Of a DNA stretch of 64,000 nucleotides, positions 1 through 64,000 are shown in pieces. Made by a program: the position numbers and the translations under genes. How positions within the stretch are numbered: the stretch's first letter is position 1; each line of letters starts with the position of its first letter. Under the pieces are notes generated by a model. That model was not told where the DNA came from. It saw only the letters and a program-made list of their open reading frames with translations, and did not search any database. The stretch lies in IMG/VR virus record IMGVR_UViG_3300009285_002455; one strand, 5' to 3'. The stretch is from a virus.

Positions 1-14
1 GTACAGAAAGCCAA

Positions 15-3000
15 ATGGGTGCTTATATCAGTAAGCATGGTAAAGGCGCGTTAGATTTAGATGTGGGTATATCTAAATTACAGCCAGGTGCTTATGGTAA
101 AAAAGAAGAAGCTAGATACTCGTCTAGTATGGCAAAGGCAGTAGCTACCGCATCTAATTTGGAAGATGAGCTTAATCAGTTATATGAGGTATCTGGTTCT
201 GGTGCTTACGGTGAATTGGTAAAGACTTCTGCCGATAGATTAAAAAATTCACAGAAAGACGTGCAAGCTGTAACTGCAGCTATTGCTAATTACGAACCTC
301 TGGATATTAAATCAATACAAGATAGTATTGGTAAGCTTACTGAATTAACCACGGGTGACTTAGCCACAATGTCTCCAATACATACGCAAGTATTTAAAGA
401 TAGATCCTCAGCTAAAGATTTAATGCGTATGCGTGATGTTGTAGACTATTATACTACACTAGCGGGGCTGCCAGTAGTAGAGCCGTCAGTGCTACAAGAA
501 ATAGAGCTACTAGGTAAAAGCGAACTTAGTAAGATGGCTGAAACTAAATTTAAAGATCAAGGCTTAACTCCCGAAGAACTACAAACCAAAGTAGATGCAT
601 ATGTAGACGTATTTTCAGAAAAAATGAAGGCCTTATATTCACTAGATAGAGCTTTAAAAGTATTTAAAACTTCTAGTGCCTCTGGTATGGATGTGGCTAC
701 TATGTTACCCCCTGTCTCCTCAGGTAAAGTTAGGGGAACAACATATCGTTCCACCGCAGGTATAGAGGCGGCTAAAGTATCTTCTCCTATAATGGAAGCC
801 GGTATTTACGGGTCTGCAGGAGGGCCCCCGCCCCCGGCTACCCCTGGTATAACAACACCGGGTGCTGGTGTTCCAGGGGGACCATTTACTTTTACTGGCG
901 GTGCTTTAAATGTTCATCTACAAAGCATTGCTGCTGGTATAGGTTTATTTGTAGGAGACACCCCACAAGCTAAAACTCAGACAACTACTGAGCCTGCTAT
1001 CGATGTAGAACAGCTTAAAAAATGGTCTGCCCAAATAACAGGTGGCCACAATGAGCTTAGCGGTGCAACATATGCAACAATATATAGAGCCAGTGCTTTA
1101 GCCGGCGGCGGTTCCTATAAGAGTGGGTTTAAAAAAGAAGACTTCTCTGAAAAAGAATTAAATAGTCGTCAGATAGCTGCCATAGTGTCAGCAATGCGTG
1201 GAGAAAGTGACAACATTCCTAATGACTTCTTAGAAGCCTCTGCTCTTGTTGGTCAAGCCATACATGCTAAAATACAAAAAGATATAATATCTATGGACCC
1301 CACAGCTGCCATAGAACAATTTGTGGCTTTAACCACAAAGTCTGGCCCTATAACCGGGCATATAGATGTTGTAATGAAAGATGAAACTACTGGTGAAAAA
1401 TATCCTATGGATATAAAGACAGTAGGTGAGGGGGTTAAAAAAGCTATTGGAGAAGCCATACAAACTTCCGGTACATCTGATTTCCCAGAAGTTTACGCCA
1501 AACTCATTGAGAAAGGGGACAAACCCAGTCTAGCGGCCGCATATAAATTACTGGATGTGGCATCACAGTTAAATGTTTATATGACAGCCATTGGTGCAAC
1601 TAAAGGCGAGGCTAAGTATTATAGTAGCACGGGTAAGGGTGAAGATACCCCTGAAGTTGTGAAATTTAAACAAGACCCAGCCTTATTAGCTAAAGATGTG
1701 GATGCCGTAGCTAAAGCTAGAAGGTTTGCTGGTAAATTTAGAACCACAGGTAGTTTAGAGGAACAAACGGAGGCCGCAAAGAAGGCTAGTCCTTTAAATA
1801 TAAGTGCTTCTGATTTAAAGAGAATGTTAGATGAATCTTCAAAACATTTTGAATCTGTTAAAACTGCTGGCGGCGGTAGACAAAGGGCTGCTTCTTACAG
1901 ACCGATGACACCTAAAGAGAGTGAAGAGAAAATTAAGGGTTTTAAACTTGACGAAACCGATTCAATTAGTGATATAGACAAATTATATAGCCCTAAAATA
2001 GCCGCTGGTAAGGATGTATGGGCCGATTTAGAGAACTTCACCACATTCCATACAGCCGCCAAAGAATTCCAACGGCAAGTTCGTAACATCAACTATGAAG
2101 AAGAGCTTAATAGTCTCGAAAAAGTAAGTAAAGATTTATCCGACATAATTAGAGGCACAGGTAAAACTGGCCCAGATATGGATAGATTTAGAAAAGCAAC
2201 AGATAAATTTAAACAGCTAGCCACTGATCAAGGTGGACCTGAAGGTGAACGTAGAGCAGGAGCGCAATTAAATAAAGCTTGGAAATTGTATAGAATGGCG
2301 GAAGGAGATTACTACTTATCTCAAGCCAAGGAGGCAAAAAGGGCCTACGAAGCGGCTAGCTCCTCAAAAGATTTTGAGGCGGAAACCGCAAGTTATGGTA
2401 AGGCACAATCCGCTATATCAAGAATGCGAAAGTTTGTTAGTAGGGTAGCTGGTTCTAGAACAGACATTTACACAGAAGATAAAAAATTTGTAATGCCGGA
2501 AATGGCACGTAGACTAAATGTTTATCAAACACCAGGTGAGTTGGCTACTAAGGCTACAACACCATTAGGTGATGATAAACAACTACAATCAATGTTTGAA
2601 AATATAGTAAGTGATTTACAAAAAGACAGTGTGATGACCCCTGCTGTTGAAAAAGCACGTACAGCTGTATCTACAATTACTGGTTCCAATGTTAAAAGAG
2701 AAATGATAGACATGATGCAAAATGCCGAGATGCTAACTAGGATGGGCTCTGATGTTATGCATGCTTGGGATTTTGATCTTTTGGCTGAAAAATTAAGTAG
2801 GCTCCGCGCTTCTCTTGAACGTTACATGAAGTATAATCTAACGGACGATTTTGGAGCAGCTCAAAAGAAGAATTTAGAGACTGTCATAAAGTATTTAAAA
2901 TCCGTAGAGAACTCATACACCATGATTAACCAGTCTGCCAATAAAGACTGGGGTGAGGCAGGCACAGTGCCAGTTCCAAAATGGTTAGCGCCGAAAGAGC

Positions 3001-6000
3001 AACTGGCTATGCACACAAGTAATGTAGAAAAAGTAAAAGAGTATTTTGAGAAGCCTCAAGAATCTGGTGGTGCACGTGTAGGTGAGGTTAGATCTTATCC
3101 TATCAAAGTTCTGGATCAGACTGGGCAGGTTGTTCGTAATGTTGTGGTGGACTTTGCTAAGTATGGTAAATCACTAAGTGACATAACAATAAAAGAAAGA
3201 GATTTAGCCTCCGCTATGCAAGGATCTAATAGCGGATTTAGAGGTGCAATAGGGCGTGCTGTTAAATGGGGTGCTGCTTCTACCGTAGTGTACGGAGGTT
3301 TTGCGCAACTCAAACAAGCTATTAGTACCTTAGCTGAAATAGAGTATAGTTTAGCCACACTTAAAATGATGTTAAATCCTCTGTCTTCTGATATAAATGG
3401 TTTATCAGCGGCCGCGGTTACCTTCGCCAAACAATATGGTGTTGGTATAACAGATGTATTACAATCTATGAATGTTTTTGCACAGCAAGGTTTAACACAA
3501 GCAGAAATAATAGATAGAACTAAGGTATCTACCTTAGCTGCTAATGTTACTACATTAAAAGCATCAGAAGCTACTGAAGCTTTAACATCAGCCATGAAAA
3601 TTTACCAAGAAGAAGGTAATAGTGCTATGCGCTTTTTAGATGCTTGGAGTGAGGTTGAAGCCAAGAGCGCTATTACTGCTGGTGACTTAGCCAATGCTAT
3701 TCAAAAGTCCGCCTCGGCAGCCAAAATTGCTGGTGTTACTTTTGATCAATTAAATGGTATTGTTGCCGCTATCGGTTCAACTACAAGACAATCAGGTAAA
3801 GAAGTAGGTACTTCTCTTAGATTTATTTTACGTAGACTTTCTGCCGAAAAAGGGCCAGAGCAGCTGGGTAAATTAGGTATTCCTGTCATGGAATCTACTG
3901 GACAGTTAAGATCTGGTTTTAGTGTTTTAGATGATCTAAGCAAAAAATGGAAAGACCTTAGTAACGCCCAAAAATTGGCTACCTCCCAAGCACTTGGTGG
4001 TACCAGACAATATAACTCTCTCATAGCTTTAATGGATAACTGGGATCAAGCTTTACGTGCCACCAAAGAGAGTATGAATTCCAAAGGCTCCGCAGAAAGA
4101 CGTAATGCTGAATTAATGGGTACTTATAGAAAACAGCTCGAACAAACCAAAGTTGCTTTAGTAGAACTACAGATGTCTATCGGTAAAGTAGCTTTGCCGG
4201 CATTTAAAATAGGTTTAAGTGGAGTTAAAACATTTTTAGAAACACTGTCTGCTATACCTGATCCTATCAAAGCGGCCGGCGCTGCTTTTGTGGCCTTACT
4301 GACCTATATGACTAAGGGACAGCAACTAGCCGAATCCTTAGGTGACATGCTTGCTGGAGGTAAGGACTTTCTAGGTATATCTGGGGCCGGAGAACAATTT
4401 ACTAAAGAGTTAGCTAAAACTAAATATGAATTATTTGGTTTAGGCGGCGGTAAATTAGCCACTGCCGGTCTTAAAACATTAGGTAAATTTACTACTACGG
4501 ATGCTAGTGGCGGAAAGACTGACGTAACCAGAGGGACTAAATTATCAGATTTTCATTCCTCTTTTGGCAGGTTGTCCTTTAAACTACAAGAAGTAGGTAA
4601 AGTATTTAATAGTTTTGTTGCTGATAGTGTTTCTACCACAGGTAAAGGAATAGCCTCATTCGGGGCTGCCGGAAAAACAGTAGGGACTAAACTTAGTAGT
4701 ACCGCTGGTATAGGGGAGACTATTGAAACTATTAGAAAACGTAATAGTATGACCAAAGAAGACATAGAAAAAACAGTTAAAGAGCTGGGTATACATCAAG
4801 CACTAAAGAAATTAGTTTCTGGTGGTTTGGCCATGGGCGCCGAAGTAGCTGGTATGGGTTCCTATTTAGGAGGTATGGCTGTAAAAGGTTTTGGTGATTC
4901 ACTCGGTGATATAGGCAAAAAGTTAACTGAAAATTTAGCTACGGACGATACTTCCTTTATAGCCGCGGTTGCCCCATTACTAACCACAATAGCAGCATTA
5001 GTACCGGCAATAAAAGTACTAGGGGATCAATATGGTAGGATGACTCAATCTGCACAAGATTACGCAAATGCTATGTATAGTATGCGTAGTATTCAAGAAG
5101 ATAATCTTACTAATATTAAAAATATGGCGGCTTCCTATGATGTTTTACAAAGCAAAATAGAGGATTTAAATAAATTAAATGATCCCGCCACCAAAGAACG
5201 TAGAAAATCTTTAAACACTTATGAAGCTCCTATAATTACATTAGGTAGAGCACAAGAAGATGTAATAAGTTTAGCAAATCAATTAGCAGAATCTAATAGT
5301 AACCTGGTGTTAGGTTATGATAAAGTAGGCAATGCGGTGCTTAAAGCCAGCACTAATTTTGACGAGTATTTTAAAGTACTGGATAAATCCAGAACTAAAC
5401 AACTGGCGGAATCGGAAGTAGACGTGGCTTCCAAATTTATAGAGGATTTAACCAAAACAGGTGGGTCTGAAAACACTAAAAAAATGATTAAAGATATAGC
5501 GAGTGAGGTGCCTATTATAGGAGAAATGCTTGCTAAGGGTATTAAAGTGGCCCCCGCCAAAGCTATTGCTGAAGTAACCGCACAGTTAAACAATTTGCTA
5601 TCAATAAAAGCAAAATCGCCTATGTCTTCTGCTGTGGATAAAGATATTAAAAAATATCAAGAGACATTAAAGGCGCTTAGAAATGATTACGCGGCTACTT
5701 ATAAGGAATTTAGTAATGTATTAGGCAACATTAATACTAAGGGATTAGATCCAAATGAGATTGCTAAAATATTTGCTGACCCCAGATTAAAAGAAGGGTA
5801 TGATGTTATACTTAACATGGAACCCAGACTAAATATAGCCGGCCTTAAAGGTAAAATTAATTGGCAGGATGTTTTAGGGCAAACTGTTATGCAGCGTGCC
5901 CTGCCCTCTGCTAAATCATTAGATTTTACAAAAGAATTAACTAAGGGTAAATTAGAGTCCGCAGGTCTTTTTGAACGCCAAGGTAAAGTGCTTAATAACG

Positions 6001-9000
6001 ATATAGTACTATTTATGGATGACGTGGCTGCAAAGTATAATATGGCGGGCAAACAAGCAATAGTTAAACTCAAAGAAACCTCGGATGGTGTATTTGAGTG
6101 GGTTGCACAATACTTTAATACAAAAACACTAAAAGTGGAAGAGCGTGCTTTTGATAAAGACATGCAGCAATTAGTTGAAAACATCTTTCCTGCCAATCAT
6201 ATACAAGATGAGATCACAGACAAAATAGAGATACTTAATGAATTTGTAGCCGGCGCCGGCGCGGGTATTAGGGCCATATCTGCAAAAGATTTCAAAAAGG
6301 AATTTGATTTAGGGGAGCGCTTTTTTAGTGACATAGCAACAACCACTCTGCTACAATCTGGTAAAGGGTTTACTCCTACCGCTTCTACAGGCAAAGGTTT
6401 TGGTGAATCTCCATTCCAAAAATCATGGAAAAAAGATTTTGAAGAGTATTACGCTAAACCTATGATTAAATTTAGAAGTTACATGGAGGACTTAGATAAA
6501 TTAAAAGTAGAAGGTTTGGATGAAGGCAGTGTTACCATAGCTAATGACTTATATAAAGAGTTAGAAAACCTAACTACTATATTAAAAAATAATCAAGTGG
6601 TAATGCAATATAGAGCTGTATTGGCCGATTTAACTAAAACATTTGAATCTGGCAAAAGAGCAATTGAAGAAAACATAGCTGTTGAACGTAGCCGTCAAGA
6701 AGTATTTAAAGGCACCACAGGTTATTTAAAAGGTATATCTGAGGGATTAGACACTTTTGATACGGGCGGGCCTAAGTATAAAGACCTGACTGTTCAACAA
6801 CGTACTTTAATAGGCTCAGAGGATTACAGAAACTTAGCCGCTCAACTAAAAGAATTAGATATACAAAAACAAGGTGCGTCAGAGGGCATGTACTCCTCCG
6901 ATAAAGCTCTTGTGGCACTTGATAGCATAGCTGCTGTATCAAAAGGCTTTGGTTCTGTGCTAACTAAGGACGAAATGCAAAACTTTACTGAAACTGTTGC
7001 TAGAACAGGTGACACAGGGTACGCTGAATTAAAAATAGAAACCTCTAGGGTAGCTACTAATACTGCGGATACTGTTACTAAGCTTGAAGACATTTTAATG
7101 GCTTTAGGTAGTCCAGGGGAACTTGATAAACAGTTAGAAAAATATATGTCTGCTAGTTCACCACAAGATTTACTAACTGGACTAGAGCGTGTAGCTGAAA
7201 TGCGCGATAGAGCGTCAGCCACCGGCAATTCCGATATGGTGATAGAAGCCAATAAAGTTCTAGATGTTATGACTAAAAATTTAACATCTCAATTAGGGGT
7301 AGATAGAACACTTAAAGAAATAGGTAGCCAGAATGTTTTTGGTGCTAAAAACTACACAGCAACAGAAGCTTCTCAACGAATGTTTTCTGGTCTAGATTTC
7401 CGTGATTTTGTAACACAAATGAAGGATGTCGTACCAGAAGAAAGTAAGTGGTTTGGTTTAAAAACTGTTCCAAACAAACCAACGTTCACTGCAGATGTGG
7501 AAGCCATAAATAAATTACAAACAGCAAATCAACAAACACAGTTTATTGATGATAAAACTGTAATGAAAGCCACTGCCGCAGCCAGTGTTGCTTCCGCTTT
7601 TCAAAAAGCTGGCGAAAACGCAACAGTTAAGAAATTAGATGAACAGCTTCAAGTATTAAGGGCACAACTCGCGGCAGAAGAAGCCAAGCCCGCTGTTAAT
7701 CAAAATAAAGGGTTAATAGAAGACCTAAAAACACAAGAAAAAACACTTACTACATCCAGAGAAGATACCGCAGCAAAAGCTACTTTATATGGCGCTGTTA
7801 CTACTATGACTGCGTCAAAAACAGCAATTATGGAATTTGCTAAAAGTCTTGGCTTTGCGGACGACACTATAAAGAAACTAGGTGCAGGTACCGTAGCCAC
7901 TTATGCTGCTTTATTAGTTTTTAGTAAACTATTGGGAACAGATCTTTCAGAGGCCACTAAAAATTATGGTAAAGTGTTAAAAGATGTAGCCACTGGTGTA
8001 GCAAACACTGGTGAGGCACCCTCTTTATCACAGGCCATAAAACTTAAACGGGCTGAAAAAAACTTTTATGAAGACTATGAAAAAAATAAAACACAGTACG
8101 GTTTCGCTGATGGCGGCAGAGTGTTTGGTGAAGGTACTCCTACTTCTGATAGTATTAATGCAAAATTAAGTAAAGACGAGTATGTACTAGATGCTGCAAC
8201 TGCTAGACGCGCTGGTTATGCCAGATTGGATAAATTCAGTAAAACACATAATCCAGAAGATTTAACAGGTTTTGCTACTGGTGGTGCCGTTAAAAACAGT
8301 TTGATAGAAAGCAAAGACGAACTTAAAAACAAAGCCGATTTATTACGTAAAGTTAATGATATACTTAAAGATTACCCTGAGTTATCTGATGTACTTAAAG
8401 GGTCCGAGGAAATGGCTTTGGATGTATTAAAGGAAAAATATCCTGAGGTACATAAAGCTGTAACTACTTTGTCTAAAATTAAAGTAGGCAAGGGTGAAGA
8501 GGCCACTTTAAATTTACCAGATGATTTAAAAAAATTATTAGATGCTGTTAATTTTAAAATGGCTACTGGCGGTCCAATAGCGGGCGAAGGTACTGGTACA
8601 TCAGACGATATATTAGCTAGGGTGAGTAACGGTGAATATATAATCAAGGCCGACTCTGCCAAACATTTGGGTCAAAGTAAGCTAGACTACATTAATGAAT
8701 ATGGCAAATTACCAACTTTCGCCACAGGCGGTGCTGTTGCTGGCCCAATAACAGACCCAGACATTAATAGACCTGCACAAGTACTAGCCACAGCAGCTGC
8801 GGCTACTATGGCAGGTTATCTAGCCGAAAGTAATGAAAAACTTACTGAGATAGCAACAGCTTCTAAAAAATCTGCCGCTGAGTCCACCCTTATAGCGGAT
8901 TTGATACAGAAAAACACATCATCAGCACAAAAAATATTTAATACCCTTAATGAGCAGGCTATTAAAAATGCTACAACCGATAAAATACTTCAAGGAACAG

Positions 9001-12000
9001 AAGTAAAATCCAAAGTATTGGATGTTGATGCTGAAAAGAAAAAAGTGGAACAAGCCATAAAAGATATGAAAGAAGTCTATAAACAGCAGGCGCAAGTCAT
9101 AAACAAACAGGCCGCTGATATGCAAGAACAGATGCTTAAACTTGAAATGGCTGAAGAATTAGAAAAGGAATTAAATGATATGGCTGCCGCTATATCCAAT
9201 GTAGAAATAACAGCAAATGCTAAAAATAGGTTTAGTAAATTAGTGGAAGAGTCCATGACTTACGGTGTAAAAAGTTTTGTTAGGCCATCTTTTTGGTCCA
9301 GTAATTTCGCTGTACCTCAACCTGGTGGTTTATTAGGAGGTAAGTATAATCCACCCCAAGTTGACTTAGGTGTTAGAAGTACACGGGATATGACAACAGA
9401 ACAATATCTGCTATTTAAAGATAAGGAGCTGGTATCAAAAGCTAAAAATCTTTCAGAGGTAGGTAAAAACTTTTTTACTAATCTAGGAAGACTTTTCACT
9501 GATCTAGATTTTTTTGCTAAGGACCTTAATTTTGAATCAGTGGCCACCTTTATAAATAGTTTGGCTTCTATACAAGATCCTAGAAAAGGTGTTAAACTTG
9601 AAAAAGTATTTACAATAAATAAATACCAAAAGGCAGAAACTTCTTTTAAAGCATTAGAAAAGGCCCAAAGTAAAACAGATCTTATGCAGTCTAAGCTTAC
9701 TGAACTCTATATTGAAAAACAAGAATTAGACGCTTTGGATAAAACAGTAGGGTTAAGTAGTAAAGAAAAGAAGCGGTTTAAAAATGTGGATATTTTAATA
9801 GACGAGTACGAACATGCTATAAAAGGACAAGTTTCTAAAATAAAGAATATAAAAATAGATTTAGAGCCTGTAATAATTGAAGGGACCTTTAAGAAGGCTA
9901 GATCTGAACGGGCTAATACCGAATTAGTTGAAGATTTTTCTAGTATAACTAGATCAATTTCTCAATCTAAAACGTCAATGACTGCTGCCATGAATCCTGA
10001 ATTATCTGGTTTTAGAGGTGATTTGCAATTTAAACGTAAAGACGCCGAATTAAGTGATCAAGAATACTTTTTTAAATCATCACAAGGAACTACAAAAAAC
10101 ACGATAGATCAACTAAAATCGGCACAAGCTCTAACAGAAAATGTAAGTAAAAAAATAGCAGATAGAGAGCAATTAATAACAGATATCAGATTAAAGCTGT
10201 TAGATGCCGGCGATAAAGAGACCAATCAAACTAAGGCATATAAAGATGAAATATTAAAATTAAGTGATGAGACGTCTGATTTAACAGAAGACTTCGAAAC
10301 CCTTAAAAATAGTATGGAATCCTTAGGCAGTATAACGCAAACCGTGTTTGATACAGGTAAAAGTCTACGCGTATTTAATGAAAGTTTTAAATCTTTAAGC
10401 GTACAGGGTTTTAGTGCCGGATTAGAAGGTACTAGAAATCTTAAATTGGCCATGGATTCCCTGGTTGGTGCTAGCGGTCCTTTTGCTAAAAGAATGGTCA
10501 CACCTACACAGCAAATAGATGCTTTAATGGGTGGTGGTATATCTTTAAGCAAATTTGCTGATGAATTTGAAATAAGAACAGCTGATTTATATACACAACT
10601 ATTTTCTGGCAATCTTAAAGGTAATGATCTTCAGAAAGTTATTGACCAAATAACCCATATGCCACAGGAAAAGGCTAGGGTACGTGAAGAACAAGATTTG
10701 GTTAAGCAATTTCAAGGTTTAGACACTATGGTTAATGCCATAAATTCCATGGAAGATACTTTAATTGAAAGAATATCATTTGGTAATGAAGATGCCGGCA
10801 CAAAAGCTTACTATGCTGGGTCTTTAAAACAATTAGAGGAACTTAAAAATTCTCAAGCGACCTTCATAAAATCAGAAACTACTATTGGAGCAGTAAAAGA
10901 AAAAGCCAAAGCCCAGTATGGGGAAGGAACCATAGAATACCAGAGATACATGTCTCAATTTGGTGGTATGGCTGAAAGCACCAGAGCGGTGGCAATAACA
11001 CCAGAAGTAAAAGAGGGCTTTGCAAGAATACAACATGACCTTGAAAAAACTCTAATGAACTCTGATCCTGTGGTTAAAGAATTGATTAACATACAAAAGA
11101 TCTTAGAAACATTAGCTGAAAAACTAGGCGTTCCCTCCTCGGAGTTAAGACAGCTATTTAAAACTCCTGGAGAAACAGATAAACTACTTCCAACCCTAGA
11201 AACAGCAAAATTTCAATCGCCTGTACAAAAATATGTAAGTGAAGTGGAACAAAATTCTATGGCTGGTTTAGTGGCCGCTAACAAAGCCTTGGATGCTCTT
11301 TCTGTGCCTACGGGGAATTTGGTTATAGAATTAGGTAGAGTTATACCAAAGTTTGTAGAATATAACAATGCATTAGGCAATGCTATTGTTAATTTAACCA
11401 GCAGGGCAGTAGGTGCTGCCATTAAGGATATTAATATAGTTCCTCCTGGTGTAGCGCAAGAAAAAGCTGTTAAAGAAAAAGCTACATTTATTGGTACAAA
11501 AATGGCTGAGCAACAAGGTTTTGATGTTAACGATCCAATAATAAAAGCAAGGATAAACCAATTTGCAGCTGGACAGGCCATGTTTATTAGTGAACAAGAA
11601 CGTCAAAATGCGCGTAATAAACCATCTGTTTTTACAGATACCCCAACTAAGGATTTTGTTTCAAAAGGTACTTTAAGTTTAGGTGCATCTGCTCTGGCTG
11701 CTATGGGACCTGATATAGCCCTGCTTGCTGAATTTTTTATGGGGCCCCAGGCTGCAACACTTTTGACTGCGGCCCCATTAGCAGTTGGTGCTGGGGTAGA
11801 AGGGTACAATTTTGCTGCCCCAAAAGCAGACTACCTCATGTCTTTAAAAGAAACCAATGACCTACTAACTAAGGCAGAGAAGGATGCTGCATCACGTGGT
11901 GATTTATTTGAAAAACCCTCGCTGAATTTGCCTGATTTGGAGAACCTACACTTAGCGGATGACGCTTATTTTAAAGCACAAATAGAGGCACTTTATAATA

Positions 12001-14276
12001 ATACAACTCAACTACAAGAGTTAAATAAAGCTTTAAAGGATAAACCGACAGAGACTACTGCTGTCGATGCTGCTACACCTCTTGTTAAGGCTCGCGGGGG
12101 TTACATTACAGGTCCTGGTGGTCCAAGAGAGGATAAAGTTCCGGCTATGCTTAGTCCAGGAGAATACGTAATACGCGCCCATGCGGCCCAGAAACTTGGT
12201 TATGATACCCTGGACTATATAAATAAAAAAGGTATTATGCCAGGCCTGGCTGACGGCGGCAACGTGTTTTCTGCGTCCGGCGCACAGGACATCCTTACCA
12301 AGCGCAGAAAACAACTAGAAGCCATCATGAAGGAAAATAACCTGGCTGACGGCGGCAACGTGTTTTCTGCGTCCGGCGCACAGGACATCCTTACCAAGCG
12401 CAGAAAACAACTAGAAGCCATCATGAAGGAAAATAACCTGGCTGACGGCGGCAACGTGTTTTCTGCGTCCGGCGCACAGGACATCCTTACCAAGCGCAGA
12501 AAACAACTAGAAGCCATCATGAAGGAAAATAACCTGGCTGACGGCGGTAGTATACCCATGTTTACAGAGAAGGAGGTATTAACTCTGGCTAAAGCAAGGG
12601 CCTCAGTTTTAAATGAAGAGGAACAATTAAGAAAAGGAGTTAAAACTGAAGACTTATTAGGAGCTACTACTTCAAGAGTGTCTTCTGAAGAACAACAACT
12701 TATGACTCAAATGGCAGAAAGAAAAACTACTTTTGGTGAATCTTACAATGCAGGAAGAGTGGGCGCCGCCGAAGAGTATTTTACTGCCACGCGAGATATA
12801 AAGGAAAACGTTAGACGTTTAGCAGCAAATGATGTGGGCACCGAAAAACAAACAAATACTATGACTTTTACACCTAACTACTTATATAAAGGTGCTAAGA
12901 TGTCAAGTATGACCGCAGCAGCAGGCCCAGCTTATCCAGAAGTAGAGCAACTTAGAAATTATCTTGAAGATCCAACTATCATGCGTAATGCCTTATCCCA
13001 TGGTATTGATAAAGAGACAGGTAAGCCTAATGCTGGCTATCTTCCGGAAGAATATGTATGGCAAGCTAGACAGTCATTAAATAAATTTGATAAATTAGTT
13101 ACATCTGGTAATACATTACAAAACAGTCCGGCGCTCCGGGCGTTAAGACACGTACTTGCTGATGTAGAGGATCGTATAGCCTTAACCTCCAATATAGGAA
13201 GGGTTATAGGACTTAGGGATACTGGTAAATTAGATGCAATGTTGCCTATGGGCGGTGCTAAAATTAGTGAAACTGATGAGGGCACATTTTGGAATTATGC
13301 CGGTAATTTGGCAGCCAAACAAAACATGCCAAAAGAGTTGGAGGGTTTATTAACAACAAATGAATTTAGAGCTCTGGCCGTTAAGAGTATTAGTGAAGGT
13401 GACAGCGCACGTGTTAAAACTATTATTGAGGACTATTTAAAGACACGTAATTTAGATGAAAATAGTAATCTTTTAAGCGACACTTTTAAAGGTAATAAGC
13501 AACTTGAAGGTGGAAGATTCATGCCTATTATGCATGACGGCGGCGTAACGAGATCTACTGGTCCTCATTATTTAGAGAAAGGTGAGGTAGTATTGCCAAG
13601 ACGCTTTGCTGATGGTGGCCTTGTTAATAGTGAACTTACTACCAATACAATTACTAATGCCCAACAAAAAAGTATTACACTTACTTGGGATGAAAGTAAA
13701 AAATTACAGGTAGAAGATAGAGTATTACGTGTAGAGGACAAAGAGTTAAAGTTGGCTGATATAGCTCCCTTAAAAGTAGAGGATAAAGTATTTGATGTTA
13801 AATTGGACGATAACGGTATTACTGATAAACTAACTTCTGTAATAAGTAGTATACCAGATAAGATATCTTTGGATTCTTCAAACGTTAAACTAGATACATC
13901 TAATCTAGAAACTATGTTTAAGAACCTGGCGGACTCCATAAATAATACTAAATCCGTAGGTGCTGATAGTACAATTTTAGATACCGCATTAGAAAGTATA
14001 GCTTTTGTTAAAGAGCAAACTGATGAACAAATACACATAATAGATTCTAAGTTAACTAATTTACAGGAATCTTTTGGAAAGGATGTACAGGCTGAGATAA
14101 ATGTACGAATTGCGGAAGTTAAAAAAGATATTTTGAATAATAATTCAAAATTAATTGACTCTTATATAAATAGGCAAAGGACCGACATTAGTAAATTAAA
14201 GTTTGAACTAACATCTATTGATGGGCAATTAAAACGTTTAATGACACTAGTGTATGCTAATAGGAATATAGGCTAA
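15..14276 (+). CDS. giant tail tape-measure protein (probably 5'-truncated by window edge)
   Basis: 4753-aa Ala/Lys/Glu-rich helical ORF. TP901-type tape-measure core at ~3243-4300 (GAIGRAVKWG...AVTFAKQYG...ANVTTLKASEATEALTSAM...FDQLNGIVAAIGSTTRQSGKEVGTSLRFI...LGGTRQYNSLIALMDNW). Several FAxGG/SxxEYV modules typical of TMP C-termini. The frame is open upstream to base 3 (ACA GAA AGC CAA ATG), so the true start may lie outside the window. Confidence 0.88.
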   Translation: MGAYISKHGKGALDLDVGISKLQPGAYGKKEEARYSSSMAKAVATASNLEDELNQLYEVSGSGAYGELVKTSADRLKNSQKDVQAVTAAIANYEPLDIKSIQDSIGKLTELTTGDLATMSPIHTQVFKDRSSAKDLMRMRDVVDYYTTLAGLPVVEPSVLQEIELLGKSELSKMAETKFKDQGLTPEELQTKVDAYVDVFSEKMKALYSLDRALKVFKTSSASGMDVATMLPPVSSGKVRGTTYRSTAGIEAAKVSSPIMEAGIYGSAGGPPPPATPGITTPGAGVPGGPFTFTGGALNVHLQSIAAGIGLFVGDTPQAKTQTTTEPAIDVEQLKKWSAQITGGHNELSGATYATIYRASALAGGGSYKSGFKKEDFSEKELNSRQIAAIVSAMRGESDNIPNDFLEASALVGQAIHAKIQKDIISMDPTAAIEQFVALTTKSGPITGHIDVVMKDETTGEKYPMDIKTVGEGVKKAIGEAIQTSGTSDFPEVYAKLIEKGDKPSLAAAYKLLDVASQLNVYMTAIGATKGEAKYYSSTGKGEDTPEVVKFKQDPALLAKDVDAVAKARRFAGKFRTTGSLEEQTEAAKKASPLNISASDLKRMLDESSKHFESVKTAGGGRQRAASYRPMTPKESEEKIKGFKLDETDSISDIDKLYSPKIAAGKDVWADLENFTTFHTAAKEFQRQVRNINYEEELNSLEKVSKDLSDIIRGTGKTGPDMDRFRKATDKFKQLATDQGGPEGERRAGAQLNKAWKLYRMAEGDYYLSQAKEAKRAYEAASSSKDFEAETASYGKAQSAISRMRKFVSRVAGSRTDIYTEDKKFVMPEMARRLNVYQTPGELATKATTPLGDDKQLQSMFENIVSDLQKDSVMTPAVEKARTAVSTITGSNVKREMIDMMQNAEMLTRMGSDVMHAWDFDLLAEKLSRLRASLERYMKYNLTDDFGAAQKKNLETVIKYLKSVENSYTMINQSANKDWGEAGTVPVPKWLAPKEQLAMHTSNVEKVKEYFEKPQESGGARVGEVRSYPIKVLDQTGQVVRNVVVDFAKYGKSLSDITIKERDLASAMQGSNSGFRGAIGRAVKWGAASTVVYGGFAQLKQAISTLAEIEYSLATLKMMLNPLSSDINGLSAAAVTFAKQYGVGITDVLQSMNVFAQQGLTQAEIIDRTKVSTLAANVTTLKASEATEALTSAMKIYQEEGNSAMRFLDAWSEVEAKSAITAGDLANAIQKSASAAKIAGVTFDQLNGIVAAIGSTTRQSGKEVGTSLRFILRRLSAEKGPEQLGKLGIPVMESTGQLRSGFSVLDDLSKKWKDLSNAQKLATSQALGGTRQYNSLIALMDNWDQALRATKESMNSKGSAERRNAELMGTYRKQLEQTKVALVELQMSIGKVALPAFKIGLSGVKTFLETLSAIPDPIKAAGAAFVALLTYMTKGQQLAESLGDMLAGGKDFLGISGAGEQFTKELAKTKYELFGLGGGKLATAGLKTLGKFTTTDASGGKTDVTRGTKLSDFHSSFGRLSFKLQEVGKVFNSFVADSVSTTGKGIASFGAAGKTVGTKLSSTAGIGETIETIRKRNSMTKEDIEKTVKELGIHQALKKLVSGGLAMGAEVAGMGSYLGGMAVKGFGDSLGDIGKKLTENLATDDTSFIAAVAPLLTTIAALVPAIKVLGDQYGRMTQSAQDYANAMYSMRSIQEDNLTNIKNMAASYDVLQSKIEDLNKLNDPATKERRKSLNTYEAPIITLGRAQEDVISLANQLAESNSNLVLGYDKVGNAVLKASTNFDEYFKVLDKSRTKQLAESEVDVASKFIEDLTKTGGSENTKKMIKDIASEVPIIGEMLAKGIKVAPAKAIAEVTAQLNNLLSIKAKSPMSSAVDKDIKKYQETLKALRNDYAATYKEFSNVLGNINTKGLDPNEIAKIFADPRLKEGYDVILNMEPRLNIAGLKGKINWQDVLGQTVMQRALPSAKSLDFTKELTKGKLESAGLFERQGKVLNNDIVLFMDDVAAKYNMAGKQAIVKLKETSDGVFEWVAQYFNTKTLKVEERAFDKDMQQLVENIFPANHIQDEITDKIEILNEFVAGAGAGIRAISAKDFKKEFDLGERFFSDIATTTLLQSGKGFTPTASTGKGFGESPFQKSWKKDFEEYYAKPMIKFRSYMEDLDKLKVEGLDEGSVTIANDLYKELENLTTILKNNQVVMQYRAVLADLTKTFESGKRAIEENIAVERSRQEVFKGTTGYLKGISEGLDTFDTGGPKYKDLTVQQRTLIGSEDYRNLAAQLKELDIQKQGASEGMYSSDKALVALDSIAAVSKGFGSVLTKDEMQNFTETVARTGDTGYAELKIETSRVATNTADTVTKLEDILMALGSPGELDKQLEKYMSASSPQDLLTGLERVAEMRDRASATGNSDMVIEANKVLDVMTKNLTSQLGVDRTLKEIGSQNVFGAKNYTATEASQRMFSGLDFRDFVTQMKDVVPEESKWFGLKTVPNKPTFTADVEAINKLQTANQQTQFIDDKTVMKATAAASVASAFQKAGENATVKKLDEQLQVLRAQLAAEEAKPAVNQNKGLIEDLKTQEKTLTTSREDTAAKATLYGAVTTMTASKTAIMEFAKSLGFADDTIKKLGAGTVATYAALLVFSKLLGTDLSEATKNYGKVLKDVATGVANTGEAPSLSQAIKLKRAEKNFYEDYEKNKTQYGFADGGRVFGEGTPTSDSINAKLSKDEYVLDAATARRAGYARLDKFSKTHNPEDLTGFATGGAVKNSLIESKDELKNKADLLRKVNDILKDYPELSDVLKGSEEMALDVLKEKYPEVHKAVTTLSKIKVGKGEEATLNLPDDLKKLLDAVNFKMATGGPIAGEGTGTSDDILARVSNGEYIIKADSAKHLGQSKLDYINEYGKLPTFATGGAVAGPITDPDINRPAQVLATAAAATMAGYLAESNEKLTEIATASKKSAAESTLIADLIQKNTSSAQKIFNTLNEQAIKNATTDKILQGTEVKSKVLDVDAEKKKVEQAIKDMKEVYKQQAQVINKQAADMQEQMLKLEMAEELEKELNDMAAAISNVEITANAKNRFSKLVEESMTYGVKSFVRPSFWSSNFAVPQPGGLLGGKYNPPQVDLGVRSTRDMTTEQYLLFKDKELVSKAKNLSEVGKNFFTNLGRLFTDLDFFAKDLNFESVATFINSLASIQDPRKGVKLEKVFTINKYQKAETSFKALEKAQSKTDLMQSKLTELYIEKQELDALDKTVGLSSKEKKRFKNVDILIDEYEHAIKGQVSKIKNIKIDLEPVIIEGTFKKARSERANTELVEDFSSITRSISQSKTSMTAAMNPELSGFRGDLQFKRKDAELSDQEYFFKSSQGTTKNTIDQLKSAQALTENVSKKIADREQLITDIRLKLLDAGDKETNQTKAYKDEILKLSDETSDLTEDFETLKNSMESLGSITQTVFDTGKSLRVFNESFKSLSVQGFSAGLEGTRNLKLAMDSLVGASGPFAKRMVTPTQQIDALMGGGISLSKFADEFEIRTADLYTQLFSGNLKGNDLQKVIDQITHMPQEKARVREEQDLVKQFQGLDTMVNAINSMEDTLIERISFGNEDAGTKAYYAGSLKQLEELKNSQATFIKSETTIGAVKEKAKAQYGEGTIEYQRYMSQFGGMAESTRAVAITPEVKEGFARIQHDLEKTLMNSDPVVKELINIQKILETLAEKLGVPSSELRQLFKTPGETDKLLPTLETAKFQSPVQKYVSEVEQNSMAGLVAANKALDALSVPTGNLVIELGRVIPKFVEYNNALGNAIVNLTSRAVGAAIKDINIVPPGVAQEKAVKEKATFIGTKMAEQQGFDVNDPIIKARINQFAAGQAMFISEQERQNARNKPSVFTDTPTKDFVSKGTLSLGASALAAMGPDIALLAEFFMGPQAATLLTAAPLAVGAGVEGYNFAAPKADYLMSLKETNDLLTKAEKDAASRGDLFEKPSLNLPDLENLHLADDAYFKAQIEALYNNTTQLQELNKALKDKPTETTAVDAATPLVKARGGYITGPGGPREDKVPAMLSPGEYVIRAHAAQKLGYDTLDYINKKGIMPGLADGGNVFSASGAQDILTKRRKQLEAIMKENNLADGGNVFSASGAQDILTKRRKQLEAIMKENNLADGGNVFSASGAQDILTKRRKQLEAIMKENNLADGGSIPMFTEKEVLTLAKARASVLNEEEQLRKGVKTEDLLGATTSRVSSEEQQLMTQMAERKTTFGESYNAGRVGAAEEYFTATRDIKENVRRLAANDVGTEKQTNTMTFTPNYLYKGAKMSSMTAAAGPAYPEVEQLRNYLEDPTIMRNALSHGIDKETGKPNAGYLPEEYVWQARQSLNKFDKLVTSGNTLQNSPALRALRHVLADVEDRIALTSNIGRVIGLRDTGKLDAMLPMGGAKISETDEGTFWNYAGNLAAKQNMPKELEGLLTTNEFRALAVKSISEGDSARVKTIIEDYLKTRNLDENSNLLSDTFKGNKQLEGGRFMPIMHDGGVTRSTGPHYLEKGEVVLPRRFADGGLVNSELTTNTITNAQQKSITLTWDESKKLQVEDRVLRVEDKELKLADIAPLKVEDKVFDVKLDDNGITDKLTSVISSIPDKISLDSSNVKLDTSNLETMFKNLADSINNTKSVGADSTILDTALESIAFVKEQTDEQIHIIDSKLTNLQESFGKDVQAEINVRIAEVKKDILNNNSKLIDSYINRQRTDISKLKFELTSIDGQLKRLMTLVYANRNIG
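1080..1720 (+). other. PD-(D/E)XK (RecB/Cas4-like) nuclease domain inside the tape-measure protein
   Basis: Ordered motifs IYRASAL (1080), GQAIH (1251), IEQF (E at 1314), GHID (D at 1365), DIKT (D 1410, K 1416) and QLNVY (1566). The order matches the stand-alone nuclease at 58869 (ISATRI, GTAVH, LETPF, GAID, DYKT, QLSMY). Confidence 0.75.
12245..12547 (+). repeat. perfect in-frame tandem repeat, 3 x 96 bp + 15 bp
   Basis: The unit starting cctggctgacggcggcaacgtg recurs at 12245, 12341 and 12437, with a partial copy at 12533. It encodes LADGGNVFSASGAQDILTKRRKQLEAIMKENN. 50 of 96 bases are G+C. Confidence 0.97.
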
Positions 14277-14280
14277 ATAC

Positions 14281-16464
14281 ATGGCACTTACTGAATATAG
14301 AATACCTAATGATGTACATCAAAAGGCCGATGGTACTTGGACCAATTACCATATAATTAATGGTTTGCCAGTAAATTATGCTGATTTAGATCAAGAGCTT
14401 TCTGATTTAATGTCACAACAAAGTACTGGCCCCTTAGTTAGTACTATCCTTAATACTTTTGGTATACCATCAGATTTATCTGCTTTGGGTATTGATCCTA
14501 GTGGGGAACTCCTTGGTGTGGACATCAAAGATGTTGATACAATGTCTGCCATAAAAATGTCATTAATAGAACCCTTTGCTAAGGGATTATATAACAACCC
14601 ATTAGAGATTGTAGTTACTCCTGAAGGTAATGTTAGTATAATAGAAATAGGTTCTATGTCTGGTGGTATAACTGATGTATACACAAGTGTAGTATCCACC
14701 ACATTTGATGTTCCTGAGATAAGTGTTAAAGTCACAGGTAAAAAACCCAGATCAAAAAGAGAAGTACGCGACTGGGTAAATTTACTCTATAATGTACAAG
14801 AAGTTAATTCCGAAGAAGGTATGTCAATAGAAGAGTCGGAATACAGCCTAGCTCAGGCTTTGATTTGGGACACTAGTCAAATATCTAGTGATTGCCCGCT
14901 AGTCACATACAAAAGACACGCAGTGGTAACATTTAAAGATCCTAATTTAAATGCTTGGGCAGTTAATGATGGTGTTGAAAGTATATATGAAGTACAATCT
15001 GTTTGGGAAAAAGTAGTCGGTTGGTTATGGTATTTAGACCCAGGACCAAAAGTTGATAGACTTACAAAAGTATCGGTCAAACAACAATCCTCAGTGCCAT
15101 ACCTACTTGCAGGTCCCAAAGGAATTATTAGTGCTAAGGCTGTACCAATAAATAATAATTCGGTTAATATCGGCGTATTAAAAAAACGTGATGTGTGGAT
15201 TGGACTTCAACCACAATCTACACCAGAAAATGGATGCTATGAAGGATTAAGCTACGAAATAAGTTGCGATGGTACAGAAACTATACCTATAAGCTTACCA
15301 AATAGTTTAAGATACACGACTGTTAGGAATGTGCAGACAGATAATTTAATTAGAGTTTCTAAAATATTTGTAGTCGGGCAAGAGCTGTCCATGTGCAAAT
15401 CATTCCCTAAAAATGACGAAGTTGTGGCTAATTTTTTAAAATCCCAAAGTAATGAAGAAAAATTAGAGTTACTAAAACAAACTGAGGTTTTTGTAATAGC
15501 TAATGATTTAACTCCAAAAGCTTACGTATTAGAAGAAGGAGTAGATTATGGTATTGGCTATAATATCGACACAGGTCAATTATGTATTCAGGTAATCAAT
15601 AATGCACACGCCTATGACTGGGGTACGTATGGAACAGATGTTTCCTTTAAGCTGCACCCTAACTGTATTTTAGCTAATGAACCAAACTCTGATCCTGGTG
15701 TAGGTAAAGGCACTTTAATACCAAAAGAAGGTGCTGGTTATTTAGTACAACAACTTTGGGCACAGATTGATTTAAATATACCTTCTGTGGAGATATATGA
15801 TCCTCACGGCCGCGCACTGGAAATAGCACAAGATTTACGTTTAGAAATAGCACCAATTGTTGTTATAGATGATCCAGCCCCAATAGCCATTAATGGTGAG
15901 CTAGTAGATCAAGCATCTGCCATAGTAGATTCAGACCCAACTACTGTACAGGCATTACAAGACAGTGATTATGAAATAAAAATGCGAGCATTAAATGGGA
16001 CACAAATATTTGAAACAAATATGGCTACTTTATCAGAACAAGAAACAATTAATTTTTCTTATAGATTAAAGGAAATACTAAATAGAGATAAGACATTAGA
16101 GATAAGTTATGTTTGTGGTCCTAACTGTAACCCACAATTAGGTGGTACTGGGCTACAAGGGGGTGTAATTAATAATATAACCTATTCCTATACAGATATG
16201 GGTTCTTACACAATATCCGTAACAGAAGGCCCTTATATACCCAACACCGGTTTGATATCTGGGGTAACCGGTGGACAATACACAAAACAAGTTGAGTCTA
16301 TTACAGAAAATGGTATAGTAATACAAGATGAAGGTAACTGCCTTAGATATAAAGTTTTAGTAGCTGGGATAGGCATTGTAACGGCTTACAGCGCTATATC
16401 AGATATCATAAGAGTTGGTGATGAAGTAGTAGTAAAAATATATAATGTTCCTATGGAATCATAA
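14281..16464 (+). CDS. putative tail hub/baseplate structural protein
   Basis: 727-aa ORF directly after the tape measure. Beta-rich, with a C-terminal OB-fold-like segment (RYKVLV...IIRVGDEVVVKIY). Assignment rests mainly on position. Confidence 0.45.
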   Translation: MALTEYRIPNDVHQKADGTWTNYHIINGLPVNYADLDQELSDLMSQQSTGPLVSTILNTFGIPSDLSALGIDPSGELLGVDIKDVDTMSAIKMSLIEPFAKGLYNNPLEIVVTPEGNVSIIEIGSMSGGITDVYTSVVSTTFDVPEISVKVTGKKPRSKREVRDWVNLLYNVQEVNSEEGMSIEESEYSLAQALIWDTSQISSDCPLVTYKRHAVVTFKDPNLNAWAVNDGVESIYEVQSVWEKVVGWLWYLDPGPKVDRLTKVSVKQQSSVPYLLAGPKGIISAKAVPINNNSVNIGVLKKRDVWIGLQPQSTPENGCYEGLSYEISCDGTETIPISLPNSLRYTTVRNVQTDNLIRVSKIFVVGQELSMCKSFPKNDEVVANFLKSQSNEEKLELLKQTEVFVIANDLTPKAYVLEEGVDYGIGYNIDTGQLCIQVINNAHAYDWGTYGTDVSFKLHPNCILANEPNSDPGVGKGTLIPKEGAGYLVQQLWAQIDLNIPSVEIYDPHGRALEIAQDLRLEIAPIVVIDDPAPIAINGELVDQASAIVDSDPTTVQALQDSDYEIKMRALNGTQIFETNMATLSEQETINFSYRLKEILNRDKTLEISYVCGPNCNPQLGGTGLQGGVINNITYSYTDMGSYTISVTEGPYIPNTGLISGVTGGQYTKQVESITENGIVIQDEGNCLRYKVLVAGIGIVTAYSAISDIIRVGDEVVVKIYNVPMES

Positions 16465-16475
16465 GGAGAATATAA

Positions 16476-17069
16476 ATGGCCATAGATTTAATTCACATTA
16501 GGGCTAAAATAGTTTGTAAAGAGACTGAACTAGAAATAGTAACTCCTTATATACAATCTTTTAGTATTAATAAAAGCAGAGGCACAACGTCTAATTTTAA
16601 TGCCTCCTTAAAAGTATTAGGTGAAAATCTAAGTGCGGTAACTGGAGAAGTAGCCATATATGCTGGAACACAGGATGATATGCCATTAATTTTTACAGGA
16701 TTCATAAAAAAAGTTGTTCCTTCCCCAGTATGGGATGACCCAGCATATTTAATGTTGAATATAAGTGGAACAGATGTTTTATATAGATTAGAGAATAAAC
16801 GATTTACTAGAAGACAGACCTATTCTGACTCTGCTTGGGCCACTATTACTTCTGTACGTGATGGGCTTAAAAGCAGTAGATTAAAATATGCGCCACAAGA
16901 ACCAAGACTAATTCCTACAAAAGAAGGTTTAATAGACGAAAACACACAAACACTAGCAACCAAGGATAATCCAGCAAAACTATCTACTGATAGAGATATA
17001 CCTAGTGTTAATATGGAGGCGGTCATTGGTTATACTGATTCGTCGGTTGTGGGGCCTGAGGCGGAATAA
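16476..17069 (+). CDS. putative baseplate hub (gpD/gp27-like N-terminal) protein
   Basis: AAGGAG RBS. Pattern IQSFSINKSRG...FNASLKV...VAIYAG...IFTGFIKKV...ISGTDVLYRL resembles phage late-control D/hub proteins. Confidence 0.45.
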   Translation: MAIDLIHIRAKIVCKETELEIVTPYIQSFSINKSRGTTSNFNASLKVLGENLSAVTGEVAIYAGTQDDMPLIFTGFIKKVVPSPVWDDPAYLMLNISGTDVLYRLENKRFTRRQTYSDSAWATITSVRDGLKSSRLKYAPQEPRLIPTKEGLIDENTQTLATKDNPAKLSTDRDIPSVNMEAVIGYTDSSVVGPEAE

Positions 17070-17476
17070 TGGCTACCATTAATTTAATATCTACAAGTTT
17101 AACTCCGGGTATGTATATAGACCTTAAAATCCCGGCTGTTACTGAAACACAACATCATCCAAACGGCTTATTTCCTGAATTTAGGGAGGTAACTATGACT
17201 GGTGGTAAAAAATTACCTATAAGAGGTTTTGTTGTAGAGAATGAAGCGGTTGGAGAAGTTACCGCAGTAACTTATGATGAAACAAGTGTTAGGTACACAC
17301 ATAATAAACCATATCCAAATAGGATATACTTTTTTGCATTAAATGACGCTAATACATATATTGTAAATATAGTAGCAGTACCAATACACGACCACTCTTC
17401 TATTGCTCAAGGTGGCCCGGCATATGGTACTTACTTTACCGATTATACACCAGCACCTACGGCGGGGAATCCATAA
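17069..17476 (+). CDS. hypothetical virion-module protein
   Basis: 135 aa, TAATG overlaps with both neighbours (translational coupling). Confidence 0.6.
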   Translation: MATINLISTSLTPGMYIDLKIPAVTETQHHPNGLFPEFREVTMTGGKKLPIRGFVVENEAVGEVTAVTYDETSVRYTHNKPYPNRIYFFALNDANTYIVNIVAVPIHDHSSIAQGGPAYGTYFTDYTPAPTAGNP

Positions 17477-18099
17477 TGGCTGATAGTACTTGTTGTAAAT
17501 TAGTTGGGGCTTTTCCAGGACTAGACAGATGTCTAATATCTATTAGCTCCAGAATAAATACAGAAGTATCAAAAGTAGCAGGTAATTTGATAATAGGCCC
17601 TACTATCGGTGTGGTATCTATATCAGCGTATATAAATAATAACACACACGTAGGTTGTCCTGGTAGAATTAATGTCTCTATTCCATGGCTAAGAAAATAT
17701 AATTGTGACAAAGACATTATATATTTTTTATACCAAGGCGAAGGGCAGGCCAGTATAGCAGGCGATGTAGAGGATTTAGGTTTTCTTAATATACCTGCAG
17801 TTTCATATAGAACCATTAATGCCTCTGCTTCTTCTGGGCCGGCGTCTATCTATGAAGATGAGATACAGTATGATGGGTACGGTTTGAGATATATAGGTGC
17901 TCCTTGGTCTTTTAATACAAATAACAGCGACACATTAATTATAGATACAGGTATAGCTGATTATGGTAATTTAAATTTACAAAGTTTTTCAGCACAATTC
18001 CAACCAGGGCAACTACCTACTGCTAACTATGAATTTGTTTACGCTAATAATTTTTCTGCTAGTTCGAGCGATGTGAAATTTGTAAAATATGATACTTAA
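17476..18099 (+). CDS. hypothetical tail-tip/tube-fold-like protein
   Basis: 207 aa, coupled to the upstream gene, beta-strand-rich. Function inferred from context only. Confidence 0.5.
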   Translation: MADSTCCKLVGAFPGLDRCLISISSRINTEVSKVAGNLIIGPTIGVVSISAYINNNTHVGCPGRINVSIPWLRKYNCDKDIIYFLYQGEGQASIAGDVEDLGFLNIPAVSYRTINASASSGPASIYEDEIQYDGYGLRYIGAPWSFNTNNSDTLIIDTGIADYGNLNLQSFSAQFQPGQLPTANYEFVYANNFSASSSDVKFVKYDT

Positions 18100-18114
18100 T
18101 GAGAGGTATTAATC

Positions 18115-18438
18115 ATGAAAGACGGCGCTAGTACAGTTAAATATACAGGATACACATATAAATTACGTAGTGGATCGCCTATGTCCAAAGGGGCACAAGG
18201 GGCAGGGTCGTTTTATGTGCATACTTTTATGGCCGAAAAAACACAGAATGACACATATTTATATTCAGAATATTTACCAGAGAGTGAAGATTTTAGAGGA
18301 CAATTTGGAGAACTTACTTCCGCTAGTTTTAATAGACTAAACGATAGAAGTGGTTCCGTTTTCTCAGGAAAAACCACATTTAATTCAGAGTATGTAGAGG
18401 AAGATGAAGCCATTACTGGTAATGTGGGAGATTTTTAA
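18115..18438 (+). CDS. hypothetical protein
   Basis: GAGAGG RBS, 107-aa ORF in the co-oriented cluster. Confidence 0.6.
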   Translation: MKDGASTVKYTGYTYKLRSGSPMSKGAQGAGSFYVHTFMAEKTQNDTYLYSEYLPESEDFRGQFGELTSASFNRLNDRSGSVFSGKTTFNSEYVEEDEAITGNVGDF

Positions 18439-18441
18439 TTT

Positions 18442-18693
18442 ATGGCTGAGTACATTGAATTCATAGATTGCACCACTTTATCCATAAGTTATGATGTAAT
18501 GGGTATAGCTACTGTATCCTATACTTTAATATCAAATTATCCAGGTATACGTTATTGGCACCCAATAGACGCAGCTGACCAGACTTTTACTGGGTATGTG
18601 GCATCAATAGACATGAATCCGATAGTTGATACAGAGGGCTTTAATGAAAACCATGTGACATTAATAACAACTACTGATGGAGGTTTTGTTTAA
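18442..18693 (+). CDS. hypothetical protein
   Basis: GGGAG RBS, 83 aa, TAATG-coupled to the next gene. Confidence 0.6.
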   Translation: MAEYIEFIDCTTLSISYDVMGIATVSYTLISNYPGIRYWHPIDAADQTFTGYVASIDMNPIVDTEGFNENHVTLITTTDGGFV

Positions 18694-18899
18694 TGGCTTG
18701 CGGCGCTTGTGGTAGAAGACATAATAAAGACAATAATATTGAAAAAAGTAAAAGCATTACTGATGGCTATAAATATCTTACGGACAGACAGATTAAAGCC
18801 AGGTTAGAAGTTTATAAACGCAGATTTTGTAAAGATTGCTCTACACGTTATACCTGTGATTATACAGTATACTTTAACTGTTTAGAGAGATTAAAATAA
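18693..18899 (+). CDS. small Cys-rich basic protein (possible Zn-binding)
   Basis: MACGACGRR...CKDC...C...C, 68 aa, coupled start. Confidence 0.55.
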   Translation: MACGACGRRHNKDNNIEKSKSITDGYKYLTDRQIKARLEVYKRRFCKDCSTRYTCDYTVYFNCLERLK

Positions 18900-18937
18900 A
18901 GTAACCTTTGTAAAAGTAAGTAATAAGGAGGCAGTTT

Positions 18938-19615
18938 ATGGGTGTTATAATAGGTTTTGGTACAGACATCACAGGTATTTTTTCTGGTGCCTGCGGTGTG
19001 TCTGCCCAGTGGGGAGTTAATCCTAATACAACAAGGTTATACTGTTTGGGCAGTTTTTCAGCATATAGAACTGTTGAAAAACCGACAGAAACTTTAAATG
19101 TTACTGTATATAGTCCGCCAGGGGGTTCTGGTATAGGTCCTTATAGTGTTACCCCAAGTACCAGTTGTAGTACACCCGCAGGTATTACTGCGGGGGTCAA
19201 CCCAGCTTCTTGTGATGTTGAAGTTACTAGTTTTTCTTATAACGATTGGCAATTAACAAGCTACAGCTACAACAAATCAGACCCACAAATGGTTGGGCAA
19301 GAGACGTGGGGATTAACCAGATGGATAGATGGGTCTGACCCCAGTGAGTCTCCAGCTCCAACTGTTTTACTGAGGGGCGTTACAGAGGGTTCAGCTAACG
19401 TAGCTTTTGGTGTAGCAGACGGCAATATAGTAGGTATAACTTTTGATATGGCAAGTGTTCTGGAAAGTATTACTGGCAGCGTGTCTGCCGGTCAACAAGG
19501 CACCGCGGATAGAAGTTTTACAGGTGTTGTTACTTCTGTTGGTAACCCTTCTGCCGGAGCAGGTGATATTTGTTCTGGTAATGCCAACATACCTTTTACT
19601 CCACTATGGATATAA
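18938..19615 (+). CDS. hypothetical virion structural protein
   Basis: Strong AAGGAGG RBS, 225 aa, rich in Gly/Ser/Thr and beta-strands. Confidence 0.55.
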   Translation: MGVIIGFGTDITGIFSGACGVSAQWGVNPNTTRLYCLGSFSAYRTVEKPTETLNVTVYSPPGGSGIGPYSVTPSTSCSTPAGITAGVNPASCDVEVTSFSYNDWQLTSYSYNKSDPQMVGQETWGLTRWIDGSDPSESPAPTVLLRGVTEGSANVAFGVADGNIVGITFDMASVLESITGSVSAGQQGTADRSFTGVVTSVGNPSAGAGDICSGNANIPFTPLWI

Positions 19616-19629
19616 TTAAAGAGGTTTAA

Positions 19630-20058
19630 ATGAAATTTAGTATTGCAGAAAAATACACATTAGCATTATCTTGGGAAAAAGTTGAATACAAAACCGATGG
19701 GGAATGCTTATTGAATAATGCGCGTCTATCAGGGCCTGCTTTAAGTATAGCCAACAAAATTAACCCCAATGAGTTCATAAAACTAGATTTTTACAAACAA
19801 TATTTGTTATTTGTAAAAAATGTTTACATAGCTAAACTGTCTTGGGGTGATGTAGTATATAACAAGAATAACACAGTAACACTCAAAGAGGCCAAAATAG
19901 TACATGATACAGAGCTAAATAGAGTGCCACAATTTAAGCATAATGACTTTATCTTAATAGACACTTCTAATCATGAGGATACAAGACACGCATTTAGTCT
20001 TGTTTATACATCATATGTTGTAGATGAGGCTGGAAATTTATATAATTTTAGAGGATAA
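19630..20058 (+). CDS. hypothetical protein
   Basis: AGAGG RBS, 142 aa. Confidence 0.6.
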   Translation: MKFSIAEKYTLALSWEKVEYKTDGECLLNNARLSGPALSIANKINPNEFIKLDFYKQYLLFVKNVYIAKLSWGDVVYNKNNTVTLKEAKIVHDTELNRVPQFKHNDFILIDTSNHEDTRHAFSLVYTSYVVDEAGNLYNFRG

Positions 20059-20060
20059 CT

Positions 20061-20393
20061 ATGCCAGGATGCACTGTATGCTTAACATTTAGTGGTACCG
20101 CACAAGAATTGTGGGAAGTAACTCATGGTACCACTGCTTATGGCAATTTACCACAGTATAAAAAAGACCAACATGTAGGTAATAAATGGAACCCTTGTCC
20201 ATACTCTACACAAAGTGACGACTTACGTAGTGCTCATAGGCTGGGTATTGTACCCACTAAGGTAGACCACACTGACGATGCTGGTAAAGTATACTACATG
20301 TCTCCAGATAGAAGAAATTCCTGGGGCTATGCGTGTACTTTCGATAATTGCCCATATTTACTAACTAACGGAAGAAGCTATTTTTATAAGTGA
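20061..20393 (+). CDS. hypothetical protein (Cys-containing)
   Basis: AGAGG RBS, 110 aa, N-terminal CxxC. Confidence 0.55.
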   Translation: MPGCTVCLTFSGTAQELWEVTHGTTAYGNLPQYKKDQHVGNKWNPCPYSTQSDDLRSAHRLGIVPTKVDHTDDAGKVYYMSPDRRNSWGYACTFDNCPYLLTNGRSYFYK

Positions 20394-20398
20394 TTACT

Positions 20399-21289
20399 AT
20401 GCCTAAAAAAATAGAATATTGTTTTGTGCGTAATAATTTTGAAGTTGAGGGATATATACTTATAGATAAGACATATATAAATGCTAAAACCAAGATGCAT
20501 TACATATGTCCTTTTGGGCATAAAAATAGTATTACCTGGGGAAATTGGGTTACTGGATATAGATGCCCAGACTGTGCACATAACGCTCCAGTTGCTTTTA
20601 AAGAAGTAAAGAAATCTTTTGAGCAAGCGGGCTACCAACTACTTACAAAAACATATATTAATGCTAAACAAAAATTACTTTTTATATGTAACAACGGGCA
20701 TACCTATTCCATGACTTGGGATCGTTGGAAGCAAGGGCATAGATGCAGAATCTGCGGCGGAACTTGGAAAGAGGGTATTGGAAAAATACGTTTACCTTTA
20801 TATAGCACTTATATGAAAAGGCTAGCTCCTTTTCATGAAATAAAGGAAGTGACTCACGAGGCTGGATTTATCTTATTAGGTGTACATTGCGAGTATTGCA
20901 ATAAAGTAACTGTACCTAATATAGATGAAATAAATCATAGATTGGGTTGCTTAGAAGGGACCAGGCTAGGGGACCAGCGATTTTACTGCTCAGAACAATG
21001 CAAAAATGCTTGTTCTATATATAAGCAGCATACATACCCAAAAGGATTTAAGCCAGCTACTTCCCGTGAAGTACAACCGGCACTAAGAAAATTAGTACTA
21101 GAAAGAGACAACTGGACATGCCAAAAATGCGGAAAAACTGAGGTTGAATTACACTGTCACCACATCGACCCTGTAATCAACAACCCCATAGAATCTGCCG
21201 ATGTTGCTAACTGCATAACATTTTGTAAAGACTGCCATAAAAAAGCACATAAACTGCCTGGCTGTAATTATTCAGAGTTAAAGTGTTGA
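20399..21289 (+). CDS. free-standing HNH homing-type endonuclease with N-terminal Zn-ribbon repeats
   Basis: C-terminal RDNWTCQKCG...LHCHHIDPV...NCITFCKDCHKKAH. Two N-terminal repeats F-x3-GY-x5-YINAK-K-x3-C-x2-GH...RC-x2-C. ATG 20399 preferred over GTG 20390. Confidence 0.88.
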   Translation: MPKKIEYCFVRNNFEVEGYILIDKTYINAKTKMHYICPFGHKNSITWGNWVTGYRCPDCAHNAPVAFKEVKKSFEQAGYQLLTKTYINAKQKLLFICNNGHTYSMTWDRWKQGHRCRICGGTWKEGIGKIRLPLYSTYMKRLAPFHEIKEVTHEAGFILLGVHCEYCNKVTVPNIDEINHRLGCLEGTRLGDQRFYCSEQCKNACSIYKQHTYPKGFKPATSREVQPALRKLVLERDNWTCQKCGKTEVELHCHHIDPVINNPIESADVANCITFCKDCHKKAHKLPGCNYSELKC

Positions 21290-21315
21290 AATTATTATAA
21301 AAGGAGAAATTTACC

Positions 21316-22296
21316 ATGGCCATTCAAATTGATACACAGGATATAGATCAATATCCAGGGACAATAAAAAGAGTAACCGTAGATCAAGCAACTATCACCC
21401 CAATCGGGTATGATGGTGATGAACAGTTTGTTATAAAAATATCGACATCAGCTTATAGCGATAATACTGTTAATACAGCCATTCAGGCGCTATACATAAC
21501 AGACTTTGATATTGGCTGGTGTAAATCATCTGGTTTAGCCGGCATTAGTGGTAAGTTCGCATTGGATGCTACCCACAATAAATTACGCATAAAAATGGAC
21601 AACACTTCTGCAGGTGAGGACGGTTCAGGTTATTACACCATTACATTAAATTACGATGCCGGCGGTTTATCTATTAGTGGGGATGTTGTTGCAGAAGATA
21701 TTGAGGCTAAAATTAGAGCCATCACTTGTGTTACTGCCGATACAGGCTATCAATTAGCATATAAAAATGCTGCGGTAGAATTTAGAGACGGACGTTTTTG
21801 GATAACCTCTGGTACAATAGGTCGTTATTATACAGGGGATTATAGATCTGCAGTAAAAGTAGCTCCTGCAACGTCAAACGACTGCTCTGTGCTTTTAGGT
21901 TTTAATCTTTCCATTACAAGTGAGGATATTGCATCTACTACCGTAGGTGAAACGTTATTAGCCGCCGACTACACTGCTAATACTTCTACAATGACAATAG
22001 GTGCCGGAACTGGCGTAAAGAATGGTGATAGCCTAATAATAACAGACGGTAATAATTCAGATTACTTTACTGCTATATCTGTGGATATTACAAAAACAGT
22101 ACTTACTATACCTACTTTGGTTACAAATGGTTTTACTGGCGTAGCACATAATTATACAACAGCGTCTGGTACTAAATTACAAGTTTTAAAAGAACAAGAT
22201 CCTGATAATACACCCACAGCTTGGTGTTCCTCAGTTGATTCAGTTATTAGATACGGTGTTAAAAATATAATCAATTTGATAGATTATAGTTCATAA
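21316..22296 (+). CDS. putative tail/baseplate structural protein
   Basis: AAGGAG RBS, 326 aa. Carries a ~100-aa domain (LRIKMD...IEAKIRAI...ITSGTIG...VLLGF) also seen in ORFs 31040 and 38769. Confidence 0.55.
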   Translation: MAIQIDTQDIDQYPGTIKRVTVDQATITPIGYDGDEQFVIKISTSAYSDNTVNTAIQALYITDFDIGWCKSSGLAGISGKFALDATHNKLRIKMDNTSAGEDGSGYYTITLNYDAGGLSISGDVVAEDIEAKIRAITCVTADTGYQLAYKNAAVEFRDGRFWITSGTIGRYYTGDYRSAVKVAPATSNDCSVLLGFNLSITSEDIASTTVGETLLAADYTANTSTMTIGAGTGVKNGDSLIITDGNNSDYFTAISVDITKTVLTIPTLVTNGFTGVAHNYTTASGTKLQVLKEQDPDNTPTAWCSSVDSVIRYGVKNIINLIDYSS

Positions 22297-22298
22297 TT

Positions 22299-22796
22299 AT
22301 GGCAGAGGTATTTGTAAGACACAGCCTTAATGCTAAAAAAGGAGTAAAATTTAATTTTACTTTTAAACAGTACACCCTTAAAAACAAAGATGCAGAAGGA
22401 GATGCTAAATGGGTATTAGAGGTTGGAACCACTTACCCCGCCGCTAACGGCGGTAAAGTACCAACAAAAATAGTTTACGGTATCACAGAAAAAACACTAG
22501 ATGCCGAAATTGAAAAAGCAATAGCTTCTCTTTGTAAATATATAGATTGGACAGAATTTGAGCAAGATAAATACGCACCAGAGGTTGTTGATATAACGCC
22601 CACTGGTGTTGGTGTATTACCTAACTCGTTAATTTCTTTTAAGATAAAGGATAGTTTACCTTCTTCTGGTATAGATCTATCATCTATGAAAGTTACACTA
22701 AATAACGGCACAGTTGATTTTGATATAACAGATCAAATTAGTATTTCAGGCGATCCTTATGAATATTTGATTAGTTGGAAAAATCCTTTTAACTAG
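22299..22796 (+). CDS. structural protein with C-terminally incomplete Ig-like (Big-type) domain
   Basis: APEVVDITP...ISFKIKD...SGIDLSSMKVTLNNG...YEYLISWKNP then stop. Compare the full Ig-like domain in ORF 27767. Confidence 0.55.
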   Translation: MAEVFVRHSLNAKKGVKFNFTFKQYTLKNKDAEGDAKWVLEVGTTYPAANGGKVPTKIVYGITEKTLDAEIEKAIASLCKYIDWTEFEQDKYAPEVVDITPTGVGVLPNSLISFKIKDSLPSSGIDLSSMKVTLNNGTVDFDITDQISISGDPYEYLISWKNPFN

Positions 22797-22806
22797 GAGT
22801 TTATAG

Positions 22807-24678
22807 ATGGCAGATAATATTAAGTTAAGAAAACCTAATTTTACCACATTAGATGGTTATTTTTTAACATTTGATGAAGATCAAGATGCATTGCTACAAA
22901 AAACTGATGATGGTAATACTGCTTTTTCTTATCCATTAGACACTGTATTAACACAAACTATACTTAGCACTGAATACGATGGGCTGTACTTTTGGACTTT
23001 GGAATCAAAAGCAGATGGTAGGATAATTAGGCGTTGGCTAATAGATAATTATGTTTGTAAACTGCAACAAACAATAACTTTAACAAATGACGGCAGTCAT
23101 ACTTATAATGCCAATACTTTTTCTGTCGAACATTATCATACAACGCTAACAGCCTCTGTAACATCTGGATCTACTGAAATTTATTTAAATGAATATTCTA
23201 ATACACCAGAAATAATAAACGGTTGTGTTTTATACATTGGCCCTAATTCTAATAATGATTATGAGTTAGTTACAGTATCTGGTACTATATTTGGTGGTGT
23301 TAGTTTAACTACTCCGCTAGTGTATGGTTATGATTCAAATGATGCTGTGGGATTTAATAAATACCTATGGTTACTAAATAACAGTAATGGTGTGGATACC
23401 AGTACTGGGGCTTTGTATAAGCTAGACTCACATACAGGGGCTTATATAACTAAATACGCTGGCGGACAATATAAAGATATTACAGCATGTACTTTTCATA
23501 AGATAAGCGCTTTCTCTGCTTATGGCTCTGTGGATACATTAGCATATATTAAAGGTACAAACACTTTATTTGTAAATACTTCCTCAAATTTAGCTATGTT
23601 ATACGATGCTACTGAGTCTAATGACTCTTTTACAGCAGCCAATGGTTCTGTCCCAGATACAGATAAATGGGATGTACTTTTAGGTACCCCAACAATCCAA
23701 AGCAATCAATTATACACAAGTACTGCCTCAGGACAAGAAAGTATTATTTCTGATTATTATCTAAGAGGTAATTTTGATGTTACTGTTACGGGTTCTTTAA
23801 ACAGCTATAATACTACTTATTCTGGCGCTAACTACTTTACACATATGTTTGGTTTATGGTTTCCAAATGAAACTAATAGATATTGTTATATAGCTAGGGC
23901 TAATAATAATGAAACAGCCACCCAATCTGGTATAAATAATTTTAATGTCACATCATATAAAGCCACTAAAAATATAGATTACAGTGTCCCAGCCACATAT
24001 AGTGGGGGTGGTTTAGTTGATAACTATATGTTTAGAGTTAGTAGGGCTGCGGATAATGTAAGTTTCTACTATAAAAAGGGGGTAGAAGATTGGGGTTTTA
24101 TGGGTACCGTACAAATGTTCGATACCGAATGCAAACTTTTGCTCGGTTTAAAAAATACATTAGGTAGTACAGTAACAGCCGCTTTCGATGACCTGGTTTA
24201 CAACACAGGGGAATCTGTTTGGTATGTAACCGCGACTAATTTACCCTTTTACGGGTCTATGGTTATGGAAAACATACAAAGTGATGAAATCACAGTTATC
24301 CCCGTATATGATTTAGCAATAGATAATAATAATGTTTATAGATTACAAAATATAGAGGACGGTGGTGGTAGTATGTCTGGATATAACTACCAATTGTCGC
24401 CACTATCCTCGTTCGTAACTTCTATATCGTTGTCCGCATCACCGGCCATAATAGCCGCCAATAATCTAAGTACGTCGGATATCACCGCCTATGTAAAGGA
24501 CCAGTTTTTGCAACCTATTGCCGGCAGAAGAGTAACTTTTTCTGAGAACGGAGATGGTGCTATAACAGCAGGGACACAAATTAATACAGACTCCGATGGT
24601 ATGGCCCAAACAGTATATAGAGCAGGTGTTGTTGCCAGTGAGGTTACTATAACCGCTGTTGTTGAACAGACCAATTAA
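22807..24678 (+). CDS. putative tail fibre/receptor-binding protein, paralog 1 (one lectin-like insert, C-terminal Big_1-like Ig domain)
   Basis: N- and C-terminal scaffold shared with ORFs 24690 and 27767. ConA/LamG-like insert at ~23608-24210. C-terminus ITAYVKDQ...PIAGRRVTF...TDSDGMAQTVY resembles invasin/intimin Big_1. Confidence 0.6.
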   Translation: MADNIKLRKPNFTTLDGYFLTFDEDQDALLQKTDDGNTAFSYPLDTVLTQTILSTEYDGLYFWTLESKADGRIIRRWLIDNYVCKLQQTITLTNDGSHTYNANTFSVEHYHTTLTASVTSGSTEIYLNEYSNTPEIINGCVLYIGPNSNNDYELVTVSGTIFGGVSLTTPLVYGYDSNDAVGFNKYLWLLNNSNGVDTSTGALYKLDSHTGAYITKYAGGQYKDITACTFHKISAFSAYGSVDTLAYIKGTNTLFVNTSSNLAMLYDATESNDSFTAANGSVPDTDKWDVLLGTPTIQSNQLYTSTASGQESIISDYYLRGNFDVTVTGSLNSYNTTYSGANYFTHMFGLWFPNETNRYCYIARANNNETATQSGINNFNVTSYKATKNIDYSVPATYSGGGLVDNYMFRVSRAADNVSFYYKKGVEDWGFMGTVQMFDTECKLLLGLKNTLGSTVTAAFDDLVYNTGESVWYVTATNLPFYGSMVMENIQSDEITVIPVYDLAIDNNNVYRLQNIEDGGGSMSGYNYQLSPLSSFVTSISLSASPAIIAANNLSTSDITAYVKDQFLQPIAGRRVTFSENGDGAITAGTQINTDSDGMAQTVYRAGVVASEVTITAVVEQTN

Positions 24679-24689
24679 AGAGGCCTGTA

Positions 24690-27600
24690 ATGGCATATGA
24701 AAACATCAAGTTATCAAAAGCTAACTTTGTAGTAATAGATGGCTATTTCTATTTTTTAGACTATATAAAAAACAGTTTAATATGTAAAGTAGACGACGGT
24801 TCTACCGCTTTTGAGTATCCCACCGATACTATAATAGGTACTGCAGTTAAAAGTTTACAGTACGACGGTTATTACTTGTGGTCTTTACAAAACCATCCAT
24901 CAGGTGGTTTATTATTTAAAAAATGGGCAATTATAAATTTTATATGTGTATTGATAGATTCTTTTGAATATATAAGCAATACTGTATATACTTATTCCGC
25001 GGAAGCTTTTGGAGTAGAGTATTATAAAACATATATAACATCAATAGCCAACACACACACCAATGTTTTATATATAAATGAATATTATGATAGTGTAATA
25101 ACCGTAGGTACTAAATTAATACTTGGGCCAAATAGCTACCAACAGCGTGAAGAAGTGGAAGTAGCCACCGTTATAGGCGGGCAAATAACATTAACTGACA
25201 GTACACTGTATAAATATAATAATGACGATTTAGTGTGTTTGTGTAATAGCTTTTTTGTGTTTAATAATTATGATGGTGTAGACCCACTAAAAGGCACTTT
25301 ATTTAGATTCGATTCTTATTCCGGCCATCTTTTATCTGCTGCAGTTGATTTAGACTATAAAGACGTAACTGCAGCCACCTTTTATAGACTTCAAAATGTG
25401 CTTCCTGATCATCCTGACGCACATACGCTGGTCTATGTTAAAAATACCAATGCTAAATTATTGGATATGTCTAACCTCGTTAATTTAACAGCTGCGTCCA
25501 GCTTTAATGATAATTTTAATGGTGTTGACCATTCAGATCCAAACAGCTCTTTATGGTCTATTACTAATGGTTCCCCAGAAATACTAAATAATATGTTATC
25601 TTGTAGTACCTCGGCTAATGGCCATAGTTCTATTGAGTCTAATTATTATTTAATGGGTGATTTTGAAGTTCAAGTTAGTGGTACTGTTGGAAGTTTAACC
25701 ACTTTTTCAGGAACACCTGGTTATTTAGAGCACTATGTTGAAATAGATAGCTCATCTAATAATACGTATAATTTTGGTGTGGTTCAGGAAATTAATTATT
25801 TAGACACCATATTTAAAGATAATTTTTTATCTGGTGGTGTAAATTGGCAAAATGTAACTGGCACCGCCGACTATTCCTTAGGATATCTTAAACAAACCAC
25901 TGATGGGGCACTAACTAGGACCATAGAAGAAATAGTCTACGGTACTAATTACAATGTGCTTTTTATGTTTAAAAATGCCGGGCGGGGAATAGGAGATTCA
26001 ACCTATATTGTAAATCCACTATACATCGACGTTAATAATCGTTTGTCTGTAATTATGTATAATTACAGTTCTACTACATATAATGTGGAATTAATTAAAA
26101 TAATAGGGGGCGGTAGTACTTCCTTATATAAAGATCAAAAATATAATTATTATGATTTGTATGGTACTTGGTTTTACGTTAGATTGCTAGTAACTAATGG
26201 TAAAATATATTTTAGGGTTTGGATGGCAGGTGTTACTGAGCCTGTTATTTGGGATTACATCAGTGATAGTACTGTGGCCTCAAATTTGCCTAGCCAAAGC
26301 CGTTTTTATTCTTGGGCACAATACACATCAATAAATGGCACAGGTCTTGATAATGTATACATATCAAATTTAGTTACTACTGATGCAACTACTAATGTAT
26401 TTAATGACGATTTTTCTTTATCTAACGCACAGTGGACAGACACTATACCTACAACTGTGTATACCGCTGGGTACATGAACCACATCACAGACGGTGCTAC
26501 ATCTATCACTAATGACACTGTTTACTACGGTACAAAGTGGGAAGTATTCTTTAAATTTAAGAACCACGGTAGAGGAGTTAATGCTGATCAATACATAGTA
26601 TCCCCAATTTACTTTGATGCTAATAATAAATTATACGTATATATGAACACTAATTCATATTTAACAGGTACTAATTACATTAGTCTAAATAAATCTATTA
26701 GCGGTGTAGTAACCACAATATACACCAGTTATAAATATAATTATTATATATATTACGGTTATTGGTATAATATACGTATAGCTCGTTCAGACGATTTCAT
26801 ATATTTTAAGGTATGGATAGATGGTAGTTTAGAGCCCACTAATTGGGATTACATAGGTCCAGCTGCTGGTGCAGATTTGCCAGTAGAGGCTTATTTACAA
26901 TCGCAAGCCGTGTATACAGGAGATGCTGGTACTGGGTTGGATAACATAAGTATAAAAACATATGAGGTGGTAGATTATTCTGAGGCACCTTATGAAAATA
27001 TTTATGCTTATATTAAAACTAATGATACCTTAATTGAAAAAACGCATCTGTACTCTGGTTTAACTACGTACCCTACTTATTTATTAAAAATAAATAAAAA
27101 TGGTGCTAATTTGGCTTTTGAGTATAAAACTACTACCTCAGGCATATACAACGATACTTGGAATTCATTACATATTGCAACTGACTATGGTAGCCAAGCT
27201 ACATTAGCTTTGGGTGCGGAAGCTGTTTCTATGATAAATAGTGATGTTTATTTCGATGATTTAATATATACATCTGGCAAAGGCTACGTGGGAGAGTTAA
27301 CCACAGAACTATTTGGTGTTATGAATATGGACAACGTAAGGGCTGATCAGGTAACTAATATAGCCATTTATGACTTAGCTATAAATAAGGACACTATGTA
27401 TAGATTACAATTAGAAGCCACCTATTATGGGGTTGATAATAGTTGGGCTACATACAATTACCAAACATCTCCTATAAGACCTTTTGTAGATTTTATATCA
27501 CTAGGCGCAAACCCGTTAATACTTCCGGCAGATGGTAAAAGCGTTTCCGTAATAACTGCCATTGTTCAAGATCAGTACGGTAATGGTATGATTAATAAAC

Positions 27601-27758
27601 CGGTATCATTTACAGATAACAACACCATAGGCTATATAACTACACCACAAGTCTATACAGATCAATACTATAATACAGGAAAAGCAGTAACAGTTTATAA
27701 ATCAGGAACTGATGTAACACCTGTAATTATAGAAGGTACAGCCACCCAATATGACTGA
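24690..27758 (+). CDS. putative tail fibre/receptor-binding protein, paralog 2 (nested lectin-like modules)
   Basis: Same scaffold as 22807. Two ~190-aa tandem homologous beta-sandwich modules (~25803-26372 and ~26391-26963) are inserted within a third. Big_1-like C-terminus. Confidence 0.6.
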   Translation: MAYENIKLSKANFVVIDGYFYFLDYIKNSLICKVDDGSTAFEYPTDTIIGTAVKSLQYDGYYLWSLQNHPSGGLLFKKWAIINFICVLIDSFEYISNTVYTYSAEAFGVEYYKTYITSIANTHTNVLYINEYYDSVITVGTKLILGPNSYQQREEVEVATVIGGQITLTDSTLYKYNNDDLVCLCNSFFVFNNYDGVDPLKGTLFRFDSYSGHLLSAAVDLDYKDVTAATFYRLQNVLPDHPDAHTLVYVKNTNAKLLDMSNLVNLTAASSFNDNFNGVDHSDPNSSLWSITNGSPEILNNMLSCSTSANGHSSIESNYYLMGDFEVQVSGTVGSLTTFSGTPGYLEHYVEIDSSSNNTYNFGVVQEINYLDTIFKDNFLSGGVNWQNVTGTADYSLGYLKQTTDGALTRTIEEIVYGTNYNVLFMFKNAGRGIGDSTYIVNPLYIDVNNRLSVIMYNYSSTTYNVELIKIIGGGSTSLYKDQKYNYYDLYGTWFYVRLLVTNGKIYFRVWMAGVTEPVIWDYISDSTVASNLPSQSRFYSWAQYTSINGTGLDNVYISNLVTTDATTNVFNDDFSLSNAQWTDTIPTTVYTAGYMNHITDGATSITNDTVYYGTKWEVFFKFKNHGRGVNADQYIVSPIYFDANNKLYVYMNTNSYLTGTNYISLNKSISGVVTTIYTSYKYNYYIYYGYWYNIRIARSDDFIYFKVWIDGSLEPTNWDYIGPAAGADLPVEAYLQSQAVYTGDAGTGLDNISIKTYEVVDYSEAPYENIYAYIKTNDTLIEKTHLYSGLTTYPTYLLKINKNGANLAFEYKTTTSGIYNDTWNSLHIATDYGSQATLALGAEAVSMINSDVYFDDLIYTSGKGYVGELTTELFGVMNMDNVRADQVTNIAIYDLAINKDTMYRLQLEATYYGVDNSWATYNYQTSPIRPFVDFISLGANPLILPADGKSVSVITAIVQDQYGNGMINKPVSFTDNNTIGYITTPQVYTDQYYNTGKAVTVYKSGTDVTPVIIEGTATQYD

Positions 27759-27766
27759 GGCAATTT

Positions 27767-30373
27767 ATGGCTTATGAAAATATATATTTTAAGTATGGTA
27801 ACTTTTGTATAGCACCCATCATTAATACTTTTGGCAGTATTGATACCACTAATGCTGCGGCCGTTCTGCAAATACGTAATTCATCCGGCGCTGTACAAGG
27901 AAACTATACTTTAAATCCTACCATACCACAAAATTCCACTGTTGATTCTCTTATTTATACAGGGCCTATAAATACTTCAATATTAGCAGATGGTATGCCT
28001 TTTTTTACATTACAGCATACTGATGTCTCTAATTGTGTTATAAAGCGATGGGAATTAAATAATACCTCTAATAGATTAGATTTAGTGCAAACATTAAATA
28101 TAACAGATAGCGGCTCTGACAATTTTGATTGTTACACAGCGTCTTTGGAACATTATACTACTACGTTTTCTGCCGCCACCGCTTCTGGAACTGGATATAT
28201 AAATGTATCAAGTACTGCACGTATGGTTGCTGGTGATATACTTTATTTAGGTCCAAGTAGCCATGCTAATAATATAAACGCTTTTGAACTGGCCTTGGTA
28301 ACTGCTGTATCAGGTACAAGGGTTGATATAGTACCCACTATATCTGGTGCGCCGACACCTCCCAATAATTATTACAATTCTTCTGATGCTGTAACGTACT
28401 ATAAAGATATATTACTTTTTAGTAATTTAGGAGAATCAGGGGATGTAACCAAAGGCACACTATTTAGATTGGACTCAATTTCAGGAAGTATAATAGATAG
28501 ACATAGGAGTGGTTTATACAAAGATATTATAGCATCTAGGTATGGTGTGCCTTATACTAATACAGTAGCATTTATTAAAGGTAATAACATACTATATGTA
28601 GATATAGATGACTTTGAGGTTAAAAAATCACAATCTATATTAAATGTTAAAGCGGATGGTATGACATCAATAACCACATATGATATAGAGTTTACAAACA
28701 CTGTTATATATAGACTACAAAAAGAGACTACTTTAAGAAATGACGATGGTACACAATCTGACTACACATGGGCAAACTATAATTATCAACAAGACAGTGT
28801 GATACCATATGTGGATTCATTAGCTATGTGGGCGGCACCATCAAGCACGCTACACAACCAAGAACAGACAACTATGTATGCATTAGTTAGAGACCAGTAT
28901 GGCAACGCTTTATCTGGAATAGTGGTGTATTTTGATAAAGTCTCTGGTGATTCGAATGGTAACTACGACGATATAAACAAACAAGATACCACGGATAGTA
29001 ATGGTTTAGCCTCGTTGACCTATACTAGTGGTTGGTATGATCCTAATATTGCAGATTCTTGTTGTGATATAATAAGTCTAACCACAAAAGTTTCGGGAGC
29101 AAGCACTTATACAGGCAGTCAATATGTTTGGGGCATTATGTCCTTGGACTTATTAAAAAAATATATTCATATGACTTACCCTGGTATAATAACACAGAAG
29201 CTTGATACCATTGAAAATAATACCATTTTAAAACAATTAGTAGATCTTTATATAACTTATGTTTTAAAGTCTTTGAGCAAATTTTGGTTTCCTGGTGGAG
29301 ATGGTGATCAGCCATCGCCGCCTGGTAATGCTCCGCTTATAAAACAAATTTTGGATTTTACAAGCAAAGCTGACTTTGTGCAAGCGGCTAATTTTGAAAG
29401 TGATCTATTGTTAGATCAATTATCTCCTAAAACAGATACATTGCAGCTTAGTCAAACTTACATAAGTAGGCACATGTCTTCTGGGCATAAAGATGATGTA
29501 ACAATAAATCAATTTAGATTTTTAATAGACGCCGTGCCTAAATTCTGGTCAGAGAAAAATAGTGTTGATACTACAATATGGCTTAGACTGGCACCGTTTG
29601 GTTATGATCTTGATGCGGCCACGCTATCTTTTAAAGTCAGAGAAGTATCTTACGCAGGTGACACAGGACTGGTAGAGTACGCCAACACCGCTAATATAGT
29701 AGTAAATACTTACGACGCCGGTAGTGGGCTGCTTGGACTGGATATAACAGTCACACCAATAAATTTTTTCCACTCGAACGCAGTTGTTTATGTATTCGTT
29801 GTTGTATATGATAAAGCACCAATACCAAATAAGATAATGTTGGATTATTGGTTTAAAACAATTGCTGACTACAAAGCACCTTTTATCATTAATGAGTACC
29901 CCGCCAGAGAAGCGCTAGATGTACCTGTGGATACAGAGATAGAATTTGATTTACTTGATATTAATGTAGGAGTAGATATAAACAGTTTAGAGTTCTATGT
30001 TAATAATAGAAAAAAGCTTCCAATAATAAATACCATCACTCAGGGTTATCATATTAAGTATATACCAGAGGTAGATTTTCACTTCGGCCAAACAGTAGAA
30101 ATAACTGTACGTGTTAAAGACGCATCAGACCAAGCTAATTACTTATTTGATACTTATCGTTTTTACTGTATAGCTAGTAGCGGTCCTTGGTTTGATTTGG
30201 AATCACTCTCTCCCTCCGAGTGTAAATCAGGTGTATTTAGAAAATTAGGTGAGGTGTCACTTAATGTATATGCAATAGATGACGCTGGAATAGATAGACA
30301 AAGTATTACCTTAGATGTAGATAGGCATCGTGTTACTATAACCACCAAGCCTATATTACTACGAATAATGTAA
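27767..30373 (+). CDS. putative tail fibre/baseplate protein, paralog 3 (no lectin insert; Big_1-like plus further Ig-like domains)
   Basis: MAYENI start and scaffold shared with 24690. YALVRDQYGNALSGIVVYF (Big_1-like). C-terminal Ig-like domains, the last truncated. Confidence 0.6.
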   Translation: MAYENIYFKYGNFCIAPIINTFGSIDTTNAAAVLQIRNSSGAVQGNYTLNPTIPQNSTVDSLIYTGPINTSILADGMPFFTLQHTDVSNCVIKRWELNNTSNRLDLVQTLNITDSGSDNFDCYTASLEHYTTTFSAATASGTGYINVSSTARMVAGDILYLGPSSHANNINAFELALVTAVSGTRVDIVPTISGAPTPPNNYYNSSDAVTYYKDILLFSNLGESGDVTKGTLFRLDSISGSIIDRHRSGLYKDIIASRYGVPYTNTVAFIKGNNILYVDIDDFEVKKSQSILNVKADGMTSITTYDIEFTNTVIYRLQKETTLRNDDGTQSDYTWANYNYQQDSVIPYVDSLAMWAAPSSTLHNQEQTTMYALVRDQYGNALSGIVVYFDKVSGDSNGNYDDINKQDTTDSNGLASLTYTSGWYDPNIADSCCDIISLTTKVSGASTYTGSQYVWGIMSLDLLKKYIHMTYPGIITQKLDTIENNTILKQLVDLYITYVLKSLSKFWFPGGDGDQPSPPGNAPLIKQILDFTSKADFVQAANFESDLLLDQLSPKTDTLQLSQTYISRHMSSGHKDDVTINQFRFLIDAVPKFWSEKNSVDTTIWLRLAPFGYDLDAATLSFKVREVSYAGDTGLVEYANTANIVVNTYDAGSGLLGLDITVTPINFFHSNAVVYVFVVVYDKAPIPNKIMLDYWFKTIADYKAPFIINEYPAREALDVPVDTEIEFDLLDINVGVDINSLEFYVNNRKKLPIINTITQGYHIKYIPEVDFHFGQTVEITVRVKDASDQANYLFDTYRFYCIASSGPWFDLESLSPSECKSGVFRKLGEVSLNVYAIDDAGIDRQSITLDVDRHRVTITTKPILLRIM

Positions 30374-30397
30374 CTATCTAAATAATAGAGGGATTAG

Positions 30398-31012
30398 ATG
30401 GCTATAACAATAATGGATTTTGCAATAAGTCTTAATGATTGGGTATATATAGAAGACCCCATAGCATTTTCGTCTACTGTTTACGATACTACAACATCAG
30501 GCATAAACCCATTAAATACTTATTATATATTTAATGATGTTATTTTGCCTACTAGTGTATCAGGTCTGGGTGCTGGTTACTATATAATAGAAACATTCCC
30601 TCTAAGTGTAAGTGGTGCCGTAGATTTAACATTACATATATCAAACTATGACGCTGAAGCTTTGGAGGAGAATTATTCCTTTTTGTTTGGGTATCATATT
30701 TTATATAAAGATCCTAATAAAGATTGGGGCGCAGACAAGGAGATATTAATATCGGCAGCAGCAACAAACACCGCTATATGTCCAAATTCAGAAAGAGTCA
30801 CAACTTACTTTACAACAAAAGAATACGACCACTACGACTTGGCTTCCAGTATAGTTCCGACAGGCTGGGCAAATCTTGGTGCTGAGATAAAACCGCAAAC
30901 AATGCAATACTTTTATGGGCATACATATACCGTAACAGTTAGTGGTATAAAGGATTATAACGGCAATCAATTGCCTGCATTTAGTTGGTATTTTACGATA
31001 ATCAGTAATTAA
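30398..31012 (+). CDS. Ig-like structural protein
   Basis: 204 aa. Ends YGHTYTVTVSGIKDYNGNQLPAFSWYFTI, typical of the last strands of SbsA/Big_5-like Ig domains. Confidence 0.55.
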   Translation: MAITIMDFAISLNDWVYIEDPIAFSSTVYDTTTSGINPLNTYYIFNDVILPTSVSGLGAGYYIIETFPLSVSGAVDLTLHISNYDAEALEENYSFLFGYHILYKDPNKDWGADKEILISAAATNTAICPNSERVTTYFTTKEYDHYDLASSIVPTGWANLGAEIKPQTMQYFYGHTYTVTVSGIKDYNGNQLPAFSWYFTIISN

Positions 31013-31039
31013 TATGTTAATATTTAAGGAGGAATTAAT

Positions 31040-32593
31040 ATGTGTGCTGCAATAACTAGATGGGTAGAACTAGATCCGTCCACAGCAGGAGATTATGGTG
31101 ACGGTAGAGGAGCCGGCTGTAAAGGCACCCGTGCCTCATCTACTGCTACAGCTGCTGTAGGAGACACATTTACCATAGGGCCCGCTAATAATAGGCTTTA
31201 CTTATCTATGGATGGTGACCCTGCACCATACATAACCCTTTATTCTGGAACAAGCCTTGACCCTAGATTTGTGGCCAGGGATATTACAGAGAAAATGCAT
31301 GATCTAGGTAAAAGTGACGAACGTTGGGACAAAGCTGTCTGTGAATGGACTAATACAGCTGGACAAGGTAATTGTTTTCAAATTTACTCTGGTACTATGG
31401 GAGTAGCATCAACTGTCGCTGTTATAAGTGGTACAAACACAGTGCATGCCACATTAGGGTTTAGTACTAGAAGTGAAGTGGGTGGTTTAGCCACAACCAA
31501 CAACTTCGCTGGAACAGTAACAATCTCCGGAACGTATAAAGGTTTCTTTGATGAAACGTACAAAGTAGTCATAACTAATGATAATGATGCTGCAAGAGGA
31601 ATAGGTACAGCCTCAAAAGTTATTACCTACGGGGGTATTATGACTACCGGTGGTGTGTATAATTATAGTGCCGATACAACATACACTATAACAATAGACA
31701 TAACTAATGGCACAACTATGGGTGGTGGGACGGGTAATGTACCTATGATGACTTGGTCAGCATCTCCTTCCGCAGACAATTCCACCGTAGCCACAGAGCT
31801 TTTATATGCAAATCATTGGTATAAGATAGGCACCCGTGGGCTTATGATTAAGTTTACAGATGCTGTTTTCTCAGCAGGCTATTGGACAGTACCTTGCTAT
31901 AAACCTGACTATACTAGTGGCACTAATGTTACAGACCCAGCAGGTTCTGCTATGTTTGCTTACTCATCCACAAGAGGGGACATGGGGGCAGCCGCCCCGA
32001 CCCCAGCAGAGGGTAATTGGGCACGATTAGGTACAAGAGGCTTATATATTAAATTTGAGCCCACAGGGCCTACTGATTACCTAGGAATACGCGATGAGTT
32101 CACTATTTTATGTTCAGGTCCTAAACCAAAGTCCTATGATATAACCAGTCTTAATTATGGAAATGTCACTGTGTCTACCGAGAGTCCAGTCAAATGTGTC
32201 ATGTTTGAAATTGTTTCCGGCGCCGTGCAGTCAAGCTCTATAAAATTTGGGTTACAGAGCCACGGTAGTTTTTCTCACCATGAAGCGGGTAACAATGATA
32301 CCTATTTTAGATTTGGCACCGTAGGCCCAGGCAGTAACGCCGGTATAGCCCCAGAAAATGGTATAGAATGGTATCCAGGTATAACCGCCGCTGATATAGA
32401 CAGCAACACGCCTCCTGCGTACTTATATCACACTGTAGCTAATATGTTGGTTGTAGCCACAGCAGATGATAGTGAGAGTGTAGGAAATATTGGCTTGACA
32501 AGCGACCCAATATTTGTTAACATACGTTTAGGCGCAAGTGAGACAGGGGCGAATTCTACTATTAATCAAAGAACTTTTTTTGATTTTAGTTAA
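31040..32593 (+). CDS. putative tail/baseplate structural protein
   Basis: AAGGAGG RBS, 517 aa, Gly/Thr-rich. Shares a domain with 21316 and 38769. Confidence 0.55.
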   Translation: MCAAITRWVELDPSTAGDYGDGRGAGCKGTRASSTATAAVGDTFTIGPANNRLYLSMDGDPAPYITLYSGTSLDPRFVARDITEKMHDLGKSDERWDKAVCEWTNTAGQGNCFQIYSGTMGVASTVAVISGTNTVHATLGFSTRSEVGGLATTNNFAGTVTISGTYKGFFDETYKVVITNDNDAARGIGTASKVITYGGIMTTGGVYNYSADTTYTITIDITNGTTMGGGTGNVPMMTWSASPSADNSTVATELLYANHWYKIGTRGLMIKFTDAVFSAGYWTVPCYKPDYTSGTNVTDPAGSAMFAYSSTRGDMGAAAPTPAEGNWARLGTRGLYIKFEPTGPTDYLGIRDEFTILCSGPKPKSYDITSLNYGNVTVSTESPVKCVMFEIVSGAVQSSSIKFGLQSHGSFSHHEAGNNDTYFRFGTVGPGSNAGIAPENGIEWYPGITAADIDSNTPPAYLYHTVANMLVVATADDSESVGNIGLTSDPIFVNIRLGASETGANSTINQRTFFDFS

Positions 32594-32612
32594 ATAAGGC
32601 TTGAAGGTTAAT

Positions 32613-32645
32613 GGTAAGATACTAACGTATCTTACCTTGTTTTAT
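32613..32645 (+). terminator. probable Rho-independent terminator
   Basis: Perfect 10-bp stem GGTAAGATAC-TAAC-GTATCTTACC followed by TTGTTTTATT, 20 bp after the stop of ORF 31040. Confidence 0.7.
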
Positions 32646-32669
32646 TATTAAAAGGAAAAGGAACCAATC

Positions 32670-32978
32670 ATGTCAATTAGAAGAGGTTGGGAAGTAGAAC
32701 TACAAGATGGTACTACTATAAATGAAAAGCAATCTTCTTGGGCTTCTATACCAAAAACACAGATAAAATGTCTATCCTTACATTATGATGGAAGAAGTTG
32801 GCACTTAGAAAATAAAGAAGCCTACTTTATCAATACTCGTGCGTCTATGGTACCTGGTAATCAAGCCTCTTTTCAAGTGGAGCAGCGTACAATAGGTTTT
32901 TATGAGGGCGCTACAAAAGTACATTATACTATTGATGAGTTTACTGGTAAATTTAATGTAAAGGTCGTAAATGGCTAA
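32670..32978 (+). CDS. hypothetical protein
   Basis: AAAGGA RBS, 102 aa, overlaps the start of the next gene. Confidence 0.6.
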   Translation: MSIRRGWEVELQDGTTINEKQSSWASIPKTQIKCLSLHYDGRSWHLENKEAYFINTRASMVPGNQASFQVEQRTIGFYEGATKVHYTIDEFTGKFNVKVVNG

Positions 32979-35900
32979 AAATCCATGCCAATATTGGTCA
33001 ACTATTGAACCCGCTATATGTGCACATTGGGATAATAGCAAAACCATATGTTTATACAAAGCTACGAATGATCAAGGGACTCTTGTAAGAGCCACCATGG
33101 CTCCTTATTGTAATCTTCTTGGCACCGCGGATTATATTTGTAAACAATATGAGCCTGGTGAAGCATCATCAGCCAGATGTGTCTTACCTGATCCTTCGAG
33201 ACATGTCACTAACAAAGTTACATGCGAAAAATGGGTGCATACTGTAGCTAGCGGTTCTGGTATAGCAGATATAGACAAACCAGTCTATTTGTACGATTCT
33301 GAGCTAAATCCAATAACAATATCTGGCGTTAGCGGTTATTGGTCATTTAAAGCAATCAATGAATATAATGATGGGCAATGTGATGGTTACGGGACAGCCA
33401 CAACCTGTTCTGGTTACGCCCCATTTATTATGGCCTTCGGTAAACTTAAACCAAAAGAATTTGGTTCTGAGGACACTACTCCATATGCCTTAGAAGGATG
33501 TTATACCAAACAGCAGTTAGGTTACAGAATACCGTTGCCTTATTTAGTGTTTAATGTTAGAGCAAAACTAAGTAAGTGTTATTGGTGGGCAGCAGCTTCA
33601 GAGAATTTTTCTATTAATACCGTAAACGGGGAAGCCAATGAAATAACTACGTATTGCACTTGTTCAGACGATAACGTAAAAGAGTTTTGGGAATACAAAT
33701 ACGATGATTCCTATGGCTACATTGCTCCATGTAATGGTGCTAAACCAGAGTGTCCTCATTATACAGGAGTTTGTTGGAGGTACTGTATTGATGATAAAAT
33801 GGGTGAAGGGGATAAAGTATTAGCAGAGCAATTATTAGAGCTTAGATACTATATAAGAAGAGAACGTTGGGCAGACTTAGTAGTAACCACCAATTCCTTA
33901 GGTGCTACTATTAAACAACCTATATACTATCTATCTTTTGATAATCCAGACTTATATGCTTGGTTGGGCACATACACATTATTTATTAATCCAAAAGTAT
34001 ACTCTACCTCAGCCTTAATTCATGCTGCTAGGAATTATTTTAGTCATTTTGATTACTTTGATGTGTCTTATGATAGTACTACATTAACTGATGGAATACC
34101 TACTGAAACACAAGAAACAAGTTTTCCTACTTTAATAAAAGAAATCAAAGAGCCCAATCTTAGACCTATAATAAGAAATGTTTTTGATCAAGTTACAGAA
34201 ACAATATCAGAGGGGGACGAAGACACCTCACCCATAGTAAATAAGCATAATGTATTCGAGGTAGGAGATCTTAACCATGAGTATTTGATTATTTGGGGCG
34301 ACTCCTTTTCGTATAATGCAGATATCTATGCTATAAATTTAAGTGATCCGGATATAAATAAACGATTACCGTCAACAGTAAAGGTAGGATTGCTTGAATA
34401 TGTCAGTAGTTACGCTATCTCTAAGGCTAAAAGTGCTGACTCATATGATGCTTGGAAAAAGCAACTAAATCTAATTGTTGATAATCTTATTACATTTATG
34501 CCAGACAGCATTGCCGGTAATGAATTACCAAAAAATGAAAACTCTTTTTATATTAGAACGAAAACTTTTTTTGGTGATAATAAAATACTGGTAATGGTAA
34601 AAACAGAAGATTCTTGGGAATTTGATACAGTAGACTTTAAAAAAGAATACTGTGGTGGCATTATAGCTCAAACAGCCTTTTACATAGAAGGTGACGGTGG
34701 TACTGTTGCTAAACTACCAAACTATGAAAGCCGTTTTGCCTCCAACATTAACGACAATGGTATCATTAAATTTAAATTTCTCAGTTTAAGAAAAGATAAA
34801 GTTCATGGTGATGTGGCCTACATCTATAATGATACCAATAGTGATGATATTACAAGTTTTATACTATACAAAGTAACCGCATTTGCAGATCTAACACTGA
34901 CCGAAGAAAATATAAAGTTTTTTGGTAACAGCGGTAAAGCACTGGTGATACTGCCCGATACAGACCCCAATTTAAATTATATCCATAGCCCTTTTGAAAT
35001 AGAAGGTAAGTTAACGTTAGATGTTATAGACGTTGATGGCAAACATAAAGCTGTTTCTATGGAGATAATGGATTGGTGTAATGACGCCCTTGAAGTTAAT
35101 CAGTTTTTTATTAAGCCAAAAGAGGTCTTTGATTTTATAAGACCTTGTTCGTTTCAACTTAATATACCAAAACTATGTTATTATCAAAAGAGAAGTTTTA
35201 ATGAAACACCCGAAGGATCTTTTGAAAAAATAACAGCCGGGGCATTAACTGACCCCTTAGAATTAAATATAGCAAATATGAATGATGGTGAATCCATAGA
35301 ATATGAATTAAGTAAATTCGATGCTACCAGCATACTAATATCTGCTGCCTATAAGAGCACAGGAGGTAGGGTTAAAGGGGCAACCAGAACAAAACCAATC
35401 ATGTGGGTTAAACAACCCTATTGTCAGGATGTTGAAATTATGTATAGTTGGAAAGCTAGCTACACGACCTATACGTTACATCCAATAGGGCTGTGCTACG
35501 GTAAAAGATACTCAACAATATTAGAAACCGGTATTATGGGTGGGGTAGCACCTCCCTGCGGTGATCACGACCTTCCAACATATGCGAGAGCAAGTTTTAT
35601 GTGGTACCCTTATAGTGCTTGCGACGAAACTATGAGCTACACAGAAGTATCCAGCGCCCATATCTCTGATAGAAATATTATGGAAGTATTTACAGATGAA
35701 GAATCAAATCATGGATCACATGACATGCGCATGCTAGGGCCAGTAGAGTCTTATGGTTTTGAGGAGTCACACGCACAATTATGGAATTGTACTTGCGACT
35801 TTTTTTACTATAATGGTAAAAAAACATCAGAAAATATATTTAACGGTCAAAGTTATTATAGAGGTGGGCTTGATGATGTAGCACTCGAATTTTGTTTAAG

Positions 35901-38349
35901 AAATGGAGGCTCTCCTCCAAAATTTGGGGACGTTGTTCGTGGACAATTAAACTCTTATCGTACTATGGATTGTGTTACTTACTATGATACATCCACCGGC
36001 GCATCCGTAGGAGCAAAACGTTGGATGCCAATAGCACTACATTATACCATATCTGACATATCATTGCCTGCCGATTACTATAATATTGATTTGATAACTG
36101 ATGATTATGCGTCTCCTTTTATACATCAACTTGGTTTACTTAAAATGAGTTCAATTGATGATGTGGAGATATCAGAAACTGTCGATGATACAAACAGATT
36201 TAAATTTAGTACTATATTTAGAGCAAATGCCAGCCCTAATGCTGTATACCCAAAACCAAGGCCCCAGTTTTTTGTTACTGAAAATCTGGACCCAGTATGT
36301 TCTTGGTATACTTATTACGACTACCCTATGGATGAAACTAAATCTATTCAGTGGGTATGGCAAGAAAAATGGGCTGAGGTAGATAGATCTGAAACTTTAC
36401 GAGACGACATACTAAGCGTAGAGGACTTAAATATTAATTACTCATTGCCATATGAAAGTGGCCATGGTAGACATGTGTTTATTAATATAGAGCATCCTGA
36501 TTATATATTTGATTATAAAAAAATAGAACACCAGATAGTGTGTTCTGAGGGTAATCATTACATAACAATAGTACCATCCAAAAATAAAGATGAATCTGAT
36601 CCTGCAGACAATTATTTCCTTATACAGTTGGATAATGGTCCGCCAAGAGTGTTTGATATAGATGGTAATCTAATAGAAGACCTTCCAACAACATGGATAT
36701 TTTTTGATACAATTGAATTTGTAGGTTATGACTCAACATATATAAAAGATTCATTAGATCTATATAAAATATGTTTAGAAACCCCGTGGGTTACAACAGC
36801 AACATTATTTGATTCCACCACTTATGTATCCACAGATGAGGAGGCATTAAAAAATGCCGCGGTAGCTGATGATAGAACATATTCTCTACTTGATTCTTAT
36901 GGTGACTTTGTAGCATACTACTATAATAGGGGTTTATCTATATCGTTAATTAGTTCTATGTTTTATTATTTACCAAAATTTACACAGGCATTGGAAGCTG
37001 GTGCTTATAATTGGGCGTTTAATGCACCGTCTTTATTACCTCCCTATGACTCTGTGGAGGTGGGCGAATATTACCCCGCTCAAATAGCCCCGGACTTGTT
37101 ATATAACCCAAACATCCTTAATGCCTCAATTATAGATATTGATTTCATTCCAGCCAATAAGTCTATTTATAAAAATAGGTTTATAACAAGAATAGAGATA
37201 ACATATAAATTTGGCATAGAAGTGGCCGAAGAAGAAGAGGATCTTGATACATTTTACCATATACCTAAAATAACAGTATACAAAAGTGACGAAAGTGGTT
37301 TTATACAAATATATCAAGAAAATAGACAAATAACCACAGAGAGCTCTGATGTAGTAGGTGTAAAAACTTTATCCTATGAAATATCATATTCTATTGAGGA
37401 TATGCGTAGATTCTATAAAAATTTAAAATTAGAGTTTGATTTTAATATAACAGAAGAGGAGTTAATTTCCTCTGGTTTAGGTGATTATTATGATTTATAT
37501 AATCATAGAATTAATATAAAATCAATAACTTTATATGATACAAGTTTTATAACTGCAACAGAAGATTTTAAAACAAGTGAACGTAAATATTATGTTTCTT
37601 ATGGGGATCATGCTGATTTCCCAACGTATGGTAATAACTCCACAGGTAGTGTAGTACATCCTCCCATAGAGGAGATGTCCACTCCAATGCAAACAGACAC
37701 AGTTTTTGGTATTTTAGGTGTACCTAATAGCGAACAAGAATTTGTAACAATGCATAAAACGTCTGGTAGATTTTTAGATAAGTGTGTTGCTGATAGGACC
37801 AGAGTGCCAGGTAACAGTGTCTATGCTTTTGAAAAAGAGCAAAAAAATATATTTGATACAGCTATGCGTAAAGGTTCTGAAAGTTTTTCGGCCTCATCTA
37901 TATGTCCGCCAGGACTAAAAAGTATATTGGACGTATTAAACTTAAAATTTCCAGTATGGACTTGTAGTTTTGATAATACTTTAAATTATGAACTAACTTC
38001 CGTTTTAGCAAAAAACACGTATAGCCCTTGTGGGCATGAGTGGAATGCATTTGTAACAACGCCAAGAATAGCATATAATTGTTCTACCGGTAGTGCTTTT
38101 GGTAGAATCACTGTTCCAGATTTATTTTCATGGCAATATATAAATCCATGTACATATGAAAGTTTTGGTGGCTATGACTGGATAGAATCACAATACAACG
38201 CAGCAATAAATAGATTTGAATATGGCGCTTGGTCAGCTGTATTTAGCGCATTATCTGGCGGTATTTGGAACCCATTAGTAGTTGAATATACAGTAGGTAC
38301 AGCCTCTACCGTGGATGAGGATTCAAAAACATCTCAATATGTTCCATAA
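32971..38349 (+). CDS. very large putative virion structural protein with Cys-rich N-terminus
   Basis: 1792-aa ORF in the tail cluster, 17 Cys in the first ~275 aa, no recognised catalytic motif. Confidence 0.55.
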   Translation: MAKNPCQYWSTIEPAICAHWDNSKTICLYKATNDQGTLVRATMAPYCNLLGTADYICKQYEPGEASSARCVLPDPSRHVTNKVTCEKWVHTVASGSGIADIDKPVYLYDSELNPITISGVSGYWSFKAINEYNDGQCDGYGTATTCSGYAPFIMAFGKLKPKEFGSEDTTPYALEGCYTKQQLGYRIPLPYLVFNVRAKLSKCYWWAAASENFSINTVNGEANEITTYCTCSDDNVKEFWEYKYDDSYGYIAPCNGAKPECPHYTGVCWRYCIDDKMGEGDKVLAEQLLELRYYIRRERWADLVVTTNSLGATIKQPIYYLSFDNPDLYAWLGTYTLFINPKVYSTSALIHAARNYFSHFDYFDVSYDSTTLTDGIPTETQETSFPTLIKEIKEPNLRPIIRNVFDQVTETISEGDEDTSPIVNKHNVFEVGDLNHEYLIIWGDSFSYNADIYAINLSDPDINKRLPSTVKVGLLEYVSSYAISKAKSADSYDAWKKQLNLIVDNLITFMPDSIAGNELPKNENSFYIRTKTFFGDNKILVMVKTEDSWEFDTVDFKKEYCGGIIAQTAFYIEGDGGTVAKLPNYESRFASNINDNGIIKFKFLSLRKDKVHGDVAYIYNDTNSDDITSFILYKVTAFADLTLTEENIKFFGNSGKALVILPDTDPNLNYIHSPFEIEGKLTLDVIDVDGKHKAVSMEIMDWCNDALEVNQFFIKPKEVFDFIRPCSFQLNIPKLCYYQKRSFNETPEGSFEKITAGALTDPLELNIANMNDGESIEYELSKFDATSILISAAYKSTGGRVKGATRTKPIMWVKQPYCQDVEIMYSWKASYTTYTLHPIGLCYGKRYSTILETGIMGGVAPPCGDHDLPTYARASFMWYPYSACDETMSYTEVSSAHISDRNIMEVFTDEESNHGSHDMRMLGPVESYGFEESHAQLWNCTCDFFYYNGKKTSENIFNGQSYYRGGLDDVALEFCLRNGGSPPKFGDVVRGQLNSYRTMDCVTYYDTSTGASVGAKRWMPIALHYTISDISLPADYYNIDLITDDYASPFIHQLGLLKMSSIDDVEISETVDDTNRFKFSTIFRANASPNAVYPKPRPQFFVTENLDPVCSWYTYYDYPMDETKSIQWVWQEKWAEVDRSETLRDDILSVEDLNINYSLPYESGHGRHVFINIEHPDYIFDYKKIEHQIVCSEGNHYITIVPSKNKDESDPADNYFLIQLDNGPPRVFDIDGNLIEDLPTTWIFFDTIEFVGYDSTYIKDSLDLYKICLETPWVTTATLFDSTTYVSTDEEALKNAAVADDRTYSLLDSYGDFVAYYYNRGLSISLISSMFYYLPKFTQALEAGAYNWAFNAPSLLPPYDSVEVGEYYPAQIAPDLLYNPNILNASIIDIDFIPANKSIYKNRFITRIEITYKFGIEVAEEEEDLDTFYHIPKITVYKSDESGFIQIYQENRQITTESSDVVGVKTLSYEISYSIEDMRRFYKNLKLEFDFNITEEELISSGLGDYYDLYNHRINIKSITLYDTSFITATEDFKTSERKYYVSYGDHADFPTYGNNSTGSVVHPPIEEMSTPMQTDTVFGILGVPNSEQEFVTMHKTSGRFLDKCVADRTRVPGNSVYAFEKEQKNIFDTAMRKGSESFSASSICPPGLKSILDVLNLKFPVWTCSFDNTLNYELTSVLAKNTYSPCGHEWNAFVTTPRIAYNCSTGSAFGRITVPDLFSWQYINPCTYESFGGYDWIESQYNAAINRFEYGAWSAVFSALSGGIWNPLVVEYTVGTASTVDEDSKTSQYVP

Positions 38350-38371
38350 TTAAAATAAAGGTGGTTTATTT

Positions 38372-38779
38372 ATGTATGATATAAAATGTACAGAATGTAA
38401 AGGTTTGCTAATAGTGGATATGGAATTATCCAGAGAACACTTGTGGACTTCTGATAAAGTTATGTACACCAATACAGGGGTACTAATCGAAGAAACAATA
38501 AATTCTGAGTTAGTATATAGATGCATAAATTGTGAAAAATTATTTAATTTGACATATAAAGATTGGGAATCGCAAATTAGAAAACAGTTGGCTGAGGAAA
38601 TAATGCATTTAAAGAGACGTATATCTTTTAGAAGTTTGGACCCGTATATAATAGACCCAGACAACGGTTTAACATTCTGTGGTCAATGCCCTGGTTATGA
38701 TAATTTAGGTAACTGCTTTTTAGATATAGTAACAAGATGTGAATTAAGAAAACAAAAGTTGGATAAAAATGGCCTATAA
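38372..38779 (+). CDS. small Zn-finger-like protein
   Basis: CxxC x3 (CTEC, CINC, CGQC), 135 aa, AAAGGTGG RBS. Confidence 0.6.
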   Translation: MYDIKCTECKGLLIVDMELSREHLWTSDKVMYTNTGVLIEETINSELVYRCINCEKLFNLTYKDWESQIRKQLAEEIMHLKRRISFRSLDPYIIDPDNGLTFCGQCPGYDNLGNCFLDIVTRCELRKQKLDKNGL

Positions 38780-41700
38780 TTTTTTAAATACTGCCCATAA
38801 AATAAGCAATGATTTAAGTTGTGTATACGATAATTCTAACGCGTATATTACCGACTTTTCTACTAACGGTAACGTAGGTGGATGGGACGTTTATTATAAT
38901 GTGTACTTTTACGGTTGCTGGCATAATGTCCTGTTTGGTACCGCTGCCGATAGATCCTGTTATATTGGTAGAACAGATAACATGCTACCTATTACAGCAG
39001 AAGATTATTATTATGTAAAAATAATGTTGAAAATTACTAATAATAATAAAGATAAACGTAATCAAGGTTTAACAAAAGGTAAATTACGTTGGATAACATT
39101 AACCGATGACATTTGGGACAGCAATAAAGAGTTTGAGTTTGATCTCATTGTAGACGATCAATGGCATTTATATGTATTAAATTTAGGCCCCAGCAAATAC
39201 TGGGTTGGGGACATTTGTAATCTACGTGTATACCCTTTTATAGACGGTTGGGAGAAAGATCAATTTGCTATAAAATATATAACTATAAGCTCATCAGATA
39301 AGTTTAAATGTGTTAATACACAATGCTCTTATTACCAAAATTATACACATCCATGTCCTGGTGCCGGAGAACGTGGGTATTGTGTGGCTGGGCAAGGGTA
39401 TGAACAATATACAACTACGTCTGGTAGTGATATTGTATTAATAAATATAGATGGTTATGGTGAAGCTAAATTTCATTTAGGAGATAATTCCAATGTAACT
39501 ATATATGAAATGGCTCACATATTAAATACTAAATTAGGTTCTTTAAGTATTGGTGGTTATTGCTACTCCTCTGTTGAAGTAGATCAAGGAAAGTTAAAAA
39601 TACGCTCTGGTACAACAGGTGCTAATAGTAGTGTTTATGTAGCTCATAGTCAAGCCGCTGTGGTGTTAGGTTTTTTTAATGACTCCGCCGCTAACATATC
39701 AACCTGTGTCGATGGGACAGACTTTGCTTCTGGTTTTGATTATGCTTCAAGTCGCCTGCTAACTGCCACAGAATTAGGTAGTCTGATTGATAGTAATACT
39801 AATATCATAGGCTACACACACAATGCACAACAATATAACGTAGAAGGAGGTAGATCTGACTATAATGAAATTGGCTACACCTCATCAACCGCATATGTAC
39901 AAGGGGATGAAGGAGTCACATTAGTAAATAGAGGTAAAACTATAATAGATTGGTCTCATCCTTTTAATAGCAACGGTAAAATAAAACATATATACGTATA
40001 TGCTACAAGATATGACAATGCTAAAATTTTAATTTGCCGCCCCAAATTAGATGGAACACTTAGCATCATATACTCTTTACCATTTCCACAATTAACAGGT
40101 AATTTTTATTCTAACATTAGCTTTACACATTGTATAGACTGTGATATACTTGTAAACAAAGGTGATTTGTTAGCTATATACGATGCTGATGTTTCAATAG
40201 GCATATCTTTAACAAATAAGCCTGATGCCACATACAGCCAATTAGATGGAGAGCCGACAGGTACTTTTAATCCAGGTACTGCATATTCTATGGGTGTAGG
40301 AGGTTTAGCCATATATGCAAGAAGTGATAAATATCAAACAAATACTCTTCTTGATATTGATTTTGGTGATAGGTTGAATATTGAAGAATTTACTATATAT
40401 GGTAAAGAGTCAGCAGACTACTTTGAATATAATGTGGCGATGTGTTTAGATGTAAATTGGCGTGTAAATTTACATGGAGGTAGTCATAAGCATACAATAT
40501 GGACCGCCACAACCTCTTATACAGTTACGCACACTAATATAGCTTATGGGTTAGAGTCTCTTTCTGATGGAAAAATAATTGCTGAAAATAATATAGCTGG
40601 ACAATCATACACAACTGATACAACTGGTTTAGTCACTGCTGGAACACACTCATACTTTTACGTTAATGGTGACGCTGAATGGTTACAACCAGAGGAATTT
40701 GGTCCTACGGTAATGGCCAATGTGTACGAATTTGTAGAAGATCCAGTAACATTAACTTTGGTTTTTCCTACCAATAAATCGTGTGAAATACATAAATCTA
40801 TAATATATTTTAAAGAAGAAGATAATTTTAGAAGTTTTGCCTTATATACTGGTTTAGGTGTATATGGATACAACGGTGATTACGTTGATGCACAACACAA
40901 ACTAATACCAAAATATAATTATATAAAAATAGACGGCATAAACTATGATTATACAAACAATGAAGATATAGAGGCTTACCTATTTAGTAATCCTTGTTCT
41001 ATTGATATATTGCATGATGGCGATGGTTACATGGTCGATACAGACAACTTTTTTGCGGCAAACGCAGCCTATTGGACCGTGCTAGAACATGGTTTTGATC
41101 CTATTAATAGTTTCGACTTTAATATAAGGTGTAATTACCATAATAGTACTAAAATAACTGAAATAGAAGTTTATAGTAGGATGTACTTTGAACCGTCAAT
41201 AATTGATAATGTGTCACTTATTTATTCTACTTATGGTGAAGAATGGAAAGATGCTGTATTTAATGTAGAAGAAGCAGACATAATAAGTGCTTTTATAGGT
41301 GGCGCCCCAAGATACATGAAGCTATCATTACAAACCACCACTTCTTTTAGTGTTAATGAACTTTTTTGTAAAACAGGGGATCAAGTAAAAACTTCAAAAT
41401 GTGATGACAGCATATTATTGGACGATGCTAAAAATGGTGTTGTTAATAATAGTAAACTTTACTATGTAGAAAATATTTATGATAGGCCTTTTGATCTTAT
41501 AGTTGATATACCAAAAACAACCAATGTAGATACTTCTGGTATAGTATTTTGGAGTAAATTAAACAAACAAGAGGATATCGATAATCCTGATATTGGGCCG
41601 CCGGCCATATTAAGAAAAGCAGAAGATTTTATATTAAACACTGATAGTGGACAATGTGCTATTAATACTCCGTGTTATGGTTTGAATAATCTAATTAATA

Positions 41701-44700
41701 ATAAAGAAGCTTACTACTCCTGTAATGAACACGATTGGTTTTCGTATGACACTCTAATTTCGGGTACAAGTTTAAACTTTAATTTAGATGGTTATTTAAA
41801 TACTCAAATTACTGAAATAACCGTTCCAGAAGTCTCCGCTACTTATTGGAAATTACAATTAGACTCTATTAGTAAAGACTGTATTTTAAAGGATATATTA
41901 GCTTTTTATGATGATGTCCGTGTACCAATAGAACTTGTTTATTTAAATCAAACCATTGGTACTACCTCCATGACTAATGCGCTATTAAGTAATGGTGTAG
42001 ATATTGATGTACCAACACTCGTAACTGGTAATGACACCTTTGACGGTATAGACGGGGCTAACTATAATACTTATCTATGGCAGGATAATATGCTTTTTGA
42101 TGATTCAGCCTCTTACTGCCATATAGTTAGTAATAAATTACAGTTGAATCTGACTACTTCTGAGGATGGCACTTACGTGCTTAATTATATACCTATAATA
42201 GACTCAGATTTTTCGGCGGAAGTGAGTGTACTTATATCTTTTCCAAGTCAAGCAGACAGACTTAGTGTAGGCCTAGGTATTAGAGGAGAACGTGGGGGCT
42301 TTGTCGGTATAAGAAAGCATATATACAGTAGTTCAGGAAGGTACTATAATTTCGATAAAGATGCTTGGTATAGTTCTGTAAATTACATTTACAATGCTAT
42401 ATTAAACTTTGACTTAAAAATAACAAAAGTTGGAACATTGATATCTTGTTATTTTAGAACCACGGGTGTATCCACTTGGACTACTCTATCTTCTGGCTAT
42501 AATTATGACGGTTTTACTAATGATAGATTAAAAATTGAACTCTATACTCATATATTACTAGCATTTCCTAATGTAGTAGTTACATTTGATAATTTTATTT
42601 TAACGGCCACAAATATACTTTATCCGGCTTTAATATATTCTTCTAATTATGCTTTGGGGTTTAAAACTATAACCAATGATCCTATTAATAAAATAAAATT
42701 AGTACATGGTGCATCAACGTTACAAAACCCAGAATTGCTTATTAGCTATAATAATATTAATTATTTCACAATAGGCAACTATACAAGCACCACGTCAAAC
42801 CATTCTGTGCATTTAGCAATAGATTTATTAAAAAGACATAATTTAAACATAATACGTAATTATGGTGTGTTAGATAATAAGTTATTTTTATCAACTGATT
42901 TAAATGTAGATTATGCTAATACTAATACCACACTCCCAACTAATGTTACTTTTAATAATAGTAATAAAACAGATGCTCGTTGGGTACGAATTAATATATC
43001 CGCGTCAGATACCACATTAAAGGTTATAGATAAATTGGGTATATATCCTAATATAGCAGCGACCTATTGTATAGATGGTGGCTATAATTGTGAATGGTCT
43101 TCTCTTGGGACTACACTTTCTGATTATAGTTTACCCAGTAATGTAGCATATGGATCATCTGTTGAAGCAACTAATTATATAGATTACATGACCCCTGATA
43201 AAGCAGTAGATGGTAAATACTCTTCTGGTAATACAGAGGATTGTTGGGCTTTTGATGGAATAAGTCCGCACATAGATATATTATTTAATAATGATTATGT
43301 AGTAAATAAAGCAAGAATACACCACTCATTTAGTGTGGATGATTCCAATTTTATAAATAGTGCTTTTACTGGTTATATATCTACAACAATTTCAGGAGAA
43401 AATTTTATACAGGTATTTAATACATCCAGTAATATGTCCAATGAAACCACCCACTATTTTGATCCTGTTACTGCACGTAGATTTAGACTTGTGATAGACT
43501 CTTATACTAATACACCTATTTATTTAGGGGATGGCTCCTATTTTACTGGTAGTTTTTTAAGAGAAATTGAAATTTACACTGCCATGCAAACTACTTACAT
43601 CGATAGTGAGCGCTTTCCCATAGTTTGTATGAATTTAAAAGACAGTTTCACCGTAATAGGGCATGAATTAATCAGCAACGATCCTAATAATTTAGATATA
43701 GCATGGAATAATTCAAATGAGTTTTTTAAATACTCTGAAAGTTTGTCAGATGACCCTAAAAAAGTATCTTTTAATTTAGACGGCGATTATACTCTTATAT
43801 ACTATACTGCAGAAGACTCTGGAGATCAAGCAGGTTCATTGGAGTACTTATTAGAGAGCTCTTTATACTTAGATAAAGGACCTTATGTTGTACGATGGCA
43901 GGGATATGATTTGACCTCCGAAGGAGAAAGTGGTGTACGTTTGGAAGGTAACAGCGTAATTGATGCTCCTGGCGCTAACACAGGTGTTGCTATATGGGTA
44001 GATCAAGAAGTGTCAATAACAATACTCGACAGTGGCTACTATACAGTAAAGGGATATCAGTTCATAAATACCGATGAAAGTTGGGGTATTAGAAATGTAG
44101 GTATATACAGAATATCAGATTATTCAAGATGGTTGGCTATTACCCGTGATACGGCCACAAATTACGCCTACGACAATATTACTTCCGAAGAGGGTGTAGA
44201 TACACTTAGCCTAATAAAAGTGTATGGCGAAGGTTCTTATGCCCCTACTGCGTACTCCTGGTGGTGGACATCCACCATTAGCACATTAAGTAATGATTTA
44301 CAGTTTGTAAAAGATTCTAATAAGTCACTAAAAATTGCATATCCTGCTTCTACTGAGGAGGATACTGTGGTGTTTATCCCTGGGGATAACCTTGGTATTG
44401 ATGATAAATGGTCCATTAAAGACTTATTTACTTTTCAATTATATGTTTCGGACGCAAGCAAAATAGATAGCTCTTTTGGTGATATAACATTAGGTATAGC
44501 TAATACAAATAAAGAAAACTATTATAGATGGTCTTTAAATGACATTACCTTAGTAACAGGATGGAATAGTATAAGACTTAAATTTGAGGATTACAGTTCA
44601 TTATACCCATTGAACGATAACTCTTTTTATAACCTAATAAATCAAGATCTTAATTTTGCATACGCGGAGGAAGGATTTAATTATGTTATGCTTAGATATA

Positions 44701-45569
44701 GAGGCACCGGGCAAGCTGTAACACTTTATATGACCTCGCTAAAAATAGAACGAAATTGTTTTGATGACGTAGTTAAGTTTAATAATGGGCTTTATTTAAA
44801 CAACAGGGATTTTTTACAGATACCAGTTAGTGGTCTTAATTTAACTAAGGGTACAATTGAATTTTGGCTTAAAACTTATTATGACTCCTATGGTAGAGAC
44901 ATATTTGATAAATTGCATTCAAGAACACTATTTTCAATAGTAAACAATGATAATAACATAGTATCCCTTGGTATTAAATCAGGACATTGGTTTGAGCTTG
45001 CCGCGGGGCATATCAGACGTAATATAAATTTAGTTAATGCAGATGCTTCCTTTGCTCTATCAGGCTACTTCGATATTAATACTTTAATGCACGTGGCTGT
45101 TGTATGGGATAACAACGGTATTACTACTGATAATAACGATACCATTAGATTATATATTAATAATGTTCTTATATACAGTGGTAAAACCACGTGGGAAATC
45201 AAGGATACAAAGGATTTAATTATACGTTTGGCTGGTGGTAACACGCCCTTAGCTTATAACTATGATTCCCCTTCTGGCGGGGGTGTGTACGAGAACCTTA
45301 AACTTTATAATTATTGTAAAACAACTTTTGATATAAATAAACAGGATATAAGTACGGATATAGCTTATGATCCAAACGACTACATGGAGATATCCTCCGA
45401 TAATATAACCTTCTATAATATAGGTAGTGCCGAACTACCCATAACTTTTACTCAGGTGCCTGTCGGCGAGAAAAGGGCTATTTATATAAGAGCCAATAAA
45501 ACAAAAGGCAATTTTAATAATAGCGGAAAGACAGGACAATTATTAATATCTTGGCTAACCACGGTGTAA
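38769..45569 (+). CDS. very large multidomain carbohydrate-binding tail fibre/baseplate protein
   Basis: 2266 aa. ConA-like module ~42027-42612; F5/8C (discoidin)-like segment (NVAYG...PDKAVDG...TARRFRLVI); C-terminal LamG-like domain (KGTIEFWLK...MHVAVVWD...IRLYINN). Confidence 0.6.
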   Translation: MAYNFLNTAHKISNDLSCVYDNSNAYITDFSTNGNVGGWDVYYNVYFYGCWHNVLFGTAADRSCYIGRTDNMLPITAEDYYYVKIMLKITNNNKDKRNQGLTKGKLRWITLTDDIWDSNKEFEFDLIVDDQWHLYVLNLGPSKYWVGDICNLRVYPFIDGWEKDQFAIKYITISSSDKFKCVNTQCSYYQNYTHPCPGAGERGYCVAGQGYEQYTTTSGSDIVLINIDGYGEAKFHLGDNSNVTIYEMAHILNTKLGSLSIGGYCYSSVEVDQGKLKIRSGTTGANSSVYVAHSQAAVVLGFFNDSAANISTCVDGTDFASGFDYASSRLLTATELGSLIDSNTNIIGYTHNAQQYNVEGGRSDYNEIGYTSSTAYVQGDEGVTLVNRGKTIIDWSHPFNSNGKIKHIYVYATRYDNAKILICRPKLDGTLSIIYSLPFPQLTGNFYSNISFTHCIDCDILVNKGDLLAIYDADVSIGISLTNKPDATYSQLDGEPTGTFNPGTAYSMGVGGLAIYARSDKYQTNTLLDIDFGDRLNIEEFTIYGKESADYFEYNVAMCLDVNWRVNLHGGSHKHTIWTATTSYTVTHTNIAYGLESLSDGKIIAENNIAGQSYTTDTTGLVTAGTHSYFYVNGDAEWLQPEEFGPTVMANVYEFVEDPVTLTLVFPTNKSCEIHKSIIYFKEEDNFRSFALYTGLGVYGYNGDYVDAQHKLIPKYNYIKIDGINYDYTNNEDIEAYLFSNPCSIDILHDGDGYMVDTDNFFAANAAYWTVLEHGFDPINSFDFNIRCNYHNSTKITEIEVYSRMYFEPSIIDNVSLIYSTYGEEWKDAVFNVEEADIISAFIGGAPRYMKLSLQTTTSFSVNELFCKTGDQVKTSKCDDSILLDDAKNGVVNNSKLYYVENIYDRPFDLIVDIPKTTNVDTSGIVFWSKLNKQEDIDNPDIGPPAILRKAEDFILNTDSGQCAINTPCYGLNNLINNKEAYYSCNEHDWFSYDTLISGTSLNFNLDGYLNTQITEITVPEVSATYWKLQLDSISKDCILKDILAFYDDVRVPIELVYLNQTIGTTSMTNALLSNGVDIDVPTLVTGNDTFDGIDGANYNTYLWQDNMLFDDSASYCHIVSNKLQLNLTTSEDGTYVLNYIPIIDSDFSAEVSVLISFPSQADRLSVGLGIRGERGGFVGIRKHIYSSSGRYYNFDKDAWYSSVNYIYNAILNFDLKITKVGTLISCYFRTTGVSTWTTLSSGYNYDGFTNDRLKIELYTHILLAFPNVVVTFDNFILTATNILYPALIYSSNYALGFKTITNDPINKIKLVHGASTLQNPELLISYNNINYFTIGNYTSTTSNHSVHLAIDLLKRHNLNIIRNYGVLDNKLFLSTDLNVDYANTNTTLPTNVTFNNSNKTDARWVRINISASDTTLKVIDKLGIYPNIAATYCIDGGYNCEWSSLGTTLSDYSLPSNVAYGSSVEATNYIDYMTPDKAVDGKYSSGNTEDCWAFDGISPHIDILFNNDYVVNKARIHHSFSVDDSNFINSAFTGYISTTISGENFIQVFNTSSNMSNETTHYFDPVTARRFRLVIDSYTNTPIYLGDGSYFTGSFLREIEIYTAMQTTYIDSERFPIVCMNLKDSFTVIGHELISNDPNNLDIAWNNSNEFFKYSESLSDDPKKVSFNLDGDYTLIYYTAEDSGDQAGSLEYLLESSLYLDKGPYVVRWQGYDLTSEGESGVRLEGNSVIDAPGANTGVAIWVDQEVSITILDSGYYTVKGYQFINTDESWGIRNVGIYRISDYSRWLAITRDTATNYAYDNITSEEGVDTLSLIKVYGEGSYAPTAYSWWWTSTISTLSNDLQFVKDSNKSLKIAYPASTEEDTVVFIPGDNLGIDDKWSIKDLFTFQLYVSDASKIDSSFGDITLGIANTNKENYYRWSLNDITLVTGWNSIRLKFEDYSSLYPLNDNSFYNLINQDLNFAYAEEGFNYVMLRYRGTGQAVTLYMTSLKIERNCFDDVVKFNNGLYLNNRDFLQIPVSGLNLTKGTIEFWLKTYYDSYGRDIFDKLHSRTLFSIVNNDNNIVSLGIKSGHWFELAAGHIRRNINLVNADASFALSGYFDINTLMHVAVVWDNNGITTDNNDTIRLYINNVLIYSGKTTWEIKDTKDLIIRLAGGNTPLAYNYDSPSGGGVYENLKLYNYCKTTFDINKQDISTDIAYDPNDYMEISSDNITFYNIGSAELPITFTQVPVGEKRAIYIRANKTKGNFNNSGKTGQLLISWLTTV

Positions 45570-45578
45570 GAAACATAA

Positions 45579-48500
45579 ATGGCAAAGTATAATTTAATAA
45601 ATAATGGTATAGTATACACATTAACCGGAGCTGGTACCGGTAATAAAGTGTTAACAAACAGTCAATTAGCCACACTAATAGATGGTACAACTACTTCTGG
45701 TGGCGTAATTCTAACTTCCACAGACGTACTTTATTTAGAAGCGGATTTATCCGCAAGAATAAAGACAGATGAAATTAGGTTGTATGCCGATGATTTAACC
45801 GCGTTAAACGATATCGATTTTTACTATAAAAACACAACAGAAGATTCTTACACTGTTTGTAGTAAAGGGGTTACAACAGACTATTACTATGCTACAATAC
45901 CGGGATTATCGGCGCCAAGGTATGTTTTAACCACAATCAGTGGTATGGATGCTACACTACATGAGTACATTGTTTATAACGACGACTACATTATAGGTTT
46001 TGGTGATGATGGTTCAGCCTCAGCTGTATATTTAGACAGCGCACCCGTAGGAGAAGACAGTGCTGCATACCCTGTAACTATATTTAATAATTCAACAATA
46101 CAATATCCAGCTGATGCTTATGTTATAATAGACTATACAGGTAACGCATCAGACTATTACGTAAAAATATCTGAAACAGAAAACGGGCCCTATTATGATA
46201 TAACTGATGGGTTTATATTAACAGATGATAACACCTCTTCTAAATACCGTTGGTCACAAGGAACATTAAGTAATATAGAAATTGTTAACAATGACTATAT
46301 ACAGATAGATTCAATAGTAGGCACACCTGGTAAATTAGGTGATATTCCAGCAGTGTTTGTAGGAACAAGCGGCACCCCTTGGCTATACGACAACACAGCT
46401 AATGTGATATACTCTATACATTACGATGGAACACTTAAGCTATACAAATATGATTTAAATACATATAGTTGGACCTACATAAGCTGGCTACCAACATATA
46501 GCCTCGGGTTTAATGTAAATTTAGTTACAATGGCCAAAGCAGCTAATTATATATATCTTACTTTTTCTGCTAATTATAGCAATGTTAATTGGTTTGGTAG
46601 ATACGATCTAACAGGGGCTCAAGGTAATTTTACCTGGCTTGCTTCCTCTCCTGTTGTTATGGTATTACAAGCAGGCGGAGTAAGTATGGTTTACGGTGAA
46701 AATGGATTTATATACTTTGGTGTTGGTGGTGCCTATTCAGTAAGTTATTTACTTAGCTACTCAATAGCTTCCAACACGTGGACTCAACTTGCTGCCCCCT
46801 TACCTTACTTTTCTGCCTCCGGTAATATAAGAGCTACTTTATTGTTGGATTCAACAAGAAATTGTTTATACTTTTTAACTGGCAGAGGTACCATCGGGCA
46901 ATACGTACAGCGTTACGATATAGCAATCAATTTTTGGAATACTACATGGTTTGATCATTATAATAGGTTGGGCACTATTTTTAATTACTTGAATATGACA
47001 TACTATAATAATAAGTTATACTTTGCGGAAAACAGTTATGGTAATATTATCTACACGTATGACATTACAACAGACACAGTAGATCATATAAGTACAGGCT
47101 ATACAATGGCTACCACAGAAGATCCTAATATAATAGCTATTCCGCCACAAAGGCCTCTTGATCCAGAAGTAACATTATTTTTAAGTAATATATCAGGGGA
47201 TATATTGGGTCTTTACGGCTATAATGTTGATTCTTCTATGAGTATTTTAGAAGACAATATAGGTTATTATACAACGCCTATTTTTGATGTGGAGAATAAA
47301 GATAATTCCAGTTATTTTATAGTAGACGAAACTACTGTTGAAGGTATGTCCTTTATATCCAAAGATGAATCAGTTGCTAATGGTACAATAGAAGTTAGAA
47401 GCAGTGATATTGCGCCTAAACCAATAATAAAAATATATTGGCCACATAATATAGATGGGTACTATTCAACACGTTTTAATGAGTATGACATAGTAGCAAA
47501 TACAGTAAGCACCTTTACTATTACCACAACAACTCCTTCAGTGACATCCAAAGCATTAGCTGTTAATCCTATAAAGGGCAATAAATATTTGTCCATTGAT
47601 AGAAACCTCACCGTCACGTACGACAATCTGCTGGCGCTAGTTAGTATTAACAATGTGACACTTTACACAACTTCTGATGGTTTCGCGGATTATACAAATA
47701 GTCATTTTAGTAAATTAGTAGAATTTACTTACGATGATAAACTTTGGGGGTATACTGGCGGTAATTACTTAGCTCACTTGTCTATCAATTATTCACCTTA
47801 TTCCCTTAATATACTACTACATACAGCTGTTGCAAACATAATAAGTTTATCTGCTGAGTATGATGGGACAGGAGTGTGGTACGTCGATGATGATTTATCC
47901 AGAGTTATACATTTATCGGGCAGTCACGCGCAGCTTGCATCTGTTTATACTCTTACAACACCCTATCAAGTAGCCTCATCTACCGGCGGCACTGCTTGGG
48001 CATCAGATATAGGTACTTCAAAAGTTCATTTGTTGGACACAAACGGTGCTATATTAAAAACAGTTACTACTCCTAAGCCTTTGTATGAAATGACGCGTGA
48101 TTATCGGGGTGGTTTTTTTGCTGCCGCCGAAAGTTCAGAAGGCGATATATACCACTATGCAGCAGATGGTGCTATGGATATGCATATAACGGCACAATTT
48201 GCCGTTAGTGGTATGAAGGGGTGTCCTTACGGTTGTGTTTTATATTTCGATACATCTAAAACAATAAAGTATGTTGATCTGGCTACAAGCAGTATATTAA
48301 GAACATATAGTTTAACCTCCAATTATGTCAGTTATCCAGATATATTTTGGTGCGACTTAGCTTCATCACAGACAAACTTTGAGAGTCAAGGATCTATATT
48401 AATACCACAAACTGCTGATCCTGTTTGGTCAACATTGGCTTGGACGGAAGTACCAAAAAATGGTTATTTTTTACCAAAAAGTAGGTACCATCAAGCAAGA

Positions 48501-48692
48501 CTGACCTTACAATCCAACTATTCGGCAATAAATGCTAAGGTCAATTCTATTAGTATGCAAAAACCTATAAAGATATCCAGTATACAACCAAATAGTGGGC
48601 AAGATATGTATATTAAAACAACCATTCCAAGTGATGCTGTATTGGACGACTATTCAGCCAAACTCAAAACTTGGTGGGATATACAAGAATAA
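45579..48692 (+). CDS. putative tail fibre/spike protein with beta-propeller-like repeats
   Basis: 1037 aa. Kelch-like blades (YDLNTYSWTYI, YSIASNTWTQLA, YDIAINFWNT, YDITTDTVDHI) and NHL-like repeats (YQVASSTGGTAWASDIGTSKVHLLDTNG). Confidence 0.55.
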   Translation: MAKYNLINNGIVYTLTGAGTGNKVLTNSQLATLIDGTTTSGGVILTSTDVLYLEADLSARIKTDEIRLYADDLTALNDIDFYYKNTTEDSYTVCSKGVTTDYYYATIPGLSAPRYVLTTISGMDATLHEYIVYNDDYIIGFGDDGSASAVYLDSAPVGEDSAAYPVTIFNNSTIQYPADAYVIIDYTGNASDYYVKISETENGPYYDITDGFILTDDNTSSKYRWSQGTLSNIEIVNNDYIQIDSIVGTPGKLGDIPAVFVGTSGTPWLYDNTANVIYSIHYDGTLKLYKYDLNTYSWTYISWLPTYSLGFNVNLVTMAKAANYIYLTFSANYSNVNWFGRYDLTGAQGNFTWLASSPVVMVLQAGGVSMVYGENGFIYFGVGGAYSVSYLLSYSIASNTWTQLAAPLPYFSASGNIRATLLLDSTRNCLYFLTGRGTIGQYVQRYDIAINFWNTTWFDHYNRLGTIFNYLNMTYYNNKLYFAENSYGNIIYTYDITTDTVDHISTGYTMATTEDPNIIAIPPQRPLDPEVTLFLSNISGDILGLYGYNVDSSMSILEDNIGYYTTPIFDVENKDNSSYFIVDETTVEGMSFISKDESVANGTIEVRSSDIAPKPIIKIYWPHNIDGYYSTRFNEYDIVANTVSTFTITTTTPSVTSKALAVNPIKGNKYLSIDRNLTVTYDNLLALVSINNVTLYTTSDGFADYTNSHFSKLVEFTYDDKLWGYTGGNYLAHLSINYSPYSLNILLHTAVANIISLSAEYDGTGVWYVDDDLSRVIHLSGSHAQLASVYTLTTPYQVASSTGGTAWASDIGTSKVHLLDTNGAILKTVTTPKPLYEMTRDYRGGFFAAAESSEGDIYHYAADGAMDMHITAQFAVSGMKGCPYGCVLYFDTSKTIKYVDLATSSILRTYSLTSNYVSYPDIFWCDLASSQTNFESQGSILIPQTADPVWSTLAWTEVPKNGYFLPKSRYHQARLTLQSNYSAINAKVNSISMQKPIKISSIQPNSGQDMYIKTTIPSDAVLDDYSAKLKTWWDIQE

Positions 48693-48707
48693 ATATATAG
48701 GGCTCTA

Positions 48708-50027
48708 ATGGCAAATTTGGATTTAAACTCTATAATAAGACCCAACGTTACAAGGGATCTATACAGCGCTATAAATGCGGGGTACTTTGGTATTACAAAG
48801 GATTTGCCAGCCTATGTAAATGCTATAATACCCACTAATCTAAACTCAGTAATACATGGTTTTGATATAAGAGATTTACCAGCAACAATTAATGCTGTTT
48901 ATGGTCCCAACGACATACAATCCACAATAAACCCAATACCCTCCTTAGATCTAAAAAGTAGTATTTCTGGATTTAAAGCACTGAATGCTACCTATAATTT
49001 GCACTCTGTGATAGAAGGTTACTATACCTTTAATTTAACAAGTACAATAAAACCTATTATACCCAAAGATTTAAATTCATATATAAATTCTATTGGTAAA
49101 ACAACTGATCTGAGATCTTCTATAATACCTATGACCATACTAATGAGCAAGGTATTTAATGTGTCCTTGCTTGAATATAAAGAGTTACCTTCATTCATAA
49201 ATTGTGGTTGTAGACAATCTGGTTATAGTGATTTAAATTCCAATCTATATGCATTAATGAAACTGGACTTACAGAGTTACATCATAGGATGGTTCGGTGA
49301 CTACGCTAAAAATATTAGAGATTTGAAGTCTTATATAAATGCTGGAAGTGCTTTTGTAATAGATACATTAGATATTCATTTTAATGTGGAGAAGCCCCAT
49401 ACACAATTAAACTTAGTAGTAAATCCAAATAAAACCCTGTATAAAGTTATTGACATTTTGACGGCCGCTTTCTCAAATAAAGCATATGCTACATTAGGTG
49501 CATCTATTTATGGTCACCCAACTTCTAAAAATCTAAGCTCATATATTAATGCCCAAGTACAATCTAATTTTAATCCAACCCCTGAATGGATTAAACCCAA
49601 AACAACAGAGGTGTTTATAAATTTAACACGGTTTGAACAACGTTGGCAGCGATTTGTTGATTTAATGTTTGGTTCTGGCATTAACGGTGAACATTATTAT
49701 TTTTACGTTGCGGGCGATGAAAAAATATATAAAGTAGATAAGAATCAGCAATGGACCTTGTGGGTAACAGGCTATGACAAAGACCCTGATAATATGGTAG
49801 AGCGCATAAATATTAAACGTAAATTTATATTTAATTTAAGTAAATATAGTTCAATGGATCAAGCCATAAAAGACATGATGTCCAGAGTCGCAGAACCACG
49901 CGTAACTAATTTAAATACTTCCATAACAGGAATTCTACCGGTACACGCTGAGTTGACCTCAGAAATCCACCCCATAGTAAAATATACCTGGACAAAAAAT
50001 CTCAATAGTAATATAATAGCAAATTAA
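48708..50027 (+). CDS. repeat-rich putative fibre protein, last gene of the structural block
   Basis: About 20 copies of a 10-16 aa motif [DN]L-x-[SA]-x-I. Confidence 0.55.
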   Translation: MANLDLNSIIRPNVTRDLYSAINAGYFGITKDLPAYVNAIIPTNLNSVIHGFDIRDLPATINAVYGPNDIQSTINPIPSLDLKSSISGFKALNATYNLHSVIEGYYTFNLTSTIKPIIPKDLNSYINSIGKTTDLRSSIIPMTILMSKVFNVSLLEYKELPSFINCGCRQSGYSDLNSNLYALMKLDLQSYIIGWFGDYAKNIRDLKSYINAGSAFVIDTLDIHFNVEKPHTQLNLVVNPNKTLYKVIDILTAAFSNKAYATLGASIYGHPTSKNLSSYINAQVQSNFNPTPEWIKPKTTEVFINLTRFEQRWQRFVDLMFGSGINGEHYYFYVAGDEKIYKVDKNQQWTLWVTGYDKDPDNMVERINIKRKFIFNLSKYSSMDQAIKDMMSRVAEPRVTNLNTSITGILPVHAELTSEIHPIVKYTWTKNLNSNIIAN

Positions 50028-50056
50028 CAGCACATTAATTACTTTATATAAAATTA

Positions 50057-50085
50057 TTGACATAAAATAATAATAGTGGTATATT
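50057..50085 (+). promoter_or_regulatory. sigma70-type promoter P1
   Basis: TTGACA (50057) - 17 nt - TATATT (50080), with extended -10 TG and AT-rich upstream sequence. Confidence 0.75.
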
Positions 50086-50122
50086 TACAATAATTAATAC
50101 CTAAAACTAAAAATTATTTTTG

Positions 50123-50151
50123 TTGACAATGACGGTTTTAATTGTTATAGT
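50123..50151 (+). promoter_or_regulatory. sigma70-type promoter P2
   Basis: TTGACA (50123) - 17 nt - TATAGT (50146), with extended -10 TG. Lies upstream of the AAGGAG RBS of dnaN. Confidence 0.75.
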
Positions 50152-50208
50152 GTCATTACTATAATTATGGGGTAACAAGAATTAAACAATAGAATTAAAG
50201 GAGAAGTT

Positions 50209-51345
50209 ATGGAATTTTTTATTGAAACACAGGAACTACAAAAGATAGTTAACCAATTAGGTGTATCTGCAAAAGCAAACGCCACTGATAACTCTGGAAG
50301 GATTTTAGTGGAAGTGTCAAAGTCTGAGGGTGTTTTATTCACAGTGGTCGGCCCGTCCACGTCACTAACTATTGTCGCCGAGAAAGTAGACATCATGGAA
50401 GAAGGATCGGTAGCACTTCTTTATAGTAAATTGAAGTCTTCTATAAACCCTTTTATTTCATGGGACGGTGAAACAGGAACAAAAGGTTTTCAATTTAAAT
50501 TAACCGGGTCTGACTTAATTGTCAAAGTTAAGACTGTACACATCGGTGGTAAGGCCTCCTCTGGTAGAATCAAATTTGATACGTTTCAAACATATACAAT
50601 TGCTAAACCAGCGGCATTTAACGATGCAACTTTTACACTAAATTCTAATATGCTAAAAACAGCAATTGGTAAAGTATTGTACTCAATAAATCCCGCAGAA
50701 AGCAGAATACCTTTACGTGGTATGTGCCTTACATTCAGCGACAATAAAATTGCTTTTGCTGGTACAGATGGTATGCGATTGTCAGAATATATAACTGATA
50801 ACACAACTAAAATTTCAGAAGGCACTTATATAATAAGCCATGATTATATTATGGGCATCAGACGCCTTCTTTCAGAAGAAACACATATAGCTTTTGCAAT
50901 TAATGATGGTAAAATAGCAACTAAGTTCGATAACATAACATATTGGGGCAAACTAATAATAGGACACGATTATCCAATATATGAAAAAGAATTTGCAAAA
51001 TTTAACCATACATTGCTTATAAATAAAGAAGTTCTCATGAATAGTTTACGACCTTTCATGGGAATCTTAAATGCTGAAGATCACAACAGGTTAACCTTAG
51101 ATATTAATGATCATAAATTAACTTTATATAATGACTACGCCAATTTTGTTTGCGCAGAAGAATTAGAGGTAGACGCTAATTTATCAATAGATTTAAATGG
51201 TGTGTTTATAGCACAAACCATAGATGCTATAAATGATGATAAGTTGCTGCTAAAATTTTCAAATGCTAAGGGGTCGTTAATTATAGATGGCGGTACTTTT
51301 GGGGATCAGAAATCCTTAGTTACTTATATAGAAAAAAGGACTTAA
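50209..51345 (+). CDS. dnaN: DNA polymerase III beta sliding clamp
   Basis: 378 aa, three-domain clamp pattern (LKTAIGKVLYSI...PLRGMCL...FAGTDGMRLS...LIIGHDYPIY...IDLNGVFIAQTIDAI). Confidence 0.88.
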   Translation: MEFFIETQELQKIVNQLGVSAKANATDNSGRILVEVSKSEGVLFTVVGPSTSLTIVAEKVDIMEEGSVALLYSKLKSSINPFISWDGETGTKGFQFKLTGSDLIVKVKTVHIGGKASSGRIKFDTFQTYTIAKPAAFNDATFTLNSNMLKTAIGKVLYSINPAESRIPLRGMCLTFSDNKIAFAGTDGMRLSEYITDNTTKISEGTYIISHDYIMGIRRLLSEETHIAFAINDGKIATKFDNITYWGKLIIGHDYPIYEKEFAKFNHTLLINKEVLMNSLRPFMGILNAEDHNRLTLDINDHKLTLYNDYANFVCAEELEVDANLSIDLNGVFIAQTIDAINDDKLLLKFSNAKGSLIIDGGTFGDQKSLVTYIEKRT

Positions 51346-51347
51346 TT

Positions 51348-51935
51348 ATGGACGAGCTACTTAATAATCTAAATAATTCTTTAATTGACTATGCTCAAAA
51401 TGATTTTTTATCATCAACTGAAATTAAGCTAGACAAAATATTGAACTGTTGCATTGCGCTGCTCCGTGCTAATGGGTATAAAGTAGCATCACCAGAGTTA
51501 AAAAAAGACTTAAAAATTAGTACTTACAAAGATTTACTGCAATATTTTAATAATCTGGTAGCTATACACTATGGTCCAGAGTTTGTATATTATAGAAATG
51601 ATAGACATATAGCTGGACCTATAAAGAATTTTATTAATAAACGCATGAAAACAACAGGTTTAAGTCTTAAAGCTGCTAAACAAGAGTGCGCTCTAATAAT
51701 AGAAGTTCTTTTTGATAATCTAAATGAGTTTAATTTCAAAACCCCACCAAGCGTATCAATTTTTGATAATGCAAAATGTTCATGGATTATAGATAAAGTG
51801 CTTGGTATTATAAACAACAAAGTAATGAAAACAAGTGCTGATGAGTACATGCGTTTAGTAGATTCTGTTGGTAATTCTTATGAACAAGGCAGCGGTTTAT
51901 TAGATCTGGATGCTTTATTGGCTGATGCTGATTAA
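51348..51935 (+). CDS. hypothetical protein (replication module)
   Basis: 195-aa helical ORF between dnaN and recA. Confidence 0.6.
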   Translation: MDELLNNLNNSLIDYAQNDFLSSTEIKLDKILNCCIALLRANGYKVASPELKKDLKISTYKDLLQYFNNLVAIHYGPEFVYYRNDRHIAGPIKNFINKRMKTTGLSLKAAKQECALIIEVLFDNLNEFNFKTPPSVSIFDNAKCSWIIDKVLGIINNKVMKTSADEYMRLVDSVGNSYEQGSGLLDLDALLADAD

Positions 51936-51947
51936 GGAGATATATTT

Positions 51948-52988
51948 ATGGCAAGTAAAAAAGCAGTTGTAGAGGAAAAAACACCAAGTTCCTTAGACGT
52001 AGCTAGAAAAGCTATACAGAAAAAATATGGTGATGTAATAACAACTATGGGTGAAAAAAGTGATGCCCCTCCCCCTACAATTTCTACCGGTAGTTTAGGT
52101 TTAGACAGTGCTTTGGGTTGTGGCGGGTTTGTTAAAGGACGTGTGTATGAAGTCTATGGTCATCCGTCGGGCGGCAAAACTACCTTGACTATGAGCATAA
52201 TTGCTCAGGCACAAAAACGTGGTATGACTTGTTGTTTTGTAGACGCGGAAAGAGCAGCAGATCCTAAGCTATTTAAAGCTATGGGGGTAGACATAAATAA
52301 GTTAATTGTTGTTGAGGCCTTTACTGGTGATGAAAATTTAGATGTTTTAGAAAGTCTAATTAGAACCGGTGAGATAGACGTAGCGGTGGTAGACAGTGTT
52401 TCTGCCCTAATACCCAAAGCGGAGGCTACCGCGGATATGGAAGATCAGTTTATGGGTTTATTAGCGCGTCTTATGAGTAAGGCCATGCGCAAGTTCGTTC
52501 CCCTGGCCGGCGAAACAGATACTTTATTGATATTTATCAATCAAGTTAGGAATAAGATCGGGGCATACGGTGATCCTGAGACTACAACAGGTGGTGTAGC
52601 ATTAGATTTTAGTGCCACCGGTAGAATAAAGGTTTCTGGCGGTGAAGCAAAATCATCTCGTATAGAAGATGCCTCCGGGGAAGTTATAGGTCACCACACT
52701 TCTTTTTTAATAAAAAAGAATAAGTTTGGTAAGCCTTATAGAAAGGCAATGGTTCCTTTAATCTATGGAGTTGGTTATGACATATATTGGGAGTGTCTAA
52801 ATTTAGCATTAGATTTAGGTATTTTAGAACGGGCCGGCGCATGGTATAAGTATAATGGCAACAATATTGGTCAAGGTGAAATAAATGCTTTGGCTTTTTT
52901 AAGAGAAAATGAAATTGTGTTTAATGAAATACGTGATTGCATTATAATTGCGTTAGGGTTAAATGTGTACTATGAGCAAAATAGCTGA
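51948..52988 (+). CDS. recA: RecA/UvsX recombinase
   Basis: ISTGSLGLDSALGCGGFVKGRVYEVYG; Walker A GHPSGGKTT; VVDSVSALIPKAE; LLIFINQVRNKIG; GAWYKY. Confidence 0.96.
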   Translation: MASKKAVVEEKTPSSLDVARKAIQKKYGDVITTMGEKSDAPPPTISTGSLGLDSALGCGGFVKGRVYEVYGHPSGGKTTLTMSIIAQAQKRGMTCCFVDAERAADPKLFKAMGVDINKLIVVEAFTGDENLDVLESLIRTGEIDVAVVDSVSALIPKAEATADMEDQFMGLLARLMSKAMRKFVPLAGETDTLLIFINQVRNKIGAYGDPETTTGGVALDFSATGRIKVSGGEAKSSRIEDASGEVIGHHTSFLIKKNKFGKPYRKAMVPLIYGVGYDIYWECLNLALDLGILERAGAWYKYNGNNIGQGEINALAFLRENEIVFNEIRDCIIIALGLNVYYEQNS

Positions 52989-53328
52989 CGACGTACATAG
53001 TGTGCTCAAACAATTGTTCCCTTATGATGATGTGGTGTCTGAACATTATGTCTATTATAAGGGAACACGCTTATTTTTTGATTTTTATTTAAGGAAACTA
53101 AGTATATTATTTGAAGTTCAGGGCGCACAGCACACTAAATACATACGCCATTTTCATGGTAGTGTTGAAATGTTTAGGGAGCAGAAGCGTAGAGATAATC
53201 TTAAATTAGAGTACGTAGCCAACACACCGCCCTTGACATTAGTATACTTTTATGATAAACTGGATAAAATAACAAAAGAGTTAGTAATGCAACGTATATA
53301 TAAAGCACAGCAGGGGGTAACTAAATGA
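52972..53328 (+). CDS. restriction-endonuclease-like (DUF559/Vsr-type) nuclease
   Basis: FDFYL...LFEVQGAQH...QKRRDNLK motif. ATG at 52972 or 52963. Confidence 0.55.
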   Translation: MSKIADDVHSVLKQLFPYDDVVSEHYVYYKGTRLFFDFYLRKLSILFEVQGAQHTKYIRHFHGSVEMFREQKRRDNLKLEYVANTPPLTLVYFYDKLDKITKELVMQRIYKAQQGVTK

Positions 53329-53588
53329 GTAATATTATAATCCCAGGAGATGTAAATCCATTAAAACGTGGTAAAGACTGTGAAGACTTCGTACCTCTAG
53401 ATGACGGTAGTCGTTCAGGGGATGCCAAATACTGTGATAAAAGTTTTGATTGTAGACAAATTGGTATGAAGTCTGATCGAGCTGAGATAGTAGATTTGAA
53501 ATCAGGCAAAGTAACTTCTATTGATTACCTATGTCAAGGGATATATCATAAAATGGGTGAAATGGACCCAGATGAACTTGCAAAATAA
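53325..53588 (+). CDS. hypothetical protein
   Basis: 87 aa, ATGA overlap with the upstream gene, four Cys. Confidence 0.55.
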   Translation: MSNIIIPGDVNPLKRGKDCEDFVPLDDGSRSGDAKYCDKSFDCRQIGMKSDRAEIVDLKSGKVTSIDYLCQGIYHKMGEMDPDELAK

Positions 53589-53605
53589 CTTAGGATAATT
53601 CTTTT

Positions 53606-54061
53606 ATGCAAAAAGATTTAAATGCCTCAACCCATATTAATGTAGATAAAGATTTTATAGATAGTATTTTTGCCTATAATGTACGTAATTTAGAAATTAC
53701 TGATAGTCTTATATTAAGTCAATATGTTATAGCTTTGTCACAATACTTAATATATTTTAAAAGCAAACTAAATGAAAATAAAGTTGAGATTCGCCGAAAG
53801 CAGCGTTTTATTGATAACACTATTAATCAGCTCTTAACAAAGGAATTAATAAAAGAATACAAGACTAAGAAAGATGCCTCCGCTTATTTAATAGATAACA
53901 CCGAAAATTTATATAAAATACAGGTTGAAATGGATGATCTTAAAGATCAAGAATTTTTATTGGATGGTGTTGATAAAACAATATCTGAATTAATAGCTTC
54001 ATTCAAAAGAGAACTAACCCGTCGGGAGAACGAACAATGGCAGACACGCAAGGAAAGATGA
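53606..54061 (+). CDS. coiled-coil protein, possibly UvsY-like recombination mediator
   Basis: 151 aa, all-helical. Size and pattern (TKKDASAYL...LYKIQ...LLDGVDKTI...FKRELTRRE) loosely recall T4 UvsY. Lies between recA and dnaB. Confidence 0.35.
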   Translation: MQKDLNASTHINVDKDFIDSIFAYNVRNLEITDSLILSQYVIALSQYLIYFKSKLNENKVEIRRKQRFIDNTINQLLTKELIKEYKTKKDASAYLIDNTENLYKIQVEMDDLKDQEFLLDGVDKTISELIASFKRELTRRENEQWQTRKER

Positions 54062-55476
54062 TGAGTTTACACGCCGCCAAAGAACATTTTTGTTCTTATA
54101 TGGATGAGCGCATTTTATTGTCATTGGCTATGAACAACATAGACTGTTTATATACATTAGAGTCCCGTTTAGATAAAACAGATTTTCTTAGTCCTGAACA
54201 TTCTACCCTATACACTATATTAAGATATATGGTTAGTAGTATGGATATAAAATCCTTTGATATTCCTGCTGTCATTGATTGTGCTAAAAATAATCAAGCA
54301 TTAGACATGCTTGGTGGTAGTAAATACTTATATGCGTTACATAGTATGGCTTTAAATCCTCAGAATTTAAATGCGCATATAGAAAAAGTTCTAGACGCTA
54401 GCGGTAAATACAAACTATATAGCAGTGTATGTCATGCTAACGATTTACTGATGGCTAATAATTCTCTGGCTGTAGATCTTGTAGCTAAAATTGAGGCTGA
54501 TATTTTAGACTTAGTAACAGGTCCTTCATTAAATGAACCACATGATTTAGCCGAAGGTGTGGTAGATTTCCTAGCAGATCGTAAAGAAAATCCTGTAACT
54601 CAAACTGGTTTAAGTACAGGCTTTCCCATTTTGGATAGACAGATCGATGGTTTAACTAATGGTGCTCTGCATGTGATCGCGGCTAGAAAGAAGATGGGTA
54701 AAAGTGCTTTTTTAGCCGCCATAGCCAGATATGTTGCTTTTACTTTAAAATTACCTGTCTTATATGTGGACACGGAGTTATCTTTTGAAGAATGGCGTAC
54801 ACGTAATATAGCAGGGCTTTCAAGGGTGGAAGAGCGTAAAATAAAACATGGTAGTTGGAATGACTCGGAAGGCATGTTATTGGACAAAGCTGGTCGTATC
54901 ATGGAAAAGAATAAATTATTTCATGTATACATGCCTGGGTATAGCGTTGATAAGCTTATAGCCTTATATAAAAAATTTAAATTAAAGCACAATATAGCTC
55001 TGGCAATTTTTGACTACATAAAAGAACCTGACTTAAAAAGCGTTAATGGGGAGCGTAAAGAGTATCAAATACTTGGTGATGTAACAACCAAATTAAAGGA
55101 TATGGCCGGGCAGCTTAACATACCAGTGTTAACCGCAGTGCAATTAAACAGAGCTGCCGATATAGCAGACAGTGATAAAATAGCACGTTACGCCGATATT
55201 GTAGCCTATTGGGACATGAGGGATCAAAAAATATTAGAACAGGAAAAAATTGAATTTGGCGAAGACAAAACTCGTGGTAATTTTAAATTGGTCATTAAAG
55301 ATACGCGAAGAGGCGGCGCCACCCCTGATGAAGGTATAACATACTTCTTTAAAAAACAAAATCTTGTAATTACAGAGACCTTAGCTCCTATGCAGCCAGT
55401 AGACTACACAAAAAATATAGTTAACTTTGGTTCAACCACCACAGGAAATATAAATGACGACGACACACTCGTTTGA
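54037..55476 (+). CDS. dnaB: replicative DNA helicase
   Basis: GLSTGFPILDRQIDGL; Walker A AARKKMGKS; AIFDYI; NIPVLTAVQLNR; IADSDKIARYAD. Confidence 0.93.
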   Translation: MADTQGKMMSLHAAKEHFCSYMDERILLSLAMNNIDCLYTLESRLDKTDFLSPEHSTLYTILRYMVSSMDIKSFDIPAVIDCAKNNQALDMLGGSKYLYALHSMALNPQNLNAHIEKVLDASGKYKLYSSVCHANDLLMANNSLAVDLVAKIEADILDLVTGPSLNEPHDLAEGVVDFLADRKENPVTQTGLSTGFPILDRQIDGLTNGALHVIAARKKMGKSAFLAAIARYVAFTLKLPVLYVDTELSFEEWRTRNIAGLSRVEERKIKHGSWNDSEGMLLDKAGRIMEKNKLFHVYMPGYSVDKLIALYKKFKLKHNIALAIFDYIKEPDLKSVNGERKEYQILGDVTTKLKDMAGQLNIPVLTAVQLNRAADIADSDKIARYADIVAYWDMRDQKILEQEKIEFGEDKTRGNFKLVIKDTRRGGATPDEGITYFFKKQNLVITETLAPMQPVDYTKNIVNFGSTTTGNINDDDTLV

Positions 55477-56497
55477 AAATAGTTTTAAAGATAAATTGCA
55501 GTATATTAAAGCAACAGTTGATCCACAATTTTTATTAGAACATTTAGGATTTAAAGTATTTAATAAAAATAGACATGAGCTACGCTGTGCCTGTAAAGTC
55601 CATGGTGGGGACAATGAAACTTCTTTTAGATTTAATCTGGAAACACGTACCTGGGTATGTTTTAGTCATAAATGTCATGATATTTATGGTAATGATATTA
55701 TAGGCTTAATTAAAGCAACCAACGGCTGTAATTTTATGGCCGCGGTAGAGTATTTAAAAAATATGGTTGGTGGTATTGATGACTTTGATACTAAAATAGT
55801 TGCTTATAAATACCGTAAGCAGCGAGAAGATCACACAGCAACTTTTTTTCCAGAAAGACATGTGCCTGCTATTGTATCCGAAAGTAACTTATTAAAATTT
55901 AAACAATTCAGATCTGATCGTTTCATAAAAGACGGTTTTAAACAAGAAACATTGGATTATTTTGAAATAGCAGGTGGCTATACTGATAAGAATGATCCGT
56001 ATATAAGAGACATAATTCCTATCAGAGATTCTGATGGTTACCTTGTAGCTTATAGTCTTAGAGATATACGTGATGACGTTAGCGACAATAAGAAAAAATA
56101 TAGGTTAACACCAGACTTTGATAAGGACAGTGTTTTATATAATTTAAACAATATTAAAGATTTATTGTTAATTAAACCTTTAATACTGGTTGAAGGTTTC
56201 AAAAGTGTTTGGCGTCTGTATGAGTATGGTATTCATAATGTAGCCGCTGTTATAGGATCTAGCGTTACTATTGGTCAATTAAATCTTATTATGTCTTTTG
56301 CTTACCAAGGCTGCGTGTTATTTTTTGATAATGACCCTGCGGGTATTCTATGTACTTCTAAGGCCTGTGAAGATTTAAATGGTAAAATAAAAGTCATCCC
56401 TCAATTTATAACAGAAATTGACGAAAAAGGTAAAGGGTTAGATCCATCAGATCTTACAAAAGAACAAGTACACACTTATTTAAATGGGTTATTTTAA
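55454..56497 (+). CDS. dnaG: DNA primase
   Basis: CHC2 zinc finger (CACKVHGGDNETSF...CFSHKC) and TOPRIM (LILVEGFKSV, FFDNDPAG). Confidence 0.9.
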   Translation: MTTTHSFENSFKDKLQYIKATVDPQFLLEHLGFKVFNKNRHELRCACKVHGGDNETSFRFNLETRTWVCFSHKCHDIYGNDIIGLIKATNGCNFMAAVEYLKNMVGGIDDFDTKIVAYKYRKQREDHTATFFPERHVPAIVSESNLLKFKQFRSDRFIKDGFKQETLDYFEIAGGYTDKNDPYIRDIIPIRDSDGYLVAYSLRDIRDDVSDNKKKYRLTPDFDKDSVLYNLNNIKDLLLIKPLILVEGFKSVWRLYEYGIHNVAAVIGSSVTIGQLNLIMSFAYQGCVLFFDNDPAGILCTSKACEDLNGKIKVIPQFITEIDEKGKGLDPSDLTKEQVHTYLNGLF

Positions 56498-56826
56498 TGG
56501 ATGCTTATATTGGGGAAAATTTTGTTAGTTTGGTGGGTAAGATAACTAAACCTAATTTTAAAGAATTAGACAATAATAACTTTATGTTTAAAGCCTCTTT
56601 GGCACTACCAGCAGCGGATAGCCCAGGTTATCAGTATATAAAAATCTGTGCTTGGGGTAGCATGGCTGAGGCTTTAAATGAAGTAGTGCCAAAAACGTTT
56701 GTAAAGATACATGGTCACATTGAAGAAAGTAGTTATAATGGACAATGTAGGCATTGTGGTGGTTTTGACAAGAAGTATTGGACAGAAGTTATAGTAGATA
56801 ATTTTATAGTATTAAAAGGAGATTAA
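56497..56826 (+). CDS. ssb: single-stranded DNA-binding protein (OB fold) with CxxC loop and no acidic tail
   Basis: NFVSLVGKI...IKICAWGSMAE...FVKIHGHIEESSY...KKYWTEVIVDNF matches the SSB/PriB OB pattern. Confidence 0.75.
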   Translation: MDAYIGENFVSLVGKITKPNFKELDNNNFMFKASLALPAADSPGYQYIKICAWGSMAEALNEVVPKTFVKIHGHIEESSYNGQCRHCGGFDKKYWTEVIVDNFIVLKGD

Positions 56827-56827
56827 T

Positions 56828-57226
56828 ATGGTAAATAGATTAGATGTAGATCCCATATCTTTGGTAGATTGGGCGGTAGAATCAAAACAAGTGGGTACGC
56901 CTACAATAGCTTTATTACCGGCAAGAAATTACTATTTCAAAGTTTATGGTAAGCATAAAATAACCATACCACGTAAAGGCAGTTATTATGAATTAGCACC
57001 AGATTTTTTTTCTGAATCTGATGGGGAATTTAATTTATTGGATGAAAAAAACGCTGTTATGTATCTACCAGCGATATCAAAAGTCCTTTTTGCTACGGCA
57101 CAATATCCCGATCTAAAAGAAGGTGAATTGTTTGCGCCAATAGCTTTAAAATTTAATGAGAGCACCGTGGATATTTATGGGCAAATTATCAGTATGTTAG
57201 CACCTACAGGAGGGGATCAATTATGA
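56828..57226 (+). CDS. hypothetical protein
   Basis: AAGGAG RBS, 132 aa. Confidence 0.6.
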   Translation: MVNRLDVDPISLVDWAVESKQVGTPTIALLPARNYYFKVYGKHKITIPRKGSYYELAPDFFSESDGEFNLLDEKNAVMYLPAISKVLFATAQYPDLKEGELFAPIALKFNESTVDIYGQIISMLAPTGGDQL

Positions 57227-57591
57227 GTTGTGTTAAATGCAATTATACAGGAGAAACAGTTTTTTTTAAAGAGGAGTATCCGTGTAAATGTGGTGATACT
57301 GTTATTGTTGACTACAATATATGTCCGGAATGTGGTAGTTTCTGGCGTAATTGCGGCGACACTCTTTTAGATGAGGTTGACATTATTGCTGATGTCGAAT
57401 TAAGAGACATGATGCTGGCAATAGAAGGTATTGAAACCCTTTTAGGATTAGATGAAGATATCCCAACCAACACCATGGCGGATTGTATAACTCGTTGTGT
57501 AAAATGTAATTCTGTTTCTTATAAAATGACTGAAAATAAATATAAATGTCCTGTTTGCTCTACTGAATGGGAGGTATTAGCAGGTGTCTAA
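57223..57591 (+). CDS. Zn-ribbon protein
   Basis: CVKC, CKC, CPEC, CVKC and CPVC motifs; 122 aa. Confidence 0.6.
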
Positions 57592-58333
57592 TCATTACAA
57601 AATATTAGGTGTTTCTAATGGAGCGACTACGGATGAAATTAAAAAAGCCTACCGTAAATTAGCTAAGTTACATCATCCTGATAAGAATCAAAATGACCCC
57701 ACAGCAGAGGAAAATTTTAAGCGTATAAACGAAGCTTATGAGATTTTATCAGATGAAAATAAACGACGTAATTACGACAATTCCCTTAATGGATATACTA
57801 ATGCTTTTGATATGCTGTTTAGAAACGCACGTCCTCAGCCAGACAGGCCTACACAAGGGCAAGATTTAAGATATGTCGTTGATATACCCTTGTATGCTTT
57901 TATATTAGGAGCGGAAAGATCCATACAAGTATCCTACCCTGATCCTTGCCCTGCGTGTAATGGTACAGGGGCCGCTAGTTTTGCTACATGTACTCCTTGT
58001 AATGGGGCTGGGCGTTTAACTAAAATACAAGAAGCTCAAGGTATGAGAATGCATTCAACTACTACATGTAATCACTGCCGTGGTAAAGGTAGAATTATTA
58101 AAGATCAATGTGTAACTTGTGATGGCCTTGGTATGACGATGGTGGATAATGTTGATATCCCTTTTGTTGTACCACCCGGCGCCAAAGATAAAGATATTGT
58201 AAAATTATATGGGCAAGGACCAAAAGGCACTTTTGGAGGGCCTGCTGGCAATATCTTTATTCAGCTGCGGATGAAACTGCCAAGCAAAGAAACGCTGACG
58301 GCAGAACAAGAGGAGGTTCTTAGATCTATATGA
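57584..58333 (+). CDS. dnaJ: DnaJ-like co-chaperone (short)
   Basis: J-domain with HPD motif (HHPDKN) and four CxxCxGxG repeats; one C-terminal domain only (249 aa); GTG start. Confidence 0.9.
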
Positions 58334-58869
58334 ATATACTAAGCTTGGATGTTTCCGCCGCCTCCACTGGTTGGTGTGTATTGCAGGACACAGGTATATA
58401 TTTTGGGGTCATAAAAACAAACGCTAAATTGCAAAATACAGAAAGATTGTTGACATTTAAAACAGAATTGTGTAAAATATTAAAAACGTATAAACCTACA
58501 AACATAGTTATTGAAGACATATTTGTAGGACTTAATGCTTCTACTATAAAAGTGCTTGCTGAATTTGCCGGTGTTGCTAAACTTACATGTAAAGAGGTGG
58601 TTAATATAGTACCATACATAATAAGTACCAATACGGTAAAAGCCTACTATAAAGCTAAAAAGAAAGAAATGATTTTTAATTTTATGCTGGATATTTTAGA
58701 ACAGCATTGGGAATATAAACACTATAATGACATAGTAGATGCCTTAGCACAAGTCATATGCTATACTGATATAGTACTTAATCTTAAAGCATTTAGATTT
58801 ACGGAAGAGTATGGTTATTTTTATAAAATTGAAGATCCTCTTCACAATCATTTAATTCGGGGTGTATAA
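58330..58869 (+). CDS. ruvC: RuvC-like Holliday junction resolvase
   Basis: [25 protein letters not shown] and DIVDALA catalytic pattern. Confidence 0.82.
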
Positions 58870-60029
58870 TGGTAAATAATGAGGGCATTAAAATAAGTGC
58901 TACACGCATAAGTACTTTTTTGCAATGTAAGCAGAAATACTGGTTTAACTATTATGATAAATTACCTAAAATAGATAATCCGGTATTTAAATTAGGTACA
59001 GCTGTTCACATTGCCTTGGAGTTGGCTGGAAATATCTGGCGGGAAAAAGAGAAGTTCACTAAAAAAGATAAAGAAACTATTATTAATAAGTTTAAAGAAG
59101 TCTCTGTAAAAGAAGGAATTGATGATTTTTCCGTACACCAAACAGGTATAGAATTAGTAACTAATAGAATAAATGATTTTATACATGAAGGGCACAAAAT
59201 AATAAGCTTAGAAACTCCCTTTGGTTATAAAGGTGGTGTAGATGTAATCACCAAAGAAGGTGTGCCGTTGTTGGGCGCTATTGATAAAGTATTACAGGTA
59301 GATGAAGACACCATTCTAATTGTGGACTATAAAACATCTAAAACTGCACCTACACCGGATCAACTAAAAACAGACAAACAGTTGTCTATGTATGATTTGG
59401 TAGCCAGTATATTGTGGCCTGGAAAGCGTATTATAGTTAGCCTTGACTTGTTAAAACATGAGATGTTATATTCTTATCGTACACCAGAAGAACGGGCTGC
59501 TTTTTCTGAATATCTTAGATTAGTGTACGATTCCATGCTTTCCTTGAAAGAGCAGGATGTAAAAGCCACAATAAACACATTTTGTCCTTGGTGTGATTTT
59601 AGAGAATATTGTAATGCGTATAAAGAGGCATATACAAATTCGAACGGCAAATTTCAAGAAGCGTATCGTTTAGATAACAGTGCTTTGGTCGATGAGTGGC
59701 AACAAGTTAAAAAGATGAAAAAAATATATGAAATGCGCGAGAAAGAACTATCTTTACTTCTTATGGATCGTATAAAAACTACTGGTATAAATGTACAAGT
59801 AGACGACAAAGAAGTTTATGTTAGACAAAATAGTAGAGCAACTTACGATATTAGCGCGGTTAAACAAATAGTACCACAAGAGTATCTATTGAATATGGTA
59901 TCTTTAAATAAATCAGATATTGAAAAATATATGGATAAGAACCCCGCAGCCAAGGCTAAAATAGTAGATAGCATGACTGTGAATTTTACAACACCTTTTT
60001 TAGATGTACGTAAAATAAAAAATAAATGA
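58869..60029 (+). CDS. PD-(D/E)XK exonuclease, RecB/AddB/Cas4-like
   Basis: ISATRISTFLQC, GTAVH, GAIDKV, IVDYKT, QLSMY. The 1+3 Cys staple (QC...CPWCDFREYC) is typical of Fe-S-containing AddB/Cas4 nucleases. Confidence 0.85.
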   Translation: MVNNEGIKISATRISTFLQCKQKYWFNYYDKLPKIDNPVFKLGTAVHIALELAGNIWREKEKFTKKDKETIINKFKEVSVKEGIDDFSVHQTGIELVTNRINDFIHEGHKIISLETPFGYKGGVDVITKEGVPLLGAIDKVLQVDEDTILIVDYKTSKTAPTPDQLKTDKQLSMYDLVASILWPGKRIIVSLDLLKHEMLYSYRTPEERAAFSEYLRLVYDSMLSLKEQDVKATINTFCPWCDFREYCNAYKEAYTNSNGKFQEAYRLDNSALVDEWQQVKKMKKIYEMREKELSLLLMDRIKTTGINVQVDDKEVYVRQNSRATYDISAVKQIVPQEYLLNMVSLNKSDIEKYMDKNPAAKAKIVDSMTVNFTTPFLDVRKIKNK

Positions 60030-60377
60030 AAAGACATACAATTGACTTTATAAAAGCACAGTTTGAAAAGTATGGTTACACACTTATTGATGACATTTAT
60101 ATAAACGCAAGCACTAAATTGTGGTGCCTGGAAAGATAAGATTTATAAAGAATCGATAAAATATAGAGATAATAACGTTTGTAGAAATCCTTACTGTTTT
60201 GGTATAACTAAGGAGTTAACTATCCATCATATAAATTATGACAAGGAGGATTGCAGACCTATTAATTTAATAACTCTATGTAGAAGTTGTAATTCTCGTG
60301 CTAATACTGATAGAATTTGGCACGAGAACTGGTATTCAATTTTAATGCGTAATCGTGGAAGATTACTAAACAATTAA
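60026..60377 (+). pseudogene. degenerate free-standing HNH endonuclease (internal deletion plus frameshift)
   Basis: Frame 1 (60026-60139): MKRHTIDFIKAQFEKYGYTLIDDIYINASTKL..., matching the N-terminal repeat of the 20399 HNH. Frame +1 (60120-60377, no start codon): CGAWKDKIYKESIKYRDNNVCRNPYC...LTIHHINYDK...NLITLCRSCNSRAN. Confidence 0.85.
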
Positions 60378-60386
60378 GGAGTTTCT

Positions 60387-61937
60387 ATGGGAAAAAAGAT
60401 TAAAATTTTATGTTATATGGACACCCCCTCCTGTAAATAATGTGCAGCTTTACATAGCAATATGTACCGAATAACTACGAGAATTCAGGGGAACTCCTAA
60501 CGTCAAGTCGAGGACAATCCTGAGCCAAGCCTCTTTATAGAGGAAGGTGCAACGACTATTCCATATAAGGAAGTACACCCAAGCGGGTGGAAGCACGTAG
60601 CATCCCAAGTGGATGATGATATAGTCTCAACTTGCATGGAAACATGCAGCAGCCCAAGAAGCGGTATAAGAAGTAGCGTTCTTATATGAAGATATTTGGC
60701 AACAGGTTTTGCAACAGTCAGCCGTAATGTTTTAGAAGCGTTGTATAAAACGGGTAGATATGACATCGAAGTGTTGGGTATAAATTACTGGGGAGATCCA
60801 CATGATTTTCCATATAAGATTTGGCCGGTAGGTAATAATGCGGAAAGAGATCCCTACGGTCGTAAAAAGATAGTTAATATGATTCCTAAAATGGATTTTG
60901 ATATTCTATTTTTTATGCAGGACAGTTTTATTTTGGATTTTTTACCTGAGTTGATTCCACATCTTAAAAAGAATAGGGAGACGCCGTTTAAATCCGTGGT
61001 GTATTTTCCCATTGATGGTACACCTAAGCCAGAGTGGATAAAAAATGTTAGTTTCTGTGATGAAGTAATTACTTTCGCTAACTTTGGTAGAAAGCTATGT
61101 CAGGAAACATACCCAATTGTGGGTGATATGTCTGTAATTCCTCATGGGGTTAATATCAATGAATACAAACCATTACCTAAGGATGAAGTAGCTGATTTTA
61201 GAAAACGTTACTTTGGTCGTCATGCTGATAAATTTATTTACATGAACCTAAATAGAAATCAGCAACGTAAGGATATTCCTAGGACTATCCAAGCATTCCA
61301 TGAGTTACGTAAAAAAGAACCAAATACTTTATTATATCTGCATATGGCTAAACAAGATCAGGGATGGAATCTGCCAGAAGTATGTAGAGCGTATGATTTT
61401 AGTTTAACCGATGACGTCATATTTCCTCAAAATTTTGGGCCTAATCAAGGCTATCCGAGAGAAATAGTTAATATGCTGTATAACTGTGTTGATTGCGTTG
61501 TTAGCGCAAGTCTTGGTGAAGGGTGGGGGCTTTCATGGATAGAAGCAATGGCCGCTAAAACACCCGTTATTATGCCCAGAAACACAGCAATGATAGAAAA
61601 TATTACTGAGGATGTGGGCTACCTTGTAAAAAGCGGTACTAACCCCAGTCTATGGACAGTACTTCCTTATGACAACGAAGTAAGACGCCCATTAGTTGAT
61701 GTAGAAGATCTAATCGACAAGATGCTACATGTGTATAATAATTATGAAGAGGCCATGACTAAGGCCGAGCAGGCGTATAAATTTGTTACAGGTACCCTAG
61801 ATTGGCAAACAGCAGTTGGTAATACTTGGGTTAAAACTTTTGACGCTGTATCTAAATCAATGCTTGAACAAAAAAGTAAAGTGGCAGAAATGTTAGCAAC
61901 ACAGACCACCAACGTCATAAACTCAGAAACTTTTTAA
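60387..61937 (+). CDS. GT4-family (GT-B) glycosyltransferase, spliced: exon 1 60387-60434, exon 2 60699-61937 (428 aa)
   Basis: AAGGAG RBS and ATG at 60387 give MGKKIKILCYMDTPSC, which joins in frame to ATGFATVSRNVLEAL. Later motifs VIPHGVN, NRNQQRKDIP and EGWGLSWIEAMA (EX7E). The track's TTG start at 60696 is the last codon of the intron. Confidence 0.88.
60435..60698 (+). ncRNA. group I self-splicing intron (IA2-like, ORF-less, 264 nt)
   Basis: 5' exon ends in U and intron ends in G. P1 CUGU/GCAG with U.G pair; P2 TACATA-GCAA-TATGTA; P3 CTACG/CGTAG; P element GAATTCAGGGGAA; Q AATCCTGAGC; R GGTGCAACGACTA; S ATGATATAGTCT; P7.1, P7.2 and P8 hairpins; P9 TGCATG-GAAA-CATGCA; P9.2 TATAAGAA/TTCTTATA. 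Confidence 0.93.
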
Positions 61938-61941
61938 TAAC

Positions 61942-61965
61942 AAAGAGGGGCTTAGTCCCCTTTTT
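61942..61965 (+). terminator. probable Rho-independent terminator
   Basis: AAAGAGGGG-CTTAGT-CCCCTTTTT immediately after the glycosyltransferase stop. Confidence 0.65.
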
Positions 61966-61990
61966 GCTGCTTAGCTATAAGGATAGTAAA

Positions 61991-62152
61991 ATGGAAGAAA
62001 TGCTTATACTTAAACCGGAGCAAGTACAAATTGATGAAAAAGAAATAGAAGAAGCATATAGCAACACAACCGTAGAGTACGCGTGTGATCTTTGTAAAAG
62101 ACTATATTCTAAAAGTTTAAAATTTTGCCCATTCTGTGGTTTTGGTGGATAG
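61991..62152 (+). CDS. small Zn-ribbon protein
   Basis: AAGGA RBS then ATG 61991. CDLC...CPFC motif, 53 aa. Confidence 0.55.
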   Translation: MEEMLILKPEQVQIDEKEIEEAYSNTTVEYACDLCKRLYSKSLKFCPFCGFGG

Positions 62153-62162
62153 AGGTGACACT

Positions 62163-62957
62163 ATGTTAAGAGTTAAACTACTAGATGTTTCAGCTAATGC
62201 TGAGAAATTACTATTTGCTGCCGGTAGACAGTGTTACTCCGAAGGATGGGTAGGAGACTCCTGGCAAGAAGACGAGGACGGCTTTGTGTCTATTACAGAT
62301 AACAAAGATGGTCATTTGTGTACGGACAAAGAAATAGAGGGGTTGATAAACCACTTATTTAAATCAGGTCACACAAGTGTTCTCGAACATGTAAAATTTA
62401 CATTTGCTATTGACGGTATATCCCGCGCGGATAGCCATCAACATGTACGTCACCGCATGGCTAGCTATTCCCAGCAGTCCCAACGGTATGTGGCTAATGG
62501 TGGAGAGTTTGATATCAATAATTTTGTCATTCCACCCTCTATAAATAAGCATGCTGTTGCTAAGCAAATTTATATCGATGCCTTGGAGTATATACAGCAA
62601 GCATATAATGAACTCAAAGAATTGAGCATCAAGAGTGAGGATGCGCGTTACCTTATGCCTAATGCTGCTATCACAAGATTAGTGACAACTAAAAATTGTG
62701 TGAGCTTAATACATTTTTTCGGTTTACGCTGCTGTACATTAGCGCAATGGGAAATTCGTAATGTAGCCAATGAGATGCTGGCTTTATGTAAGGAAGCACT
62801 ACCAGTAGTTTTTAAAAATGTTGGTCCTAAATGTCAACAAGCCGGCTACTGTTCAGAAAATAAAGCACGTAGTTGTGGTAAATACCCCACCAAAGAGGAG
62901 GTCCTCGCTGGTTACACTATGTGGAAAACTTCTTTGGAGAAACAAGATGAAGAATAG
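62163..62957 (+). CDS. thyX: flavin-dependent thymidylate synthase
   Basis: GHTSVLEH; signature RHRMASYSQQSQRY; EDARYLMPNA; LRCCTLAQWEIR. GAGGTG RBS supports ATG 62163. Confidence 0.95.
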   Translation: MLRVKLLDVSANAEKLLFAAGRQCYSEGWVGDSWQEDEDGFVSITDNKDGHLCTDKEIEGLINHLFKSGHTSVLEHVKFTFAIDGISRADSHQHVRHRMASYSQQSQRYVANGGEFDINNFVIPPSINKHAVAKQIYIDALEYIQQAYNELKELSIKSEDARYLMPNAAITRLVTTKNCVSLIHFFGLRCCTLAQWEIRNVANEMLALCKEALPVVFKNVGPKCQQAGYCSENKARSCGKYPTKEEVLAGYTMWKTSLEKQDEE

Positions 62958-63123
62958 TAAAAAAAAGCAAAATAGACTTTATTGGTATCTATTTCATCAT
63001 GCAGTTTGTCCTGTTTGTGGTGATGAAGATCATTGGAAAGAACGCATCTACGATCGTCCTAAACCTAAATCTGTTGTTAAAAGGCACAACTACTCTTATA
63101 TGAGCTGTTACTGTATGTATTAA
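62947..63123 (+). CDS. small hypothetical protein (CxxC)
   Basis: ATG overlapping the thyX end; MKNSKKKQNRLYWYLFHHAVCPVCG...; 58 aa. Confidence 0.45.
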   Translation: MKNSKKKQNRLYWYLFHHAVCPVCGDEDHWKERIYDRPKPKSVVKRHNYSYMSCYCMY

Positions 63124-63137
63124 GTCAACGAGATACA

Positions 63138-63389
63138 ATGATGTTTGAAACATACTATCGTGGAACTAATAATCCACACGAGCCAAACATAATAGCCTCA
63201 GGTAATATAAAGCCATCTATAAATCATTTAACAGGTAAAGTGGAGATTGGGTTATCTGTTTCAAAAGAGATATTGACTTTGTGCAATTATTTTGCTATAA
63301 TATACAAAGTTACTGGTGAAGAATTACAAACCAGCGGTTCCGATGGTGAAATTTTGTTAGATATAACCACCGTCCGCTTAGCACTATAA
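63138..63389 (+). CDS. hypothetical protein
   Basis: 83-aa ORF with YRG...GLSVS...GSDGE pattern. Confidence 0.55.
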   Translation: MMFETYYRGTNNPHEPNIIASGNIKPSINHLTGKVEIGLSVSKEILTLCNYFAIIYKVTGEELQTSGSDGEILLDITTVRLAL

Positions 63390-63422
63390 TATATTATAGC
63401 AGTATTTAAATGGGGGATTATT

Positions 63423-63698
63423 ATGTTTGATAAAATTATTAAATTATTTAATAAGCTTTTTACTAACACTAAGACATATTTTGTACGCCCATATGTTGTT
63501 ATCTACTTAACATCAATAGGCGCATGGACAATTTTAGAAAGTGAGTATAGGTGTTTTGCTTGTTGTAAATATCACGCGTATTTACAATTCATAAAGGACA
63601 CCAAAGATGAATATAACCATTATTCTGCCCGAGAAAATAGAACACCCCTTACTTATCATCTTTGGAAAGAGGATATAAAAGAAGACACATGGAAGTAA
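63423..63698 (+). CDS. hypothetical protein
   Basis: GGGGA RBS, 91 aa. Confidence 0.5.
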   Translation: MFDKIIKLFNKLFTNTKTYFVRPYVVIYLTSIGAWTILESEYRCFACCKYHAYLQFIKDTKDEYNHYSARENRTPLTYHLWKEDIKEDTWK

Positions 63699-63752
63699 AA
63701 TAATCAGAGTTGTATGTAAAACATTAACAATTAGATTTACAGGAGCATTATT

Positions 63753-64000
63753 ATGAGAGAAGCTAAGTTTACTAACGGTGATTTATTAAAAGACAAAGTA
63801 ACAGGTTTAGATGGTGTTGCAATGGTTGTAGCCTTCTATTCTACTGGTTGTATTCATTATGGACTGCAGCCACAGAGAATAAACACGGATGGAAGTATCC
63901 CTGACTGGACATGGCTGGATGAGAGTCGTTTGGTTAAATCAGAGACTGCAAGAGTATCCTTTGATGTTAGTCCCGATAGCGCTAGTGGTCCTATGCCCTC
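63753..64000 (+). CDS. phage-type hypothetical protein (3'-truncated, absent from ORF track)
   Basis: AGGAG RBS then MREAKFTNGDLLKDKVTGLDGVAMVVAFYSTGCIHYGLQPQ...WLDESRL, open to the window end. Confidence 0.65.
   Translation, partial: MREAKFTNGDLLKDKVTGLDGVAMVVAFYSTGCIHYGLQPQRINTDGSIPDWTWLDESRLVKSETARVSFDVSPDSASGPMP

What the first reader, a model, noticed from the sequence alone, without database searches (positions are those of the whole stretch)
1080..1720. Tape-measure protein carries an apparently intact RecB/Cas4-like nuclease domain
Seen: well N-terminal to the tape-measure core, the ORF has RASAL, GQAIH, E434, GHID451, D466-I-K468 and Q518-x3-Y522 (numbered from ATG 15). Motif order mirrors the stand-alone PD-(D/E)XK exonuclease at 58869, but the Fe-S cysteines are absent. 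Known: TMPs are ejected into the host, and their usual accessory domains are peptidoglycan hydrolases. Inferred: this phage may inject a nuclease with or ahead of its DNA, for example to process genome ends, attack host or competitor DNA, or counter defence nucleic acids. A Pro/Gly linker (GGPPPPATPG, ~820-880) could make the domain separable by cleavage.
Basis: partly seen in the sequence, partly recalled or inferred. Interest (0 to 1): 0.85.

Follow-up and report, generated by a model that had tools for sequence, protein, structure and literature searches.

The report
Nuclease built into giant tape measure
An uncultured groundwater phage has a tail tape-measure protein of about 7,650 residues that carries a conserved, cysteine-free Cas4/RecB-like DNA nuclease just after an RNA-polymerase-like module, so its tail probably delivers two nucleic-acid enzymes with the DNA.

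Summary

- **Conservation:** in 28 homologues at 22-39% identity, E434, G448, D451, K468, Q518 and Y522 are invariant. H417 and D466 are conserved in at least 90%.
- **Fold:** an AlphaFold model (pLDDT 92.6) has a PD-(D/E)XK fold. Its best match is Cas4 SSO0001 (Z 12.3), followed by lambda exonuclease, LHK-Exo, RecE, Exo5 and MGME1.

- **Gene start:** the ORF does not start at ATG 15. It starts 8.7 kb upstream of the window and encodes about 7,650 aa.
- **RNA polymerase module:** the upstream part carries all signature motifs of a two-barrel RNA polymerase, and its model aligns to beta-prime-type subunits at Z about 10.

The order RNAP, nuclease, tape-measure core is conserved in about 20 giant proteins of 6,800-8,000 aa. 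These proteins contain almost no cysteine, which accounts for the missing Fe-S ligands.

The closest precedent, Thermus phage P23-45 gp96 (RNAP fused to the tape measure), has no detectable nuclease. First readers of this scan flagged the same domain in other genomes, and two follow-ups reported similar fusions.

Enzyme activity, delivery into the host and the biological role remain inferred.

The parts
1..14276 (+). C-terminal 4,757 codons of a giant tape-measure ORF of about 7,650 aa. The gene starts outside the window, at record position 10567 (L002:10567).
   Evidence: The frame is open at the window's 5' edge. The open frame is 7,660 aa in the record. A TTG start follows an AGGAGG by 7 nt. 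Gene callers used the same start for P0031 and P0032.
804..899 (+). Gly/Pro-rich linker (window aa 264-295) between the RNAP-side region and the nuclease domain.
   Evidence: One search gives the position. Gly/Pro-rich windows lie 40-85 aa before the domain in about 13 of 21 homologues, with no sequence conservation. Conservation is low here (0.14).
987..1814 (+). Cys-free RecB/Cas4-like PD-(D/E)XK nuclease domain (window aa 325-600, full-length aa 3222-3497). The folded core is roughly aa 337-576 (nt 1023-1742).
   Evidence: AF2 model: pLDDT 92.6, pTM 0.90. Foldseek: 4ic1 at E 2e-5. VIA-align: Z 12.3 to 4ic1_D and about 10-11 to Cas4-Cas1, LHK-Exo and lambda exonuclease. PHROG 1706 at E 4e-9. 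Family profile against 4ic1 at E 9e-6.
1251..1265 (+). GQAIH helix motif (G413 invariant, H417 conserved in at least 90%).
   Evidence: It aligns with GDILH of Cas4 SSO0001.
1314..1316 (+). E434, an invariant acidic residue on the first core strand.
   Evidence: It falls in strand 108-117 of the model.
1356..1367 (+). GHID, RecB motif II (GxhD). G448 and D451 are invariant.
1410..1418 (+). DIK, RecB motif III ((D/E)xK). K468 is invariant and D466 is conserved in at least 90%.
1563..1580 (+). SQLNVY, the QhxxY helix motif. Q518, N520 and Y522 are invariant.
   Evidence: It falls in helix 179-201 of the model.
3411..4001 (+). Tape-measure core domain (PhageMin_Tail, window aa 1133-1329).
   Evidence: Pfam PF10145, E 2.6e-27, 96.5 bits. 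This is the most conserved stretch of the family (0.53-0.65 identity).
4956..5012 (+). Strongly hydrophobic, membrane-span-like segment of the tape measure (window aa 1648-1666).
   Evidence: Kyte-Doolittle mean of 2.23 over 19 aa. It is the only segment in the protein at or above 1.6.
58869..60029 (+). Separate stand-alone Cas4/AddB-type PD-(D/E)XK nuclease with four Fe-S cysteines. It serves as the comparison for the embedded domain.
   Evidence: PF12705, E 1.2e-25. C20 and CX2CX5C are present. It has no significant pairwise similarity to the embedded domain.

Best explanation
Window nt 987-1814 encodes a catalytically intact, cofactor-free nuclease of the RecB/Cas4/lambda-exonuclease type (PD-(D/E)XK fold, metal-dependent). 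It is one domain of a single tape-measure protein of about 7,650 aa. The domain order is: a helical N-terminal region of about 1,300 aa, a two-barrel RNA polymerase module (aa about 1300-2800), a flexible Gly/Pro linker, the nuclease (aa 3222-3497), the TP901-type tape-measure core (aa 4030-4226), and a long ruler region with one membrane-span-like segment.

Shown here: the fold, the conserved catalytic residues, the fusion, and the conservation of this architecture in a phage family.

Inferred: like other tape measures and like P23-45 gp96, the protein is a virion component that leaves the tail at infection, so a few copies of the RNAP and nuclease arrive at the entry site together with the leading end of the genome. 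The protein has no cysteine, and so no Fe-S cluster. This fits a chain that must travel through the tail in a non-native state and refold without cofactor assembly.

Favoured role (about 35-40% on its own): the nuclease acts in cis on the entering phage DNA. It would resect the 5' strand of the leading end, as Cas4 and lambda exonuclease resect 5' to 3', and so give the neighbouring sigma-less RNAP a single-stranded 3' template for pre-early transcription.
For: - **Position:** the motifs are at the stated coordinates.
- **Conservation:** 28 homologues at 22-39% identity keep G413, E434, G448, D451, K468, Q518, N520, Y522 and D561 invariant, and H417, D466 and T469 in at least 90%.
- **Fold:** the AF2 model has pLDDT 92.6. 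The strand-strand-strand-helix layout places E434, D451 and D466/K468 on consecutive strands and Q518/Y522 on the following helix.
- **Structural neighbours:** all top matches are exonucleases of this superfamily.
- **Sequence matches:** the family profile hits Cas4 SSO0001 and PHROG 1706.
- **Discrete module:** the domain is a conserved island between two poorly conserved valleys.
- **Tape-measure identity:** PF10145 match, with a tail-tube-like gene 2.3 kb upstream.
- **RNAP module:** the motifs GYGxNV..FEDQ, GRKxxTRxGxKGV, RYPFTGxxSxQ and D(F/Y)DGDxIEIH are invariant and collinear in about 20 proteins. The profiles touch the matching loops of beta-prime, RPC1 and a phage beta-like subunit. 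VIA-align gives Z 9.4-10.7 over 240-279 residues to the N-terminal halves of largest RNAP subunits, which fill most of the top 50 rows.
- **No cysteine:** 0 Cys in 7,650 aa against 1.43% in the record's other ORFs. Homologues have 0-4 Cys and P23-45 gp96 has 0.
- **Precedent:** a tape-measure-fused virion RNAP is found uncleaved in virions (PMC10770324).
- **Sequence integrity:** 18 groundwater or soil metagenome runs (9 studies) hold the stretch in full.
Against: - No activity, virion or expression data exist, because the phage is uncultured.
- Pfam's PDDEXK and Cas4 models do not reach any threshold.
- Polarity (exo- versus endonuclease) rests only on the nearest structural relatives.
- The RNAP assignment relies on motifs plus a medium-confidence model (pLDDT 68). 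Plain Foldseek was not significant on that model.
- Nothing links the nuclease functionally to the RNAP beyond their constant adjacency.
- Genome ends and early-gene orientation are unknown, because the record is about 39% complete.
Confidence: 0.7

Rival explanations
1. The injected nuclease is a weapon or counter-defence effector. It would cut host chromosomal or plasmid DNA, DNA of co-infecting phages, or nucleic-acid components of defence systems, rather than the phage's own DNA.
For: Phage polyvalent proteins are proposed to deliver multiple enzymatic effector domains with the DNA (PMC5512222; PMC7824862). The catalytic residues are conserved. The genome already has a canonical Fe-S Cas4-like nuclease that could serve recombination, so the embedded nuclease may have a different task.
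Against: Only a few copies per virion would arrive, tethered to a protein that carries a membrane-span-like segment. That suits local action better than bulk degradation. The domain always sits 935-1,010 aa after the RNAP catalytic loop, which points to a coupled function. No self-protection system (DNA modification or an inhibitor) was identified.
Confidence: 0.2
2. The nuclease works during virion assembly rather than at infection. It would trim or process the packaged DNA end that descends into the tail at head-tail joining. T4 gp4, a virion-associated REase-fold head-completion nuclease, is the analogy.
For: By established tape-measure topology (my own knowledge), the N-terminal part lies nearest the head-tail junction, where the DNA end sits. 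A virion-associated REase-fold nuclease needed for packaging is reported for T4 gp4 (as cited in PMC7824862).
Against: No tape-measure-borne assembly nuclease is known. The constant pairing with an RNAP module is better explained by a role after ejection.
Confidence: 0.1
3. The domain is a non-catalytic relic used only for DNA binding or as a structural spacer.
For: There are no biochemical data, and Pfam nuclease models do not detect it.
Against: Every residue that defines the RecB-type active site is invariant or nearly so across 28 sequences that share only 22-39% identity. Inactive derivatives normally lose these residues.
Confidence: 0.04

Closest known systems
Thermus phage P23-45 gp96, a 5,002-aa tape measure with an N-terminal two-barrel virion RNA polymerase (Chaban et al. 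2024, PMC10770324)
   Same: Both are giant tape-measure proteins that carry a DxDGD two-barrel RNAP module on the N-terminal side of the tape-measure core. Both have no cysteine. In both, the enzyme and the ruler form a single polypeptide.
   Different: gp96 has no detectable counterpart of the nuclease: the family profile gives negative bit scores and tblastn finds no hit. The RNAP modules cannot be aligned beyond the DFDGD loop. Here the RNAP starts only after about 1,300 aa, and the protein is about 2,650 aa longer. The paper does not mention a nuclease.
Cas4 SSO0001 of Saccharolobus solfataricus (PDB 4ic1) and other Cas4/AddB/Exo5-type nucleases
   Same: This is the best structural match (Z 12.3, rmsd 3.7 Å, 178 aligned residues) and the best sequence match (E 9e-6). 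The order of motifs is the same: GxxxH, E, GxhD, (D/E)xK, QhxxY.
   Different: The domain lacks the four-cysteine Fe-S cluster that defines this subgroup. It is not a free-standing protein and is not CRISPR-associated. It has family-specific conserved N-terminal (YRASxLxGGG) and C-terminal (FDPxRxxKD..AR) elements.
Lambda exonuclease, RecE, LHK-Exo and YqaJ-type phage recombination exonucleases
   Same: They share the Fe-S-free PD-(D/E)XK exonuclease fold (Z 9.6-10.8) and a phage origin.
   Different: Those enzymes are soluble cytoplasmic proteins paired with an annealing protein. No such partner sits next to this domain, and this one is embedded in a structural virion protein. A trimer prediction gave no verdict.
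Polyvalent proteins of phages and conjugative elements (Iyer et al. 2017, PMC5512222)
   Same: Both follow the same concept: one large polypeptide carries several enzymatic domains and is delivered with the invading DNA.
   Different: Polyvalent proteins are described as head- or conjugation-delivered effectors, often with processing peptidases. The paper does not mention tape measures. No peptidase domain was found here.

Membership tests
RecB-like PD-(D/E)XK nuclease superfamily (restriction-endonuclease-like fold) | Alpha/beta core with three consecutive strands followed by a helix | tested here: met
   In the AF2 model (pLDDT 92.6), strands 108-117, 120-131 and 138-146 are followed by helices. 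All top PDB, BFVD and Swiss-Prot matches belong to this superfamily.
RecB-like PD-(D/E)XK nuclease superfamily (restriction-endonuclease-like fold) | Motif II (GxhD) and motif III ((D/E)xK) on adjacent strands | tested here: met
   GHID 448-451 and DIK 466-468 are present. G448, D451 and K468 are invariant and D466 is conserved in at least 90% of 28 sequences.
RecB-like PD-(D/E)XK nuclease superfamily (restriction-endonuclease-like fold) | QhxxY motif on the following helix | tested here: met
   QLNVY 518-522 is present, and Q518 and Y522 are invariant.
RecB-like PD-(D/E)XK nuclease superfamily (restriction-endonuclease-like fold) | Metal-dependent nuclease activity | not testable with these tools
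   This needs purified protein, comparing wild type with D451A/K468A.
Cas4 / AddB / Exo5 Fe-S nucleases (Cas_Cas4, PDDEXK_1 with a cysteine cluster) | Four cysteines (one N-terminal, CX2CX5C C-terminal) that bind a 4Fe-4S or 2Fe-2S cluster | tested here: not met
   The domain and the whole 7,650-aa protein contain no cysteine. Homologues have 0-4. The stand-alone paralogue-like gene at 58869 does have them.
Cas4 / AddB / Exo5 Fe-S nucleases (Cas_Cas4, PDDEXK_1 with a cysteine cluster) | Match to the curated Pfam model at the gathering score | tested here: not met
   No PDDEXK or Cas4 family is listed even at E up to 10. Only PHROG 1706 matches (E 4e-9, partial).
TP901-family phage tail tape measure protein (PF10145) | PhageMin_Tail core domain above the gathering score | tested here: met
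   96.5 bits against a cut-off of 33.2, at aa 1133-1329. JGI names homologues as TP901-family tape measures.
TP901-family phage tail tape measure protein (PF10145) | Gene position downstream of the tail tube and small chaperone-size genes | tested here: inconclusive
   L002:6672-8285 resembles tail-tube clusters (feature score 0.93; TM by hit 0.74-0.88). It is followed by ORFs of 98, 252 and 340 aa and then the giant gene. PHROGs recognised none of the neighbours. No sheath gene was identified, and tail type is unknown.
Tape-measure-fused two-barrel virion RNA polymerase (P23-45 gp96 type) | DxDGD metal-binding loop in a beta-prime-like barrel, and a basic GxKx4RxGxKG loop in a beta-like barrel | tested here: met
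   GRKFTTRFGSKG lies at aa 1521, RYPFTG..IQ at 2376 and DFDGD at 2480. All are invariant in about 20 homologues.
Tape-measure-fused two-barrel virion RNA polymerase (P23-45 gp96 type) | RNAP fold | tested here: inconclusive
   The model has pLDDT 68. Foldseek was not significant. VIA-align gave Z 9.4-10.7, 240-279 aligned residues and 14-18% identity to the N-terminal halves of the largest RNAP subunits, which fill most of the 50 top rows.
Tape-measure-fused two-barrel virion RNA polymerase (P23-45 gp96 type) | Sequence homology to gp96 | tested here: not met
   Profiles A2 and A3 against gp96 give negative or near-zero bit scores apart from the DFDGD pentapeptide. tblastn against the phage collection found nothing.

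The most novel reading that the evidence does not exclude
The RNAP and the nuclease form a coupled resect-and-transcribe device carried on the tape measure. As the leading genome end leaves the tail, the tethered 5'-3' exonuclease strips one strand, and the adjacent sigma-less two-barrel RNAP initiates on the exposed 3' single strand. Pre-early transcription would then need no promoter melting and no host factor. This would be a new solution to the first-transcript problem of phages, distinct from N4 (hairpin promoters) and from P23-45.
Probability: 0.25. Interest if true: 0.85.

Novelty: new variant of a known kind. Interest (0 to 1): 0.72.

Why it matters
Tape measures were long seen as passive rulers that sometimes carry a cell-wall hydrolase. 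P23-45 showed that one can carry an RNA polymerase.

This family shows a second enzyme, a DNA nuclease, kept next to the polymerase in one chain of about 7,650 residues. It is conserved across a diverse set of large uncultured phages, with homologues on contigs of 210-260 kb.

- It gives a concrete, testable candidate for how a sigma-less injected polymerase obtains a template.
- It shows how a Cas4-type fold can do without its Fe-S cluster.
- It suggests a general rule, near-absence of cysteine, for proteins that must pass through a phage tail.
- It also adds a family of exceptionally long phage proteins.

Tried and rejected
- **Pfam:** a scan of the domain alone found no nuclease family even at E up to 10. 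Whole-protein Pfam found only PhageMin_Tail.
- **Phage collection:** blastn and tblastn of the domain and of the RNAP region against 50,697 phage records found nothing.
- **Comparison with the 58869 nuclease:** BLASTP gave E 0.11. hhalign gave 1% probability and aligned only the GTAxH helix. The two nucleases of this genome are therefore not recent duplicates.
- **PDB sequence search:** phmmer with the single sequence returned only noise. A family profile was needed.
- **Neighbouring genes:** PHROGs recognised only homing endonucleases. Tail type could not be settled, and L002:348-2567 looks Ig/PKD-rich rather than sheath-like.
- **RNAP model:** Foldseek with the 1,200-aa model gave no significant hit. 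RNAP rows scored E 0.2-0.9.
- **Homotrimer test:** a prediction of three copies of the nuclease domain, testing a lambda-exonuclease-like toroid on a trimeric tape measure, returned no verdict and is not evidence either way.
- **Stand-alone forms:** P0023 (536 aa, on a 2-kb contig) and P0020 (907 aa, on a 5.2-kb contig) look like separate genes, but the contigs are too short or too odd to decide.
- **Cleavage at the Gly/Pro linker:** considered, but not supported by anything found.
- **A second RNAP:** none was found in the 104 kb held, but the record is about 39% complete.
Full report
**Observation.** The window's first ORF runs from its 5' edge to nt 14276. The comparison gene at 58869-60029 is a PDDEXK_1 nuclease (E 1.2e-25). 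It has the same motif order plus C20 and CX2CX5C. The embedded domain has no cysteine.

**Gene boundaries.** ATG 15 is not the start. The window is positions 19244-83243 of a 104,299-bp viral record that CheckV rates about 39% complete, and the open frame there is 7,660 codons. The first start codon is a TTG at record position 10567, 7 nt after an AGGAGG, which gives a protein of 7,650 aa. Gene callers used the same start for the own-cluster protein P0031 and for an 86%-identical relative of 7,715 aa. Eighteen groundwater or soil metagenome runs from nine studies hold nt 600-3600 completely, so the reading frame is not an assembly accident.

**Is it a nuclease?**
- Pfam does not see the domain. 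PHROG 1706 ("CRISPR/Cas system associated", meaning Cas4-like) matches aa 406-472 at E 4e-9.
- An exhaustive phmmer search of 1.84 billion representatives found 28 relatives. Most are proteins of 6,800-8,000 aa with the domain at about aa 2,700-3,500.
- In their alignment (22-39% identity to the query), G413, E434, G448, D451, K468, Q518, N520, Y522 and D561 are invariant. H417, D466, T469 and S517 are at least 90% conserved.
- A profile of this alignment hits Cas4 SSO0001 (4ic1) at E 9e-6. The alignment pairs GxxLH, E, GxxD and (D/E)IKT with their Cas4 counterparts. A second Cas4 (4r5q) scores E 0.057.
- AlphaFold2 on the alignment gives pLDDT 92.6 and pTM 0.90. E434, D451 and D466/K468 lie on three consecutive strands, and Q518/Y522 lie on the following helix.
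- Foldseek's significant PDB hits are all PD-(D/E)XK nucleases: SSO0001, Exo5, AdnAB, LHK-Exo, RecE, MGME1 and lambda exonuclease.
- VIA-align gives Z 12.3 (rmsd 3.7 Å, 178 residues) to 4ic1_D, 11.1 to Cas4 in Cas4-Cas1-Cas2, 10.8 to LHK-Exo, 10.3 to lambda exonuclease and 10.0 to Pcal Cas4.
- BFVD and Swiss-Prot searches return the same families.

The two that can be tested computationally (fold and conservation) were tested, and neither was met.

**What it is not.** The domain lacks the four cysteines that define Cas4, AddB, Exo5 and Dna2-type Fe-S nucleases. It also fails the curated Pfam models. It is therefore a distinct, Fe-S-free subfamily of the RecB-like superfamily rather than a Cas4 family member. 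It is not a recent copy of the genome's own Cas4-like gene either (BLASTP E 0.11, hhalign 1%).

**Context: the tape measure.** PF10145 (PhageMin_Tail) matches window aa 1133-1329 at 96.5 bits against a cut-off of 33.2. This is the most conserved part of the family. A 537-aa tail-tube-like protein is encoded 2.3 kb upstream. It is followed by three small ORFs and then the giant gene. One strongly hydrophobic 19-aa segment follows the core.

**Context: an RNA polymerase module upstream of the window.** About 20 full-length homologues carry four elements in fixed order:
- GYGxNV..TFEDQIxxSG and GRK(F/L)xTR(F/Y)G(S/T)KGV, which are the two hallmark loops of the beta-type double-psi barrel (own aa about 1390-1533).
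- R(Y/F)PFTGxxS(V/I)Q (aa 2376).
- D(F/Y)DGDxIEIH (aa 2480).

The nuclease follows 935-1,010 aa later. Profile searches touch exactly these loops in RPC1, beta-prime and Rpb1, and in a phage beta-like subunit (7s00_C), but only at E 0.2-1.7. A 1,200-aa AlphaFold model is of medium quality (pLDDT 68), and Foldseek on it is not significant. VIA-align, however, fills most of its top 50 rows with the largest subunits of multisubunit RNAPs. Z is 9.4-10.7 over 240-279 aligned residues at 14-18% identity, mapping model residues about 505-1125 onto the N-terminal half of beta-prime, which includes the active site. I rate the RNAP assignment at about 85%.

**Precedent.** Chaban et al. 2024 (PMC10770324) showed that the 5,002-aa tape measure gp96 of Thermus phage P23-45 has an N-terminal two-barrel virion RNAP. 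It is present in virions as part of full-length gp96 and is proposed to transcribe pre-early genes at the tape-measure pore. The paper mentions no nuclease. I tested gp96 directly: the nuclease profile finds nothing, and the RNAP profiles share only the DFDGD pentapeptide. Literature searches found no description of a nuclease-bearing tape measure.

**Cysteine.** The 7,650-aa protein has no cysteine, while other ORFs of the record have 1.43%. About 110 would be expected at that rate. Homologues have 0-4, and P23-45 gp96 also has none. This explains why the Fe-S ligands are missing. It also fits (by inference) a chain that is stored and translocated in a non-native state and must refold without cofactor insertion.

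**Linker.** Gly/Pro-rich stretches lie 40-85 aa before the domain in about 13 of 21 homologues, without sequence conservation. Conservation dips on both sides of the domain. This marks a flexibly tethered module. Nothing indicates cleavage.

**Mechanism.**

Shown: an intact RecB-type active site inside a tape measure, always downstream of an RNAP-like module.

Inferred: the protein leaves the tail at infection, and the N-terminal enzymes emerge last, next to the leading DNA end (tape-measure topology, from my own knowledge).

A virion carries only a few tethered copies, so action in cis at the entry site is more plausible than bulk degradation of host DNA. The nearest relatives are 5'-3' exonucleases. 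Single-chain two-barrel RNAPs have no sigma factor and are reported to use single-stranded templates (my own knowledge of phi14:2 gp66 and QDE-1). I therefore favour end resection that feeds the RNAP a 3' single strand (about 35-40%). The alternatives are a counter-defence or anti-host nuclease (about 20%), an assembly-time DNA-end trimming role (about 10%) and a non-catalytic relic (about 4%). A homotrimer prediction gave no verdict.

**Earlier notes of this scan.** First readers flagged the same domain in near-identical and related genomes (e1-5363483, e1-5363477, e1-5343002, e1-5342996, e1-5352684). Two follow-ups reported a RecB/Cas4-like domain in a 4,310-aa tape measure (e1-3489226) and an RNAP core plus a probable exonuclease in a myovirus giant tail gene (e1-3106889). 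So this scan has seen the theme before on other DNA. My conclusions rest on the tests above, not on those notes.

**Verdict.** This is a new variant of a known kind: the known kind is a tape measure that carries an RNA polymerase, and here it also carries a nuclease. Interest is 0.72.

Noticed in passing
L002:14464-18966 (record coordinates, upstream of the window): The same ORF carries a two-barrel RNA-polymerase-like module. GRKFTTRFGSKG lies at aa 1521, RYPFTG..IQ at 2376 and DFDGD at 2480, all invariant in about 20 homologues. The model aligns to beta-prime-type subunits at Z about 10.
   Followed up: yes
window 1-14276 plus L002:10567-19243: The 7,650-aa protein has no cysteine, against 1.43% in other ORFs of the record. 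Homologues of 7,000-8,000 aa have 0-4, and P23-45 gp96 (5,002 aa) also has none. This may be a general constraint on tail-lumen cargo.
   Followed up: partly
window 12245-12547: A perfect 96-bp unit is repeated 3.2 times and encodes a 32-aa unit ending in LADGG. The cluster representative P0031 has two copies instead of three, so copy number varies between closely related sequences.
   Followed up: partly
window about 8114-8188, 8570-8644 and 12098-12172 (full-length aa 5597, 5749 and 6925): A motif of the form GG-x(8-20)-LS-x-GEY(V/I) recurs in the C-terminal ruler. It may mark small repeated modules, and it resembles motifs I recall from other tape measures (from memory, not tested).
   Followed up: no
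L005:1-5201: This 5.2-kb metagenome contig encodes a 907-aa protein with the nuclease domain on the + strand, and a PhageMin_Tail fragment on the - strand at the contig end. It could be an inversion, a chimeric assembly or a genuinely split arrangement.
   Followed up: partly
L002:2575-3318 and window 20390-21289: Free-standing homing endonuclease genes (GIY-YIG/HNH type, PHROG E 3e-43 and 8e-16) are inserted among the structural genes.
   Followed up: no
L002:6672-8285: A 537-aa tail-tube-like protein, much longer than typical tube proteins (about 300 aa by the matching clusters). It probably carries an inserted or decorating domain.
   Followed up: partly
window 14281-50027: Nearly all downstream large ORFs (727, 623, 1,022, 868, 1,792, 2,266 and 1,037 aa) have no PHROG match. 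Pfam matches only Ig-like, F5/8 type C and Kelch domains. The tail-tip and fibre module of this lineage is essentially uncharted.
   Followed up: partly

Follow-up and report, generated by a model that had tools for sequence, protein, structure and literature searches.

Two neighbouring genes of an uncultured phage of approximately 235 kb, 27767 and 30398, encode proteins (hereafter P0002 and P0003) that probably assemble through a naturally split Ig-like domain, a reading to which profile comparisons and a structure model lend a probability of roughly 0.65. Both proteins would share one Big_5/CopC-like Ig domain, of which P0002 would provide strands A–C′ at its end and P0003 strands E–F–G after a complete Ig domain of its own. 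Since one Ig-like fold is encoded half per gene, P0002 and P0003 probably lock together by fold completion. Their genes are part of the post-tape-measure cluster (tail tip or baseplate), and we infer that the assembly takes place in trans and that it has a role in the virion. An initial annotation of the window (the whole stretch of 64,000 nucleotides analysed) had proposed that pieces of Ig-like domains are split across genes; all four pieces lie where it placed them, and profile comparison confirms them.

Gene layout

The genes and domain pieces are collected in Table 1. P0001 is followed by two paralogues of P0002, which have their N-terminal ~260–420 residues in common with it and end in Big_1/invasin-like Ig domains, as identified with Pfam. 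Counterparts of both paralogues in related loci are matched by the P0002-family HMM. Downstream of P0003, the gene for the 517-residue protein is the immediate neighbour of the module-carrying gene both in the window and in the 13 arrangement-2 loci examined.

Genes 27767 and 30398 lie in the same frame, 24 nucleotides apart. Four in-frame stops are found between the end of P0002 and the start of P0003, namely TAA (30371–30373) followed by TAA, TAG, and TAG in the spacer, and the ATG of 30398 is preceded by the Shine–Dalgarno-like motif AGAGGGA. These stops, together with the start codon and ribosome-binding motif of its own that 30398 holds, indicate that both are truly separate genes.

Table 1. 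Coordinates of the genes and domain pieces in the window
Feature	Position	Strand	Description
P0001 (gene 22299)	22299–22796	+	165 aa; translation, hhalign, homologues
P1C, half domain of P0001	22560–22793	+	Strands A–E; putative socket for the last strands of P0003, by inference only
Two paralogues of P0002	22807–27758	+	623 and 1022 aa; Pfam, HMM
P0002 (gene 27767)	27767–30373	+	868 aa; complete Big_5/CopC-like domain, then terminal half domain
Reference Ig domain, P0002 residues 702–801	29870–30169	+	Complete domain
Dhalf, P0002 residues 802–868	30170–30370	+	67 residues; strands A–C′ and a long terminal strand; proposed socket
Spacer between P0002 and P0003	30374–30397	+	Stops and Shine–Dalgarno-like motif
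P0003 (gene 30398)	30398–31012	+	204 aa; M1, M2a, linker, M2b
M1, P0003 residues 1–97	30398–30688	+	Complete Ig domain, nested between the split-domain halves
M2a, P0003 residues 98–141	30689–30820	+	E–F–G half; proposed plug 1 for the P0002 half
Linker, P0003 residues 142–164	30821–30889	+	Low confidence; AF2 pLDDT 57–64, no secondary structure
M2b, P0003 residues 165–204	30890–31012	+	Canonical Big_5 E–F–G; proposed plug 2
517-residue protein	31040–32593	+	Function unassigned; blastp of locus ORFs against window proteins

Complementary pieces of one fold

The pieces were compared as family profiles, profile against profile, with hhalign, and the complete domain of P0002 was taken as the reference. 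This domain is a CopC-like Ig sandwich whose model superposes on solved members of the fold, exemplified by CopC itself (2c9r; Z 11.2, rmsd 2.0 Å over 90 aligned residues, for AF2 model residues 3–101 in VIA-align). Against Pfam Big_5 (PF13205) it reaches only 13.9 bits, the gathering score being 23.6.

The terminal half domain of P0002 aligns with reference positions 3–56, strands A–C′ (probability 96.8, E 2.7e-10). The last domain of gene 27767 is therefore incomplete, as the initial annotation held, but its endpoint has to be moved from after strand D to after strand C′ plus one long terminal strand. The first part of P0003 (M1) aligns across the full length of the reference (probability 97), and it is followed by a stretch, residues 98–138 (nucleotides 30689–30811), that aligns with positions 59–98, strands E–F–G (probability 94, E 1.4e-7). 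When the halves are concatenated, they align end to end with the complete domain with E-values of 2e-16 and 2e-15, the former for Dhalf plus M2a over 96 columns, and, judged on these profiles, such an end-to-end fit is far beyond chance.

The last 40 residues of P0003 (M2b) align with positions 64–106/107 of the canonical Big_5 repeat, which again correspond to strands E–F–G (probability 97.8, E 8e-13), and they have no A–C′ partner in their own chain. This orphan end, earlier described as strands F–G, is present at the site proposed, with the correction that strand E is also included. Pfam Big_5 covers only profile positions 52/54–104 of 105 in P0003, scoring 22.4 bits for the whole protein and 24.5 bits for a 63-residue C-terminal fragment, around the same gathering score. 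The possibility that residues 98–204 constitute a single, complete Big_5 domain whose first half has diverged was considered and rejected, because hhalign places residues 98–138 on strands E–G and not on A–C. The linker region holds a 12-residue DLxSxIxP-like repeat, whose first copy starts at residue 147 and whose second copy, at 159–166, enters M2b.

As for P0001, the fold of residues 1–87 is unassigned, whereas residues 88–165 are the N-terminal part of a Big_5-like Ig domain, with strands A–E and without F–G. Residues 92–164 align with reference positions 2–68 (probability 96.3, E 1.8e-9), which bears out the earlier statement that gene 22299 ends after strand E. Its half domain, P1C, aligns with canonical Big_5 positions 3–63, so that the whole Big_5 model is covered within neither P0001 nor P0003.

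Conserved stops, synteny, and natural fusions

The stop positions are conserved in ~119 homologues of P0002, 46 of P0001, and many dozens more, which answers the check on homologues that accompanied the initial annotation. Of 119 P0002 homologues, with identities as low as 41%, ~118 end at the same column, directly after the half domain, which is their exact C-terminus. Most of the 46 P0001 homologues have 163–172 residues, with a few shorter or longer, and most cover 97–100% of the query, while all six relatives of P0003 at 57–83% identity have 202–204 residues.

Gene order is conserved in ~33 related phage contigs, whose P0002-like protein invariably terminates with the half domain, a single module-carrying gene following downstream of it. 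In some of these contigs the module of P0003, 200 residues long, occupies the C-terminus of proteins of 450–550 residues, and in other lineages it forms the C-terminal end of proteins of 450–1220 residues. In each of the 31 non-redundant related loci with both genes, and in the window, the two are separate. Among the longer proteins that carry the module, only two fusions and, weakly, P0078 are matched by the half-domain profile. Contig scans for LamG-bearing module proteins gave no new loci, a metagenome scan added one short contig, and a phage genome collection yielded no matches in protein or DNA searches.

The two fusions are natural and colinear, joining a 27767-like to a 30398-like protein in P0134 (1090 residues, with a linker of about nine) and in P0137 (587 residues). 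Fused homologues had been named beforehand as a finding that would speak against complementation. Such homologues do occur, albeit rarely (in 2 of more than 200 representatives), and the split state is the conserved majority. The pair consequently shows the distribution expected of Rosetta-stone fission or fusion, with the genes mostly separate and sometimes in a single chain, and the fusions act as evidence for contact rather than as the sign of a recent nonsense mutation.

Indeed, the idea that the split results from a sequencing error, from a nonsense mutation of recent date, or from the decay of one ancestral gene into a pseudogene has a negligible probability. The common frame of both ORFs, their distance of only 24 nucleotides, and the existence of fused homologues would be expected from it. 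Nonetheless, conserved stop positions at such levels of divergence exclude a recent mutation or an error, 13 of 17 adjacent gene pairs in related loci are out of frame, and P0003 has initiation signals of its own downstream of four stops; the conservation data thus refute this explanation.

Translational recoding, by read-through or frameshift, into a single fused chain is hardly more credible. Ig-like domains are sometimes joined to phage structural proteins by programmed frameshifts, which provides a precedent. In the window, however, a ribosome in the shared frame would meet four stops of two kinds instead of the one shift or one stop that such events involve. Frames vary among related loci, the start codon and Shine–Dalgarno motif of P0003 are conserved, and in 13 loci the module gene lies 1.9–3.7 kb away, with other genes in between.

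Structure model of the read-through fusion

AF2 was run on the window's own read-through fusion, as one chain in which nine artificial residues link the two parts, and with a curated 73-row alignment. Since the Ig domains are mutually homologous, MAFFT had spread P0002 homologues over the module in a mixed alignment (A2), which was discarded. For the final alignment (A5), which is mostly unpaired, locus fragments were assembled and each row was checked; misplaced rows were removed, and among the sequences left out are the P0002 C-terminal fragments of L010, L011, L023, L025, L027, L029, L032, L035, L036, and L037. P0003 alone, with a six-sequence alignment, gave an uninformative model (pLDDT 39).

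The fusion model has a mean pLDDT of 89.2 and a pTM of 0.67, with values of 84–98 for the P0002 half domain and of 86–97 for the M2a strands. The G strand of M1 continues into the E strand of M2a as a single long strand, M1 (model residues 177–273) superposes on Ig constant domains with a Z of 8.3 in a match that spans residues 175–273, and M2b is modelled as an F–G hairpin only. Tandem two-Ig chains align with the model from residue 1 to residues 315–322, over 171–187 residues, as in the case of NCAM2 (2wim_B; Z 7.7, rmsd 3.9 Å, 171 aligned). These alignments require a second Ig domain composed of model residues 101–167 and 274–317. Thus, in the model, the P0002 and P0003 halves appear to form one Ig sandwich, with M1 nested in its C′–E loop, a composite domain deduced from secondary structure and pLDDT as well as from the residue ranges that the structural alignments cover, rather than from measured contacts. 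The arrangement is that of a discontinuous domain with a nested insertion, whose halves (reference positions 3–56 and 59–98) are separated by a full domain and modelled with pLDDT values of 84–98. Foldseek searches against PDB and BFVD returned generic multi-Ig matches only, and profile searches of PDB by sequence gave nothing useful.

An unlikely alternative is that nothing is completed in trans, the partial Ig domains being self-sufficient and packing on neighbours in their own chains, and the adjacency of the genes reflecting a shared structural operon. The ESM Atlas monomer model of P0001 is moderately confident (pLDDT 0.71), with weak Ig-like neighbours only, which would suit such modules. 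The same applies to the many module-carrying proteins without a half domain in the same chain, which indicate that the module is at least expressed without a partner in cis, and to the fact that the AF2 support comes from a fused chain only. It is hard to reconcile, though, with halves that break off and resume at corresponding points of the parent fold, with two independent natural fusions that are colinear, with a half domain that invariably forms the very C-terminus of P0002-like proteins, or with M2a strands that are confidently modelled and needed by the tandem-Ig alignments together with the P0002 half.

The earlier reading of strand complementation between proteins is supported for the link between 27767 and 30398, on which complementary profile halves, conserved stops, synteny, two fusions, and the AF2 fusion model converge. 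Read as one chain, the pair would be an Ig domain nested in the C′–E loop of another one, with the gene boundary where the insert begins. At its C-terminus, P0002 would expose a half sandwich as a socket, which would need the three P0003 strands, as its plug, in order to fold at all or to fold stably, and the outcome would be a tight non-covalent P0002–P0003 heterodimer formed by fragment complementation.

A tentative second split domain

The last 40 residues of P0003 might in turn be completed by the A–E half of P0001, making P0003 a two-plug adaptor. This proposal, which we consider tentative and somewhat short of an even chance, draws on piece counting, subtype matching, and weak co-divergence. 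P1C and M2b are both canonical Big_5 matches and jointly span positions 3–106/107, while Dhalf and M2a match only the divergent subtype. Mirror-tree correlations over 28 related genomes, to be taken as descriptive values, are highest for Dhalf and M2a after background removal (0.54), and the best partner of P1C is M2b (0.44). In a sister genome (89% complete), the P1C profile matches P0001 and P0002 homologues only, and the P1C and whole-module profiles together match only homologues of P0001, P0002, and P0003, which fits two N-terminal and two C-terminal halves per genome. Any N-terminal half combined with any C-terminal half fits the reference domain, so that the sequence evidence for specific pairing is weak, and strand E is present in both P0001 and M2b, which makes theirs an overlap rather than an exact fit.

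It is also possible, if rather doubtful, that P0003 joins P0002 as proposed but that its last strands pair with another copy of P0003, in an oligomeric strand swap, or with a fibre made of the DLxSxIxP-like repeat, and not with P0001. An example of such a repeat fibre is the 439-residue product of gene 48708. The overlap in strand E would be consistent with this alternative, as would the two repeat copies at P0003 residues 147–166, the 18 copies in gene 48708 (against 1.2 expected), and the repeated weak matches of the M2b profile in its protein. Conversely, the common subtype and joint coverage of P1C and M2b, the rank of M2b as best partner of P1C once the background is removed, and the absence in the sister genome of P1C or module profile matches beyond the three proteins favour P0001 as the partner.

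Because the module forms the C-terminal end of much longer proteins elsewhere, it may be a portable docking module. A speculative extension, which we regard as improbable though worth stating, is that it works as a two-plug connector stapling P0002-like to P0001-like proteins, and that on fibre-like or LamG-bearing proteins it would dock varied cargo onto a conserved socket.

Significance

The split-Ig arrangement is conserved across a large clade of large, uncultured phages. Their structural proteins have no match in PHROGs, or in PDB by sequence; specifically, neither P0001–P0003 nor their structural neighbours matched PHROGs. If confirmed, the split-Ig arrangement would represent a natural assembly principle for phage tail proteins, in which two fragments from separate genes together make up a single Ig fold and a second domain sits nested where they meet, and it would explain domains that appear broken at protein ends. 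It would also offer a handle for annotating binding partners in unculturable virions, as well as a possible natural non-covalent socket-and-plug pair for protein engineering. Should the two-plug connector hold true, a pair of split domains would join two different virion proteins, and tail appendages could be swapped through a natural plug-and-socket system.

Comparison with known systems

Judged from profiles and model, the predicted split Ig domain of P0002 and P0003 is a new form of strand or fragment complementation; literature searches turned up no phage tail in which an Ig domain is described as split. A close analogy is provided by chaperone–usher pili, such as Fim and Pap, where an incomplete Ig-like fold is likewise completed by strands of another polypeptide in a very stable non-covalent subunit link. 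The likeness to donor-strand complementation drawn in the initial annotation holds for this principle, as an analogy only. Pilins lack a single strand (G), which comes either from the chaperone or from an N-terminal extension that the following subunit provides, whereas in P0002 three strands (E–F–G) would be missing, the donor would be an internal segment of P0003 (residues 98–141), and a whole Ig domain would be nested at the junction. Furthermore, the gene cluster is that of a phage, and no chaperone or usher families were found among the neighbouring proteins scanned with Pfam and PHROG.

Naturally split domains, such as the split DnaE inteins, and Rosetta-stone pairs resemble P0002 and P0003 in that two genes together encode one fold, single-chain forms occur in other genomes, and association by fold completion is expected. 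P0002 and P0003 differ from them in that neither catalysis nor splicing is involved, that the divided fold is an Ig sandwich belonging to virion proteins, and that the split is the conserved majority. SpyTag/SpyCatcher, derived from CnaB2, is similarly an Ig-like domain divided so as to join proteins, one part being the larger and the other donating a strand. That system, however, is engineered and sealed by an isopeptide bond, while the pair described here would be natural and presumably non-covalent, with three strands donated. Finally, Big_5 (PF13205)/CopC-like domains and phage accessory Ig domains share the same fold class, and phage tail and head proteins often carry Ig-like domains; those known are complete within one chain, whereas here each protein carries only part of the profile.

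A probable split Ig-like domain shared by P0002 and P0003

The best-supported reading of the C-terminus of P0002 (gene 27767, 868 aa) and of P0003 (gene 30398, 204 aa) is that they form a naturally split, discontinuous Ig domain, a case that rests on computation. Family alignments were cut into pieces, and the profiles of these pieces were compared with the complete Big_5/CopC-like Ig domain of P0002 (residues 702–801, the reference) and with the canonical Big_5 profile (107 positions), the source of which is tandem-repeat proteins. The strands that the initial annotation had assigned to each piece are borne out by this comparison (see table). When the terminal half domain of P0002 (Dhalf) and residues 98–141 of P0003 (M2a) are joined, they align end to end with the reference (E 2e-16, 96 columns), and the half domain of P0001 (gene 22299, 165 aa; P1C, residues 88–165) joined to the last piece of P0003 (M2b) does the same with canonical Big_5 (E 2e-15, positions 3–106). 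The Pfam Big_5 match of this last piece is confined to profile positions 52–104. The profile comparison contradicts the alternative that residues 98–204 of P0003 make up a single complete domain whose first half has diverged.

Matches of the partial Ig domains (profile comparison) and of the P0002–P0003 pseudo-fusion model P0324 (structural alignment)
Segment	Matched to	Part covered	Scores
P0002 802–868	reference 3–56	strands A–C'	prob 96.8, E 2.7e-10
P0003 1–97	reference, full length	complete domain	prob 97
P0003 98–138	reference 59–98	strands E-F-G	prob 94, E 1.4e-7
P0001 92–164	reference 2–68	strands A–E	prob 96.3, E 1.8e-9
P0003 165–204	canonical Big_5 64–106 of 107	strands E-F-G	prob 97.8, E 8e-13
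P0324 model	NCAM2 2wim_B	171 aligned	Z 7.7, rmsd 3.9 A
P0324 model	Titin Z1Z2	180 aligned	rmsd 6.0 A
P0324 model	VEGFR-2 D4-5	187 aligned	rmsd 6.0 A

Conserved boundaries of separate genes

P0002 and P0003 lie in the same frame with a 24-nt spacer, and four stops (TAA, TAA, TAG, TAG), that of P0002 included, stand between their coding regions; an AGAGGGA motif precedes the ATG of P0003. Gene 22807 has a stop codon immediately ahead of its ATG, so P0001 is not extended by frameshift. The initial annotation had proposed examining the conservation of the stop positions, and these are kept: in about 118 of the 119 P0002 homologues, with identities as low as 41%, the C-terminus falls at one alignment column directly after the half domain, the close relatives of P0003 (n = 6) measure 202–204 aa, and most of the 46 P0001 homologues 163–172 aa. 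Together, the in-frame stops and the conserved protein ends exclude a recent nonsense mutation, a sequencing error or recoding. Most P0001 homologues carry an RVYDTYD-like tail after the last strand (alignment A6), similar to the PIIYRI with which the P0002 half domain ends; neither the window nor its closest relative has this tail, and in a few related loci it is shorter or differs.

Gene order in the window and in related viruses

Every long ORF of the window, which is contained in a 104-kb virus record, is on the + strand, and a giant protein of more than 4750 aa is followed by many proteins without family match and by a replication block (clamp, UvsX-like recombinase, DnaB-like helicase, primase, and exonuclease). 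The gene order is shared by a 234-kb sister contig (89% complete). Among the structural genes is a free-standing HNH endonuclease gene (20390–21289, 299 aa) that has a 4-nt overlap with the stop of gene 20061. Genes 22807, 24690, and 27767 (22807–30373) are paralogues with the N-terminal ~260–420 aa in common and different middle and C-terminal parts, two of them ending in Big_1/invasin-like Ig domains; related loci hold one or two such paralogues ahead of the P0002-like gene.

Thirty-six related viral loci were fetched, about 33 of them informative. In these, a P0001-like gene is followed by one or two paralogues of the P0002 N-terminal region, the P0002-like gene, and one gene for the P0003-like module, and the P0002-like protein always ends in the half domain. 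The module gene stands alone in 17 loci (~202–216 aa, 24–39 nt downstream of the P0002-like gene), out of frame with it in 13 of the 17. In 13 other loci (among L017–L038), the module forms the end of a 448–552 aa protein with a ~230–330 aa N-terminal extension, encoded 1.9–3.7 kb downstream, beyond two to five extra ORFs without window counterpart. In these 13 loci, as in the window, a homologue of gene 31040 directly follows the module gene.

The P0003 profile had 209 hits in a search of 1.8 billion representatives. In P0134 (1090 aa), roughly nine linker residues connect a P0002-like protein to the module, and P0137 (587 aa) provides a second colinear fusion, independent of the first; the two are rare among more than 200 representatives, and they show that the P0002 C-terminus and the module N-terminus can be separated by no more than about nine residues. 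The module also ends many 450–525 aa proteins with fibre-like repeats, as well as 780–1220 aa proteins (P0067, P0074, P0080, P0092, P0093, and P0112) whose N-terminal parts look, by sequence, like DUF2341 and LamG-type domains, and for which no viral-collection contigs were found. With the exception of the two fusions and a weak hit in P0078, the longer module proteins have no upstream half domain in the same chain. On a 206-kb viral contig (L039, 4853–15757), a 3634-aa protein holds at least 8 repeats of the P0002 C-terminal Ig-region unit (family profile ~655–855). P0270 (565 aa), a partial P0002 homologue, is deposited under a metagenome-assembled genome of Candidatus Hodarchaeales (an Asgard archaeon), which may reflect a binning artefact or else point to the host.

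Predicted structure of the P0002–P0003 pair

The genes being in frame, the four stops were read as glycine, giving a 380-residue pseudo-fusion (P0324) with the complete domain (1–100), the half domain (101–167), a linker (168–176), and P0003 (177–380). AF2 was run on a curated alignment checked row by row (73 rows: 7 paired, query included, 19 P0002 fragments, and 47 modules), reaching a mean pLDDT of 89.2 and a pTM of 0.67. The half domain is modelled with strands 107–114, 128–134, 147–150, and 158–169 (pLDDT 84–98). The last strand of the inserted domain continues as strand E of M2a in a single long strand (264–280), and strands F (291–300) and G (307–317) of M2a lie within blocks of pLDDT 86–97. 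In structural alignments, model residues 3–101 match CopC (Z 11.2, rmsd 2.0 A) and 175–273 match Ig constant domains (Z 8.3), while tandem two-Ig chains align from residue 1 to 315–322 (171–187 residues aligned). The first domain can account for at most ~100 of the aligned residues, and strand G of M2a is where the alignments stop, so the second Ig of the predicted structure must be built from 101–167 plus 274–317, with the complete first domain of P0003 modelled as an excursion between them.

A possible partner for the last strands of P0003

In the model, P0003 has an incomplete end: after a coil (318–351, pLDDT 57–64), P0324 contains only an F-G hairpin (352–357 and 371–376, pLDDT about 84). 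The only other N-terminal half found is that of P0001, a candidate partner for these strands. In the sister genome, the P0001 half-domain profile matches the homologues of P0001 and P0002 alone, and the module profile only that of P0003, as would fit a genome with two N-halves and two C-halves. P1C and M2b share the canonical Big_5 subtype, and Dhalf and M2a match the divergent subtype only, a pairing that fits two ancestral domains, each split once. Over 28 related genomes, the divergence correlation with background removed is nominally highest for Dhalf–M2a (0.54), and the best partner of P1C is M2b (0.44). The presence of strand E in both P1C and M2b counts against the P0001–P0003 link, and residues 147–166 of P0003 hold two copies of the 12-residue repeat that fills gene 48708, so a different partner could be involved. 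The product of this gene (48708–50027, 439 aa) is probably a fibre-like repeat protein, with 18 DLxSxIxP-like motifs mostly 12 residues apart (1.2 expected by shuffling). The homologue P0014 has three motif copies at the N-terminus.

Comparison with known assembly systems

For the split domain between P0002 and P0003, we infer assembly in trans by fragment complementation, in which P0002 would offer a half sandwich as a socket and P0003 would supply three strands as the plug. No description of such a split Ig domain in phage tail proteins was found in the literature searched. The principle is similar to the donor-strand complementation of pili, which the initial annotation had brought to mind, although this system is not a member of that family: it lacks three strands rather than one, these come from an internal donor segment, and no chaperone or usher was found among the neighbouring genes scanned. 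A similar principle of reassembly is also found in naturally split domains.

Follow-up and report, generated by a model that had tools for sequence, protein, structure and literature searches.

Organization of the locus

The window is the whole 64,000-nucleotide stretch of viral DNA that we analysed (IMG/VR record IMGVR_UViG_3300009285_002455). Between an exonuclease gene and an intron-split glycosyltransferase (GT) gene it carries the remains of an HNH endonuclease gene. The features, all on the + strand, are:

58869–60029, +: PD-(D/E)XK exonuclease gene (Pfam PDDEXK_1, 1e-25; phrog_69), the conserved upstream neighbour
60026–60139, +: 5' stub of a homing endonuclease gene, 37 codons with half a CapR-type repeat, ending at TAA
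60118–60120, +: deletion/frameshift junction, where homology to the sister phage resumes (blastn, alignment)
60120–60377, +: remnant of the HNH catalytic domain, 85 codons plus stop
60376–60381, +: ribosome-binding site (RBS) of the GT gene, AAGGAG, read from the sequence and overlapping the HNH stop
60387–60434, +: GT exon 1, 16 codons, MGKKIKILCYMDTPSC, starting at the ATG at 60387
60435–60698, +: ORF-less group I intron, 264 nt (3 x 88), Rfam RF00028
60699–61937, +: GT exon 2, 412 codons plus stop, GT4 family

The exonuclease and GT genes keep their synteny in nearly all relatives; the HNH gene is an optional element between these conserved genes, patchily distributed among the relatives. 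Its start overlaps the exonuclease stop (ATGA). What the stub encodes is a single CapR-type repeat cut off after its first half (...FEKYGYTLIDDIYINASTKL); from there it continues out of frame as far as the TAA. The HNH domain lies in the next frame relative to the stub, open from 60105 to the stop at 60375–60377, and this frame contains no ATG, GTG or TTG start. Both Cys pairs and the HH...N...N motif are kept in the remnant (residues CRNPxC...HH...N...CRSCN). Its matches to Pfam HNH_3 (E 9e-5) and HNH (E 7e-4) both fall slightly short of the gathering scores, and against PHROG it matches HNH families at ~5e-8. An intact CapR repeat (PF21817) joined in frame to the nuclease is absent from the window, where a half repeat is left, out of frame. 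Judging from its sequence the remnant is a decayed free-standing CapR-HNH homing endonuclease gene. The original prediction had described it so, and both the stub followed by a start-less, out-of-frame catalytic domain and the intact ortholog described below bear this out. From the end of the remnant (60377) to the end of the exon bordering the intron (60434) there are 57 nt. This spacing, its two end points with the insertion site at 60434/60435, and every other coordinate given in that prediction agree with the sequence.

The intron matches the full RF00028 model (positions 1–253) at 60425–60649 with 83 bits (E 1e-19 to 1e-21), above the gathering cut-off of 50 bits; the intron of the sister phage scores 83.5 bits. 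The splice sites are those of a group I intron, with U60434 before the 5' splice site and G60698 as the last base of the intron; U60434, the last base of exon 1, would make the U.G pair of P1. A pair of short hairpins occupies the P7.1/P7.2 position, and the 3' side has a P9.1-type hairpin. Over ~200 nt the intron is 71–78% identical to introns of Staphylococcus and Aeromonas phages, and its exact 31-nt core pattern was found within IMG/VR in the sister contig only. Between window and sister four base pairs have changed on both sides and none is broken, a modest support for the structure because only two sequences are compared. The intron looks still able to splice; we found no RNA runs containing this stretch. 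As predicted it has no endonuclease of its own: within its 264 nt there is no + strand ORF of at least 30 aa and no ORF remnant.

The GT gene is conserved, and the intron interrupts it after codon 16, within its first strongly conserved block. Exon 1 aligns with uninterrupted homologs, and exon 2 (N-terminus ATGFATVSRN...) is in the same frame. Joined, the exons read ...KIKVLAYCDSPTC followed across the splice junction by ATGFGTVSRN, a gap-free match to an N-terminus that is uninterrupted in ~158 homologous genes. The GT matches Glycos_transf_1 (PF00534; 48 bits, E 1e-12, gathering cut-off 26.4) and phrog_2170 (E 6e-48). The lineage lacks cultured relatives: the best match to its GT reaches 38% amino acid identity, and a megablast search of 58800–62000 against GenBank phages returned nothing.

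An intact ortholog in a sister phage

A 234-kb IMG/VR contig, ~84% identical to the window at the nucleotide level and referred to here as the sister, repeats the arrangement, with an HNH gene directly beside a GT gene split by the same intron and with the GT RBS AAGGAG also kept. Its HNH gene is intact, and thus the relative with an intact enzyme that the original prediction proposed to look for does exist. The sister enzyme, encoded at positions 2990–3679 of locus L002, is 229 aa long, with two CapR domains (PF21817, 7e-6, in two stretches) and one HNH domain; a PDB sequence search with it gave no match. The HNH remnant of the window corresponds to residues 145–229 of this enzyme, with 86.5% nucleotide and 87% amino acid identity.

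The nucleotide identity between window and sister is even along the locus (exonuclease 84%, 3' part of the HNH gene 86.5%, intron 90%, GT 84%), and exon 2 of the GT is 90% identical in amino acids. The HNH gene and the intron were evidently inherited vertically, as a pair, from the common ancestor of the two phages.

The 5' stub behaves differently from the rest. At the protein level it matches best the CapR repeats encoded by HNH genes from this same junction in other phages (62% identity with repeat 2 of the enzyme at locus L005); with the CapR repeats of the sister it shares only 39–55%. No nucleotide-level relative of the 92-nt stub was found among all the sequences compared. Since the stub is without nucleotide homology to the sister repeats, the CapR module had already diverged or been swapped, and for the same reason the enzymes of window and sister may have differed in specificity. 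The claim that the HNH gene simply “lost its middle” is therefore too simple.

The deletion and its age

Collinearity with the sister in blastn breaks at 60025/60118, an interval of 92 nt in the window versus 432 nt in the relative. As a whole the HNH gene of the window is 338 nt shorter than that of the sister, and 338 is 2 modulo 3. The string AAATTGTGGT, named in the original prediction as the fusion point, does lie at 60116–60125. When the junction is modelled on the sister sequence, rather than on the window's own ancestor, a 3-nt microhomology (ATT) would be present there.

In the window-sister comparison the dN/dS of the HNH remnant is 0.061; the exonuclease has 0.031 and the GT (exon 2) 0.048, with a dS of ~0.9–1.4. 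A dN/dS of 0.06 for the remnant implies that the break is very recent, and we estimate that the window lineage has been free of constraint for a few percent (at most ~12%) of its branch. The same value would also be compatible with a remnant still in use. An out-of-frame deletion of this recency fits the description of a gene “caught in decay”.

The interval 59700–61000 is present in one piece and with 0 differences in Logan contigs of each of three runs, which belong to three coded studies (2014–2016, groundwater and soil) that possibly share one campaign or source samples. Neither loose ends nor alternative joints at 60118 were seen in these contigs. From a further run, X19 (sediment, 2020), only two 151-nt fragments of the neighbouring genes were recovered, at depth 2, and these are uninformative on the locus. 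Runs X9 and X13 contain a 44-kb contig of a related, co-occurring phage in whose GT the 264 nt are absent.

The exonuclease–GT junction across relatives

We scanned 80 GT loci from IMG/VR and 80 from metagenomes. Among the ~159 related loci there is no intron-bearing allele beyond the lineage of window and sister, and no relative closer than the sister. An insert is present at the exonuclease–GT junction in 17 of the 121 distinct alleles, with at least 15 state changes on the GT tree; in alleles without insert the two genes are separated by gaps of 2–70 nt. The inserts include CapR-HNH, CapR-Vsr-like and other HNH genes. Two inserts were not counted as endonucleases, that of L132, which is a class-III aminotransferase, and that of L034 (144 aa), which matches no family. 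At least 13 lineages without the intron have a nuclease gene at this junction, a CapR-HNH gene in seven cases; two of these seven, P0011 (62%) and P0044 (58%), are the closest homologs of the window HNH. Within this group of uncultured large phages the junction is, on these comparisons, a hot spot for CapR-type nuclease genes.

Because junction nucleases, the closest homologs included, sit in intron-less lineages, the HNH must be able to home without the intron, which weakens the idea that the HNH needs the intron. The predicted co-occurrence of the two holds in one direction: the intron is always accompanied by the HNH gene (two of two alleles), but both alleles represent one lineage, so the association counts as one evolutionary event, and the HNH often has no intron beside it. 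About 13% of the alleles carry a junction nuclease gene, which puts the chance of an accidental intron-HNH association at ~0.13; a single intron gain beside a nuclease is therefore not significant.

In the HNH-bearing loci, which are old and diverged, no co-conversion signature (flanks more alike than gene bodies) was detected. The codon 13–15 nt downstream of the insertion site, the fifth one after it, encodes a residue other than Gly in 5 of 9 HNH-bearing alleles versus 10 of 104 alleles without a nuclease gene (p = 0.002, Fisher test). This enrichment is lost on phylogenetically independent pairs (p ~0.25), the position had been chosen from 30 tested, and the sister has the consensus Gly.

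Origin of the HNH-intron pair

Taken together, these data are best explained if the CapR-HNH enzyme of the exonuclease–GT junction mobilised the neighbouring intron and then died recently in the window lineage, a reading that we consider probable. The common ancestor of window and sister already carried the HNH gene and, 57 nt downstream, the ORF-less intron in the GT gene. The pair was then passed on vertically, with strong purifying selection continuing to act on the HNH; this implies continued homing into empty genomes. We infer that a break made by the HNH near the junction was repaired from the donor genome, the intron being co-converted with the nuclease gene, so that the HNH would most likely have been the mobility engine of the intron. 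Neighbouring free-standing endonucleases are known to mobilise introns with a defunct endonuclease or none through co-conversion, the success of which needs a cleavage site near the insertion site (PMC2790892; PMC6083498; PMC10448857). Co-mobilisation is plausible here because the intron lies within co-conversion range. The cut could fall at the insertion site (collaborative homing proper) or nearby (trans homing). Very recently, in the window lineage, a 338–340-nt out-of-frame deletion removed all the zinc-binding parts of the CapR repeats; with no start codon left for the catalytic domain, the enzyme is presumably dead. The intron would persist because the conserved GT requires that it be spliced out and because precise intron loss is probably rare.

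The original prediction, collaborative homing, is in part supported. In its strict form the HNH cuts intron-less GT genes at 60434/60435, the intron protects the genome that carries it, and each depends on the other. The spacing of just 57 nt, the presence of the HNH beside the intron in both alleles, an insertion site where the GT first becomes strongly conserved, and the precedent of F-CphI and the psbA intron of S-PM2 (as described in PMC6083498) are what this form would lead one to expect, with the non-Gly fifth codon (p = 0.002) as a weak further hint. But CapR-HNH genes occupy the same junction in seven intron-less lineages, among them the closest homologs, so self-protection is possible without the intron; and the codon hint does not outlast the phylogenetic pairing (p ~0.25) or its selection from 30 positions, nor is it seen in the sister, which keeps the Gly. 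Strict mutual dependence is thus unlikely. It is somewhat unlikely that the two elements are coincidental neighbours, the junction being a general landing pad for nucleases and the intron having come independently, by reverse splicing or with an endonuclease ORF of its own since purged (“HEG turnover”), and never having been mobilised by the HNH. Intron-less junction nucleases are indeed common (at least 13 lineages, 15 state changes), the intron is a single event with a core like that of widespread phage introns, and HEG turnover has been proposed for the analogous terminase locus of ICP1 (PMC10448857). Against this, the 264-nt intron holds no trace of an ORF, and 57 nt would fall within any realistic co-conversion tract (as we judge from PMC2790892): an active HNH would carry the intron along, whether or not the two had arrived together.

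Two further explanations concern the state of the HNH gene itself. That the remnant is alive, its catalytic domain being made through a +1 frameshift (60105–60136) or through re-initiation, e.g. at the ATT at 60141, and retaining some function, would account for its dN/dS of 0.061, its 85 codons without internal stop and the retention of all metal-binding and catalytic residues. A very recent deletion accounts for the low dN/dS just as well, a canonical start codon is absent and no recognisable slippery or shift-prone site is seen in the overlap. Moreover every CapR zinc-finger half is lost, so no specific DNA-binding module is left, and we regard a living remnant as improbable. That the deletion arose from collapse of CapR repeats during metagenome assembly is hardly credible. 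The gene family does have internal repeats, but the parts joined at the junction are a repeat and the catalytic domain, which is not repeated, and they share only ~3 nt of microhomology; moreover the IMG/VR contig and the Logan contigs of the three runs are identical base for base, with no alternative joint at 60118.

Returning to mobilisation of the intron by the HNH, the junction could also be arranged as a natural series: empty site, CapR-nuclease, nuclease plus ORF-less intron, and finally dead nuclease with a stranded intron. We hold such a progression to be quite doubtful. It would include that CapR-HNH enzymes target the region of the insertion site and that CapR modules have recombined with HNH or Vsr-like domains at one target. 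Its second stage would involve self-protection by a Gly-to-Ser/Ala change of the codon 13–15 nt downstream of the future insertion site.

Comparison with known systems

To our knowledge only a handful of pairs of a free-standing endonuclease and an ORF-less intron are documented (S-PM2 psbA, T3/T7-like phages, T4 mobE/nrdB and the ICP1 terminase). The present locus is a further example of this known arrangement of an intron with a neighbouring nuclease, and involves no new mechanism.

Collaborative homing was described for the endonuclease F-CphI with the S-PM2 cyanophage psbA intron (Zeng, Bonocora & Shub 2009; account in PMC6083498), and T3/T7-like phages have similar endonuclease-intron arrangements (as cited in PMC10448857). 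As in S-PM2, a free-standing endonuclease lies beside a conserved phage gene with an ORF-less group I intron, and intron-less homologs in related phages are potential recipients. Here the enzyme is a CapR-HNH protein encoded upstream of the gene, whereas F-CphI is an Endo VII-motif enzyme. For the present pair a cut at the insertion site and an intron that protects are hypothetical; in addition such HNH genes here also occupy intron-less genomes, and the enzyme gene of the window is broken.

In T4 the free-standing MobE mobilises in trans the nrdB intron, whose I-TevIII is defunct (PMC2790892). The likeness is that a neighbouring free-standing HNH-family enzyme could move a non-autonomous intron by co-conversion, for which a cut away from the insertion site suffices and close spacing is decisive. 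In T4, however, it is the intron-encoded endonuclease that is dead, beside a living free-standing enzyme; here the intron is without any ORF and the free-standing gene is dead in the window and alive in the sister. With T5orf172-type CapR systems the locus shares CapR-type zinc-finger repeats as the modular DNA-binding part of free-standing phage endonucleases, a variable repeat number with deletions and recombination within the repeats, and a nuclease gene adjoining an intron-split essential gene. It differs in that the nuclease domain is HNH (Vsr/MTES_1575-like in relatives at the junction) and not T5orf172, the host gene is a glycosyltransferase and the phages are uncultured, from groundwater and sediment.

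The model of Goddard and Burt is said to describe a homing endonuclease cycle of invasion, fixation, degeneration and loss. In the window this cycle is seen at degeneration; the sister still has a functional gene, and in many relatives the site is empty. The prolonged purifying selection before the break (dN/dS 0.06, dS ~0.9) speaks against a quick decay after fixation.

The locus adds a pair in an uncultured large-phage lineage and offers unusually good material for comparison: the same enzyme both intact and freshly broken, more than 100 empty sites, and a dozen or more independent insertions of nuclease genes at the junction, with two nuclease domains on one CapR scaffold. As the sister enzyme and synthetic targets are short enough to make, collaborative homing as in S-PM2, trans homing as in T4 and protection of the genome can be directly tested.

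Organization of the locus

On the + strand the genes run in the order DnaJ, RuvC, PD-(D/E)XK exonuclease, HNH remnant and intron, GT4 glycosyltransferase (GT), then ThyX:

57584-58333, +, DnaJ
58330-58869, +, RuvC
58869-60029, +, PD-(D/E)XK exonuclease
60026-60139, +, 5' stub ORF of the HNH gene, 37 aa, its start overlapping the exonuclease stop codon
60105 to stop 60375-60377, +, HNH domain, open reading frame next to that of the stub
ATG 60387 to U60434, +, GT exon 1
60435-60698, +, group I intron, 264 nt, last base G
60699 onwards, +, GT exon 2

All originally predicted coordinates are correct, including the HNH-intron distance (57 nt) and the junction string (60116-60125). The window belongs to a 104-kb IMG/VR virus record of 39% completeness (CheckV), so the phage genome probably exceeds 200 kb. 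Small Cys-rich (zinc-ribbon-like) ORFs lie on either side of the DnaJ-RuvC-exonuclease-GT block, at 57223-57591 and 61964-62152; several relatives (e.g. L004, L005, L010) have a counterpart of the former upstream of DnaJ.

Rfam detects a single group I intron in the window (60425-60649, 83 bits, full-length model), and no + strand ORF was found inside 60435-60698. The N-terminus of the joined GT protein, MGKKIKILCYMDTPSC/ATGFATVSRN, aligns gap-free with ...KIKVLAYCDSPTC/ATGFGTVSRN of ~158 uninterrupted homologs, which fixes both splice sites. The insertion site falls within the first block of strong conservation in the GT gene and is thus a natural target for introns and endonucleases alike. 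Two short hairpins (alignment columns 135-148 and 152-165) lie between P7 and P3', at the P7.1/P7.2 position; hairpins there are typical of subgroup IA phage introns. Staphylococcus and Aeromonas phage introns are 71-78% identical to the core over ~200 nt.

The HNH gene was broken recently

The HNH remnant retains both Cys pairs and the HH...N...N motif, while no start codon was found for its frame (60105-60377); the 37-aa stub corresponds to the first half of a CapR-type repeat. The closest relative found, here called the sister, is a 234-kb IMG/VR contig (loci L002 and L189) that aligns collinearly with the window at 82-85% nt identity. In its exonuclease-GT interval a 229-aa ORF is intact and comprises two CapR homology domains (PF21817) plus an HNH domain; its GT is interrupted by the same intron at an identical position (83.5 bits). 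Collinearity ends exactly at window 60025/60118, i.e. 92 nt in the window versus 432 nt in the sister. The window HNH gene is 338 nt shorter and, 338 being 2 mod 3, is frameshifted; the lost part takes in all zinc-ligand halves of the CapR repeats. The 92-nt stub has no nt-level similarity to the sister's repeats or any other sequence compared, and its nearest protein match (62%) is repeat 2 of another junction HNH, which indicates that divergence or exchange of the CapR DNA-binding module preceded or accompanied the deletion.

Three runs (groundwater, soil; 2014-2016) have Logan contigs that span 59700-61000 in one piece with 0 differences, and none carries an alternative joint at 60118. A one-off misassembly is ruled out; the three runs may include the window's source, and population-wide fixation is not thereby implied.

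Comparison of the window and the sister
Exonuclease: nt identity 84%, dN/dS 0.031
HNH 3' part: nt identity 86.5%, dN/dS 0.061 (24 synonymous, 11 non-synonymous changes)
Intron: nt identity 90%, dN/dS not applicable
GT: nt identity 84%, dN/dS 0.048

Such even identity places the HNH-intron pair in the common ancestor, with vertical inheritance and no recent transfer. Between the two introns there are four compensatory pair changes and 0 broken pairs, consistent with maintained splicing. Window-sister dS is ~0.9-1.4. Had the window branch been neutral, the dN/dS of the HNH remnant would be near 0.5; the value of 0.061 points to an enzyme long kept functional and broken only recently, constraint having been absent for an estimated ~12% of the branch at most. 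For a selfish nuclease, such long retention implies that it kept homing into empty genomes. What the window captures is a nuclease that has only just died, leaving the intron stranded in a conserved gene.

Another CapR x2 + HNH endonuclease gene of the window is intact (20390-21289, +, 299 aa, Pfam HNH 1e-6), and at least three such paralogs occupy different sites in the sister and other relatives.

Nucleases recur at the exonuclease-GT junction

The comparison drew on GT homologs with 47-67% aa identity, from 80 loci in IMG/VR and 80 in metagenomes. Exonuclease and GT are syntenic in nearly all of them, in most with 2-70 nt between the two genes. An insert >400 nt occupies the junction in 17 of the 121 distinct alleles where it is readable, requiring at least 15 state changes on their GT tree. 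The inserts are:

CapR-HNH genes: L052, L067, L073, L075, L159, L169, L188, the sister and the window
CapR + Vsr/MTES_1575-like nuclease genes, some with a Mom-family domain: L043, L032, L050/L084, L103
Unrelated HNH: L069
Non-nuclease: L132 (aminotransferase), L034 (unknown)

The main value of the locus lies in this comparative series at one junction. The ORFs L032:1826-3427, L050:1821-3419 and L103:1759-3444 (~530-560 aa) join CapR repeats to a Vsr/MTES_1575-like nuclease domain, with a Mom-family (DNA modification) domain at the C-terminus, a fusion unusual for a homing-endonuclease-like gene. L132:2141-3349 is a class-III aminotransferase (Pfam 2e-126) in place of a nuclease; the junction therefore takes cargo genes too. 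In a more distant GT clade (~50% aa; L087-L106, ~3150-3450) the exonuclease and GT genes are separated by a conserved ORF of only 70-97 aa, of no family, which is probably native to that clade and not a mobile insert.

Metagenomes contain at least 164 uncharacterised members of the CapR-HNH family. The two closest homologs of the sister enzyme (62% and 58% identity) are both at this junction, in phages with an uninterrupted GT; a third (58%) lies elsewhere.

Possible collaborative or trans homing

The original prediction was a collaborative-homing pair in decay, the HNH cutting intron-less GT at the insertion site and the intron protecting its own genome. The insertion site is uninterrupted in every collected GT locus, only the sister sharing the intron. 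The pattern is nested: the intron occurs only where a nuclease gene is present, but the nuclease is frequent without the intron. Moreover, the intron was gained once and a junction nuclease occupies ~13% of alleles, so that the coincidence of that gain with an occupied genome is not significant. The conserved Gly five codons after the insertion site is replaced in 5 of 9 HNH-bearing versus 10 of 104 nuclease-less alleles (Fisher p = 0.002); this is a lead only, as it was one of 30 positions examined and the signal is lost among phylogenetically independent pairs (p about 0.25). The HNH-bearing loci, which are old and diverged, show no co-conversion signature.

In runs X9 and X13 a related phage (44-kb contig) is more abundant in the same samples (depth 133 vs 22). 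Its contig matches window 60386-60404 and 60780-60815, two short pieces spaced 264 nt closer, i.e. its GT is without the intron; its upstream flank is unlike the HNH 3' end. This phage could be a natural recipient.

Two variants have been described. Strict collaborative homing has the free-standing enzyme cleave intron-less alleles at the insertion site, as for F-CphI and the psbA intron of cyanophage S-PM2 (PMC6083498); trans homing needs only a cut nearby by a neighbouring enzyme, the intron being carried by co-conversion (T4 MobE; PMC2790892). An active HNH at 57 nt would co-convert the intron under the strict or the trans variant alike. Because intron-less genomes tolerate the same enzyme type, strict collaborative homing does not appear to be required here and is putative for this locus; the original prediction as a whole is partly supported. 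Barth et al. described a similar ICP1 locus as well as modular DNA-binding repeats of CapR type that undergo internal deletions, and raised endonuclease-gene turnover as an alternative origin (PMC10448857). By its arrangement the present locus belongs to the same known kind as these documented introns with a neighbouring endonuclease.

Follow-up and report, generated by a model that had tools for sequence, protein, structure and literature searches.

The window analysed here, i.e. the whole stretch of 64 000 nucleotides taken from the viral record IMGVR_UViG_3300009285_002455, includes a conserved gene block in the order DnaJ, RuvC, PD-(D/E)XK, glycosyltransferase (GT), ThyX and a second GT. 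The first of these two GT genes is split (Table 1). Downstream of the last base of exon 1 (T60434) the reading frame continues as AAA TAA and meets an in-frame stop at 60438-60440, and joining of the two exons yields a product of 428 amino acids. Remnants of a free-standing HNH homing endonuclease gene lie between exon 1 and the upstream PD-(D/E)XK gene, which ends at position 60029.

Table 1. Features of the split glycosyltransferase gene, its intron and the adjoining endonuclease remnants (window coordinates).
Feature	Position	Strand	Remarks
N-terminal fragment of free-standing HNH homing endonuclease gene	60026..60139	+	37-aa ORF with the start of one CapR-like module, then a stop
C-terminal HNH catalytic part	60105..60377	+	other frame, no start codon; stop codon 60375-60377; pseudogene
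Ribosome-binding site AAGGAG for exon 1	60376..60381	+	direct reading; 5 nt before ATG 60387
Exon 1 of GT4 glycosyltransferase	60387..60434	+	16 codons, MGKKIKILCYMDTPSC; matches N-termini of more than 100 intronless homologues
P1	60431..60447	+	exon CUGU and intron AAA paired with internal guide UGUGCAG
Group I intron, ORF-less, IA2-like	60435..60698	+	264 nt; RF00028 83 bits; terminal G60698
P7 GACUA/UAGUC	60554-58/60622-26	+	encloses P7.1, P7.2, P3 3' strand and P8
P7.1 UUCC/GGAA	60559-62/60569-72	+	hairpin between P7 5' strand and P3 3' strand
P7.2 CACCC/GGGUG	60576-80/60585-89	+	C-G to U-A compensatory change
P3 3' strand	60594-600	+	within the P7 enclosure
P8	60601-05/60611-15	+	carries compensatory changes
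Exon 2 of glycosyltransferase	60699..61937	+	412 codons plus stop; Pfam and PHROG matches

The covariance model RF00028 matched positions 60425-60649 on the plus strand across its full length (model positions 1-253) with a score of 83.0 bits (E 1.3e-19; gathering score 50). This was the sole Rfam match both in the window and across the complete virus record of 104 299 nt, and it is a real match, far beyond chance. The intron has a G+C content of 43% (36% for the 64-kb window) and, being only 264 nt long, is too short to contain an endonuclease gene. Two minus-strand ORFs inside it (52 and 87 amino acids) have no family support and were taken as mechanical.

The exon boundaries were placed by comparison with intronless genes, using exon 2 alone as the search query such that exon 1 was not presupposed. 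This search returned 1051 homologues. Nearly all of the 120 listed carry 10-45 extra N-terminal residues of the form ...KIK[VIL]L.Y.D[ST]P[ST]C-ATGF[GAS]TVSRN..., the exceptions being a few N-terminally truncated calls. Joined exons 1 and 2 read ...YMDTPSC/ATGFATVSRN... (the slash marks the junction) and align without a gap with more than 100 of the intronless homologues; P0074 and P0089 also share the motif LLC[YF][LM]DTPSC. In the DNA of intronless alleles the insertion point reads ...TG[TC]/GC[ACGT]AC..., and a move of either splice site by a single base loses the frame or alters invariant residues. The predicted splice junction is TCCTGT/GCAACA. The original prediction had placed a group I intron after codon 16 of a phage glycosyltransferase, the removal of which would restore the peptide across the junction, and had proposed a covariance-model search and a search for intron-less alleles as checks. 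The model score, the comparative alleles, the covariation described below and the boundaries all agree with this placement, the restored peptide is colinear with the intronless homologues, and the intron-less alleles found possess the exon-1 peptide.

The product is predicted to be a GT4 glycosyltransferase with a GT-B fold made up of two Rossmann domains. Exon 2 matches Pfam Glycos_transf_1 (PF00534; 48.2 bits, cut-off 26.4) as well as Glyco_trans_1_4 and GT4-conflict, belongs to the PHROG 2170 glycosyltransferases and contains the GT4 E-x7-E motif as EGWGLSWIE. As a structural proxy we used the AF2 model of P0003, an intronless homologue 74% identical to the window protein (pLDDT 84.5; pTM 0.83). 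In the model, residues 5-12 form β-strand 1, residues 13-18 a loop and residues 19-33 helix 1; this positions the intron between C16 and A17, in the β1-α1 loop of the N-terminal Rossmann domain, with exon 1 encoding β-strand 1 and most of that loop. This is in line with the earlier reading of the restored peptide as the first β-strand and loop of a GT-B fold. Loop residues T18, G19 and F20 are invariant. Foldseek and profile searches ranked the chlorovirus NY-2A glycosyltransferase B736L (PDB 3oy2) highest, ahead of BshA, PimB', MshA and other GT4 enzymes, with a Foldseek probability of 1.00 for the P0003 model against each of the four named. These enzymes have the GT-B fold in common with the phage enzyme but only 14-19% identity to it and, unlike theirs, the phage gene is placed in the DNA-metabolism module outlined above.

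Automatic gene calls start exon 2 at a TTG codon inside the intron (position 60696; P0001, 413 amino acids), and the same intron-internal start error recurs for P0004 in public protein sets. Because β-strand 1 lies in exon 1, a product begun at this TTG would lack the central strand.

All the core elements listed in the original prediction (P1 with its U.G pair, a GNRA-capped P2, P3, P4, P6a, P7, P7.1, P7.2, P8, a GAAA-capped P9 and the terminal G) could be located, and the full set of helices comprises P1, P2 (GCAA loop), P3, P4, P5, P6/P6a, P7, P7.1, P7.2, P8, P9 (GAAA loop) and a 3' hairpin. In P1, exon bases CUGU pair with GCAG of the internal guide and the wobble pair U60434.G60444 marks the 5' splice site. 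The helix is invariant in all three intron-bearing alleles, as are this wobble pair and the terminal G60698. Likewise, all three have CCTGT at the exon end, a position at which intronless alleles are variable. The guide bases UGU (60441-60443) are able to pair with GCA of exon 2, giving a possible 3-bp P10. A 32-nt stretch that the covariance model treats as an insertion separates the 5' strand of P7 from the 3' strand of P3; it folds as P7.1 plus P7.2, i.e. the predicted IA2-like pair of hairpins, the second of which bears a compensatory change.

Thirteen helices were placed by hand and their pairs counted on a three-way alignment of the window with two intron-bearing relatives (L007 and L002). 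Over 72 pairs in three alleles, standard pairing was found in 212 of 216 cells (98%): 57 pairs are invariant, 11 are changed on both sides, three on one side and one includes a non-pair. The both-sided changes fall in P2, P6 (two), P6a, P7.2, P8 (two), P9 (three) and the 3' hairpin, and compensatory pairs account for 22 of the 27 paired columns that vary, which with three sequences amounts to qualitative support. The sole non-pair is an A.A in P3 of the window (60480/60595), where the relatives have U.G. The minimum free energy fold of the intron alone (z -2.5) misses the P3/P7 pseudoknot, as expected, hence our reliance on the covariance model and on covariation.

Peripheral elements such as P7.1 and P7.2 are among the features that define group I subgroups (PMC3984707). 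Over approximately 130-200 nt, the intron core is 70-78% identical to introns of Staphylococcus, Aeromonas, Alteromonas, Pseudoalteromonas, Escherichia and Pseudomonas phages, and those core-matching introns that are annotated sit in lysin, terminase or DNA-polymerase genes. The P7.1/P7.2 pair is a hallmark of subgroups IA1 and IA2 in particular. The intron thus appears to fit the phage IA2 type, judged from the P7.1/P7.2 pair and the similarity to phage introns. In common with the phage IA2 introns of T4 (td, nrdB and nrdD), those of Staphylococcus Twort-like phages and those in DNA-polymerase, lysin or terminase genes, it has a core in which P7.1 and P7.2 are inserted between P7 and P3', and an in-frame stop soon after the 5' splice site; it differs from them in its host gene, a GT4 glycosyltransferase, and in its virus, an uncultured groundwater phage.

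Homologous introns were detected at the same site in L007 (IMG/VR UViG_3300037692_000137, 234 kb; identity 90-92% for the intron and 90% for the GT protein) and in L002/L003 (ENA scaffolds of 124 and 19 kb; identity 84-86% for the intron and 70% for the GT), the L002 intron scoring 106.3 bits against RF00028, i.e. above that of the window. Comparison of the spliced coding sequence between the window and L007 gave a dS of ~1.1 and an omega of 0.05, and exon 1 alone an omega of 0.14; in both L007 and L002 the frame of this exon is preserved and its changes are mostly synonymous. Between the window and L007 the intron is 91.6% identical, against differences at 58% of synonymous sites. The omega values point to strong purifying selection on the spliced frame. 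An exact scan of IMG/VR with the 23-mer of the junction recovered the L007 contig only, and megablast of the locus against phage records gave no match. Seventeen metagenome loci matching a 20-mer of the intron 5' end proved to be an unrelated repeat in assembly JAESGT01 or otherwise unrelated DNA, the intron being present in none of them. Searches of sequencing runs produced no RNA library with the locus; run X20 contained only intron cores of other organisms.

We conclude that this is very probably a functional, ORF-less intron of the IA2 type inserted between codons 16 and 17 of the GT4 gene; any role of homing is judged separately, at roughly even chances. After transcription the RNA would fold into the P1-P9 core, exogenous guanosine would attack after U60434, held in P1 by the U.G wobble, and the freed 3'-OH of exon 1 would in turn attack after the terminal G60698, joining ...TCCTGT to GCAACA... 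in an mRNA for the 428-residue enzyme. Translation of unspliced RNA would end two codons into the intron and an exon-2-only product would be without β-strand 1, so splicing should be obligatory for the enzyme. Since the split gene is highly constrained and the adjoining intron RNA well kept, we infer that the intron almost certainly splices in vivo.

Were the intron instead a splicing-dead relic, the GT would be a pseudogene or would be made from TTG 60696. The automatic calls do start there, the window has its P3 mismatch and a lower score than L002 (83 against 106 bits), and the adjoining HNH gene has already decayed. Against this stand the omega of 0.05 over the spliced sequence, an exon 1 kept in frame across a dS of ~1.1, the 11 compensatory pairs and the loss of Rossmann β-strand 1 from an exon-2-only product. 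Moreover, direct reading showed no Shine-Dalgarno-like sequence before the TTG, in contrast to the AAGGAG of exon 1, and we regard a dead intron as very improbable. A working intron might also act as a regulatory gate on the timing or level of GT expression during infection, as the original prediction implied in stating that splicing would gate expression of the enzyme. The full-length enzyme does require splicing, and the early in-frame TAA uncouples translation from the intron. The dependence on splicing thus stands, but nothing suggests regulation: a ligand-sensing or alternative-structure element was not found, the presence or absence of the intron within a single clade fits a selfish element, and the gene evidently works without it, given that approximately 98% of homologous genes lack the intron. 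Regulatory gating is accordingly an unlikely addition to the IA2-type intron proposed above.

The HNH gene directly upstream, which ends 57 nt before the 5' splice site, is broken into two pieces. The N-terminal fragment corresponds in alignment to the module ...FxKEGYTL...YIN.K.KL, as seen in the intact genes of L007, L002 and L010. The C-terminal part has sub-threshold scores to Pfam HNH_3/HNH and shares 86% nucleotide identity with the 3' end of the L007 gene, approximately 340 nt from the middle of which are absent from the window. The intact gene encodes 229 amino acids in L007 and 298 in L002, with repeated CapR-like Zn-finger modules followed by the HNH motif. In L004 and L006, the nearest intronless relatives, the 357 nt between the PD-(D/E)XK gene and exon 1 are missing altogether. 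The decay is real and not an assembly error, as L035, an assembly of a different JGI sample, has the same locus DNA without change, HNH remnant included, a 68-kb contig of run X1 spans the stretch with 0 differences, and nearly all words of the stretch recur in 18 runs of groundwater or soil that stem from about nine studies. Deletion and a frame break would have destroyed the nuclease gene at a later stage, leaving an intron that is immobile yet still splicing; in this genome the intron-nuclease pair is past its mobile phase.

The layout, an ORF-less intron next to a free-standing homing endonuclease gene (decayed in the window), resembles that of known intron-nuclease pairs. In T4, MobE mobilises the nrdB intron in trans (Wilson & Edgell 2009, PMC2790892), and in cyanophage S-PM2 F-CphI and the psbA intron are described as a case of collaborative homing, the intron interrupting the F-CphI target and so protecting its own genome (Zeng, Bonocora & Shub 2009, cited from PMC6083498 and PMC3984707). 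Several points agree with nrdB/MobE: the intron, itself without a working nuclease, interrupts a conserved gene in its 5' part, the gene of a free-standing HNH-family enzyme is found directly upstream between host gene and neighbour, and co-conversion of the intron could by analogy follow a break made by the nuclease in an intron-less allele. Unlike the T4 nrdB intron with its defunct I-TevIII, however, the window intron has no ORF at all, and its host is a glycosyltransferase rather than a ribonucleotide reductase. The nuclease here differs from MobE in having CapR-like DNA-binding modules and in being dead in the window. Unlike the nuclease here, which is HNH, F-CphI is of the Endo VII type, and many relatives here have a nuclease gene but no intron. 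A large group of homing endonucleases in phage introns is reported to combine CapR-like modules with a Vsr-like nuclease (PMC12350094); next to this intron such modules are combined with HNH.

The frequency of both elements was surveyed in 80 IMG/VR loci with this GT. The intron occurs in one of these (the L007 contig), while a free-standing endonuclease gene occupies the intergenic spot between the PD-(D/E)XK and GT genes in 17, comprising 11 CapR-HNH genes (that of L007 included), five CapR-Vsr/MTES_1575 genes and one unrelated HNH gene. Such occupancy, by genes with modules of the CapR homing-endonuclease type, marks the spot as a homing-endonuclease hotspot, and since 16 of the 79 intronless alleles carry an endonuclease gene there, the nuclease can do without the intron. 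In the GT tree, a single well-supported clade of five members unites the intron-bearing alleles with the intronless L004 and L006, so that the intron was gained or lost at least two times within it.

Whether the HNH endonuclease mobilised or kept the intron, by trans or collaborative homing, is by analogy with these systems about an even bet. In all three independent intron-bearing alleles no more than 60 nt separate exon 1 from a CapR-HNH gene, intact or as a remnant, in contrast to their closest intronless relatives L004 and L006, which have none, and of the eight HNH-bearing lineages only L083/84 combines the absence of the intron with a consensus CATGFG motif beside the insertion site. The two elements may instead have arrived as independent tenants, the spot being an endonuclease hotspot with targets elsewhere and the intron having come by reverse splicing or with a long-lost endonuclease. 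That 16 of the 17 alleles with an endonuclease gene at the spot are without the intron, and that nucleases of three types share it, speak for such independence. So does the tree: an association between HNH presence and substitution in the CATGFG motif, at its GF[G] codon, is striking in raw counts but was not significant in independent contrasts on the GT tree (sign test, median p 0.63) and is not claimed here. With the CapR-HNH gene or remnant beside all three introns on the other side, we consider independent arrival a serious candidate, with somewhat less than an even chance.

A more specific version of the homing relationship, which we put forward tentatively and think rather unlikely as it stands, is that the CapR-HNH family targets the DNA of the invariant CATGFGTV loop and that its carriers escape self-cleavage either by the intron or by amino-acid substitutions in the loop (G to A/S, C to S/T), perhaps also by a shift of the kind suggested by L034. 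This 1330-nt Logan contig starts with 68 nt that align to the intron 3' end (P9, 3' hairpin and terminal ...AAUG), and its exon resumes at TTTGG, 9 nt downstream of the point of resumption in the window. A homologous intron inserted after GGT is a more likely explanation than the absence of three invariant codons; the contig does not extend into the 5' part, and a protein search with P0079 found no longer contig of this shifted allele. If the loop is indeed the target, the approximately 90 natural alleles would form a readable series of an arms race between nuclease, intron and target in an active-site loop.

The usual hosts of phage introns named in reviews are DNA polymerases, ribonucleotide reductases, terminases and nucleotide-metabolism genes (PMC3984707; PMC12350094), and the titles and abstracts of the literature on these subjects yielded no phage glycosyltransferase that hosts a group I intron. 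The proposal that such a host is unusual holds to this extent, and the glycosyltransferase joins the short list of phage genes with group I introns. The element itself is a well-supported further example of a known selfish element and involves no new mechanism: its mechanism, subgroup, ORF-less state, early stop, insertion in an invariant motif and neighbouring free-standing HNH gene are all textbook features, and the insertion falls in an invariant functional loop, as expected of homing targets. For annotation, the intron-internal TTG start chosen by gene callers loses the first β-strand, and intron-aware annotation is needed for a large group of uncultured phages. The alleles constitute a natural comparison series in which the intron is present or absent, the nuclease gene is intact in some alleles, decayed in the window and lacking in others, and a single spot accommodates three nuclease types; it may be used to study trans and collaborative homing, processes that rest on very few characterised cases.

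The intergenic position that separates the PD-(D/E)XK nuclease gene from the glycosyltransferase (GT) gene is a hotspot where free-standing endonuclease genes reside; they occupied it in 17 of the 80 IMG/VR GT loci surveyed (L036–L115, covering approximately positions 1–1500 of each; L008, L010 and L012 were also considered). Three kinds of endonuclease were found there, i.e. CapR-like modules joined to an HNH endonuclease, as in the decayed copy just upstream of exon 1 in the window, CapR modules joined to a nuclease of the Vsr/MTES_1575 type, and an HNH endonuclease that is unrelated.

On the other side of the GT gene, the adjoining ThyX of L002, an ENA scaffold carrying the same intron at the same site, is 624 amino acids in length and its Thy1 domain is split by an insert. 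A LAGLIDADG domain was detected in this insert (31.5 bits), which probably represents an intein that contains a homing endonuclease; the window ThyX has no insert, and its GTG start codon is overlapped by a small zinc-ribbon ORF (see table).

Features of the window and of the contigs L002 and L034
Feature	Location	Context	Remarks
Single open frame, > 4750 codons	window 3-14276		Extends past window 5′ edge
62-aa ORF	window 61964-62152	Between GT and ThyX	C-terminal CxxC...CxxC zinc-ribbon; weak Pfam Zn_ribbon_15 match
ThyX, 273 aa	window 62136-62957		
ThyX, 624 aa	L002:4282-6156	Adjoining GT	
Homologous intron 3′ end	L034:1-80	Logan SRR29340318 contig, 1330 nt	P9, 3′ hairpin and terminal G present

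The P3 helix of the window intron contains an A.A mismatch (60480/60595) where both relatives have U.G, and this mismatch, together with a lower model score, indicates that the window allele may fold somewhat more weakly. In L034, a contig that holds the 3′ part of the intron only, the exon restarts with TTTGG, 9 nt beyond the window 3′ splice site. The L034 intron may belong to the same family, with its site shifted inside the same invariant motif.

A short repeat ending in GGTTGGGAGGGGTTAAAATAATGTGCAGCTTTACAGAGAATTGGTAT, present in at least 15 copies in a single metagenome assembly (JAESGT01 contigs, L017–L033), has 20 nt in common with the intron 5′ end. This match was attributed to chance; the repeat looks like a dispersed repeat in its own right, perhaps of cyanobacterial type.

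CheckV assigns the 104-kb record a completeness of 39%, suggesting that the virus is a jumbo phage.
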